Positions 1-32,000 of a DNA stretch of 32,000 nt are shown one piece after another. A model generated the notes under the pieces. The model ran no database searches. It was not told where the DNA came from and saw only the letters and a list, made by a program, of their open reading frames with translations. Numbering within the stretch: position 1 is the first letter of the stretch; the number at the start of each line of letters is the position of its first letter. Made by a program: the position numbers and the translations under genes. Origin of the DNA: Methanothermus fervidus DSM 2088. Lineage in GTDB: Archaea; Methanobacteriota; Methanobacteria; DSM-2088; Methanothermaceae. Where the stretch lies: positions 1,020,001 to 1,052,000 of the forward strand of contig CP002278.1 of the NCBI GenBank assembly GCA_000166095.1, in the 5' to 3' direction.

Positions 1-458
1 TTATAGAATATCTTTGATCCAATAAAATCAAATATCTTTTTCCTAATTGTTTTTGAGAATCTTGGTGCTGAACCTCTTGGCTGCAATACATAAGGAACAT
101 TATATTTTCTTGCATAATAATAAGCAACTAAAGCTAAGAAATTACGGAACTCATGTATATGAACAATATCATAATCCTTAATCTCTTTTCTAGCAACTAT
201 TGGCATATAATAAGGTAGCGGGATGTTATGTGAAGATAAGAACATAGACAAATTTCTAAAATAATAAACATTGATGCCATCAACATTGATAGCTCTATTC
301 TTAACAACATTAATTCTCCTCTTAAATCCGTCTGTTGTATAAACAGTTACATCATGACCTAATTTAGCTTGCCTATAACTTATTTCATATACAGATCTTG
401 GAGGTCCTCCAGCTTCCCAAGATGGTTTAAAATATGGAACAACGTGAAGAATCTTCAT
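1..458 (-). CDS. Glycosyltransferase, GT4-type (GT-B fold), N-terminal part only. The 3' end lies beyond the window.
   Basis: The minus-strand frame is open from ATG 458-456 to the window edge. My translation begins MKILHVVPYFKPSWEAGGPPRSVYEISYRQAKLGHDVTVYT, a typical GT4 N-terminal domain signature. The ATG lies 1 nt downstream of the TAA (462-460) of the preceding gene. Confidence 0.8.
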   Translation of the reverse strand, partial: MKILHVVPYFKPSWEAGGPPRSVYEISYRQAKLGHDVTVYTTDGFKRRINVVKNRAINVDGINVYYFRNLSMFLSSHNIPLPYYMPIVARKEIKDYDIVHIHEFRNFLALVAYYYARKYNVPYVLQPRGSAPRFSKTIRKKIFDFIGSKIFY

Positions 459-459
459 T

Positions 460-1620
460 TTATCTTTCCAATAAATTTTTAAGTATTTTTTCAAATTTGT
501 CAGTTATTTTTTCCCAATCTCTTTTCTCTACATACCTTCTAGCCTTAATTCCTTCTTTCTCAATATCTATCTTCCTTGCCAAATCAATTGTCTCCTCAGG
601 TTTATCCACATAAAATACGCCATTCCCTTTGTTAAATTCCATGACTATTCCAGGTAACCTGGTTGCTATCACAGGCTTTGCCATTGCCATATATTCATAT
701 ATTTTTATTGGGACTATATCTTGCATTATTTTATGTTTATGAGCTGGTAAAACACAAATATCAGCAGCAGCTAAAAATTTTGGTATCTCATCATATTTTT
801 TCCTACCAGTGAGAATAATTTTGTTGCATTTATTAGCTATTTTCAAAAGATCATCATAGATATCTCCATCACCAACAATCATTAACTTCATATTTACATC
901 TTTTTTACACAATTCTTCGGCTAACTCTTTTAAACCAGAAAATTCATAAAGATATCCCATAAAAAATAAAAGTAATTCATTATCTTTAATTCCATATTTC
1001 TTTCTTATCTCTCTACCATCTAAACTTAAATCAAATTTACTTAAGTCTATTCCTGCCCCCAATACTTTAGTTTTTTTAGGATTAGACCCTAAATCAATAG
1101 CAAATTGGGCTAAACGCTTGTTTATTGCTAAAACCAAATCTGACTCCTTAATAATTTTTTTCATCAATATTTTTCCAAAAAATTGTAAATAATTTTCAGG
1201 AATAAGCCTATATAAAACATCTATTAAGTAATAAACAAAAGGTATGTCATGTTTTTTAGCTTCATGAACTCCTAAAAAAGAATTTAAAATTCCAAAACCC
1301 AATATAACATCAGGATCAAATTCTTTAATTTGCCTTTTTATTTCCTTTTTGTGGAAATAAAGGATAGATATATAATCAAGAATTGGAATCTTTACAATGC
1401 TTGGCCTAATCACTGTAACATTAGCCTCAGGAATTACTTTATGTACATTCCTAAATATTTTCCTTTTTTCAAAAATTTTATATCCTTTCTTTCTATAATC
1501 TATTTCGTAATCAATTACTCTTATCTCATGACCTCTCACTGACAACCTATCAATTAGATGATGCTGTTGATGTGGGTTCCTAGTTATCCAATCTGACTCC
1601 TGTAATAGAAGTATTCTCAT
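460..1620 (-). CDS. Glycosyltransferase, GT4 family (GT-B fold)
   Basis: 386 aa. The C-terminal donor-binding region is AADICVLPAHKHKIMQDIVPIKIYEYMAMAKPVIATRLPG (E-x7-E type). GAGGTGA lies 4 nt upstream of ATG 1620 and includes the TGA of the upstream gene. Confidence 0.85.
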   Translation of the reverse strand: MRILLLQESDWITRNPHQQHHLIDRLSVRGHEIRVIDYEIDYRKKGYKIFEKRKIFRNVHKVIPEANVTVIRPSIVKIPILDYISILYFHKKEIKRQIKEFDPDVILGFGILNSFLGVHEAKKHDIPFVYYLIDVLYRLIPENYLQFFGKILMKKIIKESDLVLAINKRLAQFAIDLGSNPKKTKVLGAGIDLSKFDLSLDGREIRKKYGIKDNELLLFFMGYLYEFSGLKELAEELCKKDVNMKLMIVGDGDIYDDLLKIANKCNKIILTGRKKYDEIPKFLAAADICVLPAHKHKIMQDIVPIKIYEYMAMAKPVIATRLPGIVMEFNKGNGVFYVDKPEETIDLARKIDIEKEGIKARRYVEKRDWEKITDKFEKILKNLLER

Positions 1621-1628
1621 TTTTCACC

Positions 1629-2621
1629 TCAAAACTCTGCAGATCTCTTTATTTTATCCCAATTCTCAACAAACCATTTATATGTAATCTCAAGTCCTTC
1701 TCTAAATGAAACTTTTGGTTCATAATCTAGCAATTTCTTAGCTTTTTCAATTGATGACAATAATCTCGTTTTGACATCCCATTCTCTCCTTCCAACATAT
1801 ACAACGCCTGCTTCATTCCCTGTTAATTCATTGACAATTTTTGCTAATTCAATAACCTTATGTTCCTTCCCTGAACCCAGATTTATAGCTTCTCCAATTG
1901 CTTTTTTACGAACACCCATTTTTAATAATCCTCTGACTATATCACCAACAAAGGTCCAATCTCTTGTTTCATTTCCAGTGCCTGTTATTGGAAGTGGTTT
2001 TCCTTGCATTGCCCAATAGAAGAAATTAGGTATTACATTACGATATTTTCCTGGAACTTCTCCAGGGCCATAAGCATTGAAAAACCTTGCATTCACAATT
2101 GGCAAATCATATAGATTGTAGAAGTAATTACAATAAAGTTCACCAAGTAATTTAGTTACCTGGTATGGTGTATGTAGTGAAATAGAGACGTCATCTTCTT
2201 TAAATGGAATTTTAGAATCAAGGCCATAAACTCCACATCCAGATGATGCATAAACAAATCTTTCAACTCCAACAAGTTGTGCATACTCTAAAACTTTCAG
2301 TGTTCCCAATCCATTAACTAATAAATCGGTTTCAGGATGATCAACACTATTTTGGTTTGCAAAATGTGCTGCAAGATGGAAAACATAATCTGGTCTTTCT
2401 TTATACACTCTTTTTAATATCTCATCATCAAGTATATCTCCTTCAACAAATACTATGTTTTCATGTTTTGGGATATTCCATTTGTAGGAGGAAGATAAGT
2501 TGTCAAGTATTATTACATTTGCACCTAGCTCAGCTAATTTTCTAGATAAATTACTTCCTATACATCCTGCTCCACCGGTAACTAACACGGTCTTACCATC
2601 ATATTTCTTAAGTTCTGACAT
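1629..2621 (-). CDS. NAD-dependent nucleotide-sugar epimerase/dehydratase/decarboxylase (extended SDR)
   Basis: Rossmann motif VLVTGGAGCIGSNL, catalytic YQVTK (YxxxK), and ARFFNAYGPGE. The likely start is ATG 2621 (MSELKK), preceded by GGAGAGGA and overlapping the upstream TAA as TAATG. The ORF-track start at 2636 is the alternative. Confidence 0.85.
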   Translation of the reverse strand: MSELKKYDGKTVLVTGGAGCIGSNLSRKLAELGANVIILDNLSSSYKWNIPKHENIVFVEGDILDDEILKRVYKERPDYVFHLAAHFANQNSVDHPETDLLVNGLGTLKVLEYAQLVGVERFVYASSGCGVYGLDSKIPFKEDDVSISLHTPYQVTKLLGELYCNYFYNLYDLPIVNARFFNAYGPGEVPGKYRNVIPNFFYWAMQGKPLPITGTGNETRDWTFVGDIVRGLLKMGVRKKAIGEAINLGSGKEHKVIELAKIVNELTGNEAGVVYVGRREWDVKTRLLSSIEKAKKLLDYEPKVSFREGLEITYKWFVENWDKIKRSAEF

Positions 2622-3508
2622 TATGATCCTCTCCATCGTTCCTTCATCATTCTATTTATTGAATCAAGTATTATACCTGTAAAGATAAAAAATGTTCCAA
2701 ATAGTGCCATTATACCTGCCACAATTGTAGGACCTATATTTACACTCCTGCCAATTAAATAATCTCTAAGAAATATCAATCCAAGTATCATGCCAATAAC
2801 CATAACTACTAAACCAGGCAATGTGAAATAGTAAAGTGGACGTTCAAATTCCATGTCATGTAATATTTTAGCTAAAACTTTTAAACCATGACTTATTGGA
2901 TTCTCAGAAGGTTTGCCAACATCGTATCTTGATCCAATTTCAACTTCAACAATTTTTAATCCAGCTTTTGCAGCATCGACTAACATTTCACTTTCAATTC
3001 CGAATCCATCATCCTTAAATCTAAAATATGGCATGCATTTTTTTGAAAATGCCCTAAACCCACTTTGTGTGTCTGAAATTTTAATACCTGCAGTTATATT
3101 TGTTGTTACATCCAAAACTTTTTGGCCTATTCGCCTATATTTGGGAGTTCCTGGATCTCCTCTAAGATATCTACTTCCATTAACAAAATCTGCCTTACCT
3201 TCAATTATAGGAGTTATAAGTTTGGGAATTTCATCTGGATTATGTTGAAAATCCCCATCTAAAGTAACTATTATGTCAGCATTTTTGTTTTTAGCATATT
3301 CAAAACCTGTTTTTAAGGAGGCACCTTTGCCTTTATTTTTATGATGTCTAATAACTTTAGCTCCTGCTAATTCAGCTATATCGCCAGTTCTATCAGTACT
3401 ACCATCATCTACAACAATAACGTCATCTACATATTTTTTTGTTAATAAAACAACACTGCCAATAGATAATTCCTCATTAAATGCAGGAATCACAGCAACA
3501 ACTTTCAT
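2621..3508 (-). CDS. Membrane-anchored GT2 glycosyltransferase, polyprenyl-phosphate sugar synthase type (GtrB/ArnC/Dpm1-like)
   Basis: Motifs VAVIPAFNEE, VVDDGSTD and the DxD motif LDGDFQH, plus two C-terminal hydrophobic helices (LYYFTLPGLVVMVIGMILGLIFL and GPTIVAGIMALFGTFFIFTGIIL). The likely start is ATG 3508 (MKVVAV), in an ATGA overlap with the upstream stop. The track start is 3538. Confidence 0.85.
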   Translation of the reverse strand: MKVVAVIPAFNEELSIGSVVLLTKKYVDDVIVVDDGSTDRTGDIAELAGAKVIRHHKNKGKGASLKTGFEYAKNKNADIIVTLDGDFQHNPDEIPKLITPIIEGKADFVNGSRYLRGDPGTPKYRRIGQKVLDVTTNITAGIKISDTQSGFRAFSKKCMPYFRFKDDGFGIESEMLVDAAKAGLKIVEVEIGSRYDVGKPSENPISHGLKVLAKILHDMEFERPLYYFTLPGLVVMVIGMILGLIFLRDYLIGRSVNIGPTIVAGIMALFGTFFIFTGIILDSINRMMKERWRGS

Positions 3509-4446
3509 GATTCTATACCATAATATTCTTTCATCCATTCCACAGTTCTCTTAATACCTTCCTGTGGTGGAACTTTAGGATCATGACCTAAATCTCTTTC
3601 TGCCTTTGAACAATCAACAATTTTGACTCGTGTTGTATGCGGCTCAACTTCTTTGTATCTAACTATGGAATCATCTCTACCTACAGCCTCTAAAACCATA
3701 TCAGAATATTCTTTAATGTCATATAGCCATTCCCTTCTTCCACCAACATTATATACCTCGCCAGGTTTAAAATTATCAACTATGTTAGCAAATGTTCTAA
3801 CAGAATCTTCAACATAATCTATTATCCTTTTGTGTCCTTTATAGACAGTGTATGGTTTGTTATGTAATGCATGGTAAATAAATTTAGGTATAAATCCTCT
3901 ATATGGATGGTATTTTTCACCAGGCCCATAACAATTTACTGGCCTAACTCTAACAATTTCAGATCCATGCATTCTTTCTGCATTCATACACATTAGTTCT
4001 CCTGCCCACTTGCTTATTGCATAATCATTCATTTGATATGTATCTTTTATGGGGTTATTAACCATAACATCTTCATGCATTACTCCATCGTAATCTCCAT
4101 AAACTTCTGCTGATGAAAAGAATATCAATCTAAAACCATGTTTTACTTGTAGGTTGAGAATATGTTTAGTTCCTATCACATTAGTCTCCCATAAATTCTC
4201 ATAGTAATGTTCACCATTCCATCTTCCATATTCAGCAGCTAAGTGATATACATAATCAAATTTCCAACGTTCGAAAACTCTTTCTAGCTGTCTATAATTC
4301 CTAACATCAGCTCTTATGTAATTCTCCCTATCACTATGCATCAAATCTAGAGAAATTACCTCATGTCCTCTGCTTTCTAACTCCCTAACTAGGTGTTTTC
4401 CAATAAATCCTTCTCCACCAGTCACTAAAATTCTAAATGTTTCCAT
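3505..4446 (-). CDS. NAD-dependent nucleotide-sugar epimerase/dehydratase (extended SDR)
   Basis: 313 aa. Motifs ILVTGGEGFIGKHL, SSAEVYGD, catalytic YAISK, and RPVNCYGPGE. AGGGAGAT lies upstream of ATG 4446. Confidence 0.85.
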   Translation of the reverse strand: METFRILVTGGEGFIGKHLVRELESRGHEVISLDLMHSDRENYIRADVRNYRQLERVFERWKFDYVYHLAAEYGRWNGEHYYENLWETNVIGTKHILNLQVKHGFRLIFFSSAEVYGDYDGVMHEDVMVNNPIKDTYQMNDYAISKWAGELMCMNAERMHGSEIVRVRPVNCYGPGEKYHPYRGFIPKFIYHALHNKPYTVYKGHKRIIDYVEDSVRTFANIVDNFKPGEVYNVGGRREWLYDIKEYSDMVLEAVGRDDSIVRYKEVEPHTTRVKIVDCSKAERDLGHDPKVPPQEGIKRTVEWMKEYYGIES

Positions 4447-4448
4447 TT

Positions 4449-6002
4449 TTACATCTCCCTCTTATATATCACTACTTGTCCAATTTTTTTTATTGGATAG
4501 TATCCATGAAGTGGCACAGATTTACTTGTATCACTATGTATATAATAGTATGGAGGTGCTTTATTCATAAGTCGCCAGAACAATTCCTTATCACTTTCAC
4601 TATAAATACGTGTAAAAACGTATTTTTTTAGATACCAAGTAAATGCAGGACCTCTGTCAGATGCTATAATTTTGTATTTATAATCAGGATCATATTTTTT
4701 TAGCCATTCTGCAGCAAGCTTTTCAGATTGAACCCAGGGATCACTTTTGGGCATCTCTATTAAATATATACCTGTGTTAAATATTATCAATGTAAGCAAT
4801 ACTGTCGCTATATTTTTTATTTTCGTAACTTTAGAAAATTTATGTACTCCTAATGTAAATGCATAAGCCAATGCAGGAGTCATTGTAATGAAATAGCGAT
4901 CAACCTTAACAGGATGTAATGTATGTAGAATAAAGAATGATAGAAACCATGTTAAAAATATTAAATCTAAGGCCAATCTTTTATCTTTTAAATTCCTATA
5001 TAGAGATAAAATCATTCCAAACATTATAAATTCGGCTATATAAAATGGAAAATTAAAGTAAATTGATAATGCAAGCACTATTGCTAATATAGTAGGTAAT
5101 AGGTATTTTTTTGGATTTTTAAAGGTAAATGGTATTATTCCAATGATGATGAAGATTAGTATTAAATATGAGATTAAAGTTGGTTCACTGTTAGATGGCC
5201 AAAGCATATCCTCATAATTATGTATGACTTTAGCTGAGATATATTGTGGTATATATTTGAGGTAATAGAGAAAATCTAAATTATAGCCTGGATTTGTAGA
5301 TGAAACTGCACCACCAGTAGAATATTTAATGAAAGGAACTATATTTTTTTGTCCAAATTGTTTTAAAAATTCATAGAATTCATAATAAATAAATACTCCA
5401 ATGCCAATGCTCGCTACTATTTTCTTAATATCAATTCTTTCTTTATATATGTAGAAGGTAAGAATTAGTGGGAAGATTATCAATGCAGATGTATATCTTG
5501 TTAAAAAGGAGAGAACTGCAACAGGGAATACAAAGTATAGATATCTAGAATTCTTTTTAACACCCAGTAATGCAAAATATAAACTCCATAAAGCTAAAGA
5601 TATGGATGGAACATCTAATGCTCCACTAACAGCCCACATAATGATTAAAGTGAAAGTTGCGAAAGCCGTAGCACCTAAAAATGATTCTACTTCACTAAAC
5701 TTCAACTTCAATATTAAATATAGAGCAATCACACCTAAAACATAAAAGATTGCTGACACTATGAACAATGCAGTTTCAGACACATAGCCTAGTTTAAAAA
5801 TTAAAGAAGTTAGATAAGAGAGAAATGGAGGTAAATAAAGAGTATCACTTGCACCTATGCCTGCCATTTTTGCTGCATTGTTTAGATAAAAAAATATATC
5901 CCAATAGTAAACCCCAATCTTACTTTGTATTTGAACGAGTATTATGGCAAGTATTGAGGTAAAGATAAGTAAAGTGAGAAGATACTTATCTACACCTTTC
6001 AT
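4449..6002 (-). CDS. Polytopic membrane glycosyltransferase, GT-C fold (ArnT/PMT_2/GT39-like), paralogue 2
   Basis: 517 aa with about 12 hydrophobic segments. There is a conserved acidic YWD in the first loop (GVYYWDIFFYLNNA), LTRYT and VDRYFITM motifs, and a soluble C-terminal domain of about 100 aa. The start overlaps the upstream paralogue by 17 nt. Confidence 0.7.
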   Translation of the reverse strand: MKGVDKYLLTLLIFTSILAIILVQIQSKIGVYYWDIFFYLNNAAKMAGIGASDTLYLPPFLSYLTSLIFKLGYVSETALFIVSAIFYVLGVIALYLILKLKFSEVESFLGATAFATFTLIIMWAVSGALDVPSISLALWSLYFALLGVKKNSRYLYFVFPVAVLSFLTRYTSALIIFPLILTFYIYKERIDIKKIVASIGIGVFIYYEFYEFLKQFGQKNIVPFIKYSTGGAVSSTNPGYNLDFLYYLKYIPQYISAKVIHNYEDMLWPSNSEPTLISYLILIFIIIGIIPFTFKNPKKYLLPTILAIVLALSIYFNFPFYIAEFIMFGMILSLYRNLKDKRLALDLIFLTWFLSFFILHTLHPVKVDRYFITMTPALAYAFTLGVHKFSKVTKIKNIATVLLTLIIFNTGIYLIEMPKSDPWVQSEKLAAEWLKKYDPDYKYKIIASDRGPAFTWYLKKYVFTRIYSESDKELFWRLMNKAPPYYYIHSDTSKSVPLHGYYPIKKIGQVVIYKREM

Positions 6003-7536
6003 AGATTATGGCTCCTTTAAATTTTTTAATGATTTTAAAACCTTTTAATTCAAAACCTTTTTTTGTCCATATGAAATAAGTTGCATTTGAATTTATAAGC
6101 ATTTTAGATAAATCATCTATACTCTTAAAATCATCTGGATTCCCTCTTTTCACTTCATATTTAAGATACCAACTCATTCCAATCCAATGATCTGAAAATA
6201 TAATCTTCTGTCTATAATTTGGATCATAATTTTTTAACCATGTTGCTGCATTCTCCAAATTTGAATCTAATCTATATGGAGTTATAGTGAAATAGTAACT
6301 TAAGGAAGATATAACAACGCCCACAGCTAGAAAAATTACTAATGCATTGTATTTCGAGGTTGAAATTAAATTTTTTAATTCTGAAATTCCAAGCATCAGA
6401 ATGTATGTTAGTGGAATAACCATCGTTATAAAGTACCTATCAACTTTGAGACATATTAAGCTATGAGCAAACAAATAGGTTAAAAACCATGTGAATACCA
6501 TTAAATCTAGTTTTGGAATTTTAGATTTTGAATAAAGAAATAACATGCAAGGAATTAATAACAATTCAGGTATAAGGTAAATTAGTTGATATTTCAATGA
6601 TAAAATTGTTAAAAAAATTGTTGGGATAATTCCATAAATTGCCCTATGTCTTTTTAAATATAAAGAAATCCCCAAAATTGAAAGAAAAGCTAAAACATAA
6701 CTTATTGGGGATGTGTATCCCATACTTGGATTTAGATATGTACCTAAATACTCTTTTGAAGGAAAGCTACTTATGTATTGTAAAATATGTTTTAGATAGT
6801 AGAAACTATCTAGATTGAATCCTGGATATTCTGGATTAGGTGTGCCTGGAATTCCAATGCCTAAAAAGATGAAAGGATTACCTACTTTTAAATATAAAAA
6901 ATACATGAAGGAAATTAAAATAGGACTCCCAAATGCAGCTCCTATCATCAATTCTTTAATATTTTTAAATCTACTCACAATCAAATATGTTAAAATAGGA
7001 ATAACCAATAGTCCTGCTGTATATCTTGTTAAAAAAGCTAGAAGATAAAGAATTGGTGTAAAAAACAAAAATTTTTTGTTTTTTTCCATACCATAAACAA
7101 ATGTGAAAATTGTCCATACACTTAGCATGGCTCCAGGAACATCCAGTGTTCCAGCAACCATCCATGCAAGCACAACAGACATGCATGAAAGAATTAATGT
7201 TCCTGCAAAACTTTCAATAGTTGTAAATCTAAGTCTTAAAAATAAATATGTTCCTAAAACTCCTAATACATATATTATCCCACATATTACAAACAAAACA
7301 ACTTCAGATACTCCTACAACCTTAAATAACATCCCAGTTAAAAATGGGATTAAAGGAGGAAGATATTGTTTATATCCTGGACTAATTCCAGCAAACATTA
7401 AAGCATTCCAAAGATATATGTACGTATCCCAGTATACTACCCCAAGTTTTACCTGAAGATTTAAAAAATAAATCGTTATTAATGTTATAAAGAGTAATAA
7501 AACTGAAATCATTTTTTTATCTTTTTTTGGATGCAT
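5986..7536 (-). CDS. Polytopic membrane glycosyltransferase, GT-C fold (ArnT/PMT_2/GT39-like), paralogue 1. First gene of the operon.
   Basis: 516 aa, collinear with the 4449-6002 product (GVVYWDTYIYLWNA, LTRYTAGL, VDRYFITM, WLKNYDPNYRQKIIFSD). AGGAGGGA lies 5 nt upstream of ATG 7536. Confidence 0.7.
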   Translation of the reverse strand: MHPKKDKKMISVLLLFITLITIYFLNLQVKLGVVYWDTYIYLWNALMFAGISPGYKQYLPPLIPFLTGMLFKVVGVSEVVLFVICGIIYVLGVLGTYLFLRLRFTTIESFAGTLILSCMSVVLAWMVAGTLDVPGAMLSVWTIFTFVYGMEKNKKFLFFTPILYLLAFLTRYTAGLLVIPILTYLIVSRFKNIKELMIGAAFGSPILISFMYFLYLKVGNPFIFLGIGIPGTPNPEYPGFNLDSFYYLKHILQYISSFPSKEYLGTYLNPSMGYTSPISYVLAFLSILGISLYLKRHRAIYGIIPTIFLTILSLKYQLIYLIPELLLIPCMLFLYSKSKIPKLDLMVFTWFLTYLFAHSLICLKVDRYFITMVIPLTYILMLGISELKNLISTSKYNALVIFLAVGVVISSLSYYFTITPYRLDSNLENAATWLKNYDPNYRQKIIFSDHWIGMSWYLKYEVKRGNPDDFKSIDDLSKMLINSNATYFIWTKKGFELKGFKIIKKFKGAIIYERCR

Positions 7537-7671
7537 AATATCCCTCCTACTTGAATTTATCTTTAAATGAAATATCCGCCAATAAAATTAAATATCTTGA
7601 AATATTCTATGGATTAACAATGCCTTTCATGCTCAACAAATCTACATTTAATTTTCCTTCAATTGTTTATC

Positions 7672-7679
7672 TTTATATA
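7672..7679. promoter_or_regulatory. Consensus archaeal TATA box (TTTATATA) of uncertain orientation in the divergent control region
   Basis: Exact TTTATATA at 7672-7679. Its reverse complement, TATATAAA, is also TATA-like, so it could serve the minus-strand glycan operon (giving a leader of about 110 nt) or an unannotated plus-strand transcript. Confidence 0.3.
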
Positions 7680-7933
7680 AGTTGATATTACTAAGTGATA
7701 TTAAAATTAAAAAACCAGTTTTAAGGGTTAAAGAATGAGAATAAACATTTTCCTATAAAAATATTTTTAGATATCTAATATTTTCCTATTATACTTAACA
7801 TTTTATCTTTATTTACGATGACGCCCTCAAAGATTAGAGATTATTAATTAGATATATTAAAAGATTTTAATCTCTTTTTATTTTATCTAAAACAATTTCT
7901 CCTTGCTTCTTATCCACGTTTTCTTTCGAAAAA

Positions 7934-7941
7934 TTTATATA
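7934..7941 (+). promoter_or_regulatory. Archaeal TATA box with an A-rich BRE-like flank, for the 8027 gene
   Basis: GAAAAATTTATATATTGG contains an exact TTTATATA at 7934-7941. The usual TATA-to-TSS spacing of about 25 nt predicts a transcription start near 7962-7968, about 60 nt before the start codon. Confidence 0.45.
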
Positions 7942-7968
7942 TTGGTTTAATGTGTATGCCTTATTGTG

Positions 7969-7993
7969 GTGGGGCATCCAAAGGGTGCCCCAC
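7969..7993 (+). promoter_or_regulatory. GC-rich stem-loop in the 5' leader of the secreted cell-wall protein gene
   Basis: GTGGGGCA (7969-7976) is perfectly complementary to TGCCCCAC (7986-7993). The stem can extend inward (U-G, C-G, C-G) to 11 bp around an AAA triloop. It lies immediately after the predicted TSS and 5 nt before the GGAGGGAG SD at 7999-8006. Confidence 0.5.
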
Positions 7994-8026
7994 AAGTAGG
8001 AGGGAGATAATATTCCGCCGTGTAAA

Positions 8027-10294
8027 TTGAAGTTAGTGGGATTAATTCTAGTGAGCTTAGTCATACTAAGTCTCAATGGAGTGAACGCCCAGGCAAATAC
8101 AACTTTACAAAACACAACAACATCATACAACTCCTCTATCAGTGTAAATGCAGTGTGGGTAAAAGCATGGGACATGGAAAAAATGAATTTCACATCGGTG
8201 AAACATAAAAACATAACAGATGTTTTCCTTGAGCAGCAGGCATTTGAAAAACCAAAATTCCAAAACTCCACAAAAGAATTCATAAACAAGGCCAAGAATG
8301 AAAATATAAGAGTCCATGCATGGATAATGTGCTTAAGGCAAAACAATACATGGATAGACCCAGTTAAGCACCCTGAAATCAAAGATGTGCTAGTTCAGAA
8401 GGCAACTAAGTATATAAAGGAATACAACGTTGATGGAATACACCTAGATTACATAAGATATCCAGGAAATGCACCAAAGAATGGTACAGATATAATAGCA
8501 GATATAGTTAAGTATGTATATGAATCAGTGAAGAAGATAAAGCCAAATGCATTAGTTTCAGCAGCAGTTATGCCAGAAATGTGGGCTAACTATATATATG
8601 GCCAAGATTACACAAATATGTCAAGATATCTAGACTTCATTGTTCCAATGGCTTACAAAGGTAACTACAATGAAACAACTGAGTGGATAGGGAAAGTAAC
8701 TAGATATGTTGTTGAGCATTCATTAAAGCCAGTTGTCACAGGAATACTTGCATATAGATCAGATAAAAATCCTGTTAAGTTGCCAGCAAGTGAACTAGTC
8801 CAAGATATCAGGGCTGCATTGGAGAATGGTGCCAGTGGATTTGCTATATTCCACTATGGAATAATAGATAAGAAATTTTTCATGGATAATCCAATTGATG
8901 TCAGTATAAATCAAATAAAGGATGCTGCAGCTAGAGTAACCAAATTTATTGATGTAAACAACAGACTACCTAGATATGTAAAAATTGGTAACCAGGAAAT
9001 ATCCATTGCACAGTACCTATATCTTGTAGCTACTGCACTTAAACAAGGACTTAAAGGAACTGTAACAGTGATTAACGTTGACAATCCTGATAATTCAACA
9101 GTAATGGCTTTAAAAGGTAATATCAAAAAGAACGAGTACCTATCCTTAGCAAAAAGAGTTTCAGACTTTATAGAGTCATATGAAAAAGCACCTAATTTTG
9201 CTACATTTAAAAACCAAAAAATTTCGTTTGAACAATTAGTCGCCTTATTCTCTAAAGCCATAGCTAACAACTTACCTAGTTATATAAGTCTAGAGAAATT
9301 AAATGGCATAAAGTCAGGATATTCAGCATTTAGCGCTGGCAATCCATTAAACTACACCCGTATAGACACCACCATTAACAATCCAATAATCACAGTCTCA
9401 GACATACTTGATGCAGCAGCTAGAGTTAAAAAATTCATAGATACAAACCAAAGATTACCAAAAACAATAAAATTGGCCAACCAACAAATAAAACCTGCAC
9501 AGTTCTTATATTTAGCATGCAAAGTTATTACTGGCGACACATCAGCATTGTCTATACCAAACATGGCTGAAGCCATAAATGGAGACTCATTAACAACAAT
9601 AACATTGCCAAAAGACAAGTATGTTGATGTAGCAAGTAAGGTCATTAAATTCATGGATACAAACGGAAAAGCTCCCAATTTTGCAACAGTAGATGGAACA
9701 AAAATATATTACAAAGACTTAGTTTACATGGCAGCAAAGATACTAAACTTTTACAAAGATAAAAACAGACTACCAAATTATGTAACAATAGATCCAGACA
9801 TTACATCAAGACCTGAAAATACACCATACAGAGGTGAAGATATATCACAATACCTTAGAGCAACAGCAAATTGTCAAGTCAATGACCCAAGAATACAAAG
9901 TCTAGCTAAAGAATTAACAGCAAATGCTGCAAATGACTGGGAAAAAGCATCAAATATATTCAATTGGGTAAGAGATAACATAGATTACAGTTTCTACTAC
10001 AACACAATGAAAGGCGCAGTAGGAACTTTATTAACAAGGAAAGCAAACTGTTGTGACCATGCACATCTCTGTGTAGCATTATTCAGGGCAGCAGGACTCC
10101 CAGCAAGATATGTACATGGATATTGCCAATTTGTATCAGGAAACTGGTATGGACATGTCTGGGCTGAAGTATTAATTAATGGAGTATGGTATGCGGCAGA
10201 TGCAACAGCATTTTGTAATAGTTTAGGCGTTGTGAAAAACTGGAACCCAACTACAGCTACAATATATGGAAGATACGCAAGCCTACCTTTCTAA
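8027..10294 (+). CDS. Secreted three-module pseudomurein-associated protein: glycoside-hydrolase-like TIM barrel, 4 pseudomurein-binding-type repeats, and a C-terminal transglutaminase/Pei-like cysteine protease domain
   Basis: 755 aa with a TTG start. Signal peptide MKLVGLILVSLVILSLNGVNAQA. N-terminal domain carries the motif DGIHLDYIRYP (GHL/DUF4015-type D-Y-I-R-[YF]-P). Repeats read IKDAAARVTKFIDVNNRLPRYV and ILDAAARVKKFIDTNQRLPKTI. The C-terminus has a Cys-His-Asp set (KANCCDHAHL, GHVWAEV, AADAT). The start is uncertain because the SD is 20 nt away; an in-frame ATT at 8012 is 5 nt after the SD. Confidence 0.85.
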   Translation: MKLVGLILVSLVILSLNGVNAQANTTLQNTTTSYNSSISVNAVWVKAWDMEKMNFTSVKHKNITDVFLEQQAFEKPKFQNSTKEFINKAKNENIRVHAWIMCLRQNNTWIDPVKHPEIKDVLVQKATKYIKEYNVDGIHLDYIRYPGNAPKNGTDIIADIVKYVYESVKKIKPNALVSAAVMPEMWANYIYGQDYTNMSRYLDFIVPMAYKGNYNETTEWIGKVTRYVVEHSLKPVVTGILAYRSDKNPVKLPASELVQDIRAALENGASGFAIFHYGIIDKKFFMDNPIDVSINQIKDAAARVTKFIDVNNRLPRYVKIGNQEISIAQYLYLVATALKQGLKGTVTVINVDNPDNSTVMALKGNIKKNEYLSLAKRVSDFIESYEKAPNFATFKNQKISFEQLVALFSKAIANNLPSYISLEKLNGIKSGYSAFSAGNPLNYTRIDTTINNPIITVSDILDAAARVKKFIDTNQRLPKTIKLANQQIKPAQFLYLACKVITGDTSALSIPNMAEAINGDSLTTITLPKDKYVDVASKVIKFMDTNGKAPNFATVDGTKIYYKDLVYMAAKILNFYKDKNRLPNYVTIDPDITSRPENTPYRGEDISQYLRATANCQVNDPRIQSLAKELTANAANDWEKASNIFNWVRDNIDYSFYYNTMKGAVGTLLTRKANCCDHAHLCVALFRAAGLPARYVHGYCQFVSGNWYGHVWAEVLINGVWYAADATAFCNSLGVVKNWNPTTATIYGRYASLPF
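8906..9785 (+). repeat. Intragenic protein-coding repeats: four pseudomurein-binding-type modules arranged A-B-A-B with a period of about 163 aa (about 489 nt)
   Basis: A1 is aligned on D299 (nt 8921) and A2 on D462 (nt 9410). B1 starts at EYLSLAKRVSDFIESYEKAPNFATF (nt 9134) and B2 at KYVDVASKVIKFMDTNGKAPNFATV (nt 9617). The nucleotide copies are clearly diverged. Confidence 0.75.
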
Positions 10295-10295
10295 A

Positions 10296-10324
10296 TTCTT
10301 TTTTAATTTATTTTTTTATTTTTT
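10296..10324 (+). terminator. Archaeal oligo-T termination region
   Basis: Directly after TAA 10292-10294 there are T6 (10299-10304), T7 (10311-10317) and T6 (10319-10324) runs. Multiple T-runs are the usual archaeal intrinsic termination signal. Confidence 0.5.
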
Positions 10325-10420
10325 ACAAAAATAAATTTAATTCTTCATAAATATATTTATAATGATTAATCATAATAAATTATATATACTTCTTTTGCAC
10401 TACAAGTTTTTGTGATTAAG

Positions 10421-11140
10421 ATGTCTTTAAGATCTGTAAGATATTCTAAAAAATATTCAAGAGTCGTCATATATACAGAAGGATGTGTTTTCAATTGTAA
10501 GGGATGTTCTTATAAGGCAAAGATAAACAGGAATAGAATTAAGAAAAGAAATATCACAATTGACAAAATTAAAAAAATTTTGAAAATTTTTGATCCTAAG
10601 TACCTACATTTTGTTGGAGGTGAACCTCTTCATACACCGGAGGTATATGATATAGCTAATTTTTCTAGGAGATTAGGAATTAAAAATGTTATAGGACATT
10701 CAACAGGATGGTATCTTCCATCAAATGATTTCGATAAAATAAACATAACAATAAAGTCCTACAACAGTGAAATTCATAAGGAGTATACTGGCTACTCTAA
10801 TAAAAGAATTTTGAGAAATTTCAAAAAATGTTATGAACTTGGCTTAAAGATTAAAGCAAGTACGGTTTTTATACCATCATTTATAGATGAAGAAGAAATT
10901 AAAAAAATTGCAAAATTTATAAGCAAAATTGATTCTTCAATACCTCTCCATATAACTGGCTACATTCCTATGCCAGGTACTCCTTGGAGAGCTCCAACCC
11001 AAAAAGAAATGGAAAACGTTGTAAAGATAACCAAAAAATACCTTAAAAATGTTACTTATTCTCTTTATAAAAATGTTGAAGAATACAGTAAGATGATAAG
11101 AGAAAATCCCCAATATCAAAGTGTTGAGATATTAGCATAA
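10421..11140 (+). CDS. Small radical SAM protein, PflA/NrdG activase-like
   Basis: Cx3Cx2C cluster motif in YTEGCVFNCKGCSY, plus the SAM-binding-like HFVGGEPL. ATG 10421 (MSLRS) is preceded by GTGAT. The track start GTG 10412 is the alternative. Confidence 0.75.
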   Translation: MSLRSVRYSKKYSRVVIYTEGCVFNCKGCSYKAKINRNRIKKRNITIDKIKKILKIFDPKYLHFVGGEPLHTPEVYDIANFSRRLGIKNVIGHSTGWYLPSNDFDKINITIKSYNSEIHKEYTGYSNKRILRNFKKCYELGLKIKASTVFIPSFIDEEEIKKIAKFISKIDSSIPLHITGYIPMPGTPWRAPTQKEMENVVKITKKYLKNVTYSLYKNVEEYSKMIRENPQYQSVEILA

Positions 11141-11141
11141 A

Positions 11142-12494
11142 TCATCTTGATTCATTTTTTGAAAATGAAATTAACAGTATACCAATTATTGATAGGAATA
11201 AGAAAACTAGCATTGATAATTCCATAACTGTTGTAAAGACTGGACCATTCACTTTAGCCCCTGTTTTTGAATAGAAATGTAATATAGAGATAATTACACC
11301 CATACCAGTACATTGTCCAACAACTCTAAAGGTACTTAATGTTGCTGATGCAACACCGAAAAATCTTTTTTTAACAGAACTCATGACCATGTTTGTATTT
11401 GATGGTGAAAATAGTGCAAATCCAGATCCCATTAAAAATAAACCTAAATATAATAACATTTCATTCTTTTGCATAGAGAATAATATGAAAGTAGTTATAG
11501 CAGTTGCTATAGATAGCATTCCTCCAGCTGCTACATATCTAGGGTTCAACTTATCTGAAAGTCTTCCTCCAAGAGGTGCCAGTGTAGCAATAGTAACTGG
11601 TTGAAGTGATAGAACTAGACCTGTTTTTTGTGGACTAAATCCCTGAAATGATTGTAAATAATAACTTAAAAGAAATGTAATAGGATAAGCAGCAGTGTAA
11701 GTGACTAACATTGCAAGTCCATTCCAGCTAAATTCACGTTTTTTCAATATTTTAGGATTAAAAACTGGGTCATCTACTCTATTTTCATAATTGTAAAGTA
11801 AGAAACTTAAGACACTGCCTAGAGAAACAAATAATAATCCCTGGGTTTCATATAATGAAGATACTCCTAATAATAAAAATATAAATGAAAATGCTAAAAA
11901 ATTAGAACCTTTAACATCGAAATCTTCTCCTTTTGCTTCTCTCCAGTCACCTTTTATCATTAAAGTTGCATAGCCACAAAGAATTGCAAGAGGAACATTG
12001 AAATAAAAAACCCCTCTCCATCCAAAATATTGGGTTAAAAATCCACCAATAGTAACACCTGAAAATAATCCCAAATAACTTCCAGTAGAAGATAATCCAA
12101 ATGCTCGTCCTCTTTTGTGTTTAGGAAATATAGATGCCAAAATAGCATTCACATTACTAAAAATCATTGCACTGCCAATACCTTGTAAAATCCTGAAAAA
12201 TATTATGGTTTCTCCTGTAGCTGAAATTCCAGCTAAAGCAGAAGAAATTGTAAATATAGTTATACCTAGCTGAAATATTCTTTTTCTACCATATATGTCT
12301 CCAAGTCTACCCATAGGTATTAACAAAGCTGCAAGAGTCATTAGGTAGGATGTAGGTATCCAACTGAGTATTGATGCTGAAACTCCTAATTCACGACCTA
12401 TTTCAGGTAGGGCTATATTTATAGAAGAGGTCACAAATGGCGTTAAAAAAGGCCCTACCAATGCTATTATTATTGCATATATGGATCTAGACAT
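11142..12494 (-). CDS. MFS transporter (drug:H+ antiporter-like)
   Basis: 450 aa, hydrophobic throughout. MFS motif A is GRLGDIYGRKRIF, located between predicted TM2 and TM3. Confidence 0.8.
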   Translation of the reverse strand: MSRSIYAIIIALVGPFLTPFVTSSINIALPEIGRELGVSASILSWIPTSYLMTLAALLIPMGRLGDIYGRKRIFQLGITIFTISSALAGISATGETIIFFRILQGIGSAMIFSNVNAILASIFPKHKRGRAFGLSSTGSYLGLFSGVTIGGFLTQYFGWRGVFYFNVPLAILCGYATLMIKGDWREAKGEDFDVKGSNFLAFSFIFLLLGVSSLYETQGLLFVSLGSVLSFLLYNYENRVDDPVFNPKILKKREFSWNGLAMLVTYTAAYPITFLLSYYLQSFQGFSPQKTGLVLSLQPVTIATLAPLGGRLSDKLNPRYVAAGGMLSIATAITTFILFSMQKNEMLLYLGLFLMGSGFALFSPSNTNMVMSSVKKRFFGVASATLSTFRVVGQCTGMGVIISILHFYSKTGAKVNGPVFTTVMELSMLVFLFLSIIGILLISFSKNESR

Positions 12495-12618
12495 ATGGTG
12501 TTTGTTCCTCCTGTAGGAACAATAACTTATCTAACCATTATATAAATGTTTCGTTTTATGATAATCAAACAAAAAATTAATAAAAAATTATAATCTTTAG
12601 GGAATGTAACATTTATTA

Positions 12619-13110
12619 ATGGAAATATTAGATGCATCTGCAATCATCTGCGGTTATAAACCAAAGAAAAAAGCATTTACAATTCCTGAAGTAACATCAG
12701 AAATTAAAGATATAAGATCAAAACAATTTTTAAATTCTTTATTAAAGAAAAGAATTCTGGAAATAAAAGACGTAGATGAAAAAACTATTAAAGATACAAA
12801 GAAAATTTTAAGAAAGATAGCTGATATCTCAAAATTATCATTCACTGACATAAAACTTATTTCCCTGGCAATCTCCATTCATAAAAAAGGTGAAAATGTT
12901 GTGGTTGTTACAGATGATTATATGGTGCAAAATGCTTTAAAGATACTTAAAATTCCTTTTATTAGTTTATTAAGTCAGGGTATTAAACAGGTGTACAGAT
13001 GGGTGAAAATATGTACTGGTTGTAAAAAAATATATCCTGAAGAATATAAGGGTAAAGATTGTGAGATATGTGGGTCACCAATTGTAAAGAAAAGAATTAG
13101 CAAAAATTAA
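12619..13110 (+). CDS. nob1: Nob1-like PIN-domain endonuclease with C-terminal zinc ribbon (small-subunit pre-rRNA 3'-end processing)
   Basis: 163 aa. PIN acidic residues occur in MEILDASAIICGY and VVVTDDYMVQN. The zinc ribbon is CTGC-x16-CEIC. Size and layout match archaeal Nob1. Confidence 0.7.
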   Translation: MEILDASAIICGYKPKKKAFTIPEVTSEIKDIRSKQFLNSLLKKRILEIKDVDEKTIKDTKKILRKIADISKLSFTDIKLISLAISIHKKGENVVVVTDDYMVQNALKILKIPFISLLSQGIKQVYRWVKICTGCKKIYPEEYKGKDCEICGSPIVKKRISKN

Positions 13111-13111
13111 T

Positions 13112-13654
13112 TTATTTCTCTAGTAATTTTTGCACTTCATTTGCCTTCATCACTTTACAACCAAGTATTTCTTTCATATATTTTAATGCCCATTCATGAT
13201 CTTCATTACTTAATGCACTTACTCCATCTTCAACAATTATCACGTCATACCTAGCATAATACGCATCTATCGCTGTATGAAATACACATATATGTGTATG
13301 TATTCCTGTTAACACCAAAGTATCAATATTTAAATCTCTTAAAATATAATCTAGACCTGTTTCTCTAAAACCGCTGTATGACCTCTTATACAAAACTATA
13401 TCCTTATCTTCAGGTTTTAATTCATCAATTATTTCACTTTCCGGACTTTCTGCCATTGCATGAGGGCCCCATATCTTTAGTTCATGATCAAAATGGAAAT
13501 GCTTGTCAGCAAGATATATAATTGGTATTTTATTTTCTCTTGCAACTTTGATTAATTCTTTTATAACTGGTATTATTTTTCTTGATTCTGGACTACTAAG
13601 TTTCCCATGTACAAATTCTTCCAACATGTCAATTATCAGAAGTGCTATTTTCAC
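13112..13654 (-). CDS. Isochorismatase-family cysteine hydrolase (nicotinamidase-like)
   Basis: Asp-Lys-Cys signature: ALLIIDM, LYKRSYSGF, TGIHTHICVFHTAIDA. The likely start is GTG 13654 (MKIALLIIDM), preceded by GGTGAT. The track start TTG 13684 would add an unlikely hydrophobic extension. Confidence 0.75.
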   Translation of the reverse strand: MKIALLIIDMLEEFVHGKLSSPESRKIIPVIKELIKVARENKIPIIYLADKHFHFDHELKIWGPHAMAESPESEIIDELKPEDKDIVLYKRSYSGFRETGLDYILRDLNIDTLVLTGIHTHICVFHTAIDAYYARYDVIIVEDGVSALSNEDHEWALKYMKEILGCKVMKANEVQKLLEK

Positions 13655-13791
13655 AATAATCACCCAAAAATATTCAAGCAACAACTTTTAAACAAATTTT
13701 AATAATAATTTTTATTTCAACCTTTCAAACTTATAAATGTAAAATAAAAATATTACTAACTATAAATAAAATATTATCATTGCGGGATAGA

Positions 13792-14901
13792 ATGTTAAAG
13801 ATAGGCGTTGTTGTCCATGGCCCACACATCATAGATACAGGATATGCATTAAAAATAATCAAACTTCTAGAAAGGTATGGGAAAGTAAAGGCCGTACTTG
13901 GTGGAACAATGGGTAGAACGGCAGTGTATGATGCACATCTTGAGAATATTATAGATATATCAAAAAAAAGGTTGCCAAGTGAATCTATAGATATGTTAGC
14001 AAAAGAATGTGACTTTGTATTCCTATTAGATTATGGAAAGTCAAAAATTACTGGTCATGCATTTGGATATAAGGTTTTTAAAAAATTAAAAACAAATCCT
14101 AAATTAATACAAATTGAAAGACCTGGAGAAAAGGATGGCACCATCATCGTATGGAACAAAAAAGCTGAAAATTTTGCAAAAAAAATTGCTAAAAAATTAA
14201 AATTAAAGTTAGTTAAAAAAGAAGACGTTGAAAAGGAGATAAAAGGTAAAATAATCTATGAAAAAAATGGAAAAAAATATAGGAGAGTATTGGGGGTTTC
14301 AAAAGGAGAAAACATATTTGTTAATGGGATCGTCGTTGGAAAAGCAAAATCTGATGAAGTGACTTTAGTTGCTAAAAATGGCATCATCATTGATATAATA
14401 GGTGGGAAATTGAAAAAACATGGAGTAGAAAAATTAGGGAAAGTAGATTTAGAAAAAGCAATAATAAAAACAGGTCTTTTAAGAAGATCAGAAGTAAAAG
14501 CACGAAAAGTTATAAAACGAAAATCTAAAAAAGAATTTAATGTAGGATTTTTAGATCACGCTGCTGAAGATGTATACCAATTAAAAAATTGTGATGTTGT
14601 TGTAACAATTGGAGATGATACTACATTAGTAGCATCTGATATTTTATATAGGTTTGATGTCCCTGTTATTGGAATAACTGATGGAGATGTTGATAAAGTT
14701 GTTAAAAAAGGTTTTAAAAATCCAGGATCCATGATTATAGAAGTTGAAAAAGGATGGGATGACAAGATAGGTAAGATAATCTTGTCAAAAATATTTAAAA
14801 ACAAAAAATACATTAAAATTAAAAATATTAATAAGTTAAAAAGAAAAATTCAAGAAATTATCAACAAGATGAACATAAAATATAATATAAAAGAATTTTG
14901 A
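13792..14901 (+). CDS. Conserved archaeal protein of unknown function. First gene of the methanogenesis-marker operon.
   Basis: 369 aa from ATG 13792 (MLKIGVVVHGP), or 373 aa from TTG 13780. Two globular parts are joined by a Lys-rich linker (KKAENFAKKIAKKLKLKLVKKEDVEKEIKGK). The C-terminal part has VVVTIGDDTTLVASD and PVIGITDGDVD. The gene ends 9 nt before mmp2. I cannot place it in a named family with confidence; it may be DUF2117-like. Confidence 0.6.
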   Translation: MLKIGVVVHGPHIIDTGYALKIIKLLERYGKVKAVLGGTMGRTAVYDAHLENIIDISKKRLPSESIDMLAKECDFVFLLDYGKSKITGHAFGYKVFKKLKTNPKLIQIERPGEKDGTIIVWNKKAENFAKKIAKKLKLKLVKKEDVEKEIKGKIIYEKNGKKYRRVLGVSKGENIFVNGIVVGKAKSDEVTLVAKNGIIIDIIGGKLKKHGVEKLGKVDLEKAIIKTGLLRRSEVKARKVIKRKSKKEFNVGFLDHAAEDVYQLKNCDVVVTIGDDTTLVASDILYRFDVPVIGITDGDVDKVVKKGFKNPGSMIIEVEKGWDDKIGKIILSKIFKNKKYIKIKNINKLKRKIQEIINKMNIKYNIKEF

Positions 14902-14910
14902 GGTGTAGAA

Positions 14911-15888
14911 TTGGACCTAAATAACCTTGTAAAATCTATCAAAAATTTTGAAGGAGTAACACGAAAAAAATCAATAAGCAAGTTACTTTCAATATTAGGA
15001 AACTCTGATAAGATCTCAGGCCATACATACTTAAGTTATGGAGACGATGCAGCAGCAATAAAACTTGGAAATGGAAAGCTATTATTGTTAGCTGCAGATG
15101 GAATATGGGACAAACTTATGAAAGCAGATCCTTATTGGGCAGGATATTGTTCAGTGTTAGTTAATGTCAATGACATTGCTGCTATGGGTGGAGAACCACT
15201 AGCAATGGTAAATGTTCTGTCTATTAAAGACGAAAACACTTGTTTTAAAGTAATGGAAGGTGTAAGAGAAGGAGCAAAAAAATTTGGAGTCCCAATGGTT
15301 GGTGGTCATTTACATCCTGCAACACCATACAATGTATTAGATGTTTCAATAGTTGGTATAGTATCTGAAGATTCTGTAATTACAAGTCATAATGCAAAAA
15401 TTGGAGATAAAATAATCATTGCTATAGATCTTGATGGAAACATCCATCCAAACTTTCCATTAGCATGGGACACTACAACACATAAGAATTCAAAATTAGT
15501 GAGAGCTCAAATAAAAGCAATGAAAAAAATAGCCTCTAAAAAGCTTGTAAATGCTGGGAAAGACATTAGCAATCCTGGAACGATTGGAACATTGGGAATG
15601 ATGCTAGAAGCATCCAATACAGGGGCAATTGTTGAATTAGATAAAATACCTAGAAATGAATCTGTTGAATGGGAAAGATGGTTAAAACTTTATCCTGGTT
15701 CTGGATTTGTATTTAGTTGTCCAGAAGAATGTGTTGAAGAATGCATAGAAATCTTAAGTAAAGTAAATTTAACAGCTAATGTTGTTGGCGAAATAATCCC
15801 TGACAGAAAACTGTATCTTAAATACAAAAATACCAAAAAAATCGTTTTTGATTTTAGGAAAGAATATATAGTAGGTCTTAGATCTTAA
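14911..15888 (+). CDS. Methanogenesis marker protein 2 (PurM/ThiL/HypE/SelD-superfamily ATP-utilising enzyme)
   Basis: 325 aa with a TTG start, 5 nt after GAGGTG. It has the AIR-synthase-related signature SYGDDAAAIKLGNGKLLLLAADGIW and sits in mmp operon context. Confidence 0.75.
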   Translation: MDLNNLVKSIKNFEGVTRKKSISKLLSILGNSDKISGHTYLSYGDDAAAIKLGNGKLLLLAADGIWDKLMKADPYWAGYCSVLVNVNDIAAMGGEPLAMVNVLSIKDENTCFKVMEGVREGAKKFGVPMVGGHLHPATPYNVLDVSIVGIVSEDSVITSHNAKIGDKIIIAIDLDGNIHPNFPLAWDTTTHKNSKLVRAQIKAMKKIASKKLVNAGKDISNPGTIGTLGMMLEASNTGAIVELDKIPRNESVEWERWLKLYPGSGFVFSCPEECVEECIEILSKVNLTANVVGEIIPDRKLYLKYKNTKKIVFDFRKEYIVGLRS

Positions 15889-15963
15889 AATATATTATGA
15901 AAGAGTTAATTAGGGATAATGTTAATATCTATTTCTCAAAATTTGTGAGCAGAGGGATATAAT

Positions 15964-17496
15964 TTGCTAGTTGAAGTTAATGGGAAAAAAGTGGATTTAC
16001 CGCCAGGAGCTACAGTGAAAGATGCTATAGAGAAAACAAATGCTCCTTATAAAAAAGGATGTATCATAGGGATAGTAAAGGCTGCCAAAGAAATTGAAAA
16101 ACATGTAGACAGATATAGAATAAAAACAAATAAAGGTAGTATCATTGTAGAATTAGAGAATGTGCCTGAATTAACAAGAGTTTGGAAAGAAAAATATAAA
16201 AATTTTATTGGGCAGAAAATTAGATGGACATCCTCAGAAGAAGTAGCAATTGGACCTATTAAAACTGAGTTAAAACCTACAAAAGAAGAATTTGAATATA
16301 AGGAAGGAGAAGTAATTTTAAGTCTATCAGGGTTTAGTCCTGAAACAACACATGTGATATTTTGTAGAGAAGATCATTCTTCTGTATATGCTGTACCACC
16401 ATATAATAGAGGTGTGTTTGCTAGAGTTATAGGCGGAAGAAGAACCTTGCACTTGTTGGAAAATGAAGATAAAATAATATCAATTGAACCTATTATTGAG
16501 CGTGAAAGTATTGTGAAAAGTGCAACCACAACAGACGTTAACACAAAATTAGAAGAAGGAAATAGAGTTTTTACTTATGTTGAAGTTCATCCAGTTCCAG
16601 AATCACCAAAATCTGTAGAACATTTTTTAATAATGACTGAAAACAATAAGATGAAAGTTGATTATGAATCAAATTCATTTGTAGGTTTTTATGCCTTTGA
16701 AGGTATAGGTAGAGGTGTTGAATTAATTAAGGAAAGGAAAAGAGGATCTGTAACACTTAGGAATAGAGGTAAAGGAATTGGACGTATATATATTTACAGA
16801 GAGGATAGAGTATCAACGCCTTCTCATAACTTAGTAGGTTATGTGAATAAAGGAATGGAATTGATAGACATAGCAAAAAAAGGAGATTATATAACTGTTG
16901 TGTCTAAACCAGGCAGAATATCAACAATTTCAATGACTCAAAAAGAAGCAGAGAAATTCTTAGATGGTTATGAAATTAAACAAGTAAGAGATGGTGTAAA
17001 AGACGACAATGCAATAATTGTAAAGCAAGAACCAAGATATACTATGGAAATTCTTAAAAAAGGTGAAGTTAGGACTTTTGGTGTCGAACCTGAAAAAATT
17101 GTTGAATTAGAGGTATATGATGACAAGGCACCGAAATCTAGTTGGTATTTCAGAAGAATAACAGGACTCATTGATAACCCAATTGGAAAATTAAAAGTTC
17201 ATTTCTCATTTCCTGGCATGAATTTAATAATGTTTGAAGGAAATACTAAAGAATCTAAAGGACTAGTTCCAGAAAACACTCCAAAAGATTGTGTTAAGGC
17301 AGGAGAAATTGGAATAACCAACATGTCTAGGAAGCATGTAGGTTTAATTGGTGTAAGATTTGAGGACAACGAAGAATTTGGACCCACAGGTGAACCTTTT
17401 AGTGGCACTAATATAGTAGGAAAAATAACTAAAGGATTTAATAATTTAGAAAAACTTAAAGATGGAGACATTATATATGTCAAAGAAAGAAAATAA
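15964..17496 (+). CDS. Methanogenesis marker protein 3 (UPF0288 family)
   Basis: 510 aa with a TTG start after GAGGGA. Size and position (directly after mmp2, before mmp6) match the conserved marker cluster. The N-terminal 40 aa look like a ThiS-like beta-grasp. Confidence 0.65.
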
Positions 17497-17902
17497 AATT
17501 ACGAAAATGATAATATTAGGGCCAGATGCTAGATTTAACCCCCAAGAACTTGTGCGTAGGATACATATGTTAGGATTACCCATTACAATTAAAGAAACTT
17601 GTTATGGTGCTTTAATTCATGGAGAAAAAGAATACATAAAAAAGGCTGAAAAAGAAATCAGGAAATTCGATATATACAACATTTTTATTAAAGAAAGAGG
17701 ATTTCCACCAGGAGATCCAAGAAGATGCAGAGCTCACAGGGGAGGAGCTAGAGAAGGTTACCACCAACTTGAAAAAGAGTTTAGAGCATTAAAATACGTA
17801 AGTGAAGCTCTGAAACACCCACGCAAAGTTAGTTTAGAAGAACCTAAAAAGTTGCCAGTAGAAGTTTTTCGCGATATAGTTAAAAAAATGGTGGAAAAAT
17901 GA
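17477..17902 (+). CDS. Methanogenesis marker protein 6
   Basis: About 141 aa from ATG 17477, with GGAGA 9 nt upstream. Alternative starts are at 17462 and 17507. It has the conserved-looking motif [23 protein letters not shown]. Its stop overlaps the next start as ATGA. Confidence 0.6.
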
Positions 17903-18249
17903 AAATAACTAATTCATCTGATGCAGAAGAATTAGAAAATTTAGCTTTAGCAATTCATGAACTGGTAAATAGATTACCATTAACAATGAGAAGCAAAGAA
18001 AAAAGAGGCCTGCGAATTGAAAATGGGAAGGTAATAGATTACAACTATACAGGACCTGTGTTGGAAAAAGTACTAAAAACCGGTAAAATATGTAAAGAAA
18101 CACCAAATGAGGGTCCATATAAAGGTATACCTGTTGTTGTAGTTCCTCTAAAAGAAAACGGAGAAGTCATTGCAGCAATTGGAGTAGTTGACATAACTAA
18201 AGGCGTTTATAGTGACGTAGTTGAGATATCCCGCCGTCCTAAACTTTAG
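17899..18249 (+). CDS. Small conserved archaeal protein (DUF2111-like) embedded in the marker operon
   Basis: 116 aa, in an ATGA overlap with mmp6. It is followed by an AGGAGGA SD for the next gene. The family name comes from memory of methanogen operon annotation and is unverified. Confidence 0.5.
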
Positions 18250-18260
18250 GAGGAAAAATA

Positions 18261-18707
18261 ATGAAAGTTTTAATTTTTCCACCAAATTCACTTATACTGG
18301 CAGATCTAGTTGAAAGAAAAGGCCATGAACCATTAATTTTACAAAAAGAAATAAGACATAAAGTTACGGATCCAGAAATAGATTCTCCTCCCCTAAATAT
18401 TAGACCGGAGGATGCATTGAAAGGTTTAAAATATGCAGCTATAGAAGTTCCATCAGGTGTTAGAGGTAGAATGTCTATTTTAGGACCACTGATAGAAAAA
18501 GCTGAGGCAGCTATTATTATGGAAGAAGCACCATTTGCCTTTGGTTGTGTAGGATGTGCAAGAACTAATGAACTCTGCATTCACCTCATTAAGAAAAAAG
18601 GAGTGCCTATCTTAGAAGTAAAATATCCTGAAACTAAAGAAGAAGCAATAGATGTAGTAAACAAAATAAATACATTTTTAGACAAATTGGAGGCCAAAAA
18701 TGGTTAA
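18261..18707 (+). CDS. Methanogenesis marker protein 5
   Basis: 148 aa. The N-terminus [25 protein letters not shown] and the Cys motif [13 protein letters not shown] match my recollection of this family. AGGAGGA lies 6 nt upstream of the ATG. Confidence 0.6.
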
Positions 18708-19926
18708 AATAGCCCAAATATCTTGTGGTACAGAGTATAGTGGTATTCAAAAAGAAATTGAAAGAGCGGCTGAAACTTTTGGAGCTGAGATAGTAATTCC
18801 CGAAACAGATTTAGACTATATAAATGATGCATACGAAAGATTTGGATTTAAATGTGCCAGTTCATCATTAAAATTAATGATAGCTAGAGCAATGTCTGTT
18901 GTTGAGGGTAAAACAAAAGCAGACGCTGTATTCATAGCCACATGTTTTAGATGTGCAGAAGGGGCTATTGTAAGAAATGAAATAAGAAAATTTATACAAG
19001 AAAACACGAATTTACCAGTTGTAACATATTCATTTACGGAAAGAACAAAAGCAGAAGAGCTATTTATAAGAATGGAAGCATTGTCAACAGTAGTTTCCAG
19101 AAAAAGCCTACTTGCAAGAGAAAAACAAGAAGGAATCACTTTAGGCATCGATTCTGGTTCAACAACAACTAAAGCTGTTGTAATGGAAGATAATGAGGTC
19201 ATAGGTACTGGTTGGGTTCCAACAACCGATGTTATAGAATCAGCTGAAAAAGCTGTAGATATGGCATTAAAAGATGCTGGATATACAATGAAAAAAATAG
19301 AAGGAATCGGAGTCACTGGTTATGGAAGGTTAACACTTGGAAAGCATTTTAATGCTGACTTAGTACAGGAAGAGTTAAGTGTAAACTCAAAAGGTGCCGT
19401 GTTTTTAGCAGATAGACAGAGAGGTGAAGCTACAGTAATAGACATTGGTGGAATGGATAATAAAGTTATAACTGTAAATAATGGAATTCCTGACAATTTT
19501 ACTATGGGAGGAATATGTGCAGGAGCTTCAGGAAGATTTCTTGAAATTACAGCACGAAGATTGGGAGTTGATATTGAAGATCTTGGAGATTTAGCTGTTA
19601 AAGGTAACTACCGGAATGTTCCTATGGATAGTTACTGTATAGTGTTTGGAATACAGGATTTAGTTACTTCTTTAGCAGCCGGAGCAAAAAAAGAAGATGT
19701 TGCTGCAGCAGCATGTCATTCAGTTGCAGAACAAGTTTATGAACAACAATTACAAGAAGTTGATATCAGAGAACCAATTATAGAGGTGGGTGGTACATCC
19801 TTAATTAAAGGATTAGTAGAGGCTGTAAGTGATATTCTTGGTGGTGCAGAGGTAATAGTACCTAATTATTCACAATATATAGGGGCTGTAGGTTCAGCAT
19901 TGTTAGTTTCAGGAATTATTAAATAA
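18700..19926 (+). CDS. Methanogenesis marker protein 15 (BadF/BadG/BcrA/BcrD-HgdC-type ATPase with an N-terminal extension of about 140 aa)
   Basis: 408 aa. ASKHA phosphate-1 motif [14 protein letters not shown]. HgdC-like cluster-ligand contexts [11 protein letters not shown] and YCIVFG. The gene overlaps mmp5 by 8 nt. Confidence 0.75.
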
Positions 19927-20820
19927 TTATTTCAAAACATCATACAACCTTAATTTATACTCTCCTAATTTTCCACCATAATTTCCTGCAGAAATTCTTA
20001 AGACACCATCAACAGTAGTTGCAGCTTCTATGCCAACTTTCATTGCTTCCTTAATTTTATCTTCTTTCAATCCATTTATAACAATTTCAGGGATATATTT
20101 AACACCTTCAGGCACCTTAGAATCTTTTCCAAGTCTAGATTTTAATGATGGACAATAAGGATGATTTGTTGTTGGTCCTATCCAAGGATAATTTGTTTCT
20201 GGTTTTGACGCAGCTGAACATACATCAAAAGGTGTAATAACATAATCTATTTTATTTATAGCCTTTATAATTTTTTCACCTGCTTCTAAAACAGCTTCTT
20301 TGGTTTCACACATATACCAAAAATTTGCACCCATTATTCCTTTTTGATAACCAATTTTCCTCTCAATTTTGAAGTCAGGCACTGTAATCGGTACAACAAT
20401 CATTTTTCTTCCATATAACTCTTCTTCCCATTCATATCCATCTCCACAATGTCCAACATATTTCATAGTGTCGATATGTCCATCAGCATCTAATTCTAAA
20501 TTAAATAATGTTGTGAATGGTTTAACTAAAATATCTTGTCTAATCCTATATGATAACTCTACTTCAAATTTTTTTAAATCTTTTTTTCCAAACCAAAATT
20601 GTAAAATGGCACCAGGTCTTCCATCAGGAGTCTTAGACTTATCTACAAATTTTTCAACTCCTCCTTCGATTCTTCCTATTACAGCTCCAGGCGTTGATGT
20701 TGCATCATAAGCTGCTTTCTTTAAAGTATTTTTATCTTCTGCTGTAATCAATACCCTAGCACAAACTCCATAAAAAGCCTCACAAAAAGTATCTTCAATA
20801 AAAACATCGTTGATATACAC
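19927..20820 (-). CDS. Formylmethanofuran:tetrahydromethanopterin formyltransferase homologue (divergent Ftr paralogue, FtrII/EhaS-like)
   Basis: 297 aa, the length of Ftr. Ftr-like blocks include [24 protein letters not shown] and [16 protein letters not shown] start 20820 overlaps the upstream TAG as TAGTG, with AGGAGGT 8 nt upstream. Confidence 0.75.
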
Positions 20821-21824
20821 TAACCCAGACCTCCTATTTTCTCTCCTCTAATGTTTTTTCTCATCTCTAAACTTCTTTCAGATATTTTGTCAATGTCTAC
20901 CATCTCAGGTAAGACAATCGTTGGTTTTGTTTTAAGCATATTTTTAAATTCAGGACAATATTTTTGTATAGCATTTTCAGGATCTTTACAATAATATTTT
21001 ACAAATTCAAAAACTTCTTCTCTGCTACACATTGAATGTAATTTTGATAAAACTATTAATGGATCAGTTGTTGGAGAAATTACCACTATATTTGCTTCTT
21101 TAACTGCAAATTCATTGCCATTAAAAGAAATTGCCAATCCTTCACTTCTTAAAAACCTAAAAACTTCAATGTCTGTTATGCTATCGCCTATATATAGCGT
21201 TTCCTCCTTTTTTGAATTGTTTTTCCTTATAATTTCTTTTGTAATTTCTTTCTTTTTTTTACTACCTATAATTTCAACATCGTTAAAAATTTTACCTATC
21301 TCCATCTTTGGAATCTCTTCAAAAAATATTTTGTCTAGTGTTTCAATGTCAGGGTTTGAAAGGATGATTTTTCTAAATTCAATAATTTTCTTTTTTTCTT
21401 CAGGAGGTAAATTATATTTATCTAACTGTAATTTTGTACTATAAGTGTTGTCAAAAGGAAAGTTAACTAAATCACACAGCGCCTTTATATAATGTTCATA
21501 GCTTGTACTAACAATAAATGAGTTCATTAAGGATGAAACATGCTTCAACATATGCTTTGCATTAGGTACCAAATTTATATTATCTTTAGAATACTTAATC
21601 ATGGATTCATCAGTGGCCCCATATGCCTTTAAAAAAGGCAATATTAATTTGAGTGTGTTTCCAGCTTGGTATCCTGGTCTTTTAATTTCTTCTGCTAAAA
21701 TATCGTCATATTTACTTACTATTTCGAAGAATTTATCCCCCTCTGGTATAAAATATGAAGATAATTCAAATGCATTGTCATTGAGTGTTATAGGTCCTTC
21801 ACAATCACTTATAAAAAGTTTCAT
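20820..21824 (-). CDS. HAD-superfamily phosphatase-like protein (EhaR-like)
   Basis: 334 aa. Motif I variant FISDCEGP (D-x-E), motif II IVSTS, motif [10 protein letters not shown]. The start overlaps the upstream kinase gene by 20 nt. Confidence 0.6.
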
Positions 21825-22743
21825 TTTTTACCCGCTCCTCATATTTCTTAAATCCATTTAAATTCCTTGGAATTCCATCTGTAGCTCCAAATTTTTTTAT
21901 ACAACATGAAGCTACATAATTACCAAGCATACAAGATTTCCTTAAACTATAATTATTTAAATAACCATATAAAAATCCTGCATTAAATGCGTCGCCAGCG
22001 CCTGTGGTATCTACACATTTAACTTTTAAAGTCGGCACAAATAACTCTAAATTTTTAGTTCTTAAATATACACTATTTTTACCCCTCTTAACAACTATTA
22101 TGTCCACATAATCTAATAGAGAATTAGCTGCTCTTTTATAATCTTCCTCGTCACACAATATTCTTATTTCTTTCTCATTGATCAATAGTATGTTTGTTTT
22201 CTCCAAAAATTCTCTTAATGCCTTTTCACCCATTCTCACATATAACATTCCTGGATCAAAACTTACTGTTGTTCTTGAATCTATTTTATTTAATATTGAT
22301 TTTTGAGTTTTAAATGAAATTTTTCCAACAAATGACGTCAAATGTAAAATTTTAGTTGAAAAACAAATTTTCTCTATTTCATCAATTGTAATGGTGTCAT
22401 TAACGCCTGGATCAACATATATAGCCCTATTTCCACTTCTATCTACAAAAACAAAAACTTTTCCACTTCTACCATCTGAAGAAGTTATTAAACACCTAGT
22501 ATCAACGCCCTCATCAAGTAATCTATTTTTTATGAATTTACCTTCTTCATCCTTAGCAATTTTACCTATGTATGCGCATTTAACACCTAACCTACTCAAT
22601 CCGATTATAGTGTTTGCTGCAGAGCCACCAATATATCTTTTTTGACTTCTTATGGATGTTTCTTCATCAACTCCAGCTATTTCATCAACTAAATATATAT
22701 TATCAACATTAAGAGCTCCAAAACCAACTACATCATATTTCAT
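21805..22743 (-). CDS. PfkB/ribokinase-family sugar or nucleoside kinase (EhaT-like)
   Basis: 312 aa. N-terminal GFGALNVD and GGSAANT motifs, plus the C-terminal catalytic motif DTTGAGDAFNAGFLYG. Confidence 0.8.
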   Translation of the reverse strand: MKYDVVGFGALNVDNIYLVDEIAGVDEETSIRSQKRYIGGSAANTIIGLSRLGVKCAYIGKIAKDEEGKFIKNRLLDEGVDTRCLITSSDGRSGKVFVFVDRSGNRAIYVDPGVNDTITIDEIEKICFSTKILHLTSFVGKISFKTQKSILNKIDSRTTVSFDPGMLYVRMGEKALREFLEKTNILLINEKEIRILCDEEDYKRAANSLLDYVDIIVVKRGKNSVYLRTKNLELFVPTLKVKCVDTTGAGDAFNAGFLYGYLNNYSLRKSCMLGNYVASCCIKKFGATDGIPRNLNGFKKYEERVKNETFYK

Positions 22744-22751
22744 GCTCCCAA

Positions 22752-23036
22752 CTATTCAAGTTTTGAAAATAAACGCCATATATCTGGATATTTATCTTTA
22801 ATGGCCTTTTCTATCAAAGTTGAAGCTTCTTTACTTATACTAAACCCTGGTTTTGTCTTTTTCAAATATCTTAAAACTGCAGCTGCCCTCATAGACCACA
22901 ATGTTATTCTGGGATTATTTTTAACTTCTCTTATAACTTCTTCAACCTTTTTATCTTTTAACATTGTTCCAAGGCTTTCATCCTCTGTTTTTATCAATGC
23001 ATCAAGGCCCTTTCCAAGGCTTTTATTTCTTTTCAT
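22752..23036 (-). CDS. 94-aa ParA partner protein: ParB-type N-terminal peptide plus a predicted ribbon-helix-helix-like body (SegB/mini-ParB-like)
   Basis: The N-terminus MKRNKSLGKGLDALIK matches the ParB/Spo0J N-terminal LG(R/K)GLxAL ParA-activating motif. The remainder (RITLWSMRAAAVLRYLKK...SKEASTLIEKAIKD) reads as strand-helix-helix. The ATG overlaps the parA 3' end by 14 nt, with GGAGGAAG 3 nt upstream. Confidence 0.6.
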   Translation of the reverse strand: MKRNKSLGKGLDALIKTEDESLGTMLKDKKVEEVIREVKNNPRITLWSMRAAAVLRYLKKTKPGFSISKEASTLIEKAIKDKYPDIWRLFSKLE

Positions 23037-23808
23037 TATCTTCCTCCAATTTAATCAACTCTTTTGCTAACTTAAAGTATGCTTTAGAACCATTACAATC
23101 TTTATCATAAATTATGCATGGCATCCCGTGACTTGGAGCTTCTGCTAAACGTATATTTCGTGGTATTGTTGTCTTAAAAATATATTCTTTTGAAGAAAAG
23201 AAATTTTTAACTTCTTGATAAACTTCCCTGGCTAGACGTGTTCTTCTATCATATAATGTCAACAATATACCTTTTATTGGGCACGGACTATTTAAACGAT
23301 TCTCAACTAACTTAATAGTTCTTAATAGATCAGCTATTCCTTCTAATGCATAATATTCCGTCTGTATTGGTATTATAACACTATCACATGCAACCAATGC
23401 ATTCAATGTCAATATTCCCAAAGATGGGGGCGTGTCAATAAATATATAATCATAATCATTCTTTATTGGATCTATCGCTTCTTTAAGCACTGCATGAGAT
23501 CCTATTTGGCTAATAAGTTCTACTTCTGCCCCACTGAGGTCAAGATTACTTGGAATAATATAAAGATTAGGAATGGATGTTTTCCTAATGACCTCCTCTG
23601 CTTTTGCTTCTCCACAAATAATTGAATATACACTACTATCTAACTTAAATTTATTTATTCCAAAACCTGTTGTTGCATTTGCTTGTGGATCCATATCTAT
23701 TACAAGAATTTTCTTGTTTAAAGATGCAAGTGCAGCCGATAAATTCACTGCCGTTGTAGTCTTACCACAACCGCCTTTTTGATTTGTTATTGATATTATT
23801 TCACCCAT
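23023..23808 (-). CDS. parA: ParA/Soj-type partition ATPase (deviant Walker A)
   Basis: 261 aa. Motifs NQKGGCGKTTTAVNLSAALA, VIDMDPQANAT, IFIDTPPSLG, PIQTEYYALEG and IPRNIRLAEAPSHG are collinear with bacterial chromosomal Soj. GGAGGATC lies upstream of the start. Confidence 0.85.
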   Translation of the reverse strand: MGEIISITNQKGGCGKTTTAVNLSAALASLNKKILVIDMDPQANATTGFGINKFKLDSSVYSIICGEAKAEEVIRKTSIPNLYIIPSNLDLSGAEVELISQIGSHAVLKEAIDPIKNDYDYIFIDTPPSLGILTLNALVACDSVIIPIQTEYYALEGIADLLRTIKLVENRLNSPCPIKGILLTLYDRRTRLAREVYQEVKNFFSSKEYIFKTTIPRNIRLAEAPSHGMPCIIYDKDCNGSKAYFKLAKELIKLEEDNEKK

Positions 23809-23822
23809 TAAGATCCTCCAAA

Positions 23823-25391
23823 TTAATTAATCATGCCTCTTTCAATCTTAATGTTTATTGGATCTAATGGTTTATTAACATCTACTCCTTTTTCGTTAGC
23901 CCATTTTTCTATTCCCTTCAGAAGAAATCTTAAACCTAATTTTATCAAAGGAGAAATCAATGTAGCTAACAAACCTTTTTTTACCATTTTAAATCCTCGT
24001 CTAAATTCCCAAAGAATCTGTTTCCAGGCATGGTAAATATGTAATAACTCTCCCTTTGTTAATTCCTCATTGATGTTAAAAAACTCTTTATCTTTTAAAT
24101 ATCCCATTGGTACAAAAGAAAGCGGTACAACTACAAAATGTGCCTTTTTACCCAATTTCTCTCTCAATACCTTTCTCATCGTAATTATCAGTCTTGCTGT
24201 ATAAATTTCATCCTCCTCTGTTGCACCAGGCAAGCCCACAATACTTGTATAAGCAGGGAACCAAAAATATTTATTGAGAAGGTAGGTACCATTTAACAAT
24301 ACTTGTGGCCATTCATCAACATTGAATGGTTTTGCTTTATTACTTGCAATTTTCTTTAATAAAGATGGTGAGGCAGTTTCAAATCCTATTTGGACACCTA
24401 CCCATCTATTTGGGCCAGCATTATTTAATTTTGCTATCTCTTTTATAATTCTAGGTGCAGCTAATGCACTAGCAATATTTGCATGAGTAGGATTTGCATA
24501 ATTTACAATTTTAAGAACTTCCTTAAATAAGTTGATTACAGCTTCTTCATTTGGATTATATTCCTTTTTATCTTCTAGCATGTAACTAAATATATCCTCA
24601 CTATGGAGCCATGCGTTGTTTTGTCCAGCACTTTTATTTACTTTAATCTCTCTAATAATCTTCTTAATTGGATAGTATCTTACTTTCCTAATATTAGGAT
24701 CACAAAATTTACATCCGCGACCACAACCTCTCATAACTTCTACCATTCCTTTATATGATGGGCCTACAATAGTTGGTATTTCATTTGCAGATGGTTGGTC
24801 CCTAATGAGAATTATCTCATCAGCTTTCTCAACCTCAATATCTTTAAATATTTCAGCAATTTTATGTTCTGTTTCACCAATTATTAAATGATCAATTTTT
24901 AATTTTTTCATTTCATATTCTTTGGCTTTTAATTGCCAAGCCCCAGAACCTCCAACTACAATTTTAAAATCTAAATTTTTTCTTTCCCTATAACTATTTA
25001 TTCTATCAACAAGCGATGTAAACTTTATTTTTGTATAAGATGGAAATCTTCCACCCTCAGTAAACATCATTGTAAGTGGTCCTAAACCCAATGGATCCAT
25101 AGCTGTAACAGCCACTATCTTTGTATTTTCATCAATAAATTTTTCTACATATTTAGGATGAACGACTGCTACTTCGTCTCTTCTATACTTTTTAAGTAAT
25201 GCTGCTTCTACCTTACGTAAAGAATATGGTGCAAAAATTAGTCTGCCATTTTTATGTGGGACTTGAGTATCTATAATTCTATAAAGTATTGGAGGTATTC
25301 TTTGTGGAGGTACACATCCTAGAAAATCCGAAAGTGGTAAATTTCTATAAGTTGATGTTAATGTTTCGTCAGCAGTTAAAACAATTTTCAA
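23823..25391 (-). CDS. Radical SAM protein with an N-terminal B12-binding-like (Rossmann) domain. Function unknown.
   Basis: 522 aa with a TTG start after GAGGGA. The Cx3Cx2C motif is in VMRGCGRGCKFCDP. The N-terminal 200 aa (VAVTAMDPLG, IVVGGSGA) resemble the cobalamin-binding-like domain of class B radical SAM enzymes. Confidence 0.7.
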   Translation of the reverse strand: MKIVLTADETLTSTYRNLPLSDFLGCVPPQRIPPILYRIIDTQVPHKNGRLIFAPYSLRKVEAALLKKYRRDEVAVVHPKYVEKFIDENTKIVAVTAMDPLGLGPLTMMFTEGGRFPSYTKIKFTSLVDRINSYRERKNLDFKIVVGGSGAWQLKAKEYEMKKLKIDHLIIGETEHKIAEIFKDIEVEKADEIILIRDQPSANEIPTIVGPSYKGMVEVMRGCGRGCKFCDPNIRKVRYYPIKKIIREIKVNKSAGQNNAWLHSEDIFSYMLEDKKEYNPNEEAVINLFKEVLKIVNYANPTHANIASALAAPRIIKEIAKLNNAGPNRWVGVQIGFETASPSLLKKIASNKAKPFNVDEWPQVLLNGTYLLNKYFWFPAYTSIVGLPGATEEDEIYTARLIITMRKVLREKLGKKAHFVVVPLSFVPMGYLKDKEFFNINEELTKGELLHIYHAWKQILWEFRRGFKMVKKGLLATLISPLIKLGLRFLLKGIEKWANEKGVDVNKPLDPINIKIERGMIN

Positions 25392-25491
25392 TATTTATTC
25401 CCTCTTTTTCATTATTAAATTCAACAATAATTTATGTTTTAAGAAAAAATAAAATTTTTCAAACTTAACTTTAAGAATTAAGGGGATAGCC

Positions 25492-26799
25492 ATGACTAAA
25501 GTAGAGAAGATATTTTTAATAATTGCATTAATTTATGGAATACTTTTTTCATTTTTGGTGCCGCCATTTCAAGTACCTGATGAGAAATGGCATTTCTATA
25601 AGGCTTTTTCTATTAGTGAAGGACATATATTTCCAACAAAATATGTTGTCGTTCCAAAAAATGTTAAAGTTGTTGTAGATACATTCAATTCTGTTAAAGA
25701 CGTCCAAAAGAAAATTTATGAAAGTTTAAATTTACCAATAACACAAAATAAAGTCGCTGTAGATATATCAAATGTTTCTATTTATCCACCTATTCCATAT
25801 TTGTTTTCCTCTCTGATTTTTATGGCGTTAAAATCATTTTCACCCTTAATTTTAATGTATATAGCAAGACTTGTAAATTTAATTGTCTGGATAACCCTTC
25901 TATATTTTGCAATAAAAATTACACCCATACATAAAAGATTATTTTTAGCATTGTCATTAATGCCTATGACAATTCATCAAGCTGCATCACTGTCTCCAGA
26001 TAGTTTTACAATTGGTATTTCGTTTCTTGCTATTGCAGTTATATACAATTATGTATTTGGGGAAGAAAAAATAAAAAGAAGAGATTTTGCTTTAATTTTA
26101 ATTTTAATGTTAATTCTCGCATTCTCTAAGCCAGGTTATGCACTTTTATCATTGATTTTTTTGATGATACCTAGTGATAAGTTTCCAAAGAGAACCAAAA
26201 TTTTAGACTTCATAGTAATAATTTTTGTTGTATTTTCACTTCTCGTAGTCTGGTGTATTTCATTCAAAGGATATTATACTCCAAGTGAAGATCCAGCAGT
26301 TCGGCCTAACTTACAATTTAATTATGTTGTCACACATCCACTAGAATTTATAAAAATCCTTGGAAACACAATATCAACAAAATTAAATTTATATTTAATA
26401 ATGTTTGTTGGGTGTTTTGGACATCTAAACGTTTATTTACCTGAATTTCTTGTTTATGCATACCTCTTCATGTTATTTTTTATTTCACTTAGTGACAATG
26501 CTAAATTTGAAATACATAATAAACAAAAACTAATAGCATTTTTTACTTTCTTATTGCTTTCATTTCTCATATTTTTATTTGAGTATCTAACTTGGACACC
26601 TGTGGGGTATAATACAATACTAGGAGTTCAAGGAAGGTACTTTATACCTATTTCTCCTTTATTCTTCATGATTTTCCATAATAAAACTGTCAAAAAGCTA
26701 AAAATTAAAACTAATCGTGCTTTAACAATATTAATATTGTTTATTCTCTTTTGTCTTTCCTTCAGCGTTTTTAAACTTTTGGAATATTACTGGTTGTGA
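25492..26799 (+). CDS. Polytopic membrane protein, GT-C-like (DUF2142-type)
   Basis: 435 aa, strongly hydrophobic with about 10-12 TM segments. It has an N-terminal loop motif PPFQVPDEKWHFYKAF. AGGGGAT lies upstream of the ATG. Confidence 0.55.
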   Translation: MTKVEKIFLIIALIYGILFSFLVPPFQVPDEKWHFYKAFSISEGHIFPTKYVVVPKNVKVVVDTFNSVKDVQKKIYESLNLPITQNKVAVDISNVSIYPPIPYLFSSLIFMALKSFSPLILMYIARLVNLIVWITLLYFAIKITPIHKRLFLALSLMPMTIHQAASLSPDSFTIGISFLAIAVIYNYVFGEEKIKRRDFALILILMLILAFSKPGYALLSLIFLMIPSDKFPKRTKILDFIVIIFVVFSLLVVWCISFKGYYTPSEDPAVRPNLQFNYVVTHPLEFIKILGNTISTKLNLYLIMFVGCFGHLNVYLPEFLVYAYLFMLFFISLSDNAKFEIHNKQKLIAFFTFLLLSFLIFLFEYLTWTPVGYNTILGVQGRYFIPISPLFFMIFHNKTVKKLKIKTNRALTILILFILFCLSFSVFKLLEYYWL

Positions 26800-27208
26800 A
26801 CACTTCTATGGAACCTCTAGTAGAGTATTATCCTAAACAGCTACTTCAACAGTATTCACATGCTAATATATAATTCCCAACTTATTTTCCATAGCTTAGA
26901 CTCTTGAATTTACTTCCTAAATCAGTTATTATAGGCAAAGAATTTGCTAAGATATCAACATTTTGGCAAATCATGATTTTACTATAAAATACTTTTCAGT
27001 TCTCATCTTCACGCTTTGTATGGAGACTTCTTGCCGATAGAGTTTAAAATTAAAAATAATAATCTTTATATATTAGATTTATTTAACATTGTTTTAACAA
27101 AACAACTATAATAAAATTTTTTTTGAACAATGTATATCATGGATAACAAATTTTAATAATCAAAAAAGTAATTTTTTTAATGTTAATTTTTTTAAGGAGG
27201 TACTTAGA

Positions 27209-28126
27209 TTGTGTGGAATAGCAGGGATCGTATGTAAAGATAAAAAAGTGCATAATGTAGGTAAATTGATGACTAAAATGCTTCAAACACTACAACATAG
27301 AGGCCCTGATTCTGCAGGTTTTGCAATATATGGTGGATTAAAATTGAAAAAAAATGAATATTTATTAAACATTGAAGTAAAAGAAAAACCAGGATTACTA
27401 GATAGTGTCAAAAAAGTTATAGAGAGTGTCACAAAAATAAAAAAAGAAAAAATAATTCCTTCAGTTGAAGAATATGTTATTTATCGTTGTATAATCACCC
27501 TAAACTCATATTCAGAATTAAAACCATTAATAGTTGAGATAGATAAAATAGAAGGTGCAACTGTACTTAGTGGAAGCCATTCATTTGAGATGATAAAAGA
27601 TGTTGGGTCTGTAGTTGAAATTGCTGATCGCTATGATACATGGTCAAAGAAAGGTACTCATGCCATAGGTCATACAAGGTTTTCAACAGAGAGTATTGTA
27701 GATAGGTATCATGCACACCCATTCCAAAGTTATATAGTCCCTGATATTACAGTTGTTCATAATGGTCAAATAACAAATTATTGGAAAATAAGAGATCCTT
27801 TAGAAAGGAAAGGTCACATATTTGAAACAACAAACGATACAGAATGTATAGTTCATTATATAGCCGATAAACTTGCAGATGGATATTCTCTTGAAGAAGC
27901 ATTAGAAGAATCTGTTAAAGACATGGATGGTCCATTTTCTTATATTATAGCCACTCCAACAGGTATAGGAATTGCAAAAGATAAACTTGGCTTACGTCCT
28001 GGAGTAATGGCAGAAGATGACAATGTTTTTGCAATAGCATCTGAAGAAGTAGCATTAAGAGAAGTTGTAGATACTAGGTGTGTAGAACAAATAAACCCTG
28101 GTGAAGTAAGGGTTTATGAATTTTAA
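27209..28126 (+). CDS. Glutamate synthase, class II (Ntn) glutamine amidotransferase subunit (archaeal GltB domain 1)
   Basis: TTG start 8 nt after AGGAGGT, followed by the nucleophile Cys (M)CGIAGIV. Motifs GHTRFSTES, HNGQITN and NDTE. Confidence 0.85.
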   Translation: MCGIAGIVCKDKKVHNVGKLMTKMLQTLQHRGPDSAGFAIYGGLKLKKNEYLLNIEVKEKPGLLDSVKKVIESVTKIKKEKIIPSVEEYVIYRCIITLNSYSELKPLIVEIDKIEGATVLSGSHSFEMIKDVGSVVEIADRYDTWSKKGTHAIGHTRFSTESIVDRYHAHPFQSYIVPDITVVHNGQITNYWKIRDPLERKGHIFETTNDTECIVHYIADKLADGYSLEEALEESVKDMDGPFSYIIATPTGIGIAKDKLGLRPGVMAEDDNVFAIASEEVALREVVDTRCVEQINPGEVRVYEF

Positions 28127-28148
28127 TCTACAATCATAAGGTGACTAT

Positions 28149-28838
28149 ATGAAAGAAGTAGTTATTGATGCTGAATCAAAAACCCCTAGAGAGGTCAATA
28201 GTTCTTTAAAAAAATTAGCAGAAAAATATGATAGGATAATTATCGAAAATCCTAATGCAATGCATTATCTTGCAGCAGGGCTTACTAAAAAAGTTGAAGT
28301 TATTATTAATGGATCTGCAGGGTACTTTGTAGGAACAATGATTCATGGCCCAAAAATAGAAGTAAAAGGAAATGCTGGCTGGTTCCCTGCAGATAATATG
28401 ACTAAAGGCAAAGTTATAATTCATGGATCAGCTGGAGACGGAGTTGGGCAGGGAATATATGGAGGTACAGTGATTGTAAAAGGAGATGCAGGGTCAAGAA
28501 CTGGAGAGATAATGAAAAATGGGACAATAATAATTGGTGGCAACTCTGGATTTATGACAGGTCTTTTTATGATGGGTGGACGCATTGTTGTTTTAGGAGA
28601 TTTAGGAAAAGATGCTGGAGAGTCAATAATAAGAGGAAAAATTTATGTTAGAGGGGAAATACAAAGTTTAGGGAAAAATGCAAGAGTTGAAGAGATAAAC
28701 GTCAAAGACGAAGAAGAATTAAATAAAATATTGAATGAAAATGGATTCAACATAAAAAAATCAGAATATGATGAATTTAAAAAAATTGTTCCAAAAAGTA
28801 AAAGACCATTTTATGGTAAACAATCGGAGGAAGGATAA
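28149..28838 (+). CDS. Glutamate synthase GXGXG-repeat subunit (archaeal GltB domain 3, FwdC-like beta-helix)
   Basis: 229 aa of repeated G-x-x-G-x-x-x-G turns (INGSAGYFVG, VKGNAGWF, IHGSAGDGVG, VKGDAGSRTG, IGGNSGFMTG). AAGGTGA lies upstream of the ATG. Confidence 0.85.
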   Translation: MKEVVIDAESKTPREVNSSLKKLAEKYDRIIIENPNAMHYLAAGLTKKVEVIINGSAGYFVGTMIHGPKIEVKGNAGWFPADNMTKGKVIIHGSAGDGVGQGIYGGTVIVKGDAGSRTGEIMKNGTIIIGGNSGFMTGLFMMGGRIVVLGDLGKDAGESIIRGKIYVRGEIQSLGKNARVEEINVKDEEELNKILNENGFNIKKSEYDEFKKIVPKSKRPFYGKQSEEG

Positions 28839-28840
28839 AA

Positions 28841-29917
28841 ATGGGTGGTGAAGATAAGATTGCGATGGTAGGCACTCCCTGTCAAATAATAGCAGCAACA
28901 CTTATGGAAAAATATTCATCACAACTTAAAAGGAATTTCCCGATTGATATAAAGATAGGTTTGTTTTGTATGGAAAATTTTTCTTATGAATATCTCAAAA
29001 AACTGTTACATTCATATGGAATAAAATTTCGAGATGTAGTTTCATGTAGAATAGAAGGAAGCAATGCATACTTTCATCTCATAAATAAAGACGTTGTTTC
29101 CATACCTCTCAGTACTTTAAGAAAAAGTATGCGTAAAAGCTGTAAAATTTGTATGGATTTTACATCTGAACTAGCTGATATATCAGTAGGTTCTGTAGGT
29201 TCTCCAAAAGGATGGTCAACAGTAATCATAAGATCTGAAAAAGGTTTAAAATTAGTTGAAAAAGCTAAAAAAGCTAAATACATTGAAACAAAAATGTTAG
29301 ATGCAGACAGATTAAATTTAATAGAAAAGTTAGCTAAAATTAAAAAAAATAAAAATCTTGAAGAAATTAAAAATAGGGAAAGAGTGGCAAGACCTGTTAT
29401 GTATTGGAGAATCATGCCTGAAGAAATTTTTCTTAATGAAGTAGAAAATTATCAATTTAAGGATTTAAAGGGAGACGTTATAGATGTAGGCGCTTGTGTA
29501 TTATGTGGAGCCTGTTTCTTTTCCTGTCCTGAAGATATCATAAAAATTGAAGATAGGAAACCAGAAATAAACGGTAAATGTCCTCCAGGTTGCAATGCTT
29601 GTTATATAGCATGTCCAAGATCATATGTGCCTGATTGTATAGTAAATCATGAAGATGCATATTCGGCATTGGGAAATTATATAGAAATAATATCTGCTAG
29701 ATCTCCGTTTTTTAAAGGACAAGATGGTGGTGTAGTAACAGCATTATTAGCTTGTGCATTGTCTGAAAAAATAGTAAACAAAGTATTAATAGTAGATAAG
29801 GATCCTGAAAAGCCATGGAAACCTTTACCAATCCTCACAGATAAAATTGACGATGTTGTAAAGGCATCTGGTACTAAATATTCTGTATGTCCTATATTCA
29901 AAGCATTAAAAGAATAA
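28841..29917 (+). CDS. FrhB/FdhB-family F420-binding iron-sulfur flavoprotein with domain order C-domain, 2x[4Fe-4S], N-domain (circularly permuted)
   Basis: The N-terminal half carries FrhB C-domain motifs (VGTPCQI, IGLFCMENFSY, LADISVGSVGSPKGWSTVIIRS). The middle has CVLCGACFFSCP and CPPGCNACYIACP. The C-terminal 80 aa carry FrhB N-domain motifs (IISARSPFFKGQDGGVVTALL, ASGTKYSVCP). Confidence 0.8.
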   Translation: MGGEDKIAMVGTPCQIIAATLMEKYSSQLKRNFPIDIKIGLFCMENFSYEYLKKLLHSYGIKFRDVVSCRIEGSNAYFHLINKDVVSIPLSTLRKSMRKSCKICMDFTSELADISVGSVGSPKGWSTVIIRSEKGLKLVEKAKKAKYIETKMLDADRLNLIEKLAKIKKNKNLEEIKNRERVARPVMYWRIMPEEIFLNEVENYQFKDLKGDVIDVGACVLCGACFFSCPEDIIKIEDRKPEINGKCPPGCNACYIACPRSYVPDCIVNHEDAYSALGNYIEIISARSPFFKGQDGGVVTALLACALSEKIVNKVLIVDKDPEKPWKPLPILTDKIDDVVKASGTKYSVCPIFKALKE

Positions 29918-29933
29918 ATAAGGAGATAATTAT

Positions 29934-31433
29934 ATGCCATTCAAAGTTGAAAGAAAAGAAAACATATGTAAAAGAGATTTTGACAGGCCTGGTTGTTGTT
30001 GGTATCTTTGTGATAATAGAGATGAAAATTTATGTAAAGATTGTTTTTCATGCTATAACAACTGCCCTCACAATGTTTATGAAATTATTAATGGTGAACC
30101 ATTCCCAATATGGCATGAAAGATGTGTTGGATGTCGTATATGTGAAGAAATGTGTCCTAATAATGCAATAGAAGTTCACGCAGTACCTGAAGACAGAAGG
30201 AATGTCTGGTCATATGCTGATTTAGTGGAAATACAGAGAAAAGCTGAAGAAGGAACATATAAAGTTAGAGGATGTGGAGCAACAAGAAAAGTTCCTACCT
30301 TTGATGATCTTGTAATTGTACCTGCACAAGTTTCAAGGCCTCCTATAGATAAATACAGAGAACCATGTAATACCAAAGTTGTTTTAGGAGATAGGTATGC
30401 TGAAAAACCTTTAGAATTAGATACTCCAATAATGATAGCCGCAATGTCCTTTGGGGCAATTAGTAAGGAAGCCAAAATAGCATTGGCAATGGGTGCAACA
30501 TTGGCAGGTACAGCCACAAACACAGGCGAAGGAGGCATGTTACCTGAAGAAAGAAAATATGCTTCAAAACTTATAGCACAGTATGCATCAGGGCGTTTTG
30601 GTGTATCAGCTGAATATCTCAACAATGCAGATGCTATAGAAATTAAAATAGGTCAGGGTGCAAAAGCAGGAATGGGAGGACATTTATTAGGAGAAAAGGT
30701 TGTAGCTGAAGTAGCAGAGATAAGAATGATACCAGAAGGTACGGATGCCCTTAGTCCTGCAAGACATATGGATATAGTTGGACCTGAAGATCTCAGCATG
30801 AAAATTTCACAACTACGAGAAATAACAGACTGGAAGGTGCCAATAATAGTTAAATTCACATCAGGGCGTGTAAGTGACGATGTAAAAATTGCTGCGAAGG
30901 CAGGAGCAGATATTGTCGTCGTTGATGGTATGCAAGGAGGTACTGGAGCAGGGCCAGACGTTGTAACAGAACATGCTGGAATTCCAACAATAGCAGCTAT
31001 AGTAGAAGCAGATGAAGCTTTAAAAGAAATTAATTTAAGAGATGAAGTTAGTTTAGTTGCAGCTGGAGGTATAAGAAGCGGAGCAGATGTTGCAAAAGCT
31101 ATAGCATTGGGTGCAGATGCTGTATATATTGGAACAGCTGCATTAGTAGCTATAGGTTGTAGAGTTTGTCAAATGTGTCACACAGGCAAATGTAGAAAAG
31201 GAATTGCAACTCAAGATCCTATATTAAGAAGACGTCTAGATTATGTAGAAGGAGGAAAAAGAGTTGCAAGATATATTGAAGCAATGACAGAAGAACTCAA
31301 AATGTTAACTCAACAAGCTGGAAATACTGACGTTAGAAAATTAGAAAAAGATGATCTTAGAGCATTGAATTTAGAGGCAGCTGCGTTAACTGGTGTTAAA
31401 ATGGCTGGAATGGATGCACCACTCAAAATTTAG
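29934..31433 (+). CDS. gltB: Glutamate synthase FMN/Fe-S subunit (archaeal GltB domain 2) with an N-terminal 2x[4Fe-4S] ferredoxin domain
   Basis: 499 aa. Ferredoxin motifs CKDCFSCYNNCP and CVGCRICEEMCP. FMN-domain blocks are TNTGEGG, EIKIGQGAKAGMGGHL, VVDGMQGGTGA and the GGIRSG region. C-terminal Cys cluster is GCRVCQMCHTGKC. AAGGAGAT lies upstream of the ATG. Confidence 0.85.
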   Translation: MPFKVERKENICKRDFDRPGCCWYLCDNRDENLCKDCFSCYNNCPHNVYEIINGEPFPIWHERCVGCRICEEMCPNNAIEVHAVPEDRRNVWSYADLVEIQRKAEEGTYKVRGCGATRKVPTFDDLVIVPAQVSRPPIDKYREPCNTKVVLGDRYAEKPLELDTPIMIAAMSFGAISKEAKIALAMGATLAGTATNTGEGGMLPEERKYASKLIAQYASGRFGVSAEYLNNADAIEIKIGQGAKAGMGGHLLGEKVVAEVAEIRMIPEGTDALSPARHMDIVGPEDLSMKISQLREITDWKVPIIVKFTSGRVSDDVKIAAKAGADIVVVDGMQGGTGAGPDVVTEHAGIPTIAAIVEADEALKEINLRDEVSLVAAGGIRSGADVAKAIALGADAVYIGTAALVAIGCRVCQMCHTGKCRKGIATQDPILRRRLDYVEGGKRVARYIEAMTEELKMLTQQAGNTDVRKLEKDDLRALNLEAAALTGVKMAGMDAPLKI

Positions 31434-32000
31434 TAAGATAATGCAAAAGAATTTTCAATTATTTTTCTTTCTACTCTACTTAAAAATATTCTCATTTTTA
31501 ACAATTTATCTATATTTGTTGAAATTGAATCTACACCCATATATATTAATTTTTCAACAATTCTTTCTTCAGTGGCTGCATACCCTGCAACACAACTTTC
31601 AACATTTCTTTCATTACATTTTTTTATAATATAAGATGCTATTTTTAAAATTGATGGATGTAAGAAATTAAACAGTTTAGCAACTTTTACCCCTCTCCTA
31701 TCAACAGCTAAAGTACACATTGTTATGTCACTGAGACCTATAGACACAAAATCAGATCCAACGTCTAAGAATTTATCTATCTGCAATGCACTTCCAGGAG
31801 TTTCTATTGATACTCCAACTTTAATATCTCTATGTGGTTTTAGGCCCATTTTATTAAGAATTGATTTGACCATTAAATATTCAGATATATCTCTCACAAA
31901 AGGTACCTTCAGAGCAATGTTTGAATAACCTTCATCAATTAACTCTATTAGAGCTTTTAACTCAGCTTTTAAAATTTCAGTTTCTTTTAGATCTCTCGTA
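31430..32000 (-). CDS. PEP-utilising enzyme, C-terminal TIM-barrel domain (PEP synthase / pyruvate-water dikinase-like). The 5' part lies beyond the window.
   Basis: The frame stays open to position 32000; my translation upstream of the track ORF is TRDLKETEILKAELKALIELIDEGYSNIALKVPF. The signature FVSIGLSDITMCTLAVDRRG corresponds to the SIGSNDLTQ-x-TLAVDR block. The stop TAA 31432-31430 overlaps the gltB TAG. Confidence 0.75.
   Translation of the reverse strand, partial: TRDLKETEILKAELKALIELIDEGYSNIALKVPFVRDISEYLMVKSILNKMGLKPHRDIKVGVSIETPGSALQIDKFLDVGSDFVSIGLSDITMCTLAVDRRGVKVAKLFNFLHPSILKIASYIIKKCNERNVESCVAGYAATEERIVEKLIYMGVDSISTNIDKLLKMRIFLSRVERKIIENSFALSY

Follow-up and report, generated by a model that had tools for sequence, protein, structure and literature searches.

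Gene and genomic context

The window analysed here is a stretch of 32,000 nucleotides from the chromosome of the heat-loving methanogen Methanothermus fervidus DSM 2088. An open reading frame of 755 aa with a TTG start occupies 8027..10294 of the forward strand, stop codon included; the frame and the motifs DGIHLDYIRYP, ANCCDHAHL, GHVWAEV and DAT, all reported in an earlier note on this DNA, were recovered exactly. An exact look-up with the 747-aa sequence from this ORF identified it as ADP77878.1 / WP_013414156.1, which by numbering should carry the locus tag Mfer_1084. The public annotation begins 8 codons downstream at the GTG at nt 8051, so that the hydrophobic N-terminus is truncated. This N-terminal segment followed by Q is the sole Kyte-Doolittle window >1.6 in the protein, and on inspection it suggests that the protein is secreted. 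The following features define the gene:

7934..7941, forward strand: TTTATATA, possible archaeal TATA box ~90 nt 5' of the TTG (sequence)
8027..10294, forward strand: whole ORF, 755 aa plus stop (ADP77878.1 / WP_013414156.1)
8027..8089, forward strand: signal-peptide-like N-terminus MKLVGLILVSLVILSLNGVNA, residues 1-21 (by inspection)
8051..8053, forward strand: GTG, start codon of the public annotation with its 747-aa product (exact match to ADP77878.1)
10295..10325, forward strand: oligo-T-rich stretch directly behind the stop codon, archaeal-terminator-like

The oligo-T stretch resembles an archaeal terminator, in which case the gene would be its own unit. As a TATA box TTTATATA is a weak candidate, the whole intergenic region being AT-rich. 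The neighboring genes belong to glycosylation, radical-SAM and MFS functions and include no phage genes; a prophage origin was therefore rejected, and the chromosomal location claimed earlier holds. The gene adjoins a divergent glycosylation operon comprising two GT-C/PMT_2 genes, two SDR epimerases, one GT2 and one GT4. Synteny with this upstream operon was not found at the homologous loci of Methanobacterium or Methanothermobacter. With 1.24 Mb the M. fervidus genome is the smallest in the group.

Domain organization and pseudomurein-binding repeats

A Pfam search with the 755-aa protein returned five pseudomurein-binding repeats (PMBR; E 2.4e-45), Transglut_core at residues 625-726 (E 2.9e-27, 95.5 bits, cut-off 23), Glyco_hydro_18 (PF00704) at residues 73-214 (39.6 bits, cut-off 29.6) and DUF4015 (PF13200; 31.5 bits, cut-off 27). 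Peptidase_C71 (PF12386) was marginal with 23.7 bits against a cut-off of 22, and GHL10 (PF02638) was borderline, its 27.4 bits lying just below the cut-off of 27.9. As domain predictions these matches are far beyond chance; NCBIfam gave no family match. Pfam, AlphaFold2 and Foldseek agree on the three-part architecture that had been proposed from the sequence, an N-terminal barrel, PMBRs and a C-terminal Cys domain:

8138..8881, forward strand: (beta/alpha)8 barrel, residues ~38-285, GHL10/DUF4015-like GH-type fold (Pfam, AlphaFold2, Foldseek, profile search)
8903..9004, forward strand: PMBR repeat 1, residues 293-326 (Pfam and repeat analysis)
9125..9226, forward strand: PMBR repeat 2, residues 367-400 (Pfam and repeat analysis)
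9392..9493, forward strand: PMBR repeat 3, residues 456-489, at the start of the second module copy (repeat analysis)
9608..9709, forward strand: PMBR repeat 4, residues 528-561 (Pfam and repeat analysis)
9707..9799, forward strand: PMBR repeat 5, residues 561-591 (best Pfam stretch 557-588)
9824..10291, forward strand: transglutaminase-core (papain-like) domain, residues ~600-755 (Pfam, model, Foldseek)

The PMBR region consists of a duplicated module, each copy comprising ~135 aa. Five stretches of ~33-aa repeats with a conserved Pro, as expected for PMBR (PF09373), span residues 293-591. Pei enzymes are brought to pseudomurein by PMBRs (PMC3210951), and at least three motifs are reported to be needed for good binding (PMC3124540).

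The N-terminal barrel

The AlphaFold2 model of the barrel (pLDDT 91.3, pTM 0.88) contains eight beta-alpha units. When this model was searched with Foldseek, the top matches were GH18-type barrels, Cwp19 (GHL10; TM 0.65-0.69) and the C-terminal domain of PgaB; ENGases, chitinases and chitinase-3-like lectins were also matched, the latter being numerous among both sequence and fold matches. A profile search found 4wiw (3.5e-10), the DUF4015 structure 4s1a (8e-9) and Cwp19 (8e-5). Besides passing the DUF4015 cut-off, the barrel has the set DYIR[FY]P...E...GQ...PMxY in common with 4s1a and in alignment with it, although the match covers part of the barrel only and membership in DUF4015 gives no functional information. 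PF02638 is assigned to many of the barrel homologues in precomputed annotation, and bacterial proteins containing GIHLDYIRYP are GHL10/DUF4015 members with GHL10 scores of 41-189 bits. The barrel belongs to the GHL10/DUF4015 group as a divergent branch with its own near-invariant polar set, which was located in the following motifs:

8432..8464, forward strand: beta4 motif DGIHLDYIRYP, residues 136-146 (D141 and R144 invariant, 120/120 homologues)
8570..8578, forward strand: M182-P183-E184, just past beta5 (E184 in 117/120 homologues; candidate catalytic acid)
8597..8608, forward strand: loop motif Y191-G192-Q193-D194 (Y, G and Q invariant among homologues)
8651..8668, forward strand: A209-Y210-K211-G212-N213-Y214, end of beta6 (the GH18 MxYD site, Asp replaced by Lys211)
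8762..8764, forward strand: D246, hairpin past beta7 (kept in 117/120 homologues)

Among the same 120 homologues Q193 is found in all, K211 in 111 and N213 in 118. The conserved polar residues mark the C-terminal strand ends of the barrel, with D141 at the end of beta4 and E184 just past beta5, and from these strand positions they would be expected to cluster in space. The earlier note had named a missing GH-like fold or missing catalytic acids as grounds for giving up its proposal; the fold is GH-like, and D141, E184 and D246 are 98-100% conserved.

The description as a glycoside-hydrolase-like barrel thus holds for the fold, but not for a functional GH18 enzyme. HMMER aligns DGIHLDY-IRYPG to DGLDLDW-EYPG, which puts Arg144 (with Ile143 inserted) at the site of the catalytic acid/base Glu in DxxDxDxE, and the beta6 motif MxYD, whose Tyr and Asp place the acetamido group in GH18, reads M208-A-Y210-K211 (MAYK). 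Since both acids are absent, we rejected a GH18 chitinase despite the Pfam score above cut-off. GH18 chitinases and lectins align in fold and in the beta3-beta6 region, whereas the conserved polar set of the M. fervidus barrel is a different one.

The loss of these two acids is also seen in non-catalytic chitinase-like lectins, and at five positions of the catalytic face the M. fervidus sequence differs from what is usual in the family (D105Q, Y150P, Y190I, Q241L, R276H). Together with the many chitinase-3-like lectins among the matches this would fit a lectin-like module that recognizes the strand for the Cys domain as the sole enzyme. We consider this very unlikely: the strictly conserved motif set D141, R144, E184, Q193, K211, N213 and D246 is distinct, is common to GHL10/DUF4015 and does not look like decay. 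Furthermore, hosts and viruses encode barrel-only or PMBR+barrel proteins without a partner enzyme, an arrangement not readily accounted for if the barrel were a pure binding module next to PMBRs.

To our knowledge Cwp19 is the only well-characterised member of the GHL10/DUF4015 group, and no characterised enzyme is known from DUF4015 or from the methanogen barrel clade. Cwp19 of Clostridioides difficile, which consists of a signal peptide, a GHL10 barrel and wall-binding repeats, was shown to be a peptidoglycan lytic transglycosylase and autolysin (PMC6016235; PMC5765458). It resembles the M. fervidus protein, with its predicted signal peptide, in combining such a peptide with a GH-like (beta/alpha)8 barrel and with repeats that bind the wall non-covalently, and the beta4 motif is common to both (idGihLDyiRYpg aligned with IDGVHFDDYFYPG). 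The two barrels are, however, only ~14% identical, and only the methanogen clade has E184, K211 and D246. Because D196, the proposed key residue of Cwp19, corresponds to Tyr142, its catalytic machinery is not simply transferable. Cwp19 is anchored by CWB2 instead of PMBR, lacks the additional C-terminal Cys domain and acts on murein, whereas the presumed substrate of the M. fervidus protein is a beta-1,3-linked pseudomurein glycan.

The C-terminal transglutaminase-core domain

The predicted structure of the C-terminal domain has a pLDDT of 92. The Cys-His-Asp set that had been described as intact is conserved almost without exception, and its motifs are located at residues 673-681 (ANCCDHAHL), 709-715 (GHVWAEV) and 725-729 (DAT(AF)):

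10049..10051, forward strand: Cys675, predicted nucleophile in the NC motif (99/99 homologues)
10154..10156, forward strand: His710, GH motif (99/99 homologues)
10199..10201, forward strand: Asp725 (98/99 homologues)

Score, papain-like fold and triad all assign the domain to the PF01841 superfamily. Foldseek ranked 3isr, a bacterial transglutaminase-like protein, first (29% identity, 3.7e-11), and further matches were TglA, PeiP, TgpA and PeiW. PeiP and PeiW, to which the domain had been compared in the earlier note, are ~20% identical with E values of 3e-6 and 3e-5, ranking below generic transglutaminase-like structures; Cys and His of the domain align with those of PeiP. Generic transglutaminase-like proteins of bacteria are thus closer to the C-terminal domain than the Pei enzymes are, and the label "Pei-like" applies at the superfamily level and not as close kinship.

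The layout is in common with the Pei enzymes. PeiW and PeiP (MEROPS C71) from Methanothermobacter proviruses have PMB repeats N-terminal to a transglutaminase-fold Cys-His-Asp domain, and in the M. fervidus protein five PMBRs directly precede the core domain in the same way, as had been claimed for both fold and targeting. In contrast to PeiW and PeiP, the M. fervidus protein is chromosomal, bears a predicted signal peptide, is >2x as long, carries the barrel in addition and is maybe a transpeptidase. Cleavage of the pseudomurein Lys isopeptide has been measured with epsilon-(Ala)-Lys synthetic peptides (PMC4592898). A homology search with the C-terminal domain yielded short fragments of the same family only; neither a paralogue from M. 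fervidus nor any protein of Methanopyrus was among them.

Distribution in methanogens and their viruses

The fusion is not peculiar to M. fervidus: the barrel-PMBR-TGase architecture is common among Methanobacteriaceae and can be read from public annotation tables. Both the barrel and the transglutaminase domain are present in 97 of 120 homologues, and Methanobacterium sp. ACI-7 encodes a tandem array of barrel-only, TGase-only and fused genes, which argues for a functional coupling of the two heads. Since Methanothermobacter copies lack the TGase domain, this coupling is not obligatory; either domain is separately missing in some paralogues. The archaeal close clade (32-50% identity) was found only in Methanobacteriaceae-type genomes and a few doubtful bins. 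GHL10/DUF4015 relatives from bacteria are found in numerous contexts without a cell-wall link.

In IMG/VR we found twelve contigs encoding PMBR+barrel proteins of 29-45% identity in which the protease domain is absent. The core residues are all kept in 11 of these 12 proteins, and 4 of the genes adjoin terminase and portal genes. In contig L084 the gene, at 3708-4709, is located between the portal gene and genes for head morphogenesis, protease and capsid; in contig L088 the gene, at 7983-9728, is flanked by genes for a tail protein and for an integrase. Tailed methanogen viruses hence encode PMBR+barrel proteins, which favours a role in cleaving the wall glycan. A search of viral structures in BFVD gave generic GH barrels only (<=17% identity) and no named methanogen virus.

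A surface glycan other than pseudomurein could be the target of these viral proteins, and IMG/VR contigs that show an integrase only could be host islands.

For the cellular protein, too, another glycan has to be considered. The barrel might act on S-layer N-glycans in the manner of ENGases, on a secondary wall polysaccharide or on an environmental chitin-like polymer, the PMBRs serving as anchor only. The divergent glycosylation operon next to the gene, the ENGases and chitinases among the Foldseek matches and the bacterial relatives in contexts without a wall link fit this idea, and one GHL10 protein is reported as active on starch (PMC9967864). Nevertheless we regard it as distinctly unlikely, as the neighborhood is not conserved among homologues, most homologues fuse the barrel to PMBRs and a Pei-fold domain, viral copies carry PMBRs, and the archaeal close clade was found only in the genomes named above.

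A candidate two-headed wall-remodelling enzyme

Enzymes for cutting or polymerising the beta-1,3 glycan backbone of pseudomurein and for its extracellular cross-linking have been lacking for decades (PMC3210951; PMC2812497; PMC10117817; PMC11915815). The earlier premise that no enzyme cleaving the pseudomurein glycan has been characterised agrees with PMC3210951, and nothing newer was found in the literature. A C39-like methanogen protein with weak aryl-beta-galactosidase activity (2026; PMC13642728) was set aside as a candidate; its fold is unrelated and it is not a pseudomurein glycanase. Searches of the literature for the function of DUF4015/PF13200 or for the locus tag and accessions gave nothing relevant.

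The analysis established the domain architecture, the two folds, how well each residue set is conserved, and the occurrence in hosts and viruses. There is in our estimate an even chance that the protein is a secreted two-headed enzyme of pseudomurein wall remodelling, combining a glycan-cleaving barrel with a stem-peptide-acting Cys domain. For substrate, chemistry and direction of each reaction we infer the following. Five to six PMB repeats would hold the secreted enzyme on the pseudomurein sacculus. The GHL10/DUF4015-type barrel would bind the glycan strand and cleave a glycosidic bond, whether hydrolytically or as a lytic transglycosylase does, with D141 and E184 as putative catalytic acids and R144/K211 possibly contacting an anionic group of the substrate. 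At the Lys isopeptide cross-link, Cys675-His710-Asp725 would form a thioester with the stem peptide, to be resolved by water, as in a Pei-like endoisopeptidase, or by the Lys epsilon-amine, as in transpeptidation. The physiological role would then be endogenous wall remodelling in growth and division. Atl-type autolysins with amidase and glucosaminidase as well as class A PBPs likewise place glycan- and peptide-directed modules on one wall-targeted polypeptide, which is an analogy without homology.

"Autolysin", for which the protein was initially put forward as a candidate, is one of two live readings, since the literature proposes its probable orthogroup as a cross-linking transpeptidase. 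The protein may be biosynthetic, its transglutaminase core joining stem peptides outside the cell while the barrel holds the strand or transglycosylates, analogous to a class A PBP. Pseudomurein methanogens are without homologues of PBP-type transglycosylases/transpeptidases, and secreted transglutaminases have been proposed instead (PMC2812497 Fig. S6; PMC10117817). Lupo et al. 2025 rank OG0000044 as the best cross-linker candidate, and its supplement lists one M. fervidus member, WP_052293478.1, with PF01841, 4 PMBR and a GH18/SSF51445 barrel; from this architecture and the lack of a second M. fervidus match in the search it is probably the product of the locus of WP_013414156.1. Retention of a single copy in so small a genome suggests that the protein is indispensable. 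An amine can resolve the intermediate of thioester-forming Cys enzymes, and the basic R144/K211, standing where GH18 has acids, could bind pyrophosphate as the leaving group. Against this, the characterised relatives of each domain (Pei endoisopeptidases, Cwp19) are all degradative, viral barrels with PMBRs fit lysis or entry and not synthesis, and a GH-type barrel polymerising lipid-linked wall precursors is not known. In addition, barrel and TGase domain are separable, each being absent in some paralogues, and OG0000044 members also occur in methanogens without pseudomurein. On balance we find a cross-linking function rather unlikely. Its most far-reaching form seems highly improbable to us: an archaeal, non-homologous class A PBP counterpart, essential as the only OG0000044 member in the minimal M. 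fervidus genome, in which the barrel as wall synthase transglycosylates a lipid-linked precursor, R144/K211 handling the pyrophosphate leaving group, and the TGase domain cross-links via Lys, viruses having captured the barrel and run it degradatively.

Should the barrel lack activity or work on a different glycan, the M. fervidus protein becomes an ordinary multidomain surface protein. The protein family offers, within a single polypeptide, a candidate for each of the two missing steps. The M. fervidus copy, apparently the sole OG0000044 member in its 1.24 Mb genome, is experimentally attractive as a thermostable protein with D141, E184 and C675 as targets for point mutation. Simpler reagents would be the viral PMBR+barrel proteins. 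Methanogens would thereby have their first lysins of glycosidase type, which would complement PeiW, PeiP and PeiR in lysis, genetics and methane mitigation.

Gene and domain architecture

The gene occupies 8027–10294 on the + strand, the exact limits that the earlier note had given. Its TTG-initiated product of 755 aa (all residue numbers refer to it) corresponds by exact-sequence look-up to ADP77878.1 (WP_013414156.1, UniRef100_E3GWB3), which databases list as "transglutaminase domain protein" or "pseudomurein-binding repeat-containing protein". From the sequence alone a secreted protein with a barrel, pseudomurein-binding repeats (PMBRs) and a transglutaminase-fold cysteine domain had been proposed. 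Pfam and AlphaFold2 bear out this domain set, and all motifs quoted for it were found.

Domains (Pfam) and motifs of the target protein
Residues 73–214: Glyco_hydro_18, 39.6 bits (cut-off 29.6)
Residues 105–219: DUF4015, 31.5 bits (cut-off 27)
Residues 106–146: GHL10, best stretch, 27.4 bits (below the cut-off of 27.9)
Residues 136–146: motif DGIHLDYIRYP
Residues 293–591: five PMBRs, E 2.4e-45
Residues 625–726: Transglut_core, 95.5 bits
Residues 636–715: Peptidase_C71, 23.7 bits (cut-off 22)
Residues 673–681: motif ANCCDHAHL
Residues 709–715: motif GHVWAEV
Residues 725–729: motif DATAF (quoted as DAT)

No NCBIfam family matches the protein. AlphaFold2 modelled residues 22–300 confidently as an eight-stranded beta/alpha barrel (61-sequence alignment; pLDDT 91.3, pTM 0.88) and residues 586–755, again confidently, as a papain-like domain (pLDDT 92.0). 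In the PMBR region a module of ~135 aa is duplicated in tandem: R1-R2-degenerate, then R3-R4-R5. From the TTG start the protein has a canonical-looking signal peptide (MKLVGLILVSLVILSLNGVNA, with the predicted cleavage site before Q), its sole hydrophobic stretch. Public annotation starts at a GTG at 8051, 8 codons 3' of the TTG (747 aa); the in-frame TTG restores a Lys-containing n-region and the full hydrophobic core. A GGAGG-like stretch lies at ~7998–8005, roughly 20 nt 5' of the TTG, and an oligo-T run directly 3' of the stop codon.

The barrel groups with GHL10 and DUF4015

The top Foldseek matches of the barrel in the PDB were 4wiw (a GH18-annotated Desulfitobacterium domain), Cwp19, the PgaB C-terminal domain and GH18 chitinases, all at 10–17% identity; for Cwp19, the wall-anchored GHL10 protein of Clostridioides difficile, the TM score was 0.65–0.69. 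A profile built from 18 barrel domains matched 4wiw (3.5e-10), the DUF4015 structure 4s1a (8e-9), acidic mammalian chitinase (8e-6) and Cwp19 (8e-5). Despite the GH18-like fold, a working GH18 enzyme was ruled out by the absence of the catalytic Glu and of MxYD: when DGIHLDY-IRYPG is aligned to GH18 DGLDLDW-EYPG, Arg144 (with Ile143 inserted) replaces the catalytic Glu, and the beta6 MxYD reads M-A-Y-K. With 4s1a the barrel matches motif for motif (FDEIQFDYIRFP, ...ILE..., ...IGQ..., ...PMVY...).

The pattern G[IV][HN]LD[YS][IVL]RY[PS], searched genome-wide, returned 524 relatives, at 32–50% identity in Methanobacteriaceae and at 22–32% in many bacterial phyla. Pfam assigns the bacterial relatives to GHL10 and/or DUF4015. 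Taken together with the alignments, this makes the target barrel a divergent methanogen branch of the GHL10/DUF4015 group. The family is a sizeable one: a threshold of E<=1e-30 gives 357 clusters (50% identity), one of E<=1e-3 gives 5,167.

In 120 homologous barrels D141, R144, Y191, G192 and Q193 are each present in 120/120, and the near-invariant positions include M182-P183-E184 (E184 in 117/120), D246 (117/120) and K211 (111/120) as well as W44, D65, H97, W99, Y142, Y145, D194, D203, M208, Y210, N213, Y214, W220, Y243, S245, D260 and F275. In the model D141 ends beta4, E184 lies three residues past beta5, Y210 and K211 end beta6 and the hairpin that follows beta7 holds D246; judged by these strand positions, all would lie on the catalytic (C-terminal) face. 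The N-terminal domain has a GH-like fold and conserved acids (D141, E184, D246), the lack of either being what the earlier note had named as refuting its proposal. An inactive, lectin-like barrel, one of the lesser alternatives, seems very unlikely to us. Two points call for caution: D196 of Cwp19, the acid favoured by its authors, corresponds to Tyr142 of the target, and the M. fervidus copy departs from the family consensus at D105Q, Y150P, Y190I, Q241L and R276H.

The cysteine domain

The Cys-His-Asp set, described earlier as intact, is present and conserved: Cys675 and His710 in 99/99 homologues, Asp725 in 98/99. The NC and GH motifs of the pseudomurein endoisopeptidase PeiP align with the target Cys and His, and in Pei enzymes the PMBRs are likewise N-terminal to the catalytic core (PMC3210951). 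By fold similarity (Foldseek) the bacterial "putative cysteine protease" 3isr ranks first (3.7e-11, 29% identity), followed by S. pyogenes TglA, PeiP (3e-6, 20% identity), TgpA, PeiW (3e-5) and eukaryotic transglutaminases. As 3isr and TglA outrank PeiP and PeiW, the label "Pei-like" holds for fold and architecture but probably not for close family membership.

Possible cleavage or cross-linking of pseudomurein

No enzyme cleaving pseudomurein glycosidic bonds is known (PMC3210951), in agreement with the premise of the earlier note, and our search of the later literature found none; the sole later item is a weak aryl-galactosidase activity of a C39-like protein unrelated to the target. Pseudomurein methanogens lack PBP-type transglycosylases and transpeptidases, and secreted transglutaminases have been proposed for the cross-linking step (PMC2812497 Fig. 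S6; PMC10117817). The best cross-linker candidate of Lupo et al. 2025 is orthogroup OG0000044; a "(Trans)glycosidases" barrel is frequent among its members (supplementary table) but is not discussed in the main text. The single M. fervidus member of the orthogroup, WP_052293478.1 (PF01841, 4 PMBR, GH18/SSF51445; same table), has the architecture of the target, and because the full-length search gave no second M. fervidus protein among the strong matches, we infer that it is the target locus with a different start. Use of the GTG start may explain its score of "OTHER" (no signal peptide) in that supplement.

In the main rival reading the cysteine domain would be the cross-linking transpeptidase and the protein biosynthetic, which we consider unlikely though worth keeping in mind; the extreme version, a PBP-like synthase whose barrel transglycosylates, appears highly improbable. 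Hydrolase and transpeptidase readings of this domain are not mutually exclusive, because one acyl-enzyme intermediate is common to both. Our preferred reading, to which we give roughly an even chance, is a secreted, PMBR-anchored two-headed enzyme: the barrel would cleave the pseudomurein glycan, either hydrolytically or as lytic transglycosylases do, and the Cys-His-Asp domain would act on the Lys isopeptide cross-link via a thioester. Both pseudomurein sugars bear a 2-acetamido group, and of the two the hexosamine alone has its C6-OH free, which makes both modes of glycan cleavage conceivable. The target is a candidate modular wall enzyme assembled from known superfamilies, its presumed substrate being a wall polymer for which no glycan-acting enzyme is known, and a few constructs would suffice to test two long-open steps of pseudomurein biology directly.

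The gene annotation, the domain composition in public tables and the flagging of the orthogroup as candidate cross-linker were already known. New with respect to the literature searched, in which no paper mentions the gene and DUF4015 has essentially no coverage, are the assignment of the barrel as GHL10/DUF4015-type, not GH18-type, with its own conserved site, the Cwp19 parallel and the finding that methanogen viruses encode PMBR+barrel proteins.

Barrel proteins in methanogen viruses

Scanning IMG/VR with the barrel profile yielded 14 loci, 12 of them at 29–45% identity. The proteins take two forms. In one, a short PMBR segment accompanies the barrel (about 320–360 aa); in the other, the barrel is combined with PMBRs (about 585 aa). 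Neither form ever includes a transglutaminase (TG) core.

Viral barrel genes (IMG/VR contigs)
L084, 3708–4709: short PMBR+barrel, ~330 aa; terminase and portal on contig
L085, 7650–8723: short PMBR+barrel, ~330 aa; terminase and portal on contig
L086, 1820–2782: short PMBR+barrel, ~330 aa; terminase and portal on contig
L087, 200–1171: short PMBR+barrel, ~330 aa; terminase and portal on contig
L088, 7983–9728: barrel+PMBR, ~585 aa; large contig

Contig L084 belongs to a genuine tailed virus; its genes run in the order terminase large subunit, portal, PMBR+barrel, head morphogenesis, head maturation protease, capsid protein. This location inside the head module suggests that the protein degrades the wall as a virion-associated (ejected) component and is not an endolysin. 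In L085–L087 related terminase and portal genes lie within a few kb of the barrel gene. The L088 gene, flanked by a tail protein and an unknown 706-aa ORF on one side and an integrase on the other, is in an endolysin-like position; similar proteins of ~585 aa are encoded on the large contigs L090, L091 and L094, and an integrase is found 1–3 kb downstream of the barrel gene in L089 and L091–L093 and about 7 kb in L095. All core residues, among them D141, R144, MPE184, YGQ193, Y210-K211, N213, D246 and R276, are kept in 11 of the 12 viral barrels. PHROGs v4 contains no barrel family, its Pei PHROG being matched by the PMBR part of the viral proteins alone, and the lysins in the methanogen virus literature are C71 and C39 peptidases only. 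A wall-targeted GH-type barrel maintained by viruses close to head or lysis genes is what would be expected of a wall-glycan-degrading entry or egress enzyme; these proteins are the strongest indirect support for the glycan-cleavage idea. Action of the barrel on a different glycan substrate, a lesser rival reading, strikes us as distinctly unlikely.

Distribution and domain shuffling

The full-length search gave 204 matches. Methanobacterium genomes commonly encode the three-part architecture, in several paralogues each, at 35–47% identity to the target, and barrel and TG core occur together in 97/120 listed homologues. Variants include barrel+PMBR only (Methanothermobacter), Big-domain adhesin-like fusions and proteins carrying between two and six barrel stretches. 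Methanobacterium sp. ACI-7 has four related genes in tandem (L081, 1704–10589), a local expansion with domain shuffling.

Tandem array of Methanobacterium sp. ACI-7
First gene: barrel only (DUF4015), 391 aa
Second gene: barrel+PMBR+TG, 735 aa
Third gene: TG core only, 336 aa
Fourth gene: barrel+PMBR+TG, 862 aa

M. fervidus also has a separate secreted barrel-only GH18/SSF51445 protein, WP_013414134.1, and in Methanopyrus secreted TG-only and barrel-only proteins are separate (Lupo et al. 2025 supplementary table). Judging by these stand-alone proteins, every pseudomurein lineage seems to have both modules, with fusion confined to Methanobacteriales. By accession order, WP_013414134.1 sits about 16 genes upstream of the window.

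A large subfamily (P0024–P0067, ~740–770 aa) has a ~60–80-residue insertion inside the barrel, between segments matching query residues ~93 and ~99 (N-domain numbering). P0099, P0233, P0323 and P0325 are among the proteins with multiple barrel-matching stretches (two, three or as many as six); P0099, from a "Thermoplasmata" MAG, combines two barrels, PMBR and TG core. The close homologues L007, L014 and P0066 are binned as Bacillota, Paludibacter or Methanomicrobiales, which suggests mis-binning or transfer.

Genomic neighbourhood

Exact-sequence look-up identified the neighbours ADP77877 (Mfer_1083) and ADP77880. Beside the target lie a divergent glycosylation operon, a radical-SAM gene and an MFS transporter, and no phage genes are among its neighbours.

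Glycosylation operon
460–1620, - strand: GT4
1629–2636, - strand: SDR epimerase
2621–3538, - strand: GT2
3505–4446, - strand: SDR epimerase
4449–6002, - strand: GT-C/PMT_2 (GT39-like) membrane protein
5986–7536, - strand: GT-C/PMT_2 (GT39-like) membrane protein

This six-gene operon (460–7536), whose two GT-C/PMT_2 genes are tandem paralogues, may serve S-layer or wall-polymer glycosylation. The synteny is not kept at the homologue loci examined in Methanobacterium and Methanothermobacter. The target itself contains 12 N-x-S/T sequons (residues 24–442), seven within the first 110 residues (among them NTT-NTT-NSS immediately after the predicted cleavage site) and none in the TG-core domain, a distribution that fits a putative glycosylated surface protein. 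An antisense ORF (7867–8382, - strand, TTG start, 171 aa) overlapping the 5' end of the target and the intergenic region is probably spurious. In the composition profile (8001–10000) GC is slightly higher in the gene (0.34–0.35) than in the genes beside it (~0.30), and the AT skew is strongly positive (0.22–0.25).

Follow-up and report, generated by a model that had tools for sequence, protein, structure and literature searches.

The window, a stretch of 32,000 nucleotides from Methanothermus fervidus, contains seven tightly packed genes on the forward strand (13792-19926), arranged in the order DUF2117-mmp2-mmp3-mmp6-DUF2111-mmp5-mmp15. [quoted passage not shown] The operon is a real but largely ordinary gene cluster, which has already been recognised.

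All seven open reading frames exceed curated NCBIfam or Pfam cut-offs in profile searches (Table 1), and each match to marker families 2, 3, 5, 6 and 15 covers the full length of the NCBIfam profile. The families proposed by a sequence-only reading for mmp2, mmp3, mmp6, DUF2111, mmp5 and mmp15 are thereby confirmed. That reading described a six-gene unit; the genes it named are present, but the unit has seven, and the start at 13792 belongs to DUF2117, which was missing from its list. Gene callers place the ATG of DUF2117 at this position on four independent contigs. The two genes assigned by Pfam alone lie far above their gathering thresholds, DUF2117 with 460 bits against 25 (model positions 1-325 of 325) and DUF2111 with 132 bits against 27 (positions 1-83 of 83). 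For mmp6 an alternative ATG is found at 17462, and the gene calls favour the product of 141 aa.

Table 1 Coordinates and profile matches of the operon genes and their flanks
Feature	Position	Strand	Evidence
PIN_6 + Nob1-type zinc-ribbon gene	12619..13110	+	PF17146 E 2.7e-13; weak Zn_ribbon_NOB1 match
Isochorismatase-family hydrolase gene, left boundary of operon	13112..13684	-	PF00857 E 1.2e-44
AT-rich intergenic region	13685..13791	+	read from sequence alone
DUF2117 gene, 369 aa, first in operon	13792..14901	+	PF09890 460 bits
mmp2, TTG start	14911..15888	+	TIGR03267 (methan_mark_2) 508 bits, cut-off 365; AIRS and AIRS_C domains
mmp3, TTG start	15964..17496	+	TIGR03268 691 bits, cut-off 234
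mmp6 (DUF2102), 141 aa	17477..17902	+	TIGR03272 (methan_mark_6) 160 bits, cut-off 126; PF09875
DUF2111 gene, 116 aa	17899..18249	+	PF09884 132 bits; no NCBIfam model
mmp5 (DUF2112), 148 aa	18261..18707	+	TIGR03271 (methan_mark_5) 243 bits, cut-off 140
mmp15	18700..19926	+	TIGR03286 (methan_mark_15) 759 bits, cut-off 456
ftr (formylmethanofuran:H4MPT formyltransferase), right boundary, convergent	19927..20820	-	NF002554 361 bits; FTR and FTR_C domains

The junctions, read from the sequence, support the prediction of a single operon. The genes mmp3/mmp6, mmp6/DUF2111 and mmp5/mmp15 overlap by 20, 4 and 8 nt, the second through an ATGA stop/start overlap (17899-17902) and the third with the mmp15 ATG at 18700. 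Spacers of 9, 11 and 75 nt precede mmp2 (with GAGGTG), mmp5 (with AGGAGG) and mmp3, and genes on the opposite strand bound the operon on both sides. The ATGA and the 8-nt overlap had been pointed out before, and both are real. The earlier claim of one translationally coupled unit holds from mmp3 to mmp15; because of the 75-nt spacer, the coupled run strictly begins at mmp3. The intergenic region ahead of DUF2117, with TATA-like CTTATAAA at 13730 and TATA-like TATAAATA at 13761, 31 nt ahead of the ATG, presumably carries the operon's own putative promoter. At the other end, the abrupt stop against a convergent gene is as previously described: the mmp15 stop codon (19924-19926) abuts that of ftr with zero intergenic bases. 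An assembly artefact is ruled out, as at least five independent sequencing runs yielded contigs that contain this junction.

In 80 loci of the sister family Methanobacteriaceae, the cluster reads PIN6-DUF2117-mmp2-mmp3-mmp6-(DUF2111)-mmp5-mmp15-mmp17-nifB-mtnA. There, mmp17 lies directly 3' of mmp15 in all 79 of 79 loci and nifB comes next in 69 of 70, neither of which is the case in the window, where ftr fills their place. The sequence-only reading correctly described an operon without mmp17, mmp7 and A2, but the Methanobacteriaceae cluster also lacks mmp7 and A2. Their absence is thus the norm for the cluster of this order, and only the missing mmp17-nifB tail is peculiar to the Methanothermus operon. 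In model searches, neither the other window ORFs of at least 120 aa nor the 94-aa ORF at 22752-23036 match methan_mark_7, methan_mark_17, A2, McrC or NifB, and neither of the two radical SAM genes of the window (10412-11140 and 23823-25391) matches the NifB model. The genes mmp7, mmp17, atwA, mcrC and nifB are found neither in the 32-kb window nor in the 10 kb past its right end. Together with the opposite-strand boundaries, this agrees with the earlier expectation that mmp17, mmp7 and atwA do not continue the same unit just outside the window.

Methanothermobacter marburgensis (MTBMA_c04360-c04410) has an identical run mmp3-mmp6-DUF2111-mmp5-mmp15, with nifB following, and this family-level arrangement was already noted in the work on the MCR activation complex (Ramirez-Amador et al., Nature 2025, PMC12176620). 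DUF2117-mmp2 stands upstream as it does in the window, judging from the 80 Methanobacteriaceae loci and from the closest DUF2117 relatives (L093 and L094), whose gene order is identical to those loci; DUF2117 leads the cluster in the 66 related loci in which it was detected. Compared with the M. marburgensis-type cluster, the window stops at mmp15, without mmp17, nifB and mtnA. In addition, its isochorismatase-family gene, absent at that position in related loci, separates DUF2117 from the PIN6 gene, which in 59 of 59 Methanobacteriaceae loci lies directly 5' of DUF2117 on the same strand. The PIN6 product scores 187 bits against NF009145, under the curated cut-off of 223; the gene is a conserved upstream neighbour, probably of unrelated function.

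Compared with the Methanobacteriaceae, the genome has been rearranged after mmp15, probably by detachment of the mmp17-nifB tail. The operon may have no modular meaning: its genes would be those that neutral rearrangement left together from an ancestral cluster, in a genome that is small and heavily shuffled, and its proteins would act with Mmp7, Mmp17 and A2 as in other methanogens. We hold the chances of this reading to be about even. It is in line with both flanks of the block differing from all related loci, including the extra gene between PIN6 and DUF2117, with the marker genes being reported as "widely dispersed" in Methanococcus maripaludis, with insertions in the cluster of Methanobrevibacter species, namely an IS1182 transposase, a metal-ATPase cassette and an adhesin-like gene, and with the complex subunit Mmp3 remaining inside the unit. 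However, the order and tight coupling from DUF2117 to mmp15 are kept across two families while the surroundings changed, and natural fusions (below) mark at least Mmp6, Mmp5 and Mmp15 as a real physical unit. Neutral rearrangement is compatible with our preferred explanation on everything but the significance of the breakpoint.

Mmp3 links the operon to a known assembly. Its residues 14-508 match chain J of the M. maripaludis MCR activation complex (8S7V, 8S7X and 9H1L; E 1.9e-102), to which it is a clear orthologue, and by this match Mmp3 is assigned as a structural subunit of the complex. The composition given in the sequence-only reading (McrC, Mmp7, Mmp17, Mmp3 and A2) agrees with the solved structure (PMC12176620). 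Of these subunits the operon encodes Mmp3 only, and its other six proteins lie outside the solved complex. The "MCR activation operon" of Methanosarcina acetivorans (Mmp5-Mmp6-Mmp17-Mmp7-Mmp3-Mmp15-A2), which is co-transcribed and from which no gene could be deleted (bioRxiv 10.64898/2026.03.18.712670), shares with the window co-oriented mmp5, mmp6, mmp3 and mmp15, and both operons presumably help to produce Ni(I)-MCR. The window operon differs in gene order, lacks mmp17, mmp7 and atwA, and adds DUF2117, mmp2 and DUF2111, which are unlisted in the M. acetivorans operon.

Mmp15 is composed of an N-terminal cysteine-containing domain (residues ~1-142) and an HgdC/BcrAD-type ATPase domain of the ASKHA fold (residues 146-402; TIGR00241 349 bits, cut-off 125; PF01869 252 bits, cut-off 31.5). 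The ATPase domain matches HadI (E 4e-33) and HgdC (E 2e-30) and aligns end to end with the HgdC/HadI/BcrAD activases (PDB relatives 1HUX, 4EHT and 9GAI), both cluster cysteines included. Specifically, the conserved cysteine pair of HgdC (1HUX) and HadI (4EHT) corresponds in the alignment to C273 and C313 of Mmp15; from 1HUX, we take this pair to be the ligands of the inter-subunit [4Fe-4S] cluster. Mmp15 thus has the two cysteines expected for a bridging [4Fe-4S] cluster, as putative ligands. Six cysteines (C9, C82, C85, C273, C313 and C339) are invariant across 81 sequences, and unlike the activases, Mmp15 carries an extra N-terminal domain of 140 residues with three of these invariant cysteines. 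NCBIfam and Pfam searches found no HgdAB/BcrBC-type acceptor domain in any operon protein or neighbour, which counts against our explanation; the acceptor of Mmp15 must be of another kind.

The likely partners of Mmp15 are Mmp5 and Mmp6. Natural Mmp6-Mmp5 fusions (P0002 and P0007, verified by NCBIfam) and an NCBIfam-verified Mmp5-Mmp15 fusion, found as a stand-alone gene in four independent metagenome contigs, together with conserved Cys/His residues, point to physical association. Mmp6 has C42, C84 and H96 invariant and H30 conserved at 99% (76 sequences). The Mmp5 family is small, with just 92 representatives at 50% identity among 1.84 billion proteins, and its C96 and C99 are invariant within the Methanobacteriaceae. 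In a diverse set, C99 is kept in 17 of 19 sequences and C96 in 10 of 19; the first cysteine is thus not conserved outside the Methanobacteriales, which counts against our explanation. A putative relationship between Mmp5 and the Mmp15 N-domain scores weakly (hhalign E ~0.009, probability ~5%), which likewise does not help our explanation. The fusions and the HgdC-type cluster cysteines support a putative Mmp6/5/15 unit for ATP-driven electron delivery. This idea is not new; it has been proposed in the literature, and MMP15 was named a candidate transient ATPase in the M. acetivorans work, which also agrees with the sequence-only reading in giving no settled function to Mmp5, Mmp6 and Mmp15 (bioRxiv 10.64898/2026.03.18.712670). 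Gene order alone does not establish such a unit. The separable sub-module suggested earlier is therefore backed by the fusions and the Mmp15 cysteines, but its original argument, gene order, is weak given that Mmp3 sits inside the unit, that the genes are dispersed in Methanococcus and that Methanobrevibacter clusters bear insertions.

Mmp2 is a predicted ATP-using enzyme of the PurM/ThiL/SelD/HypE superfamily, with PurL, ThiL, PurM, HypE and SelD as PDB relatives and with C80, H133 and H135 invariant in 70 sequences. For Mmp2, which the sequence-only reading placed with these three, no function was found in the papers covered. The AlphaFold2 model of DUF2117 (pLDDT 89.1) comprises three alpha/beta and beta domains; it matches PDB structures weakly, in Rossmann/NAD-kinase-like pieces (TMq <= 0.23) and not over its full length, and no PDB sequence match was found. 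DUF2111 (AlphaFold2, pLDDT 88.9) models as a PAS/GAF-like domain, its top PDB matches in Foldseek being PAS/Cache/GAF-type sensor domains (E 2e-3, TM ~0.5), and it is missing from Methanobrevibacter-type loci.

The six proteins outside the complex may instead act in biogenesis, with Mmp2, DUF2117, Mmp5, Mmp6, Mmp15 and DUF2111 loading the NifB-made [8Fe-9S-C] cluster into McrC/Mmp7 or maturing these scaffolds, and Mmp2 and Mmp15 using ATP. Such a role would fit the position of nifB after the cluster in the Methanobacteriaceae, reports that NifB is essential in nitrogenase-less methanogens and is the proposed maker of the activation-complex clusters, and the superfamily of Mmp2, which includes cofactor-maturation enzymes. 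Moreover, McrC pull-downs did not recover any of the six (PMC12176620), as expected of assembly factors, a result that counts against electron delivery. We nevertheless regard biogenesis as unlikely: nifB is not adjacent in the Methanothermus genome, the stand-alone Mmp5-Mmp15 fusion gene does not adjoin nifB either, and Mmp15 finds its nearest solved structures among electron-transfer activases that share its cluster cysteines, not among cluster carriers.

PurM-superfamily enzymes (PurM, PurL and HypE) use ATP to activate carbonyl or amide oxygens. With this chemistry, Mmp2 and DUF2117 might install a post-translational modification on McrA that is unrelated to reductive activation, and several other "marker" proteins, for example Mmp10, are reported in the literature to modify McrA. 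We consider this improbable, as the present analysis yields no link from Mmp2 to McrA and mmp2, in each of the 69 related loci where it was detected, lies among genes of the activation complex.

In the preferred explanation, Mmp3 from this operon would go into the activation complex with McrC, Mmp7, Mmp17 and A2. Mmp15 would dimerise around the bridging [4Fe-4S] cluster and push a low-potential electron onward upon ATP hydrolysis. From Mmp15 and its physical partners Mmp5 and Mmp6, electrons would enter the L-cluster chain of McrC/Mmp7, so that the Ni(II) of F430 is reduced to Ni(I). Mmp2 together with DUF2117 may carry out maturation or loading at the expense of ATP, and the PAS/GAF-like DUF2111 may be an accessory that can be dispensed with, binding a ligand or serving as an adaptor. 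A2 is a genuine ATPase on MCR (bioRxiv 10.64898/2026.03.18.712670), which makes a second ATPase less necessary.

All that the break after mmp15 shows for Methanothermus is that co-transcription of mmp17-nifB with the other cluster genes is dispensable. A bolder and rather doubtful proposal is that DUF2117 to Mmp15 form a self-contained second ATP-driven machine, in which an Mmp15 dimer with Mmp5/Mmp6, tuned by the PAS/GAF-like DUF2111, would dock only transiently on the McrC/Mmp7/Mmp17 scaffold and deliver the physiological low-potential electron for which Ti(III) citrate stands in under in vitro conditions. If this were true, a genuine module boundary would be marked by the natural separation of the Methanothermus operon from mmp17-nifB and by the Mmp5-Mmp15 fusions that occur as stand-alone genes in other archaea.

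The marker-gene operon of Methanothermus fervidus is one compact gene unit, which combines Mmp3, one of the structural subunits of the activation complex formed by McrC, Mmp7, Mmp17, Mmp3 and component A2, with six accessory proteins. It is composed of seven consecutive open reading frames on the plus strand, whose families were assigned by curated profile searches (NCBIfam, Pfam). All scores exceed the curated cut-offs, in agreement with the family calls of the sequence-only reading. That reading had named six genes (mmp2, mmp3, mmp6, DUF2111, mmp5 and mmp15), all of which stand, but its gene count does not, as coordinate 13792 is the start of a seventh gene, DUF2117. The C-terminal part of marker 15 is an acyl-CoA-dehydratase-activase domain (TIGR00241, 349 bits), and Mmp3 matches chain J of the activation complex (8S7V/8S7X/9H1L) with an E value of 1.9e-102. 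The window has a G+C content of about 31%; the chromosome of M. fervidus V24S, 1,243,342 bp in length, has 31.64% (PMC3035299). Methanothermus is the only sequenced genus of Methanothermaceae.

Features of the window and of the compared loci (L-numbers)
Feature	Position	Strand	Assignment
Two tandem PMT_2-type genes	4449-7536	-	glycosyltransferases, 517 and 516 aa
755-aa protein	8027-10294	+	likely pseudomurein cell-wall hydrolase
PIN6	12619-13110	+	PIN_6 and Nob1-type zinc ribbon
Isochorismatase-family gene	13112-13684	-	hydrolase
DUF2117	13792-14901	+	PF09890, 460 bits (cut-off 25)
Methanogenesis marker 2 (mmp2)	14911-15888	+	TIGR03267, 508 bits (cut-off 365)
Mmp3	15964-17496	+	TIGR03268, 691 bits (cut-off 234)
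Marker 6 (DUF2102, mmp6)	17477-17902	+	TIGR03272, 160 bits (cut-off 126)
DUF2111	17899-18249	+	PF09884, 132 bits (cut-off 27)
Marker 5 (DUF2112, mmp5)	18261-18707	+	TIGR03271, 243 bits (cut-off 140)
Marker 15 (mmp15)	18700-19926	+	TIGR03286, 759 bits (cut-off 456)
ftr	19927-20820	-	formylmethanofuran:H4MPT formyltransferase
Three-gene run	22752-25391	-	radical SAM, ParA/MinD-type ATPase, 94-aa protein
94-aa ORF	22752-23036		
Four separate genes	27209-31433	+	resemble split archaeal-type glutamate synthase
Mmp5-Mmp15 fusion	L096:10001-11743		
Mmp5-Mmp15 fusion	L097:10001-11743		
Mmp5-Mmp15 fusion	L098:4894-6636		
Mmp5-Mmp15 fusion	L099:1-1725		
Methanobrevibacter curvatus insertion	L083:5567-8798		ArsR regulator, P-type ATPase, ICMT-like gene
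Methanobrevibacter acididurans insertion	L084:7717-9237		IS1182 transposase
M. acididurans insertion	L084:12174-15863		1230-aa adhesin-like ORF

The ATGA at 17899-17902 and the 8-nt overlap between mmp5 and mmp15 (18700-18707), both reported earlier, are present in the sequence. In addition, mmp3 and mmp6 overlap by 20 nt, given the mmp6 ATG at 17477, the start chosen by gene callers on four independent contigs. Spacers of 9 nt with GAGGTG and of 11 nt with AGGAGG precede mmp2 and mmp5, respectively, while 75 nt lie upstream of mmp3; both mmp2 and mmp3 start with TTG. At the left boundary, the isochorismatase-family hydrolase gene lies on the strand opposite to the operon and is separated from DUF2117 by 107 nt of AT-rich sequence in which TATA-like motifs occur. 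At the right boundary, the operon ends abruptly against a convergent gene, as had been described: the stop codon of ftr abuts that of mmp15. This junction is present in contigs of at least five separate sequencing runs, and because several independent runs share it, an assembly artefact is ruled out. No base separates the two convergent genes. Past the end of mmp15, five or more consecutive T first occur at 20271, 345 nt inside ftr; on the minus strand, past the end of ftr, such a run first occurs at 19686-19692, about 235 nt inside mmp15. The 3' ends of the two transcripts are thus predicted to overlap, probably as antisense, in the region 19686-20276.

Related loci were collected with a two-sequence Mmp15 alignment as query, taking one genome per species; the best 80 loci listed are all from Methanobacteriaceae, with Mmp15 identities of 75-81%. 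They were translated in six frames and matched to the window proteins and to seeds verified with NCBIfam. Almost everywhere among these 80 loci the order is PIN6, DUF2117, mmp2, mmp3, mmp6, DUF2111, mmp5, mmp15, mmp17, nifB and mtnA, followed by trm5b on the opposite strand and then dph5. Particularly, among these best 80 loci, mmp17 directly follows mmp15 in all 79 with room for it, mostly at -20 to +40 nt, and a short NifB-type radical SAM gene comes next in 69 of 70. PIN6 lies upstream of DUF2117, adjacent on one strand, in 59/59 of the listed loci, and DUF2117 is directly upstream of mmp2 wherever both were detected among them. Independent gene calls and Pfam labels give the identical order in the two Methanothermobacter tenebrarum-like loci that hold the closest DUF2117 relatives (L093 and L094); the PIN6-DUF2117 gap in L093 is 6 nt. 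The nearest homologues of the window DUF2111 and DUF2117 are only about 70% identical, which is consistent with the lone family Methanothermaceae and speaks against Methanobrevibacter smithii or Methanosphaera as the origin of the window.

Compared with the Methanobacteriaceae cluster, the window is devoid of the mmp17-nifB tail and has the isochorismatase-family gene as an extra gene between PIN6 and DUF2117. Severed from PIN6, the M. fervidus operon would need a promoter of its own. The models for methan_mark_7, methan_mark_17, A2, McrC and NifB have no match among the other window ORFs of at least 120 aa or in the 94-aa ORF. The 10 kb past the right end contain unrelated genes only (PEP-utilising enzyme, peptidases, Amt/PII/GlnA and SAM synthetase), so that mmp17, mmp7 and atwA, the A2 gene, are not found within 10 kb on this side; the roughly 1.5 kb read to the left also hold only unrelated genes. 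When the nearest relative's Mmp17 was used as query, none of the best 120 matches was attributable to M. fervidus. The best candidate, P0355, comes from another MAG with the usual cluster arrangement and was rejected. The operon was thus correctly described as lacking mmp17, mmp7 and A2, but only the absence of mmp17 (and nifB) is peculiar to it. In ten of the related loci, the common families of the flanking DNA include neither mmp7 nor an A2-type ATPase, and L093 and L094 have neither gene within 10 kb; a cluster free of both is therefore normal for the order.

The loss of the mmp15-mmp17 adjacency in M. fervidus is mildly favoured over its gain in the sister family, because mmp17 sits inside the Methanosarcina operon too. 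The breakpoint after mmp15 may also be read as a neutral rearrangement, which is compatible with the functional proposal below. In line with this second reading, the M. fervidus block has shuffled flanks, Methanococcus carries the genes at dispersed positions, and insertions are tolerated inside the cluster in Methanobrevibacter, at the mmp6/mmp5 and mmp17/nifB gaps.

DUF2111 is missing from eight Methanobrevibacter-type loci (L025, L077, L078, L080, L081, L083, L084 and L086); Methanobacterium, Methanothermobacter and the window all have it. The mmp6-mmp5 gap measures 20-200 nt in L025, L077, L078, L081 and L086, and is larger in L080, L083 and L084, the last two with inserted genes. The cluster of M. 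acididurans (L084) is split twice: an IS1182 transposase is inserted in the mmp6-mmp5 gap, and an adhesin-like ORF separates mmp17 from nifB. In that of M. curvatus (L083), the mmp6-mmp5 gap contains genes for an ArsR regulator and a heavy-metal P-type ATPase as well as an ICMT-like gene. In L023 and L054, mmp6 and mmp5 are about 375 nt apart, and this gap may hold a DUF2111 copy that is diverged or damaged. Because it is missing from the Methanobrevibacter-type loci, DUF2111 is classed as a putative dispensable accessory. Its AlphaFold2 model is confident (pLDDT 88.9). The PDB structures that match it best are sensor domains of the PAS, Cache and GAF types, and these matches, although weak (E about 2e-3, TM about 0.5), agree with one another; the protein contains no conserved cysteine. 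DUF2117 is also predicted with confidence (pLDDT 89.1), and Foldseek returned no full-length structural relative for it, only weak Rossmann or NAD-kinase-like pieces. PDB sequence searches with the two proteins gave nothing useful.

An exhaustive search for Mmp5 yielded only 92 representatives at 50% identity, which include two Mmp6-Mmp5 fusions and one Mmp5-Mmp15 fusion, confirmed with NCBIfam. Copies of the latter (581 aa), 84-100% identical, occur on four metagenome contigs (L096-L099) with a G+C content of about 52%, where the gene adjoins a Liv/Urt-type ABC transporter and no other mmp gene is found within 10 kb. The fusions support the view that Mmp6, Mmp5 and Mmp15 may constitute one physical unit. 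The ATPase domain of Mmp15 aligns with HadI and HgdC end to end, and its C273 and C313 coincide with the two conserved HgdC/HadI cysteines, the ligands of the bridging [4Fe-4S] cluster in HgdC (1HUX). Six Mmp15 cysteines (C9, C82, C85, C273, C313 and C339) are invariant in 81 sequences, as are Mmp5 C96/C99 in Methanobacteriaceae and Mmp6 C42/C84/H96 in 76 sequences; in a diverse Mmp5 set, the second cysteine is present in 17/19 and the first in 10/19. Mmp5 and the Mmp15 N-domain show a weak hhalign match (E about 0.009, probability about 5%), all other pairs of small operon proteins give no signal of relationship, and a PDB sequence search with the Mmp5 profile returned nothing useful.

Most likely, Mmp15, together with Mmp5 and Mmp6, would act as an ATP-driven Fe-S electron injector feeding the McrC/Mmp7 cluster chain. 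Mmp2, an enzyme of the PurM/HypE/SelD/ThiL superfamily, and DUF2117 would carry out an ATP-dependent maturation step. The main rival to electron delivery is that the accessory proteins instead load NifB-made clusters, in line with the nifB adjacency fixed in the sister family among the best 80 loci listed. The earlier suggestion of a separable sub-module is supported in part, by the Mmp6/5/15 fusions and the Mmp15 cysteines, but not necessarily by the breakpoint, which may be neutral.

Several of these genes have been discussed before. In a structural study of 2025, McrC was purified with Mmp7, Mmp17, Mmp3, A2 and a DUF2098 protein; in the solved complex three L-cluster-like [8Fe-9S-C] clusters lead to F430, and in vitro activation is achieved only with Ti(III) citrate, additional Mmp proteins being presumably required for physiological activation according to the authors (PMC12176620). 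The same work describes further clustered Mmp genes followed by nifB in M. marburgensis (MTBMA c04360-c04410) and widely dispersed homologues in M. maripaludis (PMC12176620). In M. acetivorans, according to a 2026 preprint, Mmp5, Mmp6, Mmp17, Mmp7, Mmp3, Mmp15 and A2 are co-transcribed and none of these genes could be deleted; a 2025 model cited there treats MMP15 as a candidate ATPase that binds transiently, and A2 itself hydrolyses ATP on MCR (bioRxiv 10.64898/2026.03.18.712670). Neither the cluster nor the idea of a sub-module is therefore new, and the M. fervidus locus is a rearranged member of this known, already discussed gene cluster.

The rest of the window contains genes of other kinds. 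In the three-gene run downstream of ftr, the 94-aa protein belongs to no family, and the 522-aa radical SAM protein is weakly similar to the B12-binding/radical SAM family TIGR04013 and faintly matches, at 33 bits, the model for MCR glutamine C-methyltransferase. In the 755-aa protein, which has no NCBIfam match, five pseudomurein-binding repeats accompany a GH18-like domain and a transglutaminase/Pei-like (peptidase C71) domain; it is likely a pseudomurein cell-wall hydrolase; such a repeat protein fits the order Methanobacteriales. The paralogous PMT_2-type genes, also free of NCBIfam matches, are located inside a glycosylation gene cluster with epimerases, an AglJ-like GT2 gene and GT4 genes. 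The four separate genes resemble the parts of a split archaeal-type glutamate synthase: one has a GATase domain, one a GXGXG domain, one encodes an FrhB-like subunit and one has a ferredoxin+FMN (GltB) domain. They are followed just past the window by Amt, PII and GlnA.

The question touched here, the origin of the roughly -650 mV electron for Ni(I)-F430 in vivo, is important; the window itself gives no answer to it, and its testability is not above that of better-studied model organisms. The comparison contributes a conserved gene block that two families share and that in one family continues into a fixed mmp17-nifB tail, Rosetta-stone fusions joining Mmp6, Mmp5 and Mmp15, and DUF2117 and DUF2111 as further candidates that travel with the cluster and are off the usual marker lists. 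The outcome is a short list of proteins for reconstitution with the known complex.

Follow-up and report, generated by a model that had tools for sequence, protein, structure and literature searches.

The window, that is, the whole stretch of 32,000 nucleotides that was analysed, carries pseudomurein-binding repeats, Ftr, and methanogenesis-marker genes in DNA of ~31% GC, and its host is a Methanobacteriales methanogen. It also holds a glutamate synthase operon of four tightly packed genes, separated by gaps of 22, 2, and 16 nt, the third of which encodes an FrhB-like protein (Table 1). The amidotransferase gene at the head of the operon is preceded by an AAGGAGG ribosome-binding site, and the GXGXG subunit encoded next corresponds to the beta-helix domain at the C-terminus of bacterial GltB. 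In the synthase subunit, the FMN-binding glutamate synthase domain is preceded by an N-terminal 2x[4Fe-4S] ferredoxin domain; with 89-91% identity to Methanothermobacter proteins, this subunit is far more conserved than the FrhB-like one. No NrpR-type nitrogen operator (GGAA-N6-TTCC) is found upstream of the operon, and its sole occurrence in the window (1990-2003) is no more than expected by chance.

The start codon of the FrhB-like gene lies 11 nt downstream of a GGAGG element at 28826-28830 and 2 nt after the TAA stop codon of the GXGXG gene (28836-28838). This short spacer behind a complete GXGXG gene, whose 229-aa product is intact, had been noticed in the sequence-only reading of the same DNA, as had the proximity of the protein's C-terminal end to the next gene. 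The distance is 16 nt, but the adjacency carries no mechanistic weight, because the two are separate cistrons and the conventional form of the protein works in another gene order. Public annotation is uninformative here: the NCBI name is ‘Coenzyme F420 hydrogenase/dehydrogenase, beta subunit C-terminal domain’ and no NCBIfam model reaches its cutoff.

Table 1. Genes of the glutamate synthase operon and domains of its FrhB-like subunit, in window coordinates
Feature	Position	Strand	Evidence
Class II glutamine amidotransferase subunit, 305 aa, begins M-C-G-I-A-G	27209..28126	+	Pfam GATase_6 8.5e-18, GATase_7 3.8e-17
GXGXG subunit, 229 aa	28149..28838	+	Pfam GXGXG 2.5e-31
Permuted FrhB-like subunit, C-domain/2x[4Fe-4S] ferredoxin/N-domain, 358 aa (ATG 28841, TAA 29915-29917)	28841..29917	+	Pfam, PDB search, doubling test
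FrhB_FdhB C-domain, aa 5-154	28853..29302	+	PF04432 E 1.2e-47
Old C-terminus helical tail and short linker, aa 155-211	29303..29473	+	Model helix, 8riu_B alignment
Ferredoxin domain, two [4Fe-4S] motifs, aa 212-267	29474..29641	+	Fer4-type Pfam matches
FrhB_FdhB N-domain, aa 277-357, QDGG and GTKY FAD-binding loops	29669..29911	+	PF04422, 9r51_B 4-86
Synthase subunit, 499 aa	29934..31433	+	Pfam Glu_synthase 8.9e-140, Fer4_21 aa 30-80

Domain order and cofactor motifs of the FrhB-like subunit

The conventional order of the family, with the N-domain before the C-domain, is not that of the window protein, in which both Pfam and a sequence search of the PDB give the order C-domain, ferredoxin domain (Fd), N-domain. 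The C-domain model FrhB_FdhB_C scores 162 bits against a cutoff of 23.3, and FrhB_FdhB_N matches residues 290-357 with 76.6 bits against a cutoff of 22 (E 1.7e-21), both above the gathering score. The Fer4 dicluster models stay under their gathering scores, yet all eight cysteines of the domain are invariant across 48 homologues. The sequence-only reading had arrived at the same succession of C-domain, two ferredoxin motifs, and N-domain, and every motif string that it quoted is found in the translated ORF. Similarly, its remark on an atypical spacing in the second ferredoxin motif is borne out. The first motif is C219-x2-C222-x2-C225-x3-C229-P and the second C247-x3-C251-x2-C254-x3-C258-P, with the unusual C-x3-C spacing, whose four cysteines are invariant in the family. 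The region is similar to the ferredoxin domain at the C-terminus of FrhG (TIGR03294, 1e-9; FrhG chains in the PDB).

The cofactor motifs are conserved to a similar degree among the 48 homologues. The C-domain contains the four cysteines of the intrinsic [4Fe-4S] cluster (C14, C43, C101, and C104), all invariant, together with the FAD loop GLFCMENF (40-47), which is invariant save for F42, conserved at ≥90%. In the N-domain, G293, Q294, D295, G296, and G297 of the QDGG loop and G344, T345, K346, and Y347 of the GTKY loop are likewise invariant residues of the FAD pocket. In the structure of FrhB, the FAD is surrounded by loops 23-30, 71-77, and 131-138 and by the ligand Cys134 (PMC3930138). The QDGG, GTKY, and GLFCMENF loops of the window protein correspond to these FAD-contacting loops and to Cys134. 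FAD binding and F420 redox chemistry are predicted for the window protein, from the conservation of these motifs and the confidence of its structural model.

This AlphaFold2 model, built from 48 homologues, has a mean pLDDT of 84 and a pTM of 0.87, and the ferredoxin domain and both halves are therefore confidently placed as one body; a normal FrhB body is predicted to form from the N- and C-domain halves. The top Foldseek matches in the PDB all belong to the FrhB family (9r52_B, 4ci0_C, 6qii_B, 8riu_B, 8rja_E, and Fsr). The C-domain alone is superposed in them, with an rmsd of ~2 Å over ~175-190 columns and a TMq of 0.45-0.48, because the aligner is sequential and the protein is permuted. The model supports, but does not prove, conservation of the whole fold. 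The C-Fd-N order is a topological variant of the FrhB/FdhB family in which the fold is probably kept.

Circular permutation

The permutation is apparent from the way in which solved structures align. Among solved structures, the closest by sequence (E 8e-54) is 8riu_B, the zeta subunit of the F420-reducing CO dehydrogenase of Ca. Ethanoperedens, a 370-aa protein with Fd-N-C order. Residues 207-354 of the window protein align with its residues 10-165, and residues 3-197 with its residues 174-366. The alignment to FrhB structures that the sequence-only reading proposed as a check likewise gives two swapped segments: against the 282-aa FrhB chain 9r51_B, residues 277-357 match 4-86, and residues 3-188 match 93-282, up to the end of the chain. 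Such a swapped two-segment match was obtained in the PDB search against every conventional relative, Fsr included. Therefore, the new termini map to the six residues that link the N-domain of FrhB to its C-domain, and the old termini of the Fd-N-C form are bridged via the ferredoxin domain. By alignment, residues 155-211 are the joint of the old C-terminus to the old N-terminus, and they begin with a long helix (residues 155-180) in the AlphaFold2 model.

The standard sequence test for circular permutation, the doubling test, compares the query with head-to-tail dimers of conventional proteins. Eleven Fd-N-C proteins were doubled, nine of them representing clusters and two encoded by gltB-linked genes of Methanosarcina and Methanothermococcus. 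With each of the 11 dimers, the best match was one collinear HSP that ran from query residue 3-7 to 356-358 and crossed the junction. For example, the best doubled protein (P0249x2) matched residues 5-358 with 206 bits (E 9e-65), while its separate halves gave 118 and 100 bits. Judged by these alignments, the window protein is related by circular permutation to the Fd-N-C type of the FrhB family. The sequence-only reading had called the permutation ‘clean’, and the word is justified, because merely ~9 residues (198-206) intervene between the match to the end of 8riu_B and the match to its start. That reading had further presumed a tandem duplication followed by trimming. The doubling result and the near-seamless fit at the junction are compatible with a duplicated Fd-N-C gene trimmed at both ends, but they do not prove this route.

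The starting order itself needs a qualification. The sequence-only reading gave (Fd)-N-C for FrhB, FdhB, FpoF, and the N-terminal half of Fsr, but FdhB has been described as N-C-Fd rather than Fd-N-C (PMC3448663). The permuted C-Fd-N order is a rotation of either one. In practical terms, FrhB-family phylogenies that are computed from ordinary alignments misalign the permuted proteins unless the permutation is undone first.

Distribution of the permuted order

The permuted order is the rule among the close relatives of the window protein. The nearest database relative is 70% identical, apart from one metagenomic match at 99%, and the closest 120 database proteins all (120/120) cover 97-100% of the query with the C-domain before the N-domain. 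The gene was followed through 80 genome loci that surround synthase-subunit homologues, in which ORFs were scanned with three module profiles made from the homologue alignment. Two types of glutamate synthase operon were found. In Methanobacterium, Methanobrevibacter, and Methanosphaera, the genes are ordered glutamine amidotransferase (GAT), GXGXG, C-Fd-N, FMN subunit. In Methanosarcina, Methanoregula, Methanolinea, Methanocalculus, Methanospirillaceae, and Methanothermococcus, the order is GAT, FMN subunit, GXGXG, Fd-N-C. The idea that all gltB-linked FrhB homologues are permuted, a question raised in the sequence-only reading, is ruled out by this survey, since the genes of Methanosarcina, Methanomicrobiales, and Methanothermococcus are Fd-N-C. 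The two operon types, one with a permuted and one with a conventional form, provide a natural pair for the study of how an F420 module is docked onto a partner by its ferredoxin domain. In one Anaerolineales genome, a conventional Fd-N-C gene lies 5' of GXGXG-FMN.

Within the Methanobacteriales, the four-gene order is kept at every locus that has the FrhB-like gene, as far as the contig reaches upstream. In the complete permuted genes, the C-domain match starts no more than ~25 residues into the stop-to-stop frame, right after GXGXG. One locus (L003) has the gene split into two overlapping ORFs; hence, sequencing errors do occur in the FrhB-like gene. The gene is absent from four of the surveyed loci, three of Methanobrevibacter type (L011, L015, and L025) and L018, where the ferredoxin domain of the synthase subunit is kept. 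As the operon runs without it there, the subunit is dispensable for the core chemistry, and the four loci agree with an FrhB-like protein that is an add-on electron-input module.

Permuted genes are also found outside glutamate synthase operons. An exhaustive search of 50%-identity cluster representatives returned 2607 relatives at E 0.001 or better, and among the best 150 of these, 16 are C-Fd-N proteins, the most distant being 31-33% identical. For example, in other archaea, two permuted genes (L083 and L086) lie directly 5' of the gamma, delta, alpha, and beta genes of pyruvate:ferredoxin oxidoreductase (PFOR). Two others (L084 and L087) lie within a Nap-like cluster with a molybdopterin oxidoreductase, ferredoxin-like proteins, NapD, and a multihaem cytochrome; one (L085) adjoins Mtd, and two (L081 and L082) have unrelated surroundings. 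FrhB paralogues that are clustered with PFOR, CODH, and glutamate synthase genes have been described in ANME archaea, including a PFOR-linked class, FrhB6, with no comment on their domain order (Chadwick et al., 2022).

Crude neighbour-joining trees were calculated from the N+C core (258 columns) and from Fd+N+C (323 columns), with 100 bootstraps each. The permuted proteins fell into 5 groups on the former and 3 on the latter, with 2 to 6 groups across the bootstraps, and they were monophyletic in 0 of 100 bootstraps in both runs. The Methanobacteriales glutamate synthase clade had 98% support, while support for the deep nodes was low. As the permuted proteins never form one clade in these trees, the permutation may have arisen repeatedly, or permuted proteins may have given rise to conventional ones again. 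A single permuted clade is not recovered by neighbour-joining, but the trees do not speak for several origins either. It is a tentative reading, and one on the doubtful side, that the C-Fd-N proteins form an old and widespread class of FrhB-like modules, not described so far, that has been attached to several ferredoxin-type enzymes, and that they are not a quirk of the glutamate synthase subunit. This spread of the permuted module to other enzyme contexts is the sole part that is perhaps worth further work.

Proposed role and known systems

The window protein is probably the F420H2-oxidising electron-input subunit of a four-subunit archaeal glutamate synthase. The permuted chain starts at the old N/C linker. 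Its C-domain provides half of the predicted FAD pocket as well as the intrinsic [4Fe-4S] cluster; the old C-terminal helix leads into the 2x[4Fe-4S] ferredoxin domain, and the N-domain comes last with the QDGG and GTKY parts of the pocket. The domain order, the permutation, the orthology, the operon, and the conserved cofactor motifs are established by this analysis; from them we infer F420 as the donor, the formation of a complex, and the following path of electrons. F420H2 would pass a hydride to the FAD held between the N- and C-domains, and the FAD would release single electrons through the intrinsic cluster to the two clusters of the ferredoxin domain. From these three [4Fe-4S] clusters, the electrons would cross the two N-terminal clusters of the synthase subunit to reach FMN. 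The reduced FMN would convert 2-iminoglutarate into glutamate, the imine arising from 2-oxoglutarate and from ammonia that would be channelled from the amidotransferase subunit.

In the PDB alignments, the ferredoxin domain runs on into the N-domain without a break, just as in Fd-N-C proteins. In solved relatives, this domain takes the place of the C-terminal part of FrhG and attaches the module to the partner enzyme. Through the permutation, the ferredoxin domain gains a second covalent link, to the old C-terminal helix.

One rival reading concerns the donor. The protein might feed electrons into the glutamate synthase from a source other than F420, such as ferredoxin or another flavin or deazaflavin-independent partner. 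Non-F420 enzymes do occur in the FrhB family, and HCAR is among the Foldseek matches; rubredoxin reduction is reported in a study on Thermococcus FrhAGB (PMC13333549). The window protein scores under the cutoffs of both the FrhB and the FpoF equivalog models, and the F420-dependent glutamate synthase is still termed putative in literature of 2024 and 2026. Nevertheless, a different donor is unlikely. In structural alignments, the C-domain shares 41-42% identity with genuine F420-reducing FrhB, the loops of the FAD pocket are conserved as described above, and the host lineage is an F420-rich methanogen. A flavoprotein adaptor would be needless for electrons from ferredoxin, as the synthase subunit has a ferredoxin domain of its own that is kept in relatives without the FrhB-like gene.

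A second question is whether the FrhB-like protein belongs to the complex at all or is an independent F420 oxidoreductase that is merely co-transcribed. The strict position of the gene between GXGXG and the synthase gene, with 2-nt and 16-nt spacers, in Methanobacterium, Methanothermobacter, Methanobrevibacter, and Methanosphaera argues against independence, even though permuted genes occur alone or in other contexts (the Mtd-linked gene and the two in unrelated surroundings) and some relatives have the operon minus this gene. Moreover, the other operon type has separately recruited conventional FrhB-like genes, and in the solved complexes of F420-reducing CODH and formylmethanofuran dehydrogenase the Fd-FrhB subunits dock via the ferredoxin domain; an independent enzyme is thus very improbable. 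Finally, an apparent permutation produced by a frameshift, by a misassembly hiding an upstream N-domain, or by the fusion of two fragments of a conventional gene is effectively refuted, in spite of the one split gene in the survey, as no such N-domain was found when sought, a complete GXGXG ORF ends 2 nt before the ATG, the homologues start alike, the closest 120 of them share length and order across many independent assemblies that include complete genomes, and the same gene is present in the finished genome of M. marburgensis.

That genome (CP001710) offers the closest known system. Its operon has an identical order with products of 305, 229, 351, and 499 aa, so that three of the four are equal in length to those of the window. 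The FrhB-like protein of the AT-rich (~31% GC) window host is 7 residues longer than its orthologue, with which it shares 61% identity, collinear over 353 aa (E 1e-172). The M. marburgensis protein (MTBMA_c06440 / MTH193; FGltS(II)-alpha; ‘GS’ ADL58239) is likewise C-Fd-N and has the same cysteine and FAD motifs. Going by genome, position, and properties, the gene at this locus (L088) is presumably the one named in the earlier papers. [quoted passage not shown] Two putative enzymes were subsequently named, FGltS(I), whose F420 subunit is of the Fsr-N type (Fd-N-C), and FGltS(II), the Methanothermobacter type (Susanti and Mukhopadhyay, 2012). [quoted passage not shown] 9). This swap, which is seen in the window protein against 9r51_B, is the permutation without that term. 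The legend is the sole prior notice of the domain swap in the literature searched, where no use of ‘circular permutation’ or ‘permuted’ for the FrhB family or for F420 glutamate synthase was found. Hence, the permutation has been known from Methanothermobacter since 2013, and the window gene is a further member of a known family.

The conventional counterpart, FGltS(I)-alpha of Methanosarcina, Methanomicrobiales, and Methanococcales, likewise belongs to the FrhB family, has a 2x[4Fe-4S] ferredoxin domain, and is encoded within a glutamate synthase operon, presumably with the same role as an F420H2-oxidising input module. The window protein is not FGltS(I)-alpha: that protein is Fd-N-C, and its Methanosarcina representative aligns with the window protein in swapped segments (residues 7-168 with 178-341, and 205-358 with 12-168). 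Its operon, ordered GAT, FMN, GXGXG, FrhB-like, differs from that of the window, which is ordered GAT, GXGXG, FrhB-like, FMN. Among enzymes of known structure, 8riu_B and the F420H2-oxidase half of Fsr (7np8 and 7npa) have the same three modules and cofactor set as the window protein, and in both the ferredoxin domain serves as the module's anchor on the partner enzyme and as an electron relay; they differ in their Fd-N-C order and in their partner enzymes. Two further identities were rejected. The score of 197.9 against TIGR03289 lies under the cutoff of 331.5, and therefore the window protein is not the hydrogenase subunit FrhB; likewise, it is not FpoF (144 for NF040616 against a cutoff of 475), and the gene context differs in both cases. 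FrhB itself (4ci0_C, 9r51_B, and 6qgr_B) shares the FAD/[4Fe-4S] body, with the C-domains superposed at ~2 Å and 34-42% identity, but it consists of N-C alone, its ferredoxin domain belonging to the separate subunit FrhG.

Genes of the window

The 755-aa protein (see table) is a cell-wall-associated protein of the type usual in Methanobacteriales. Within the methanogenesis-marker-type cluster, the 510-aa ORF had no Pfam match. Within the glutamate synthase operon, the FMN synthase subunit and the FrhB-like subunit differ greatly in their conservation, as the former shares 89-91% identity with Methanothermobacter proteins and the latter only 61-63%. The amidotransferase (GAT) gene of this operon has a TTG start codon preceded by an AAGGAGG site, and no NrpR-type GGAA-N6-TTCC operator was found in the 409-nt AT-rich region 5' of the operon (26800-27208).

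Coordinates of features in the window and in loci fetched from other organisms (L-numbers)
Locus	Coordinates	Feature	Details
Window	8027-10294	755-aa protein	Four pseudomurein-binding repeats, transglutaminase-like core, weak glycosyl hydrolase 18-like region
Window	13780-19926	Methanogenesis-marker-type gene cluster	DUF2117, AIR synthase-related, 510-aa ORF, DUF2102, DUF2112, BcrAD/BadFG-type ATPase
Window	15964-17496	510-aa ORF	
Window	19927-20820	Ftr	Directly after the cluster, on the opposite strand
Window	28841-29917	FrhB-like subunit	
Window	29934-31433	Synthase subunit	
L003	5850-6996	Permuted gene as two overlapping ORFs (5850-6314, 6286-6996)	One Methanobacteriaceae MAG
L026	5013-6206	FrhB-like gene with the conventional Fd-N-C order; reading frame of 398 aa	Anaerolineales bacterial MAG
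L083	6001-7125	Permuted C-Fd-N FrhB-like gene	Metagenomic archaeal contig
L086	6001-7155	Permuted C-Fd-N FrhB-like gene	Metagenomic archaeal contig
L084	6001-7113	Permuted FrhB-like gene	Within conserved Nap-like cluster
L087	6001-7095	Permuted FrhB-like gene	Within conserved Nap-like cluster

Permuted FrhB-like genes in other settings

The position of permuted FrhB-like genes within the Nap-like cluster of L084 and L087 suggests an F420-linked Nap-type reductase. Besides the FrhB-like gene, this conserved cluster encodes NapD, a molybdopterin oxidoreductase and a pair of ferredoxin-like proteins, one of them NapH-like; after it come genes for a multihaem cytochrome and for a member of the COX1 family. 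In L083 and L086, the pyruvate:ferredoxin oxidoreductase (PFOR) gamma, delta, alpha and beta genes lie directly downstream of the permuted gene, which may represent the PFOR-linked 'FrhB6' paralogue (Chadwick et al., 2022); in L086, two further genes, of the conventional Fd-N-C order, are found at most 4 kb away.

Variants of the glutamate synthase operon

[quoted passage not shown] In L026, the GXGXG and FMN-synthase genes are found immediately downstream of the Fd-N-C FrhB-like gene, which, compared with the archaeal operons, is a third gene arrangement, and one from a bacterium.
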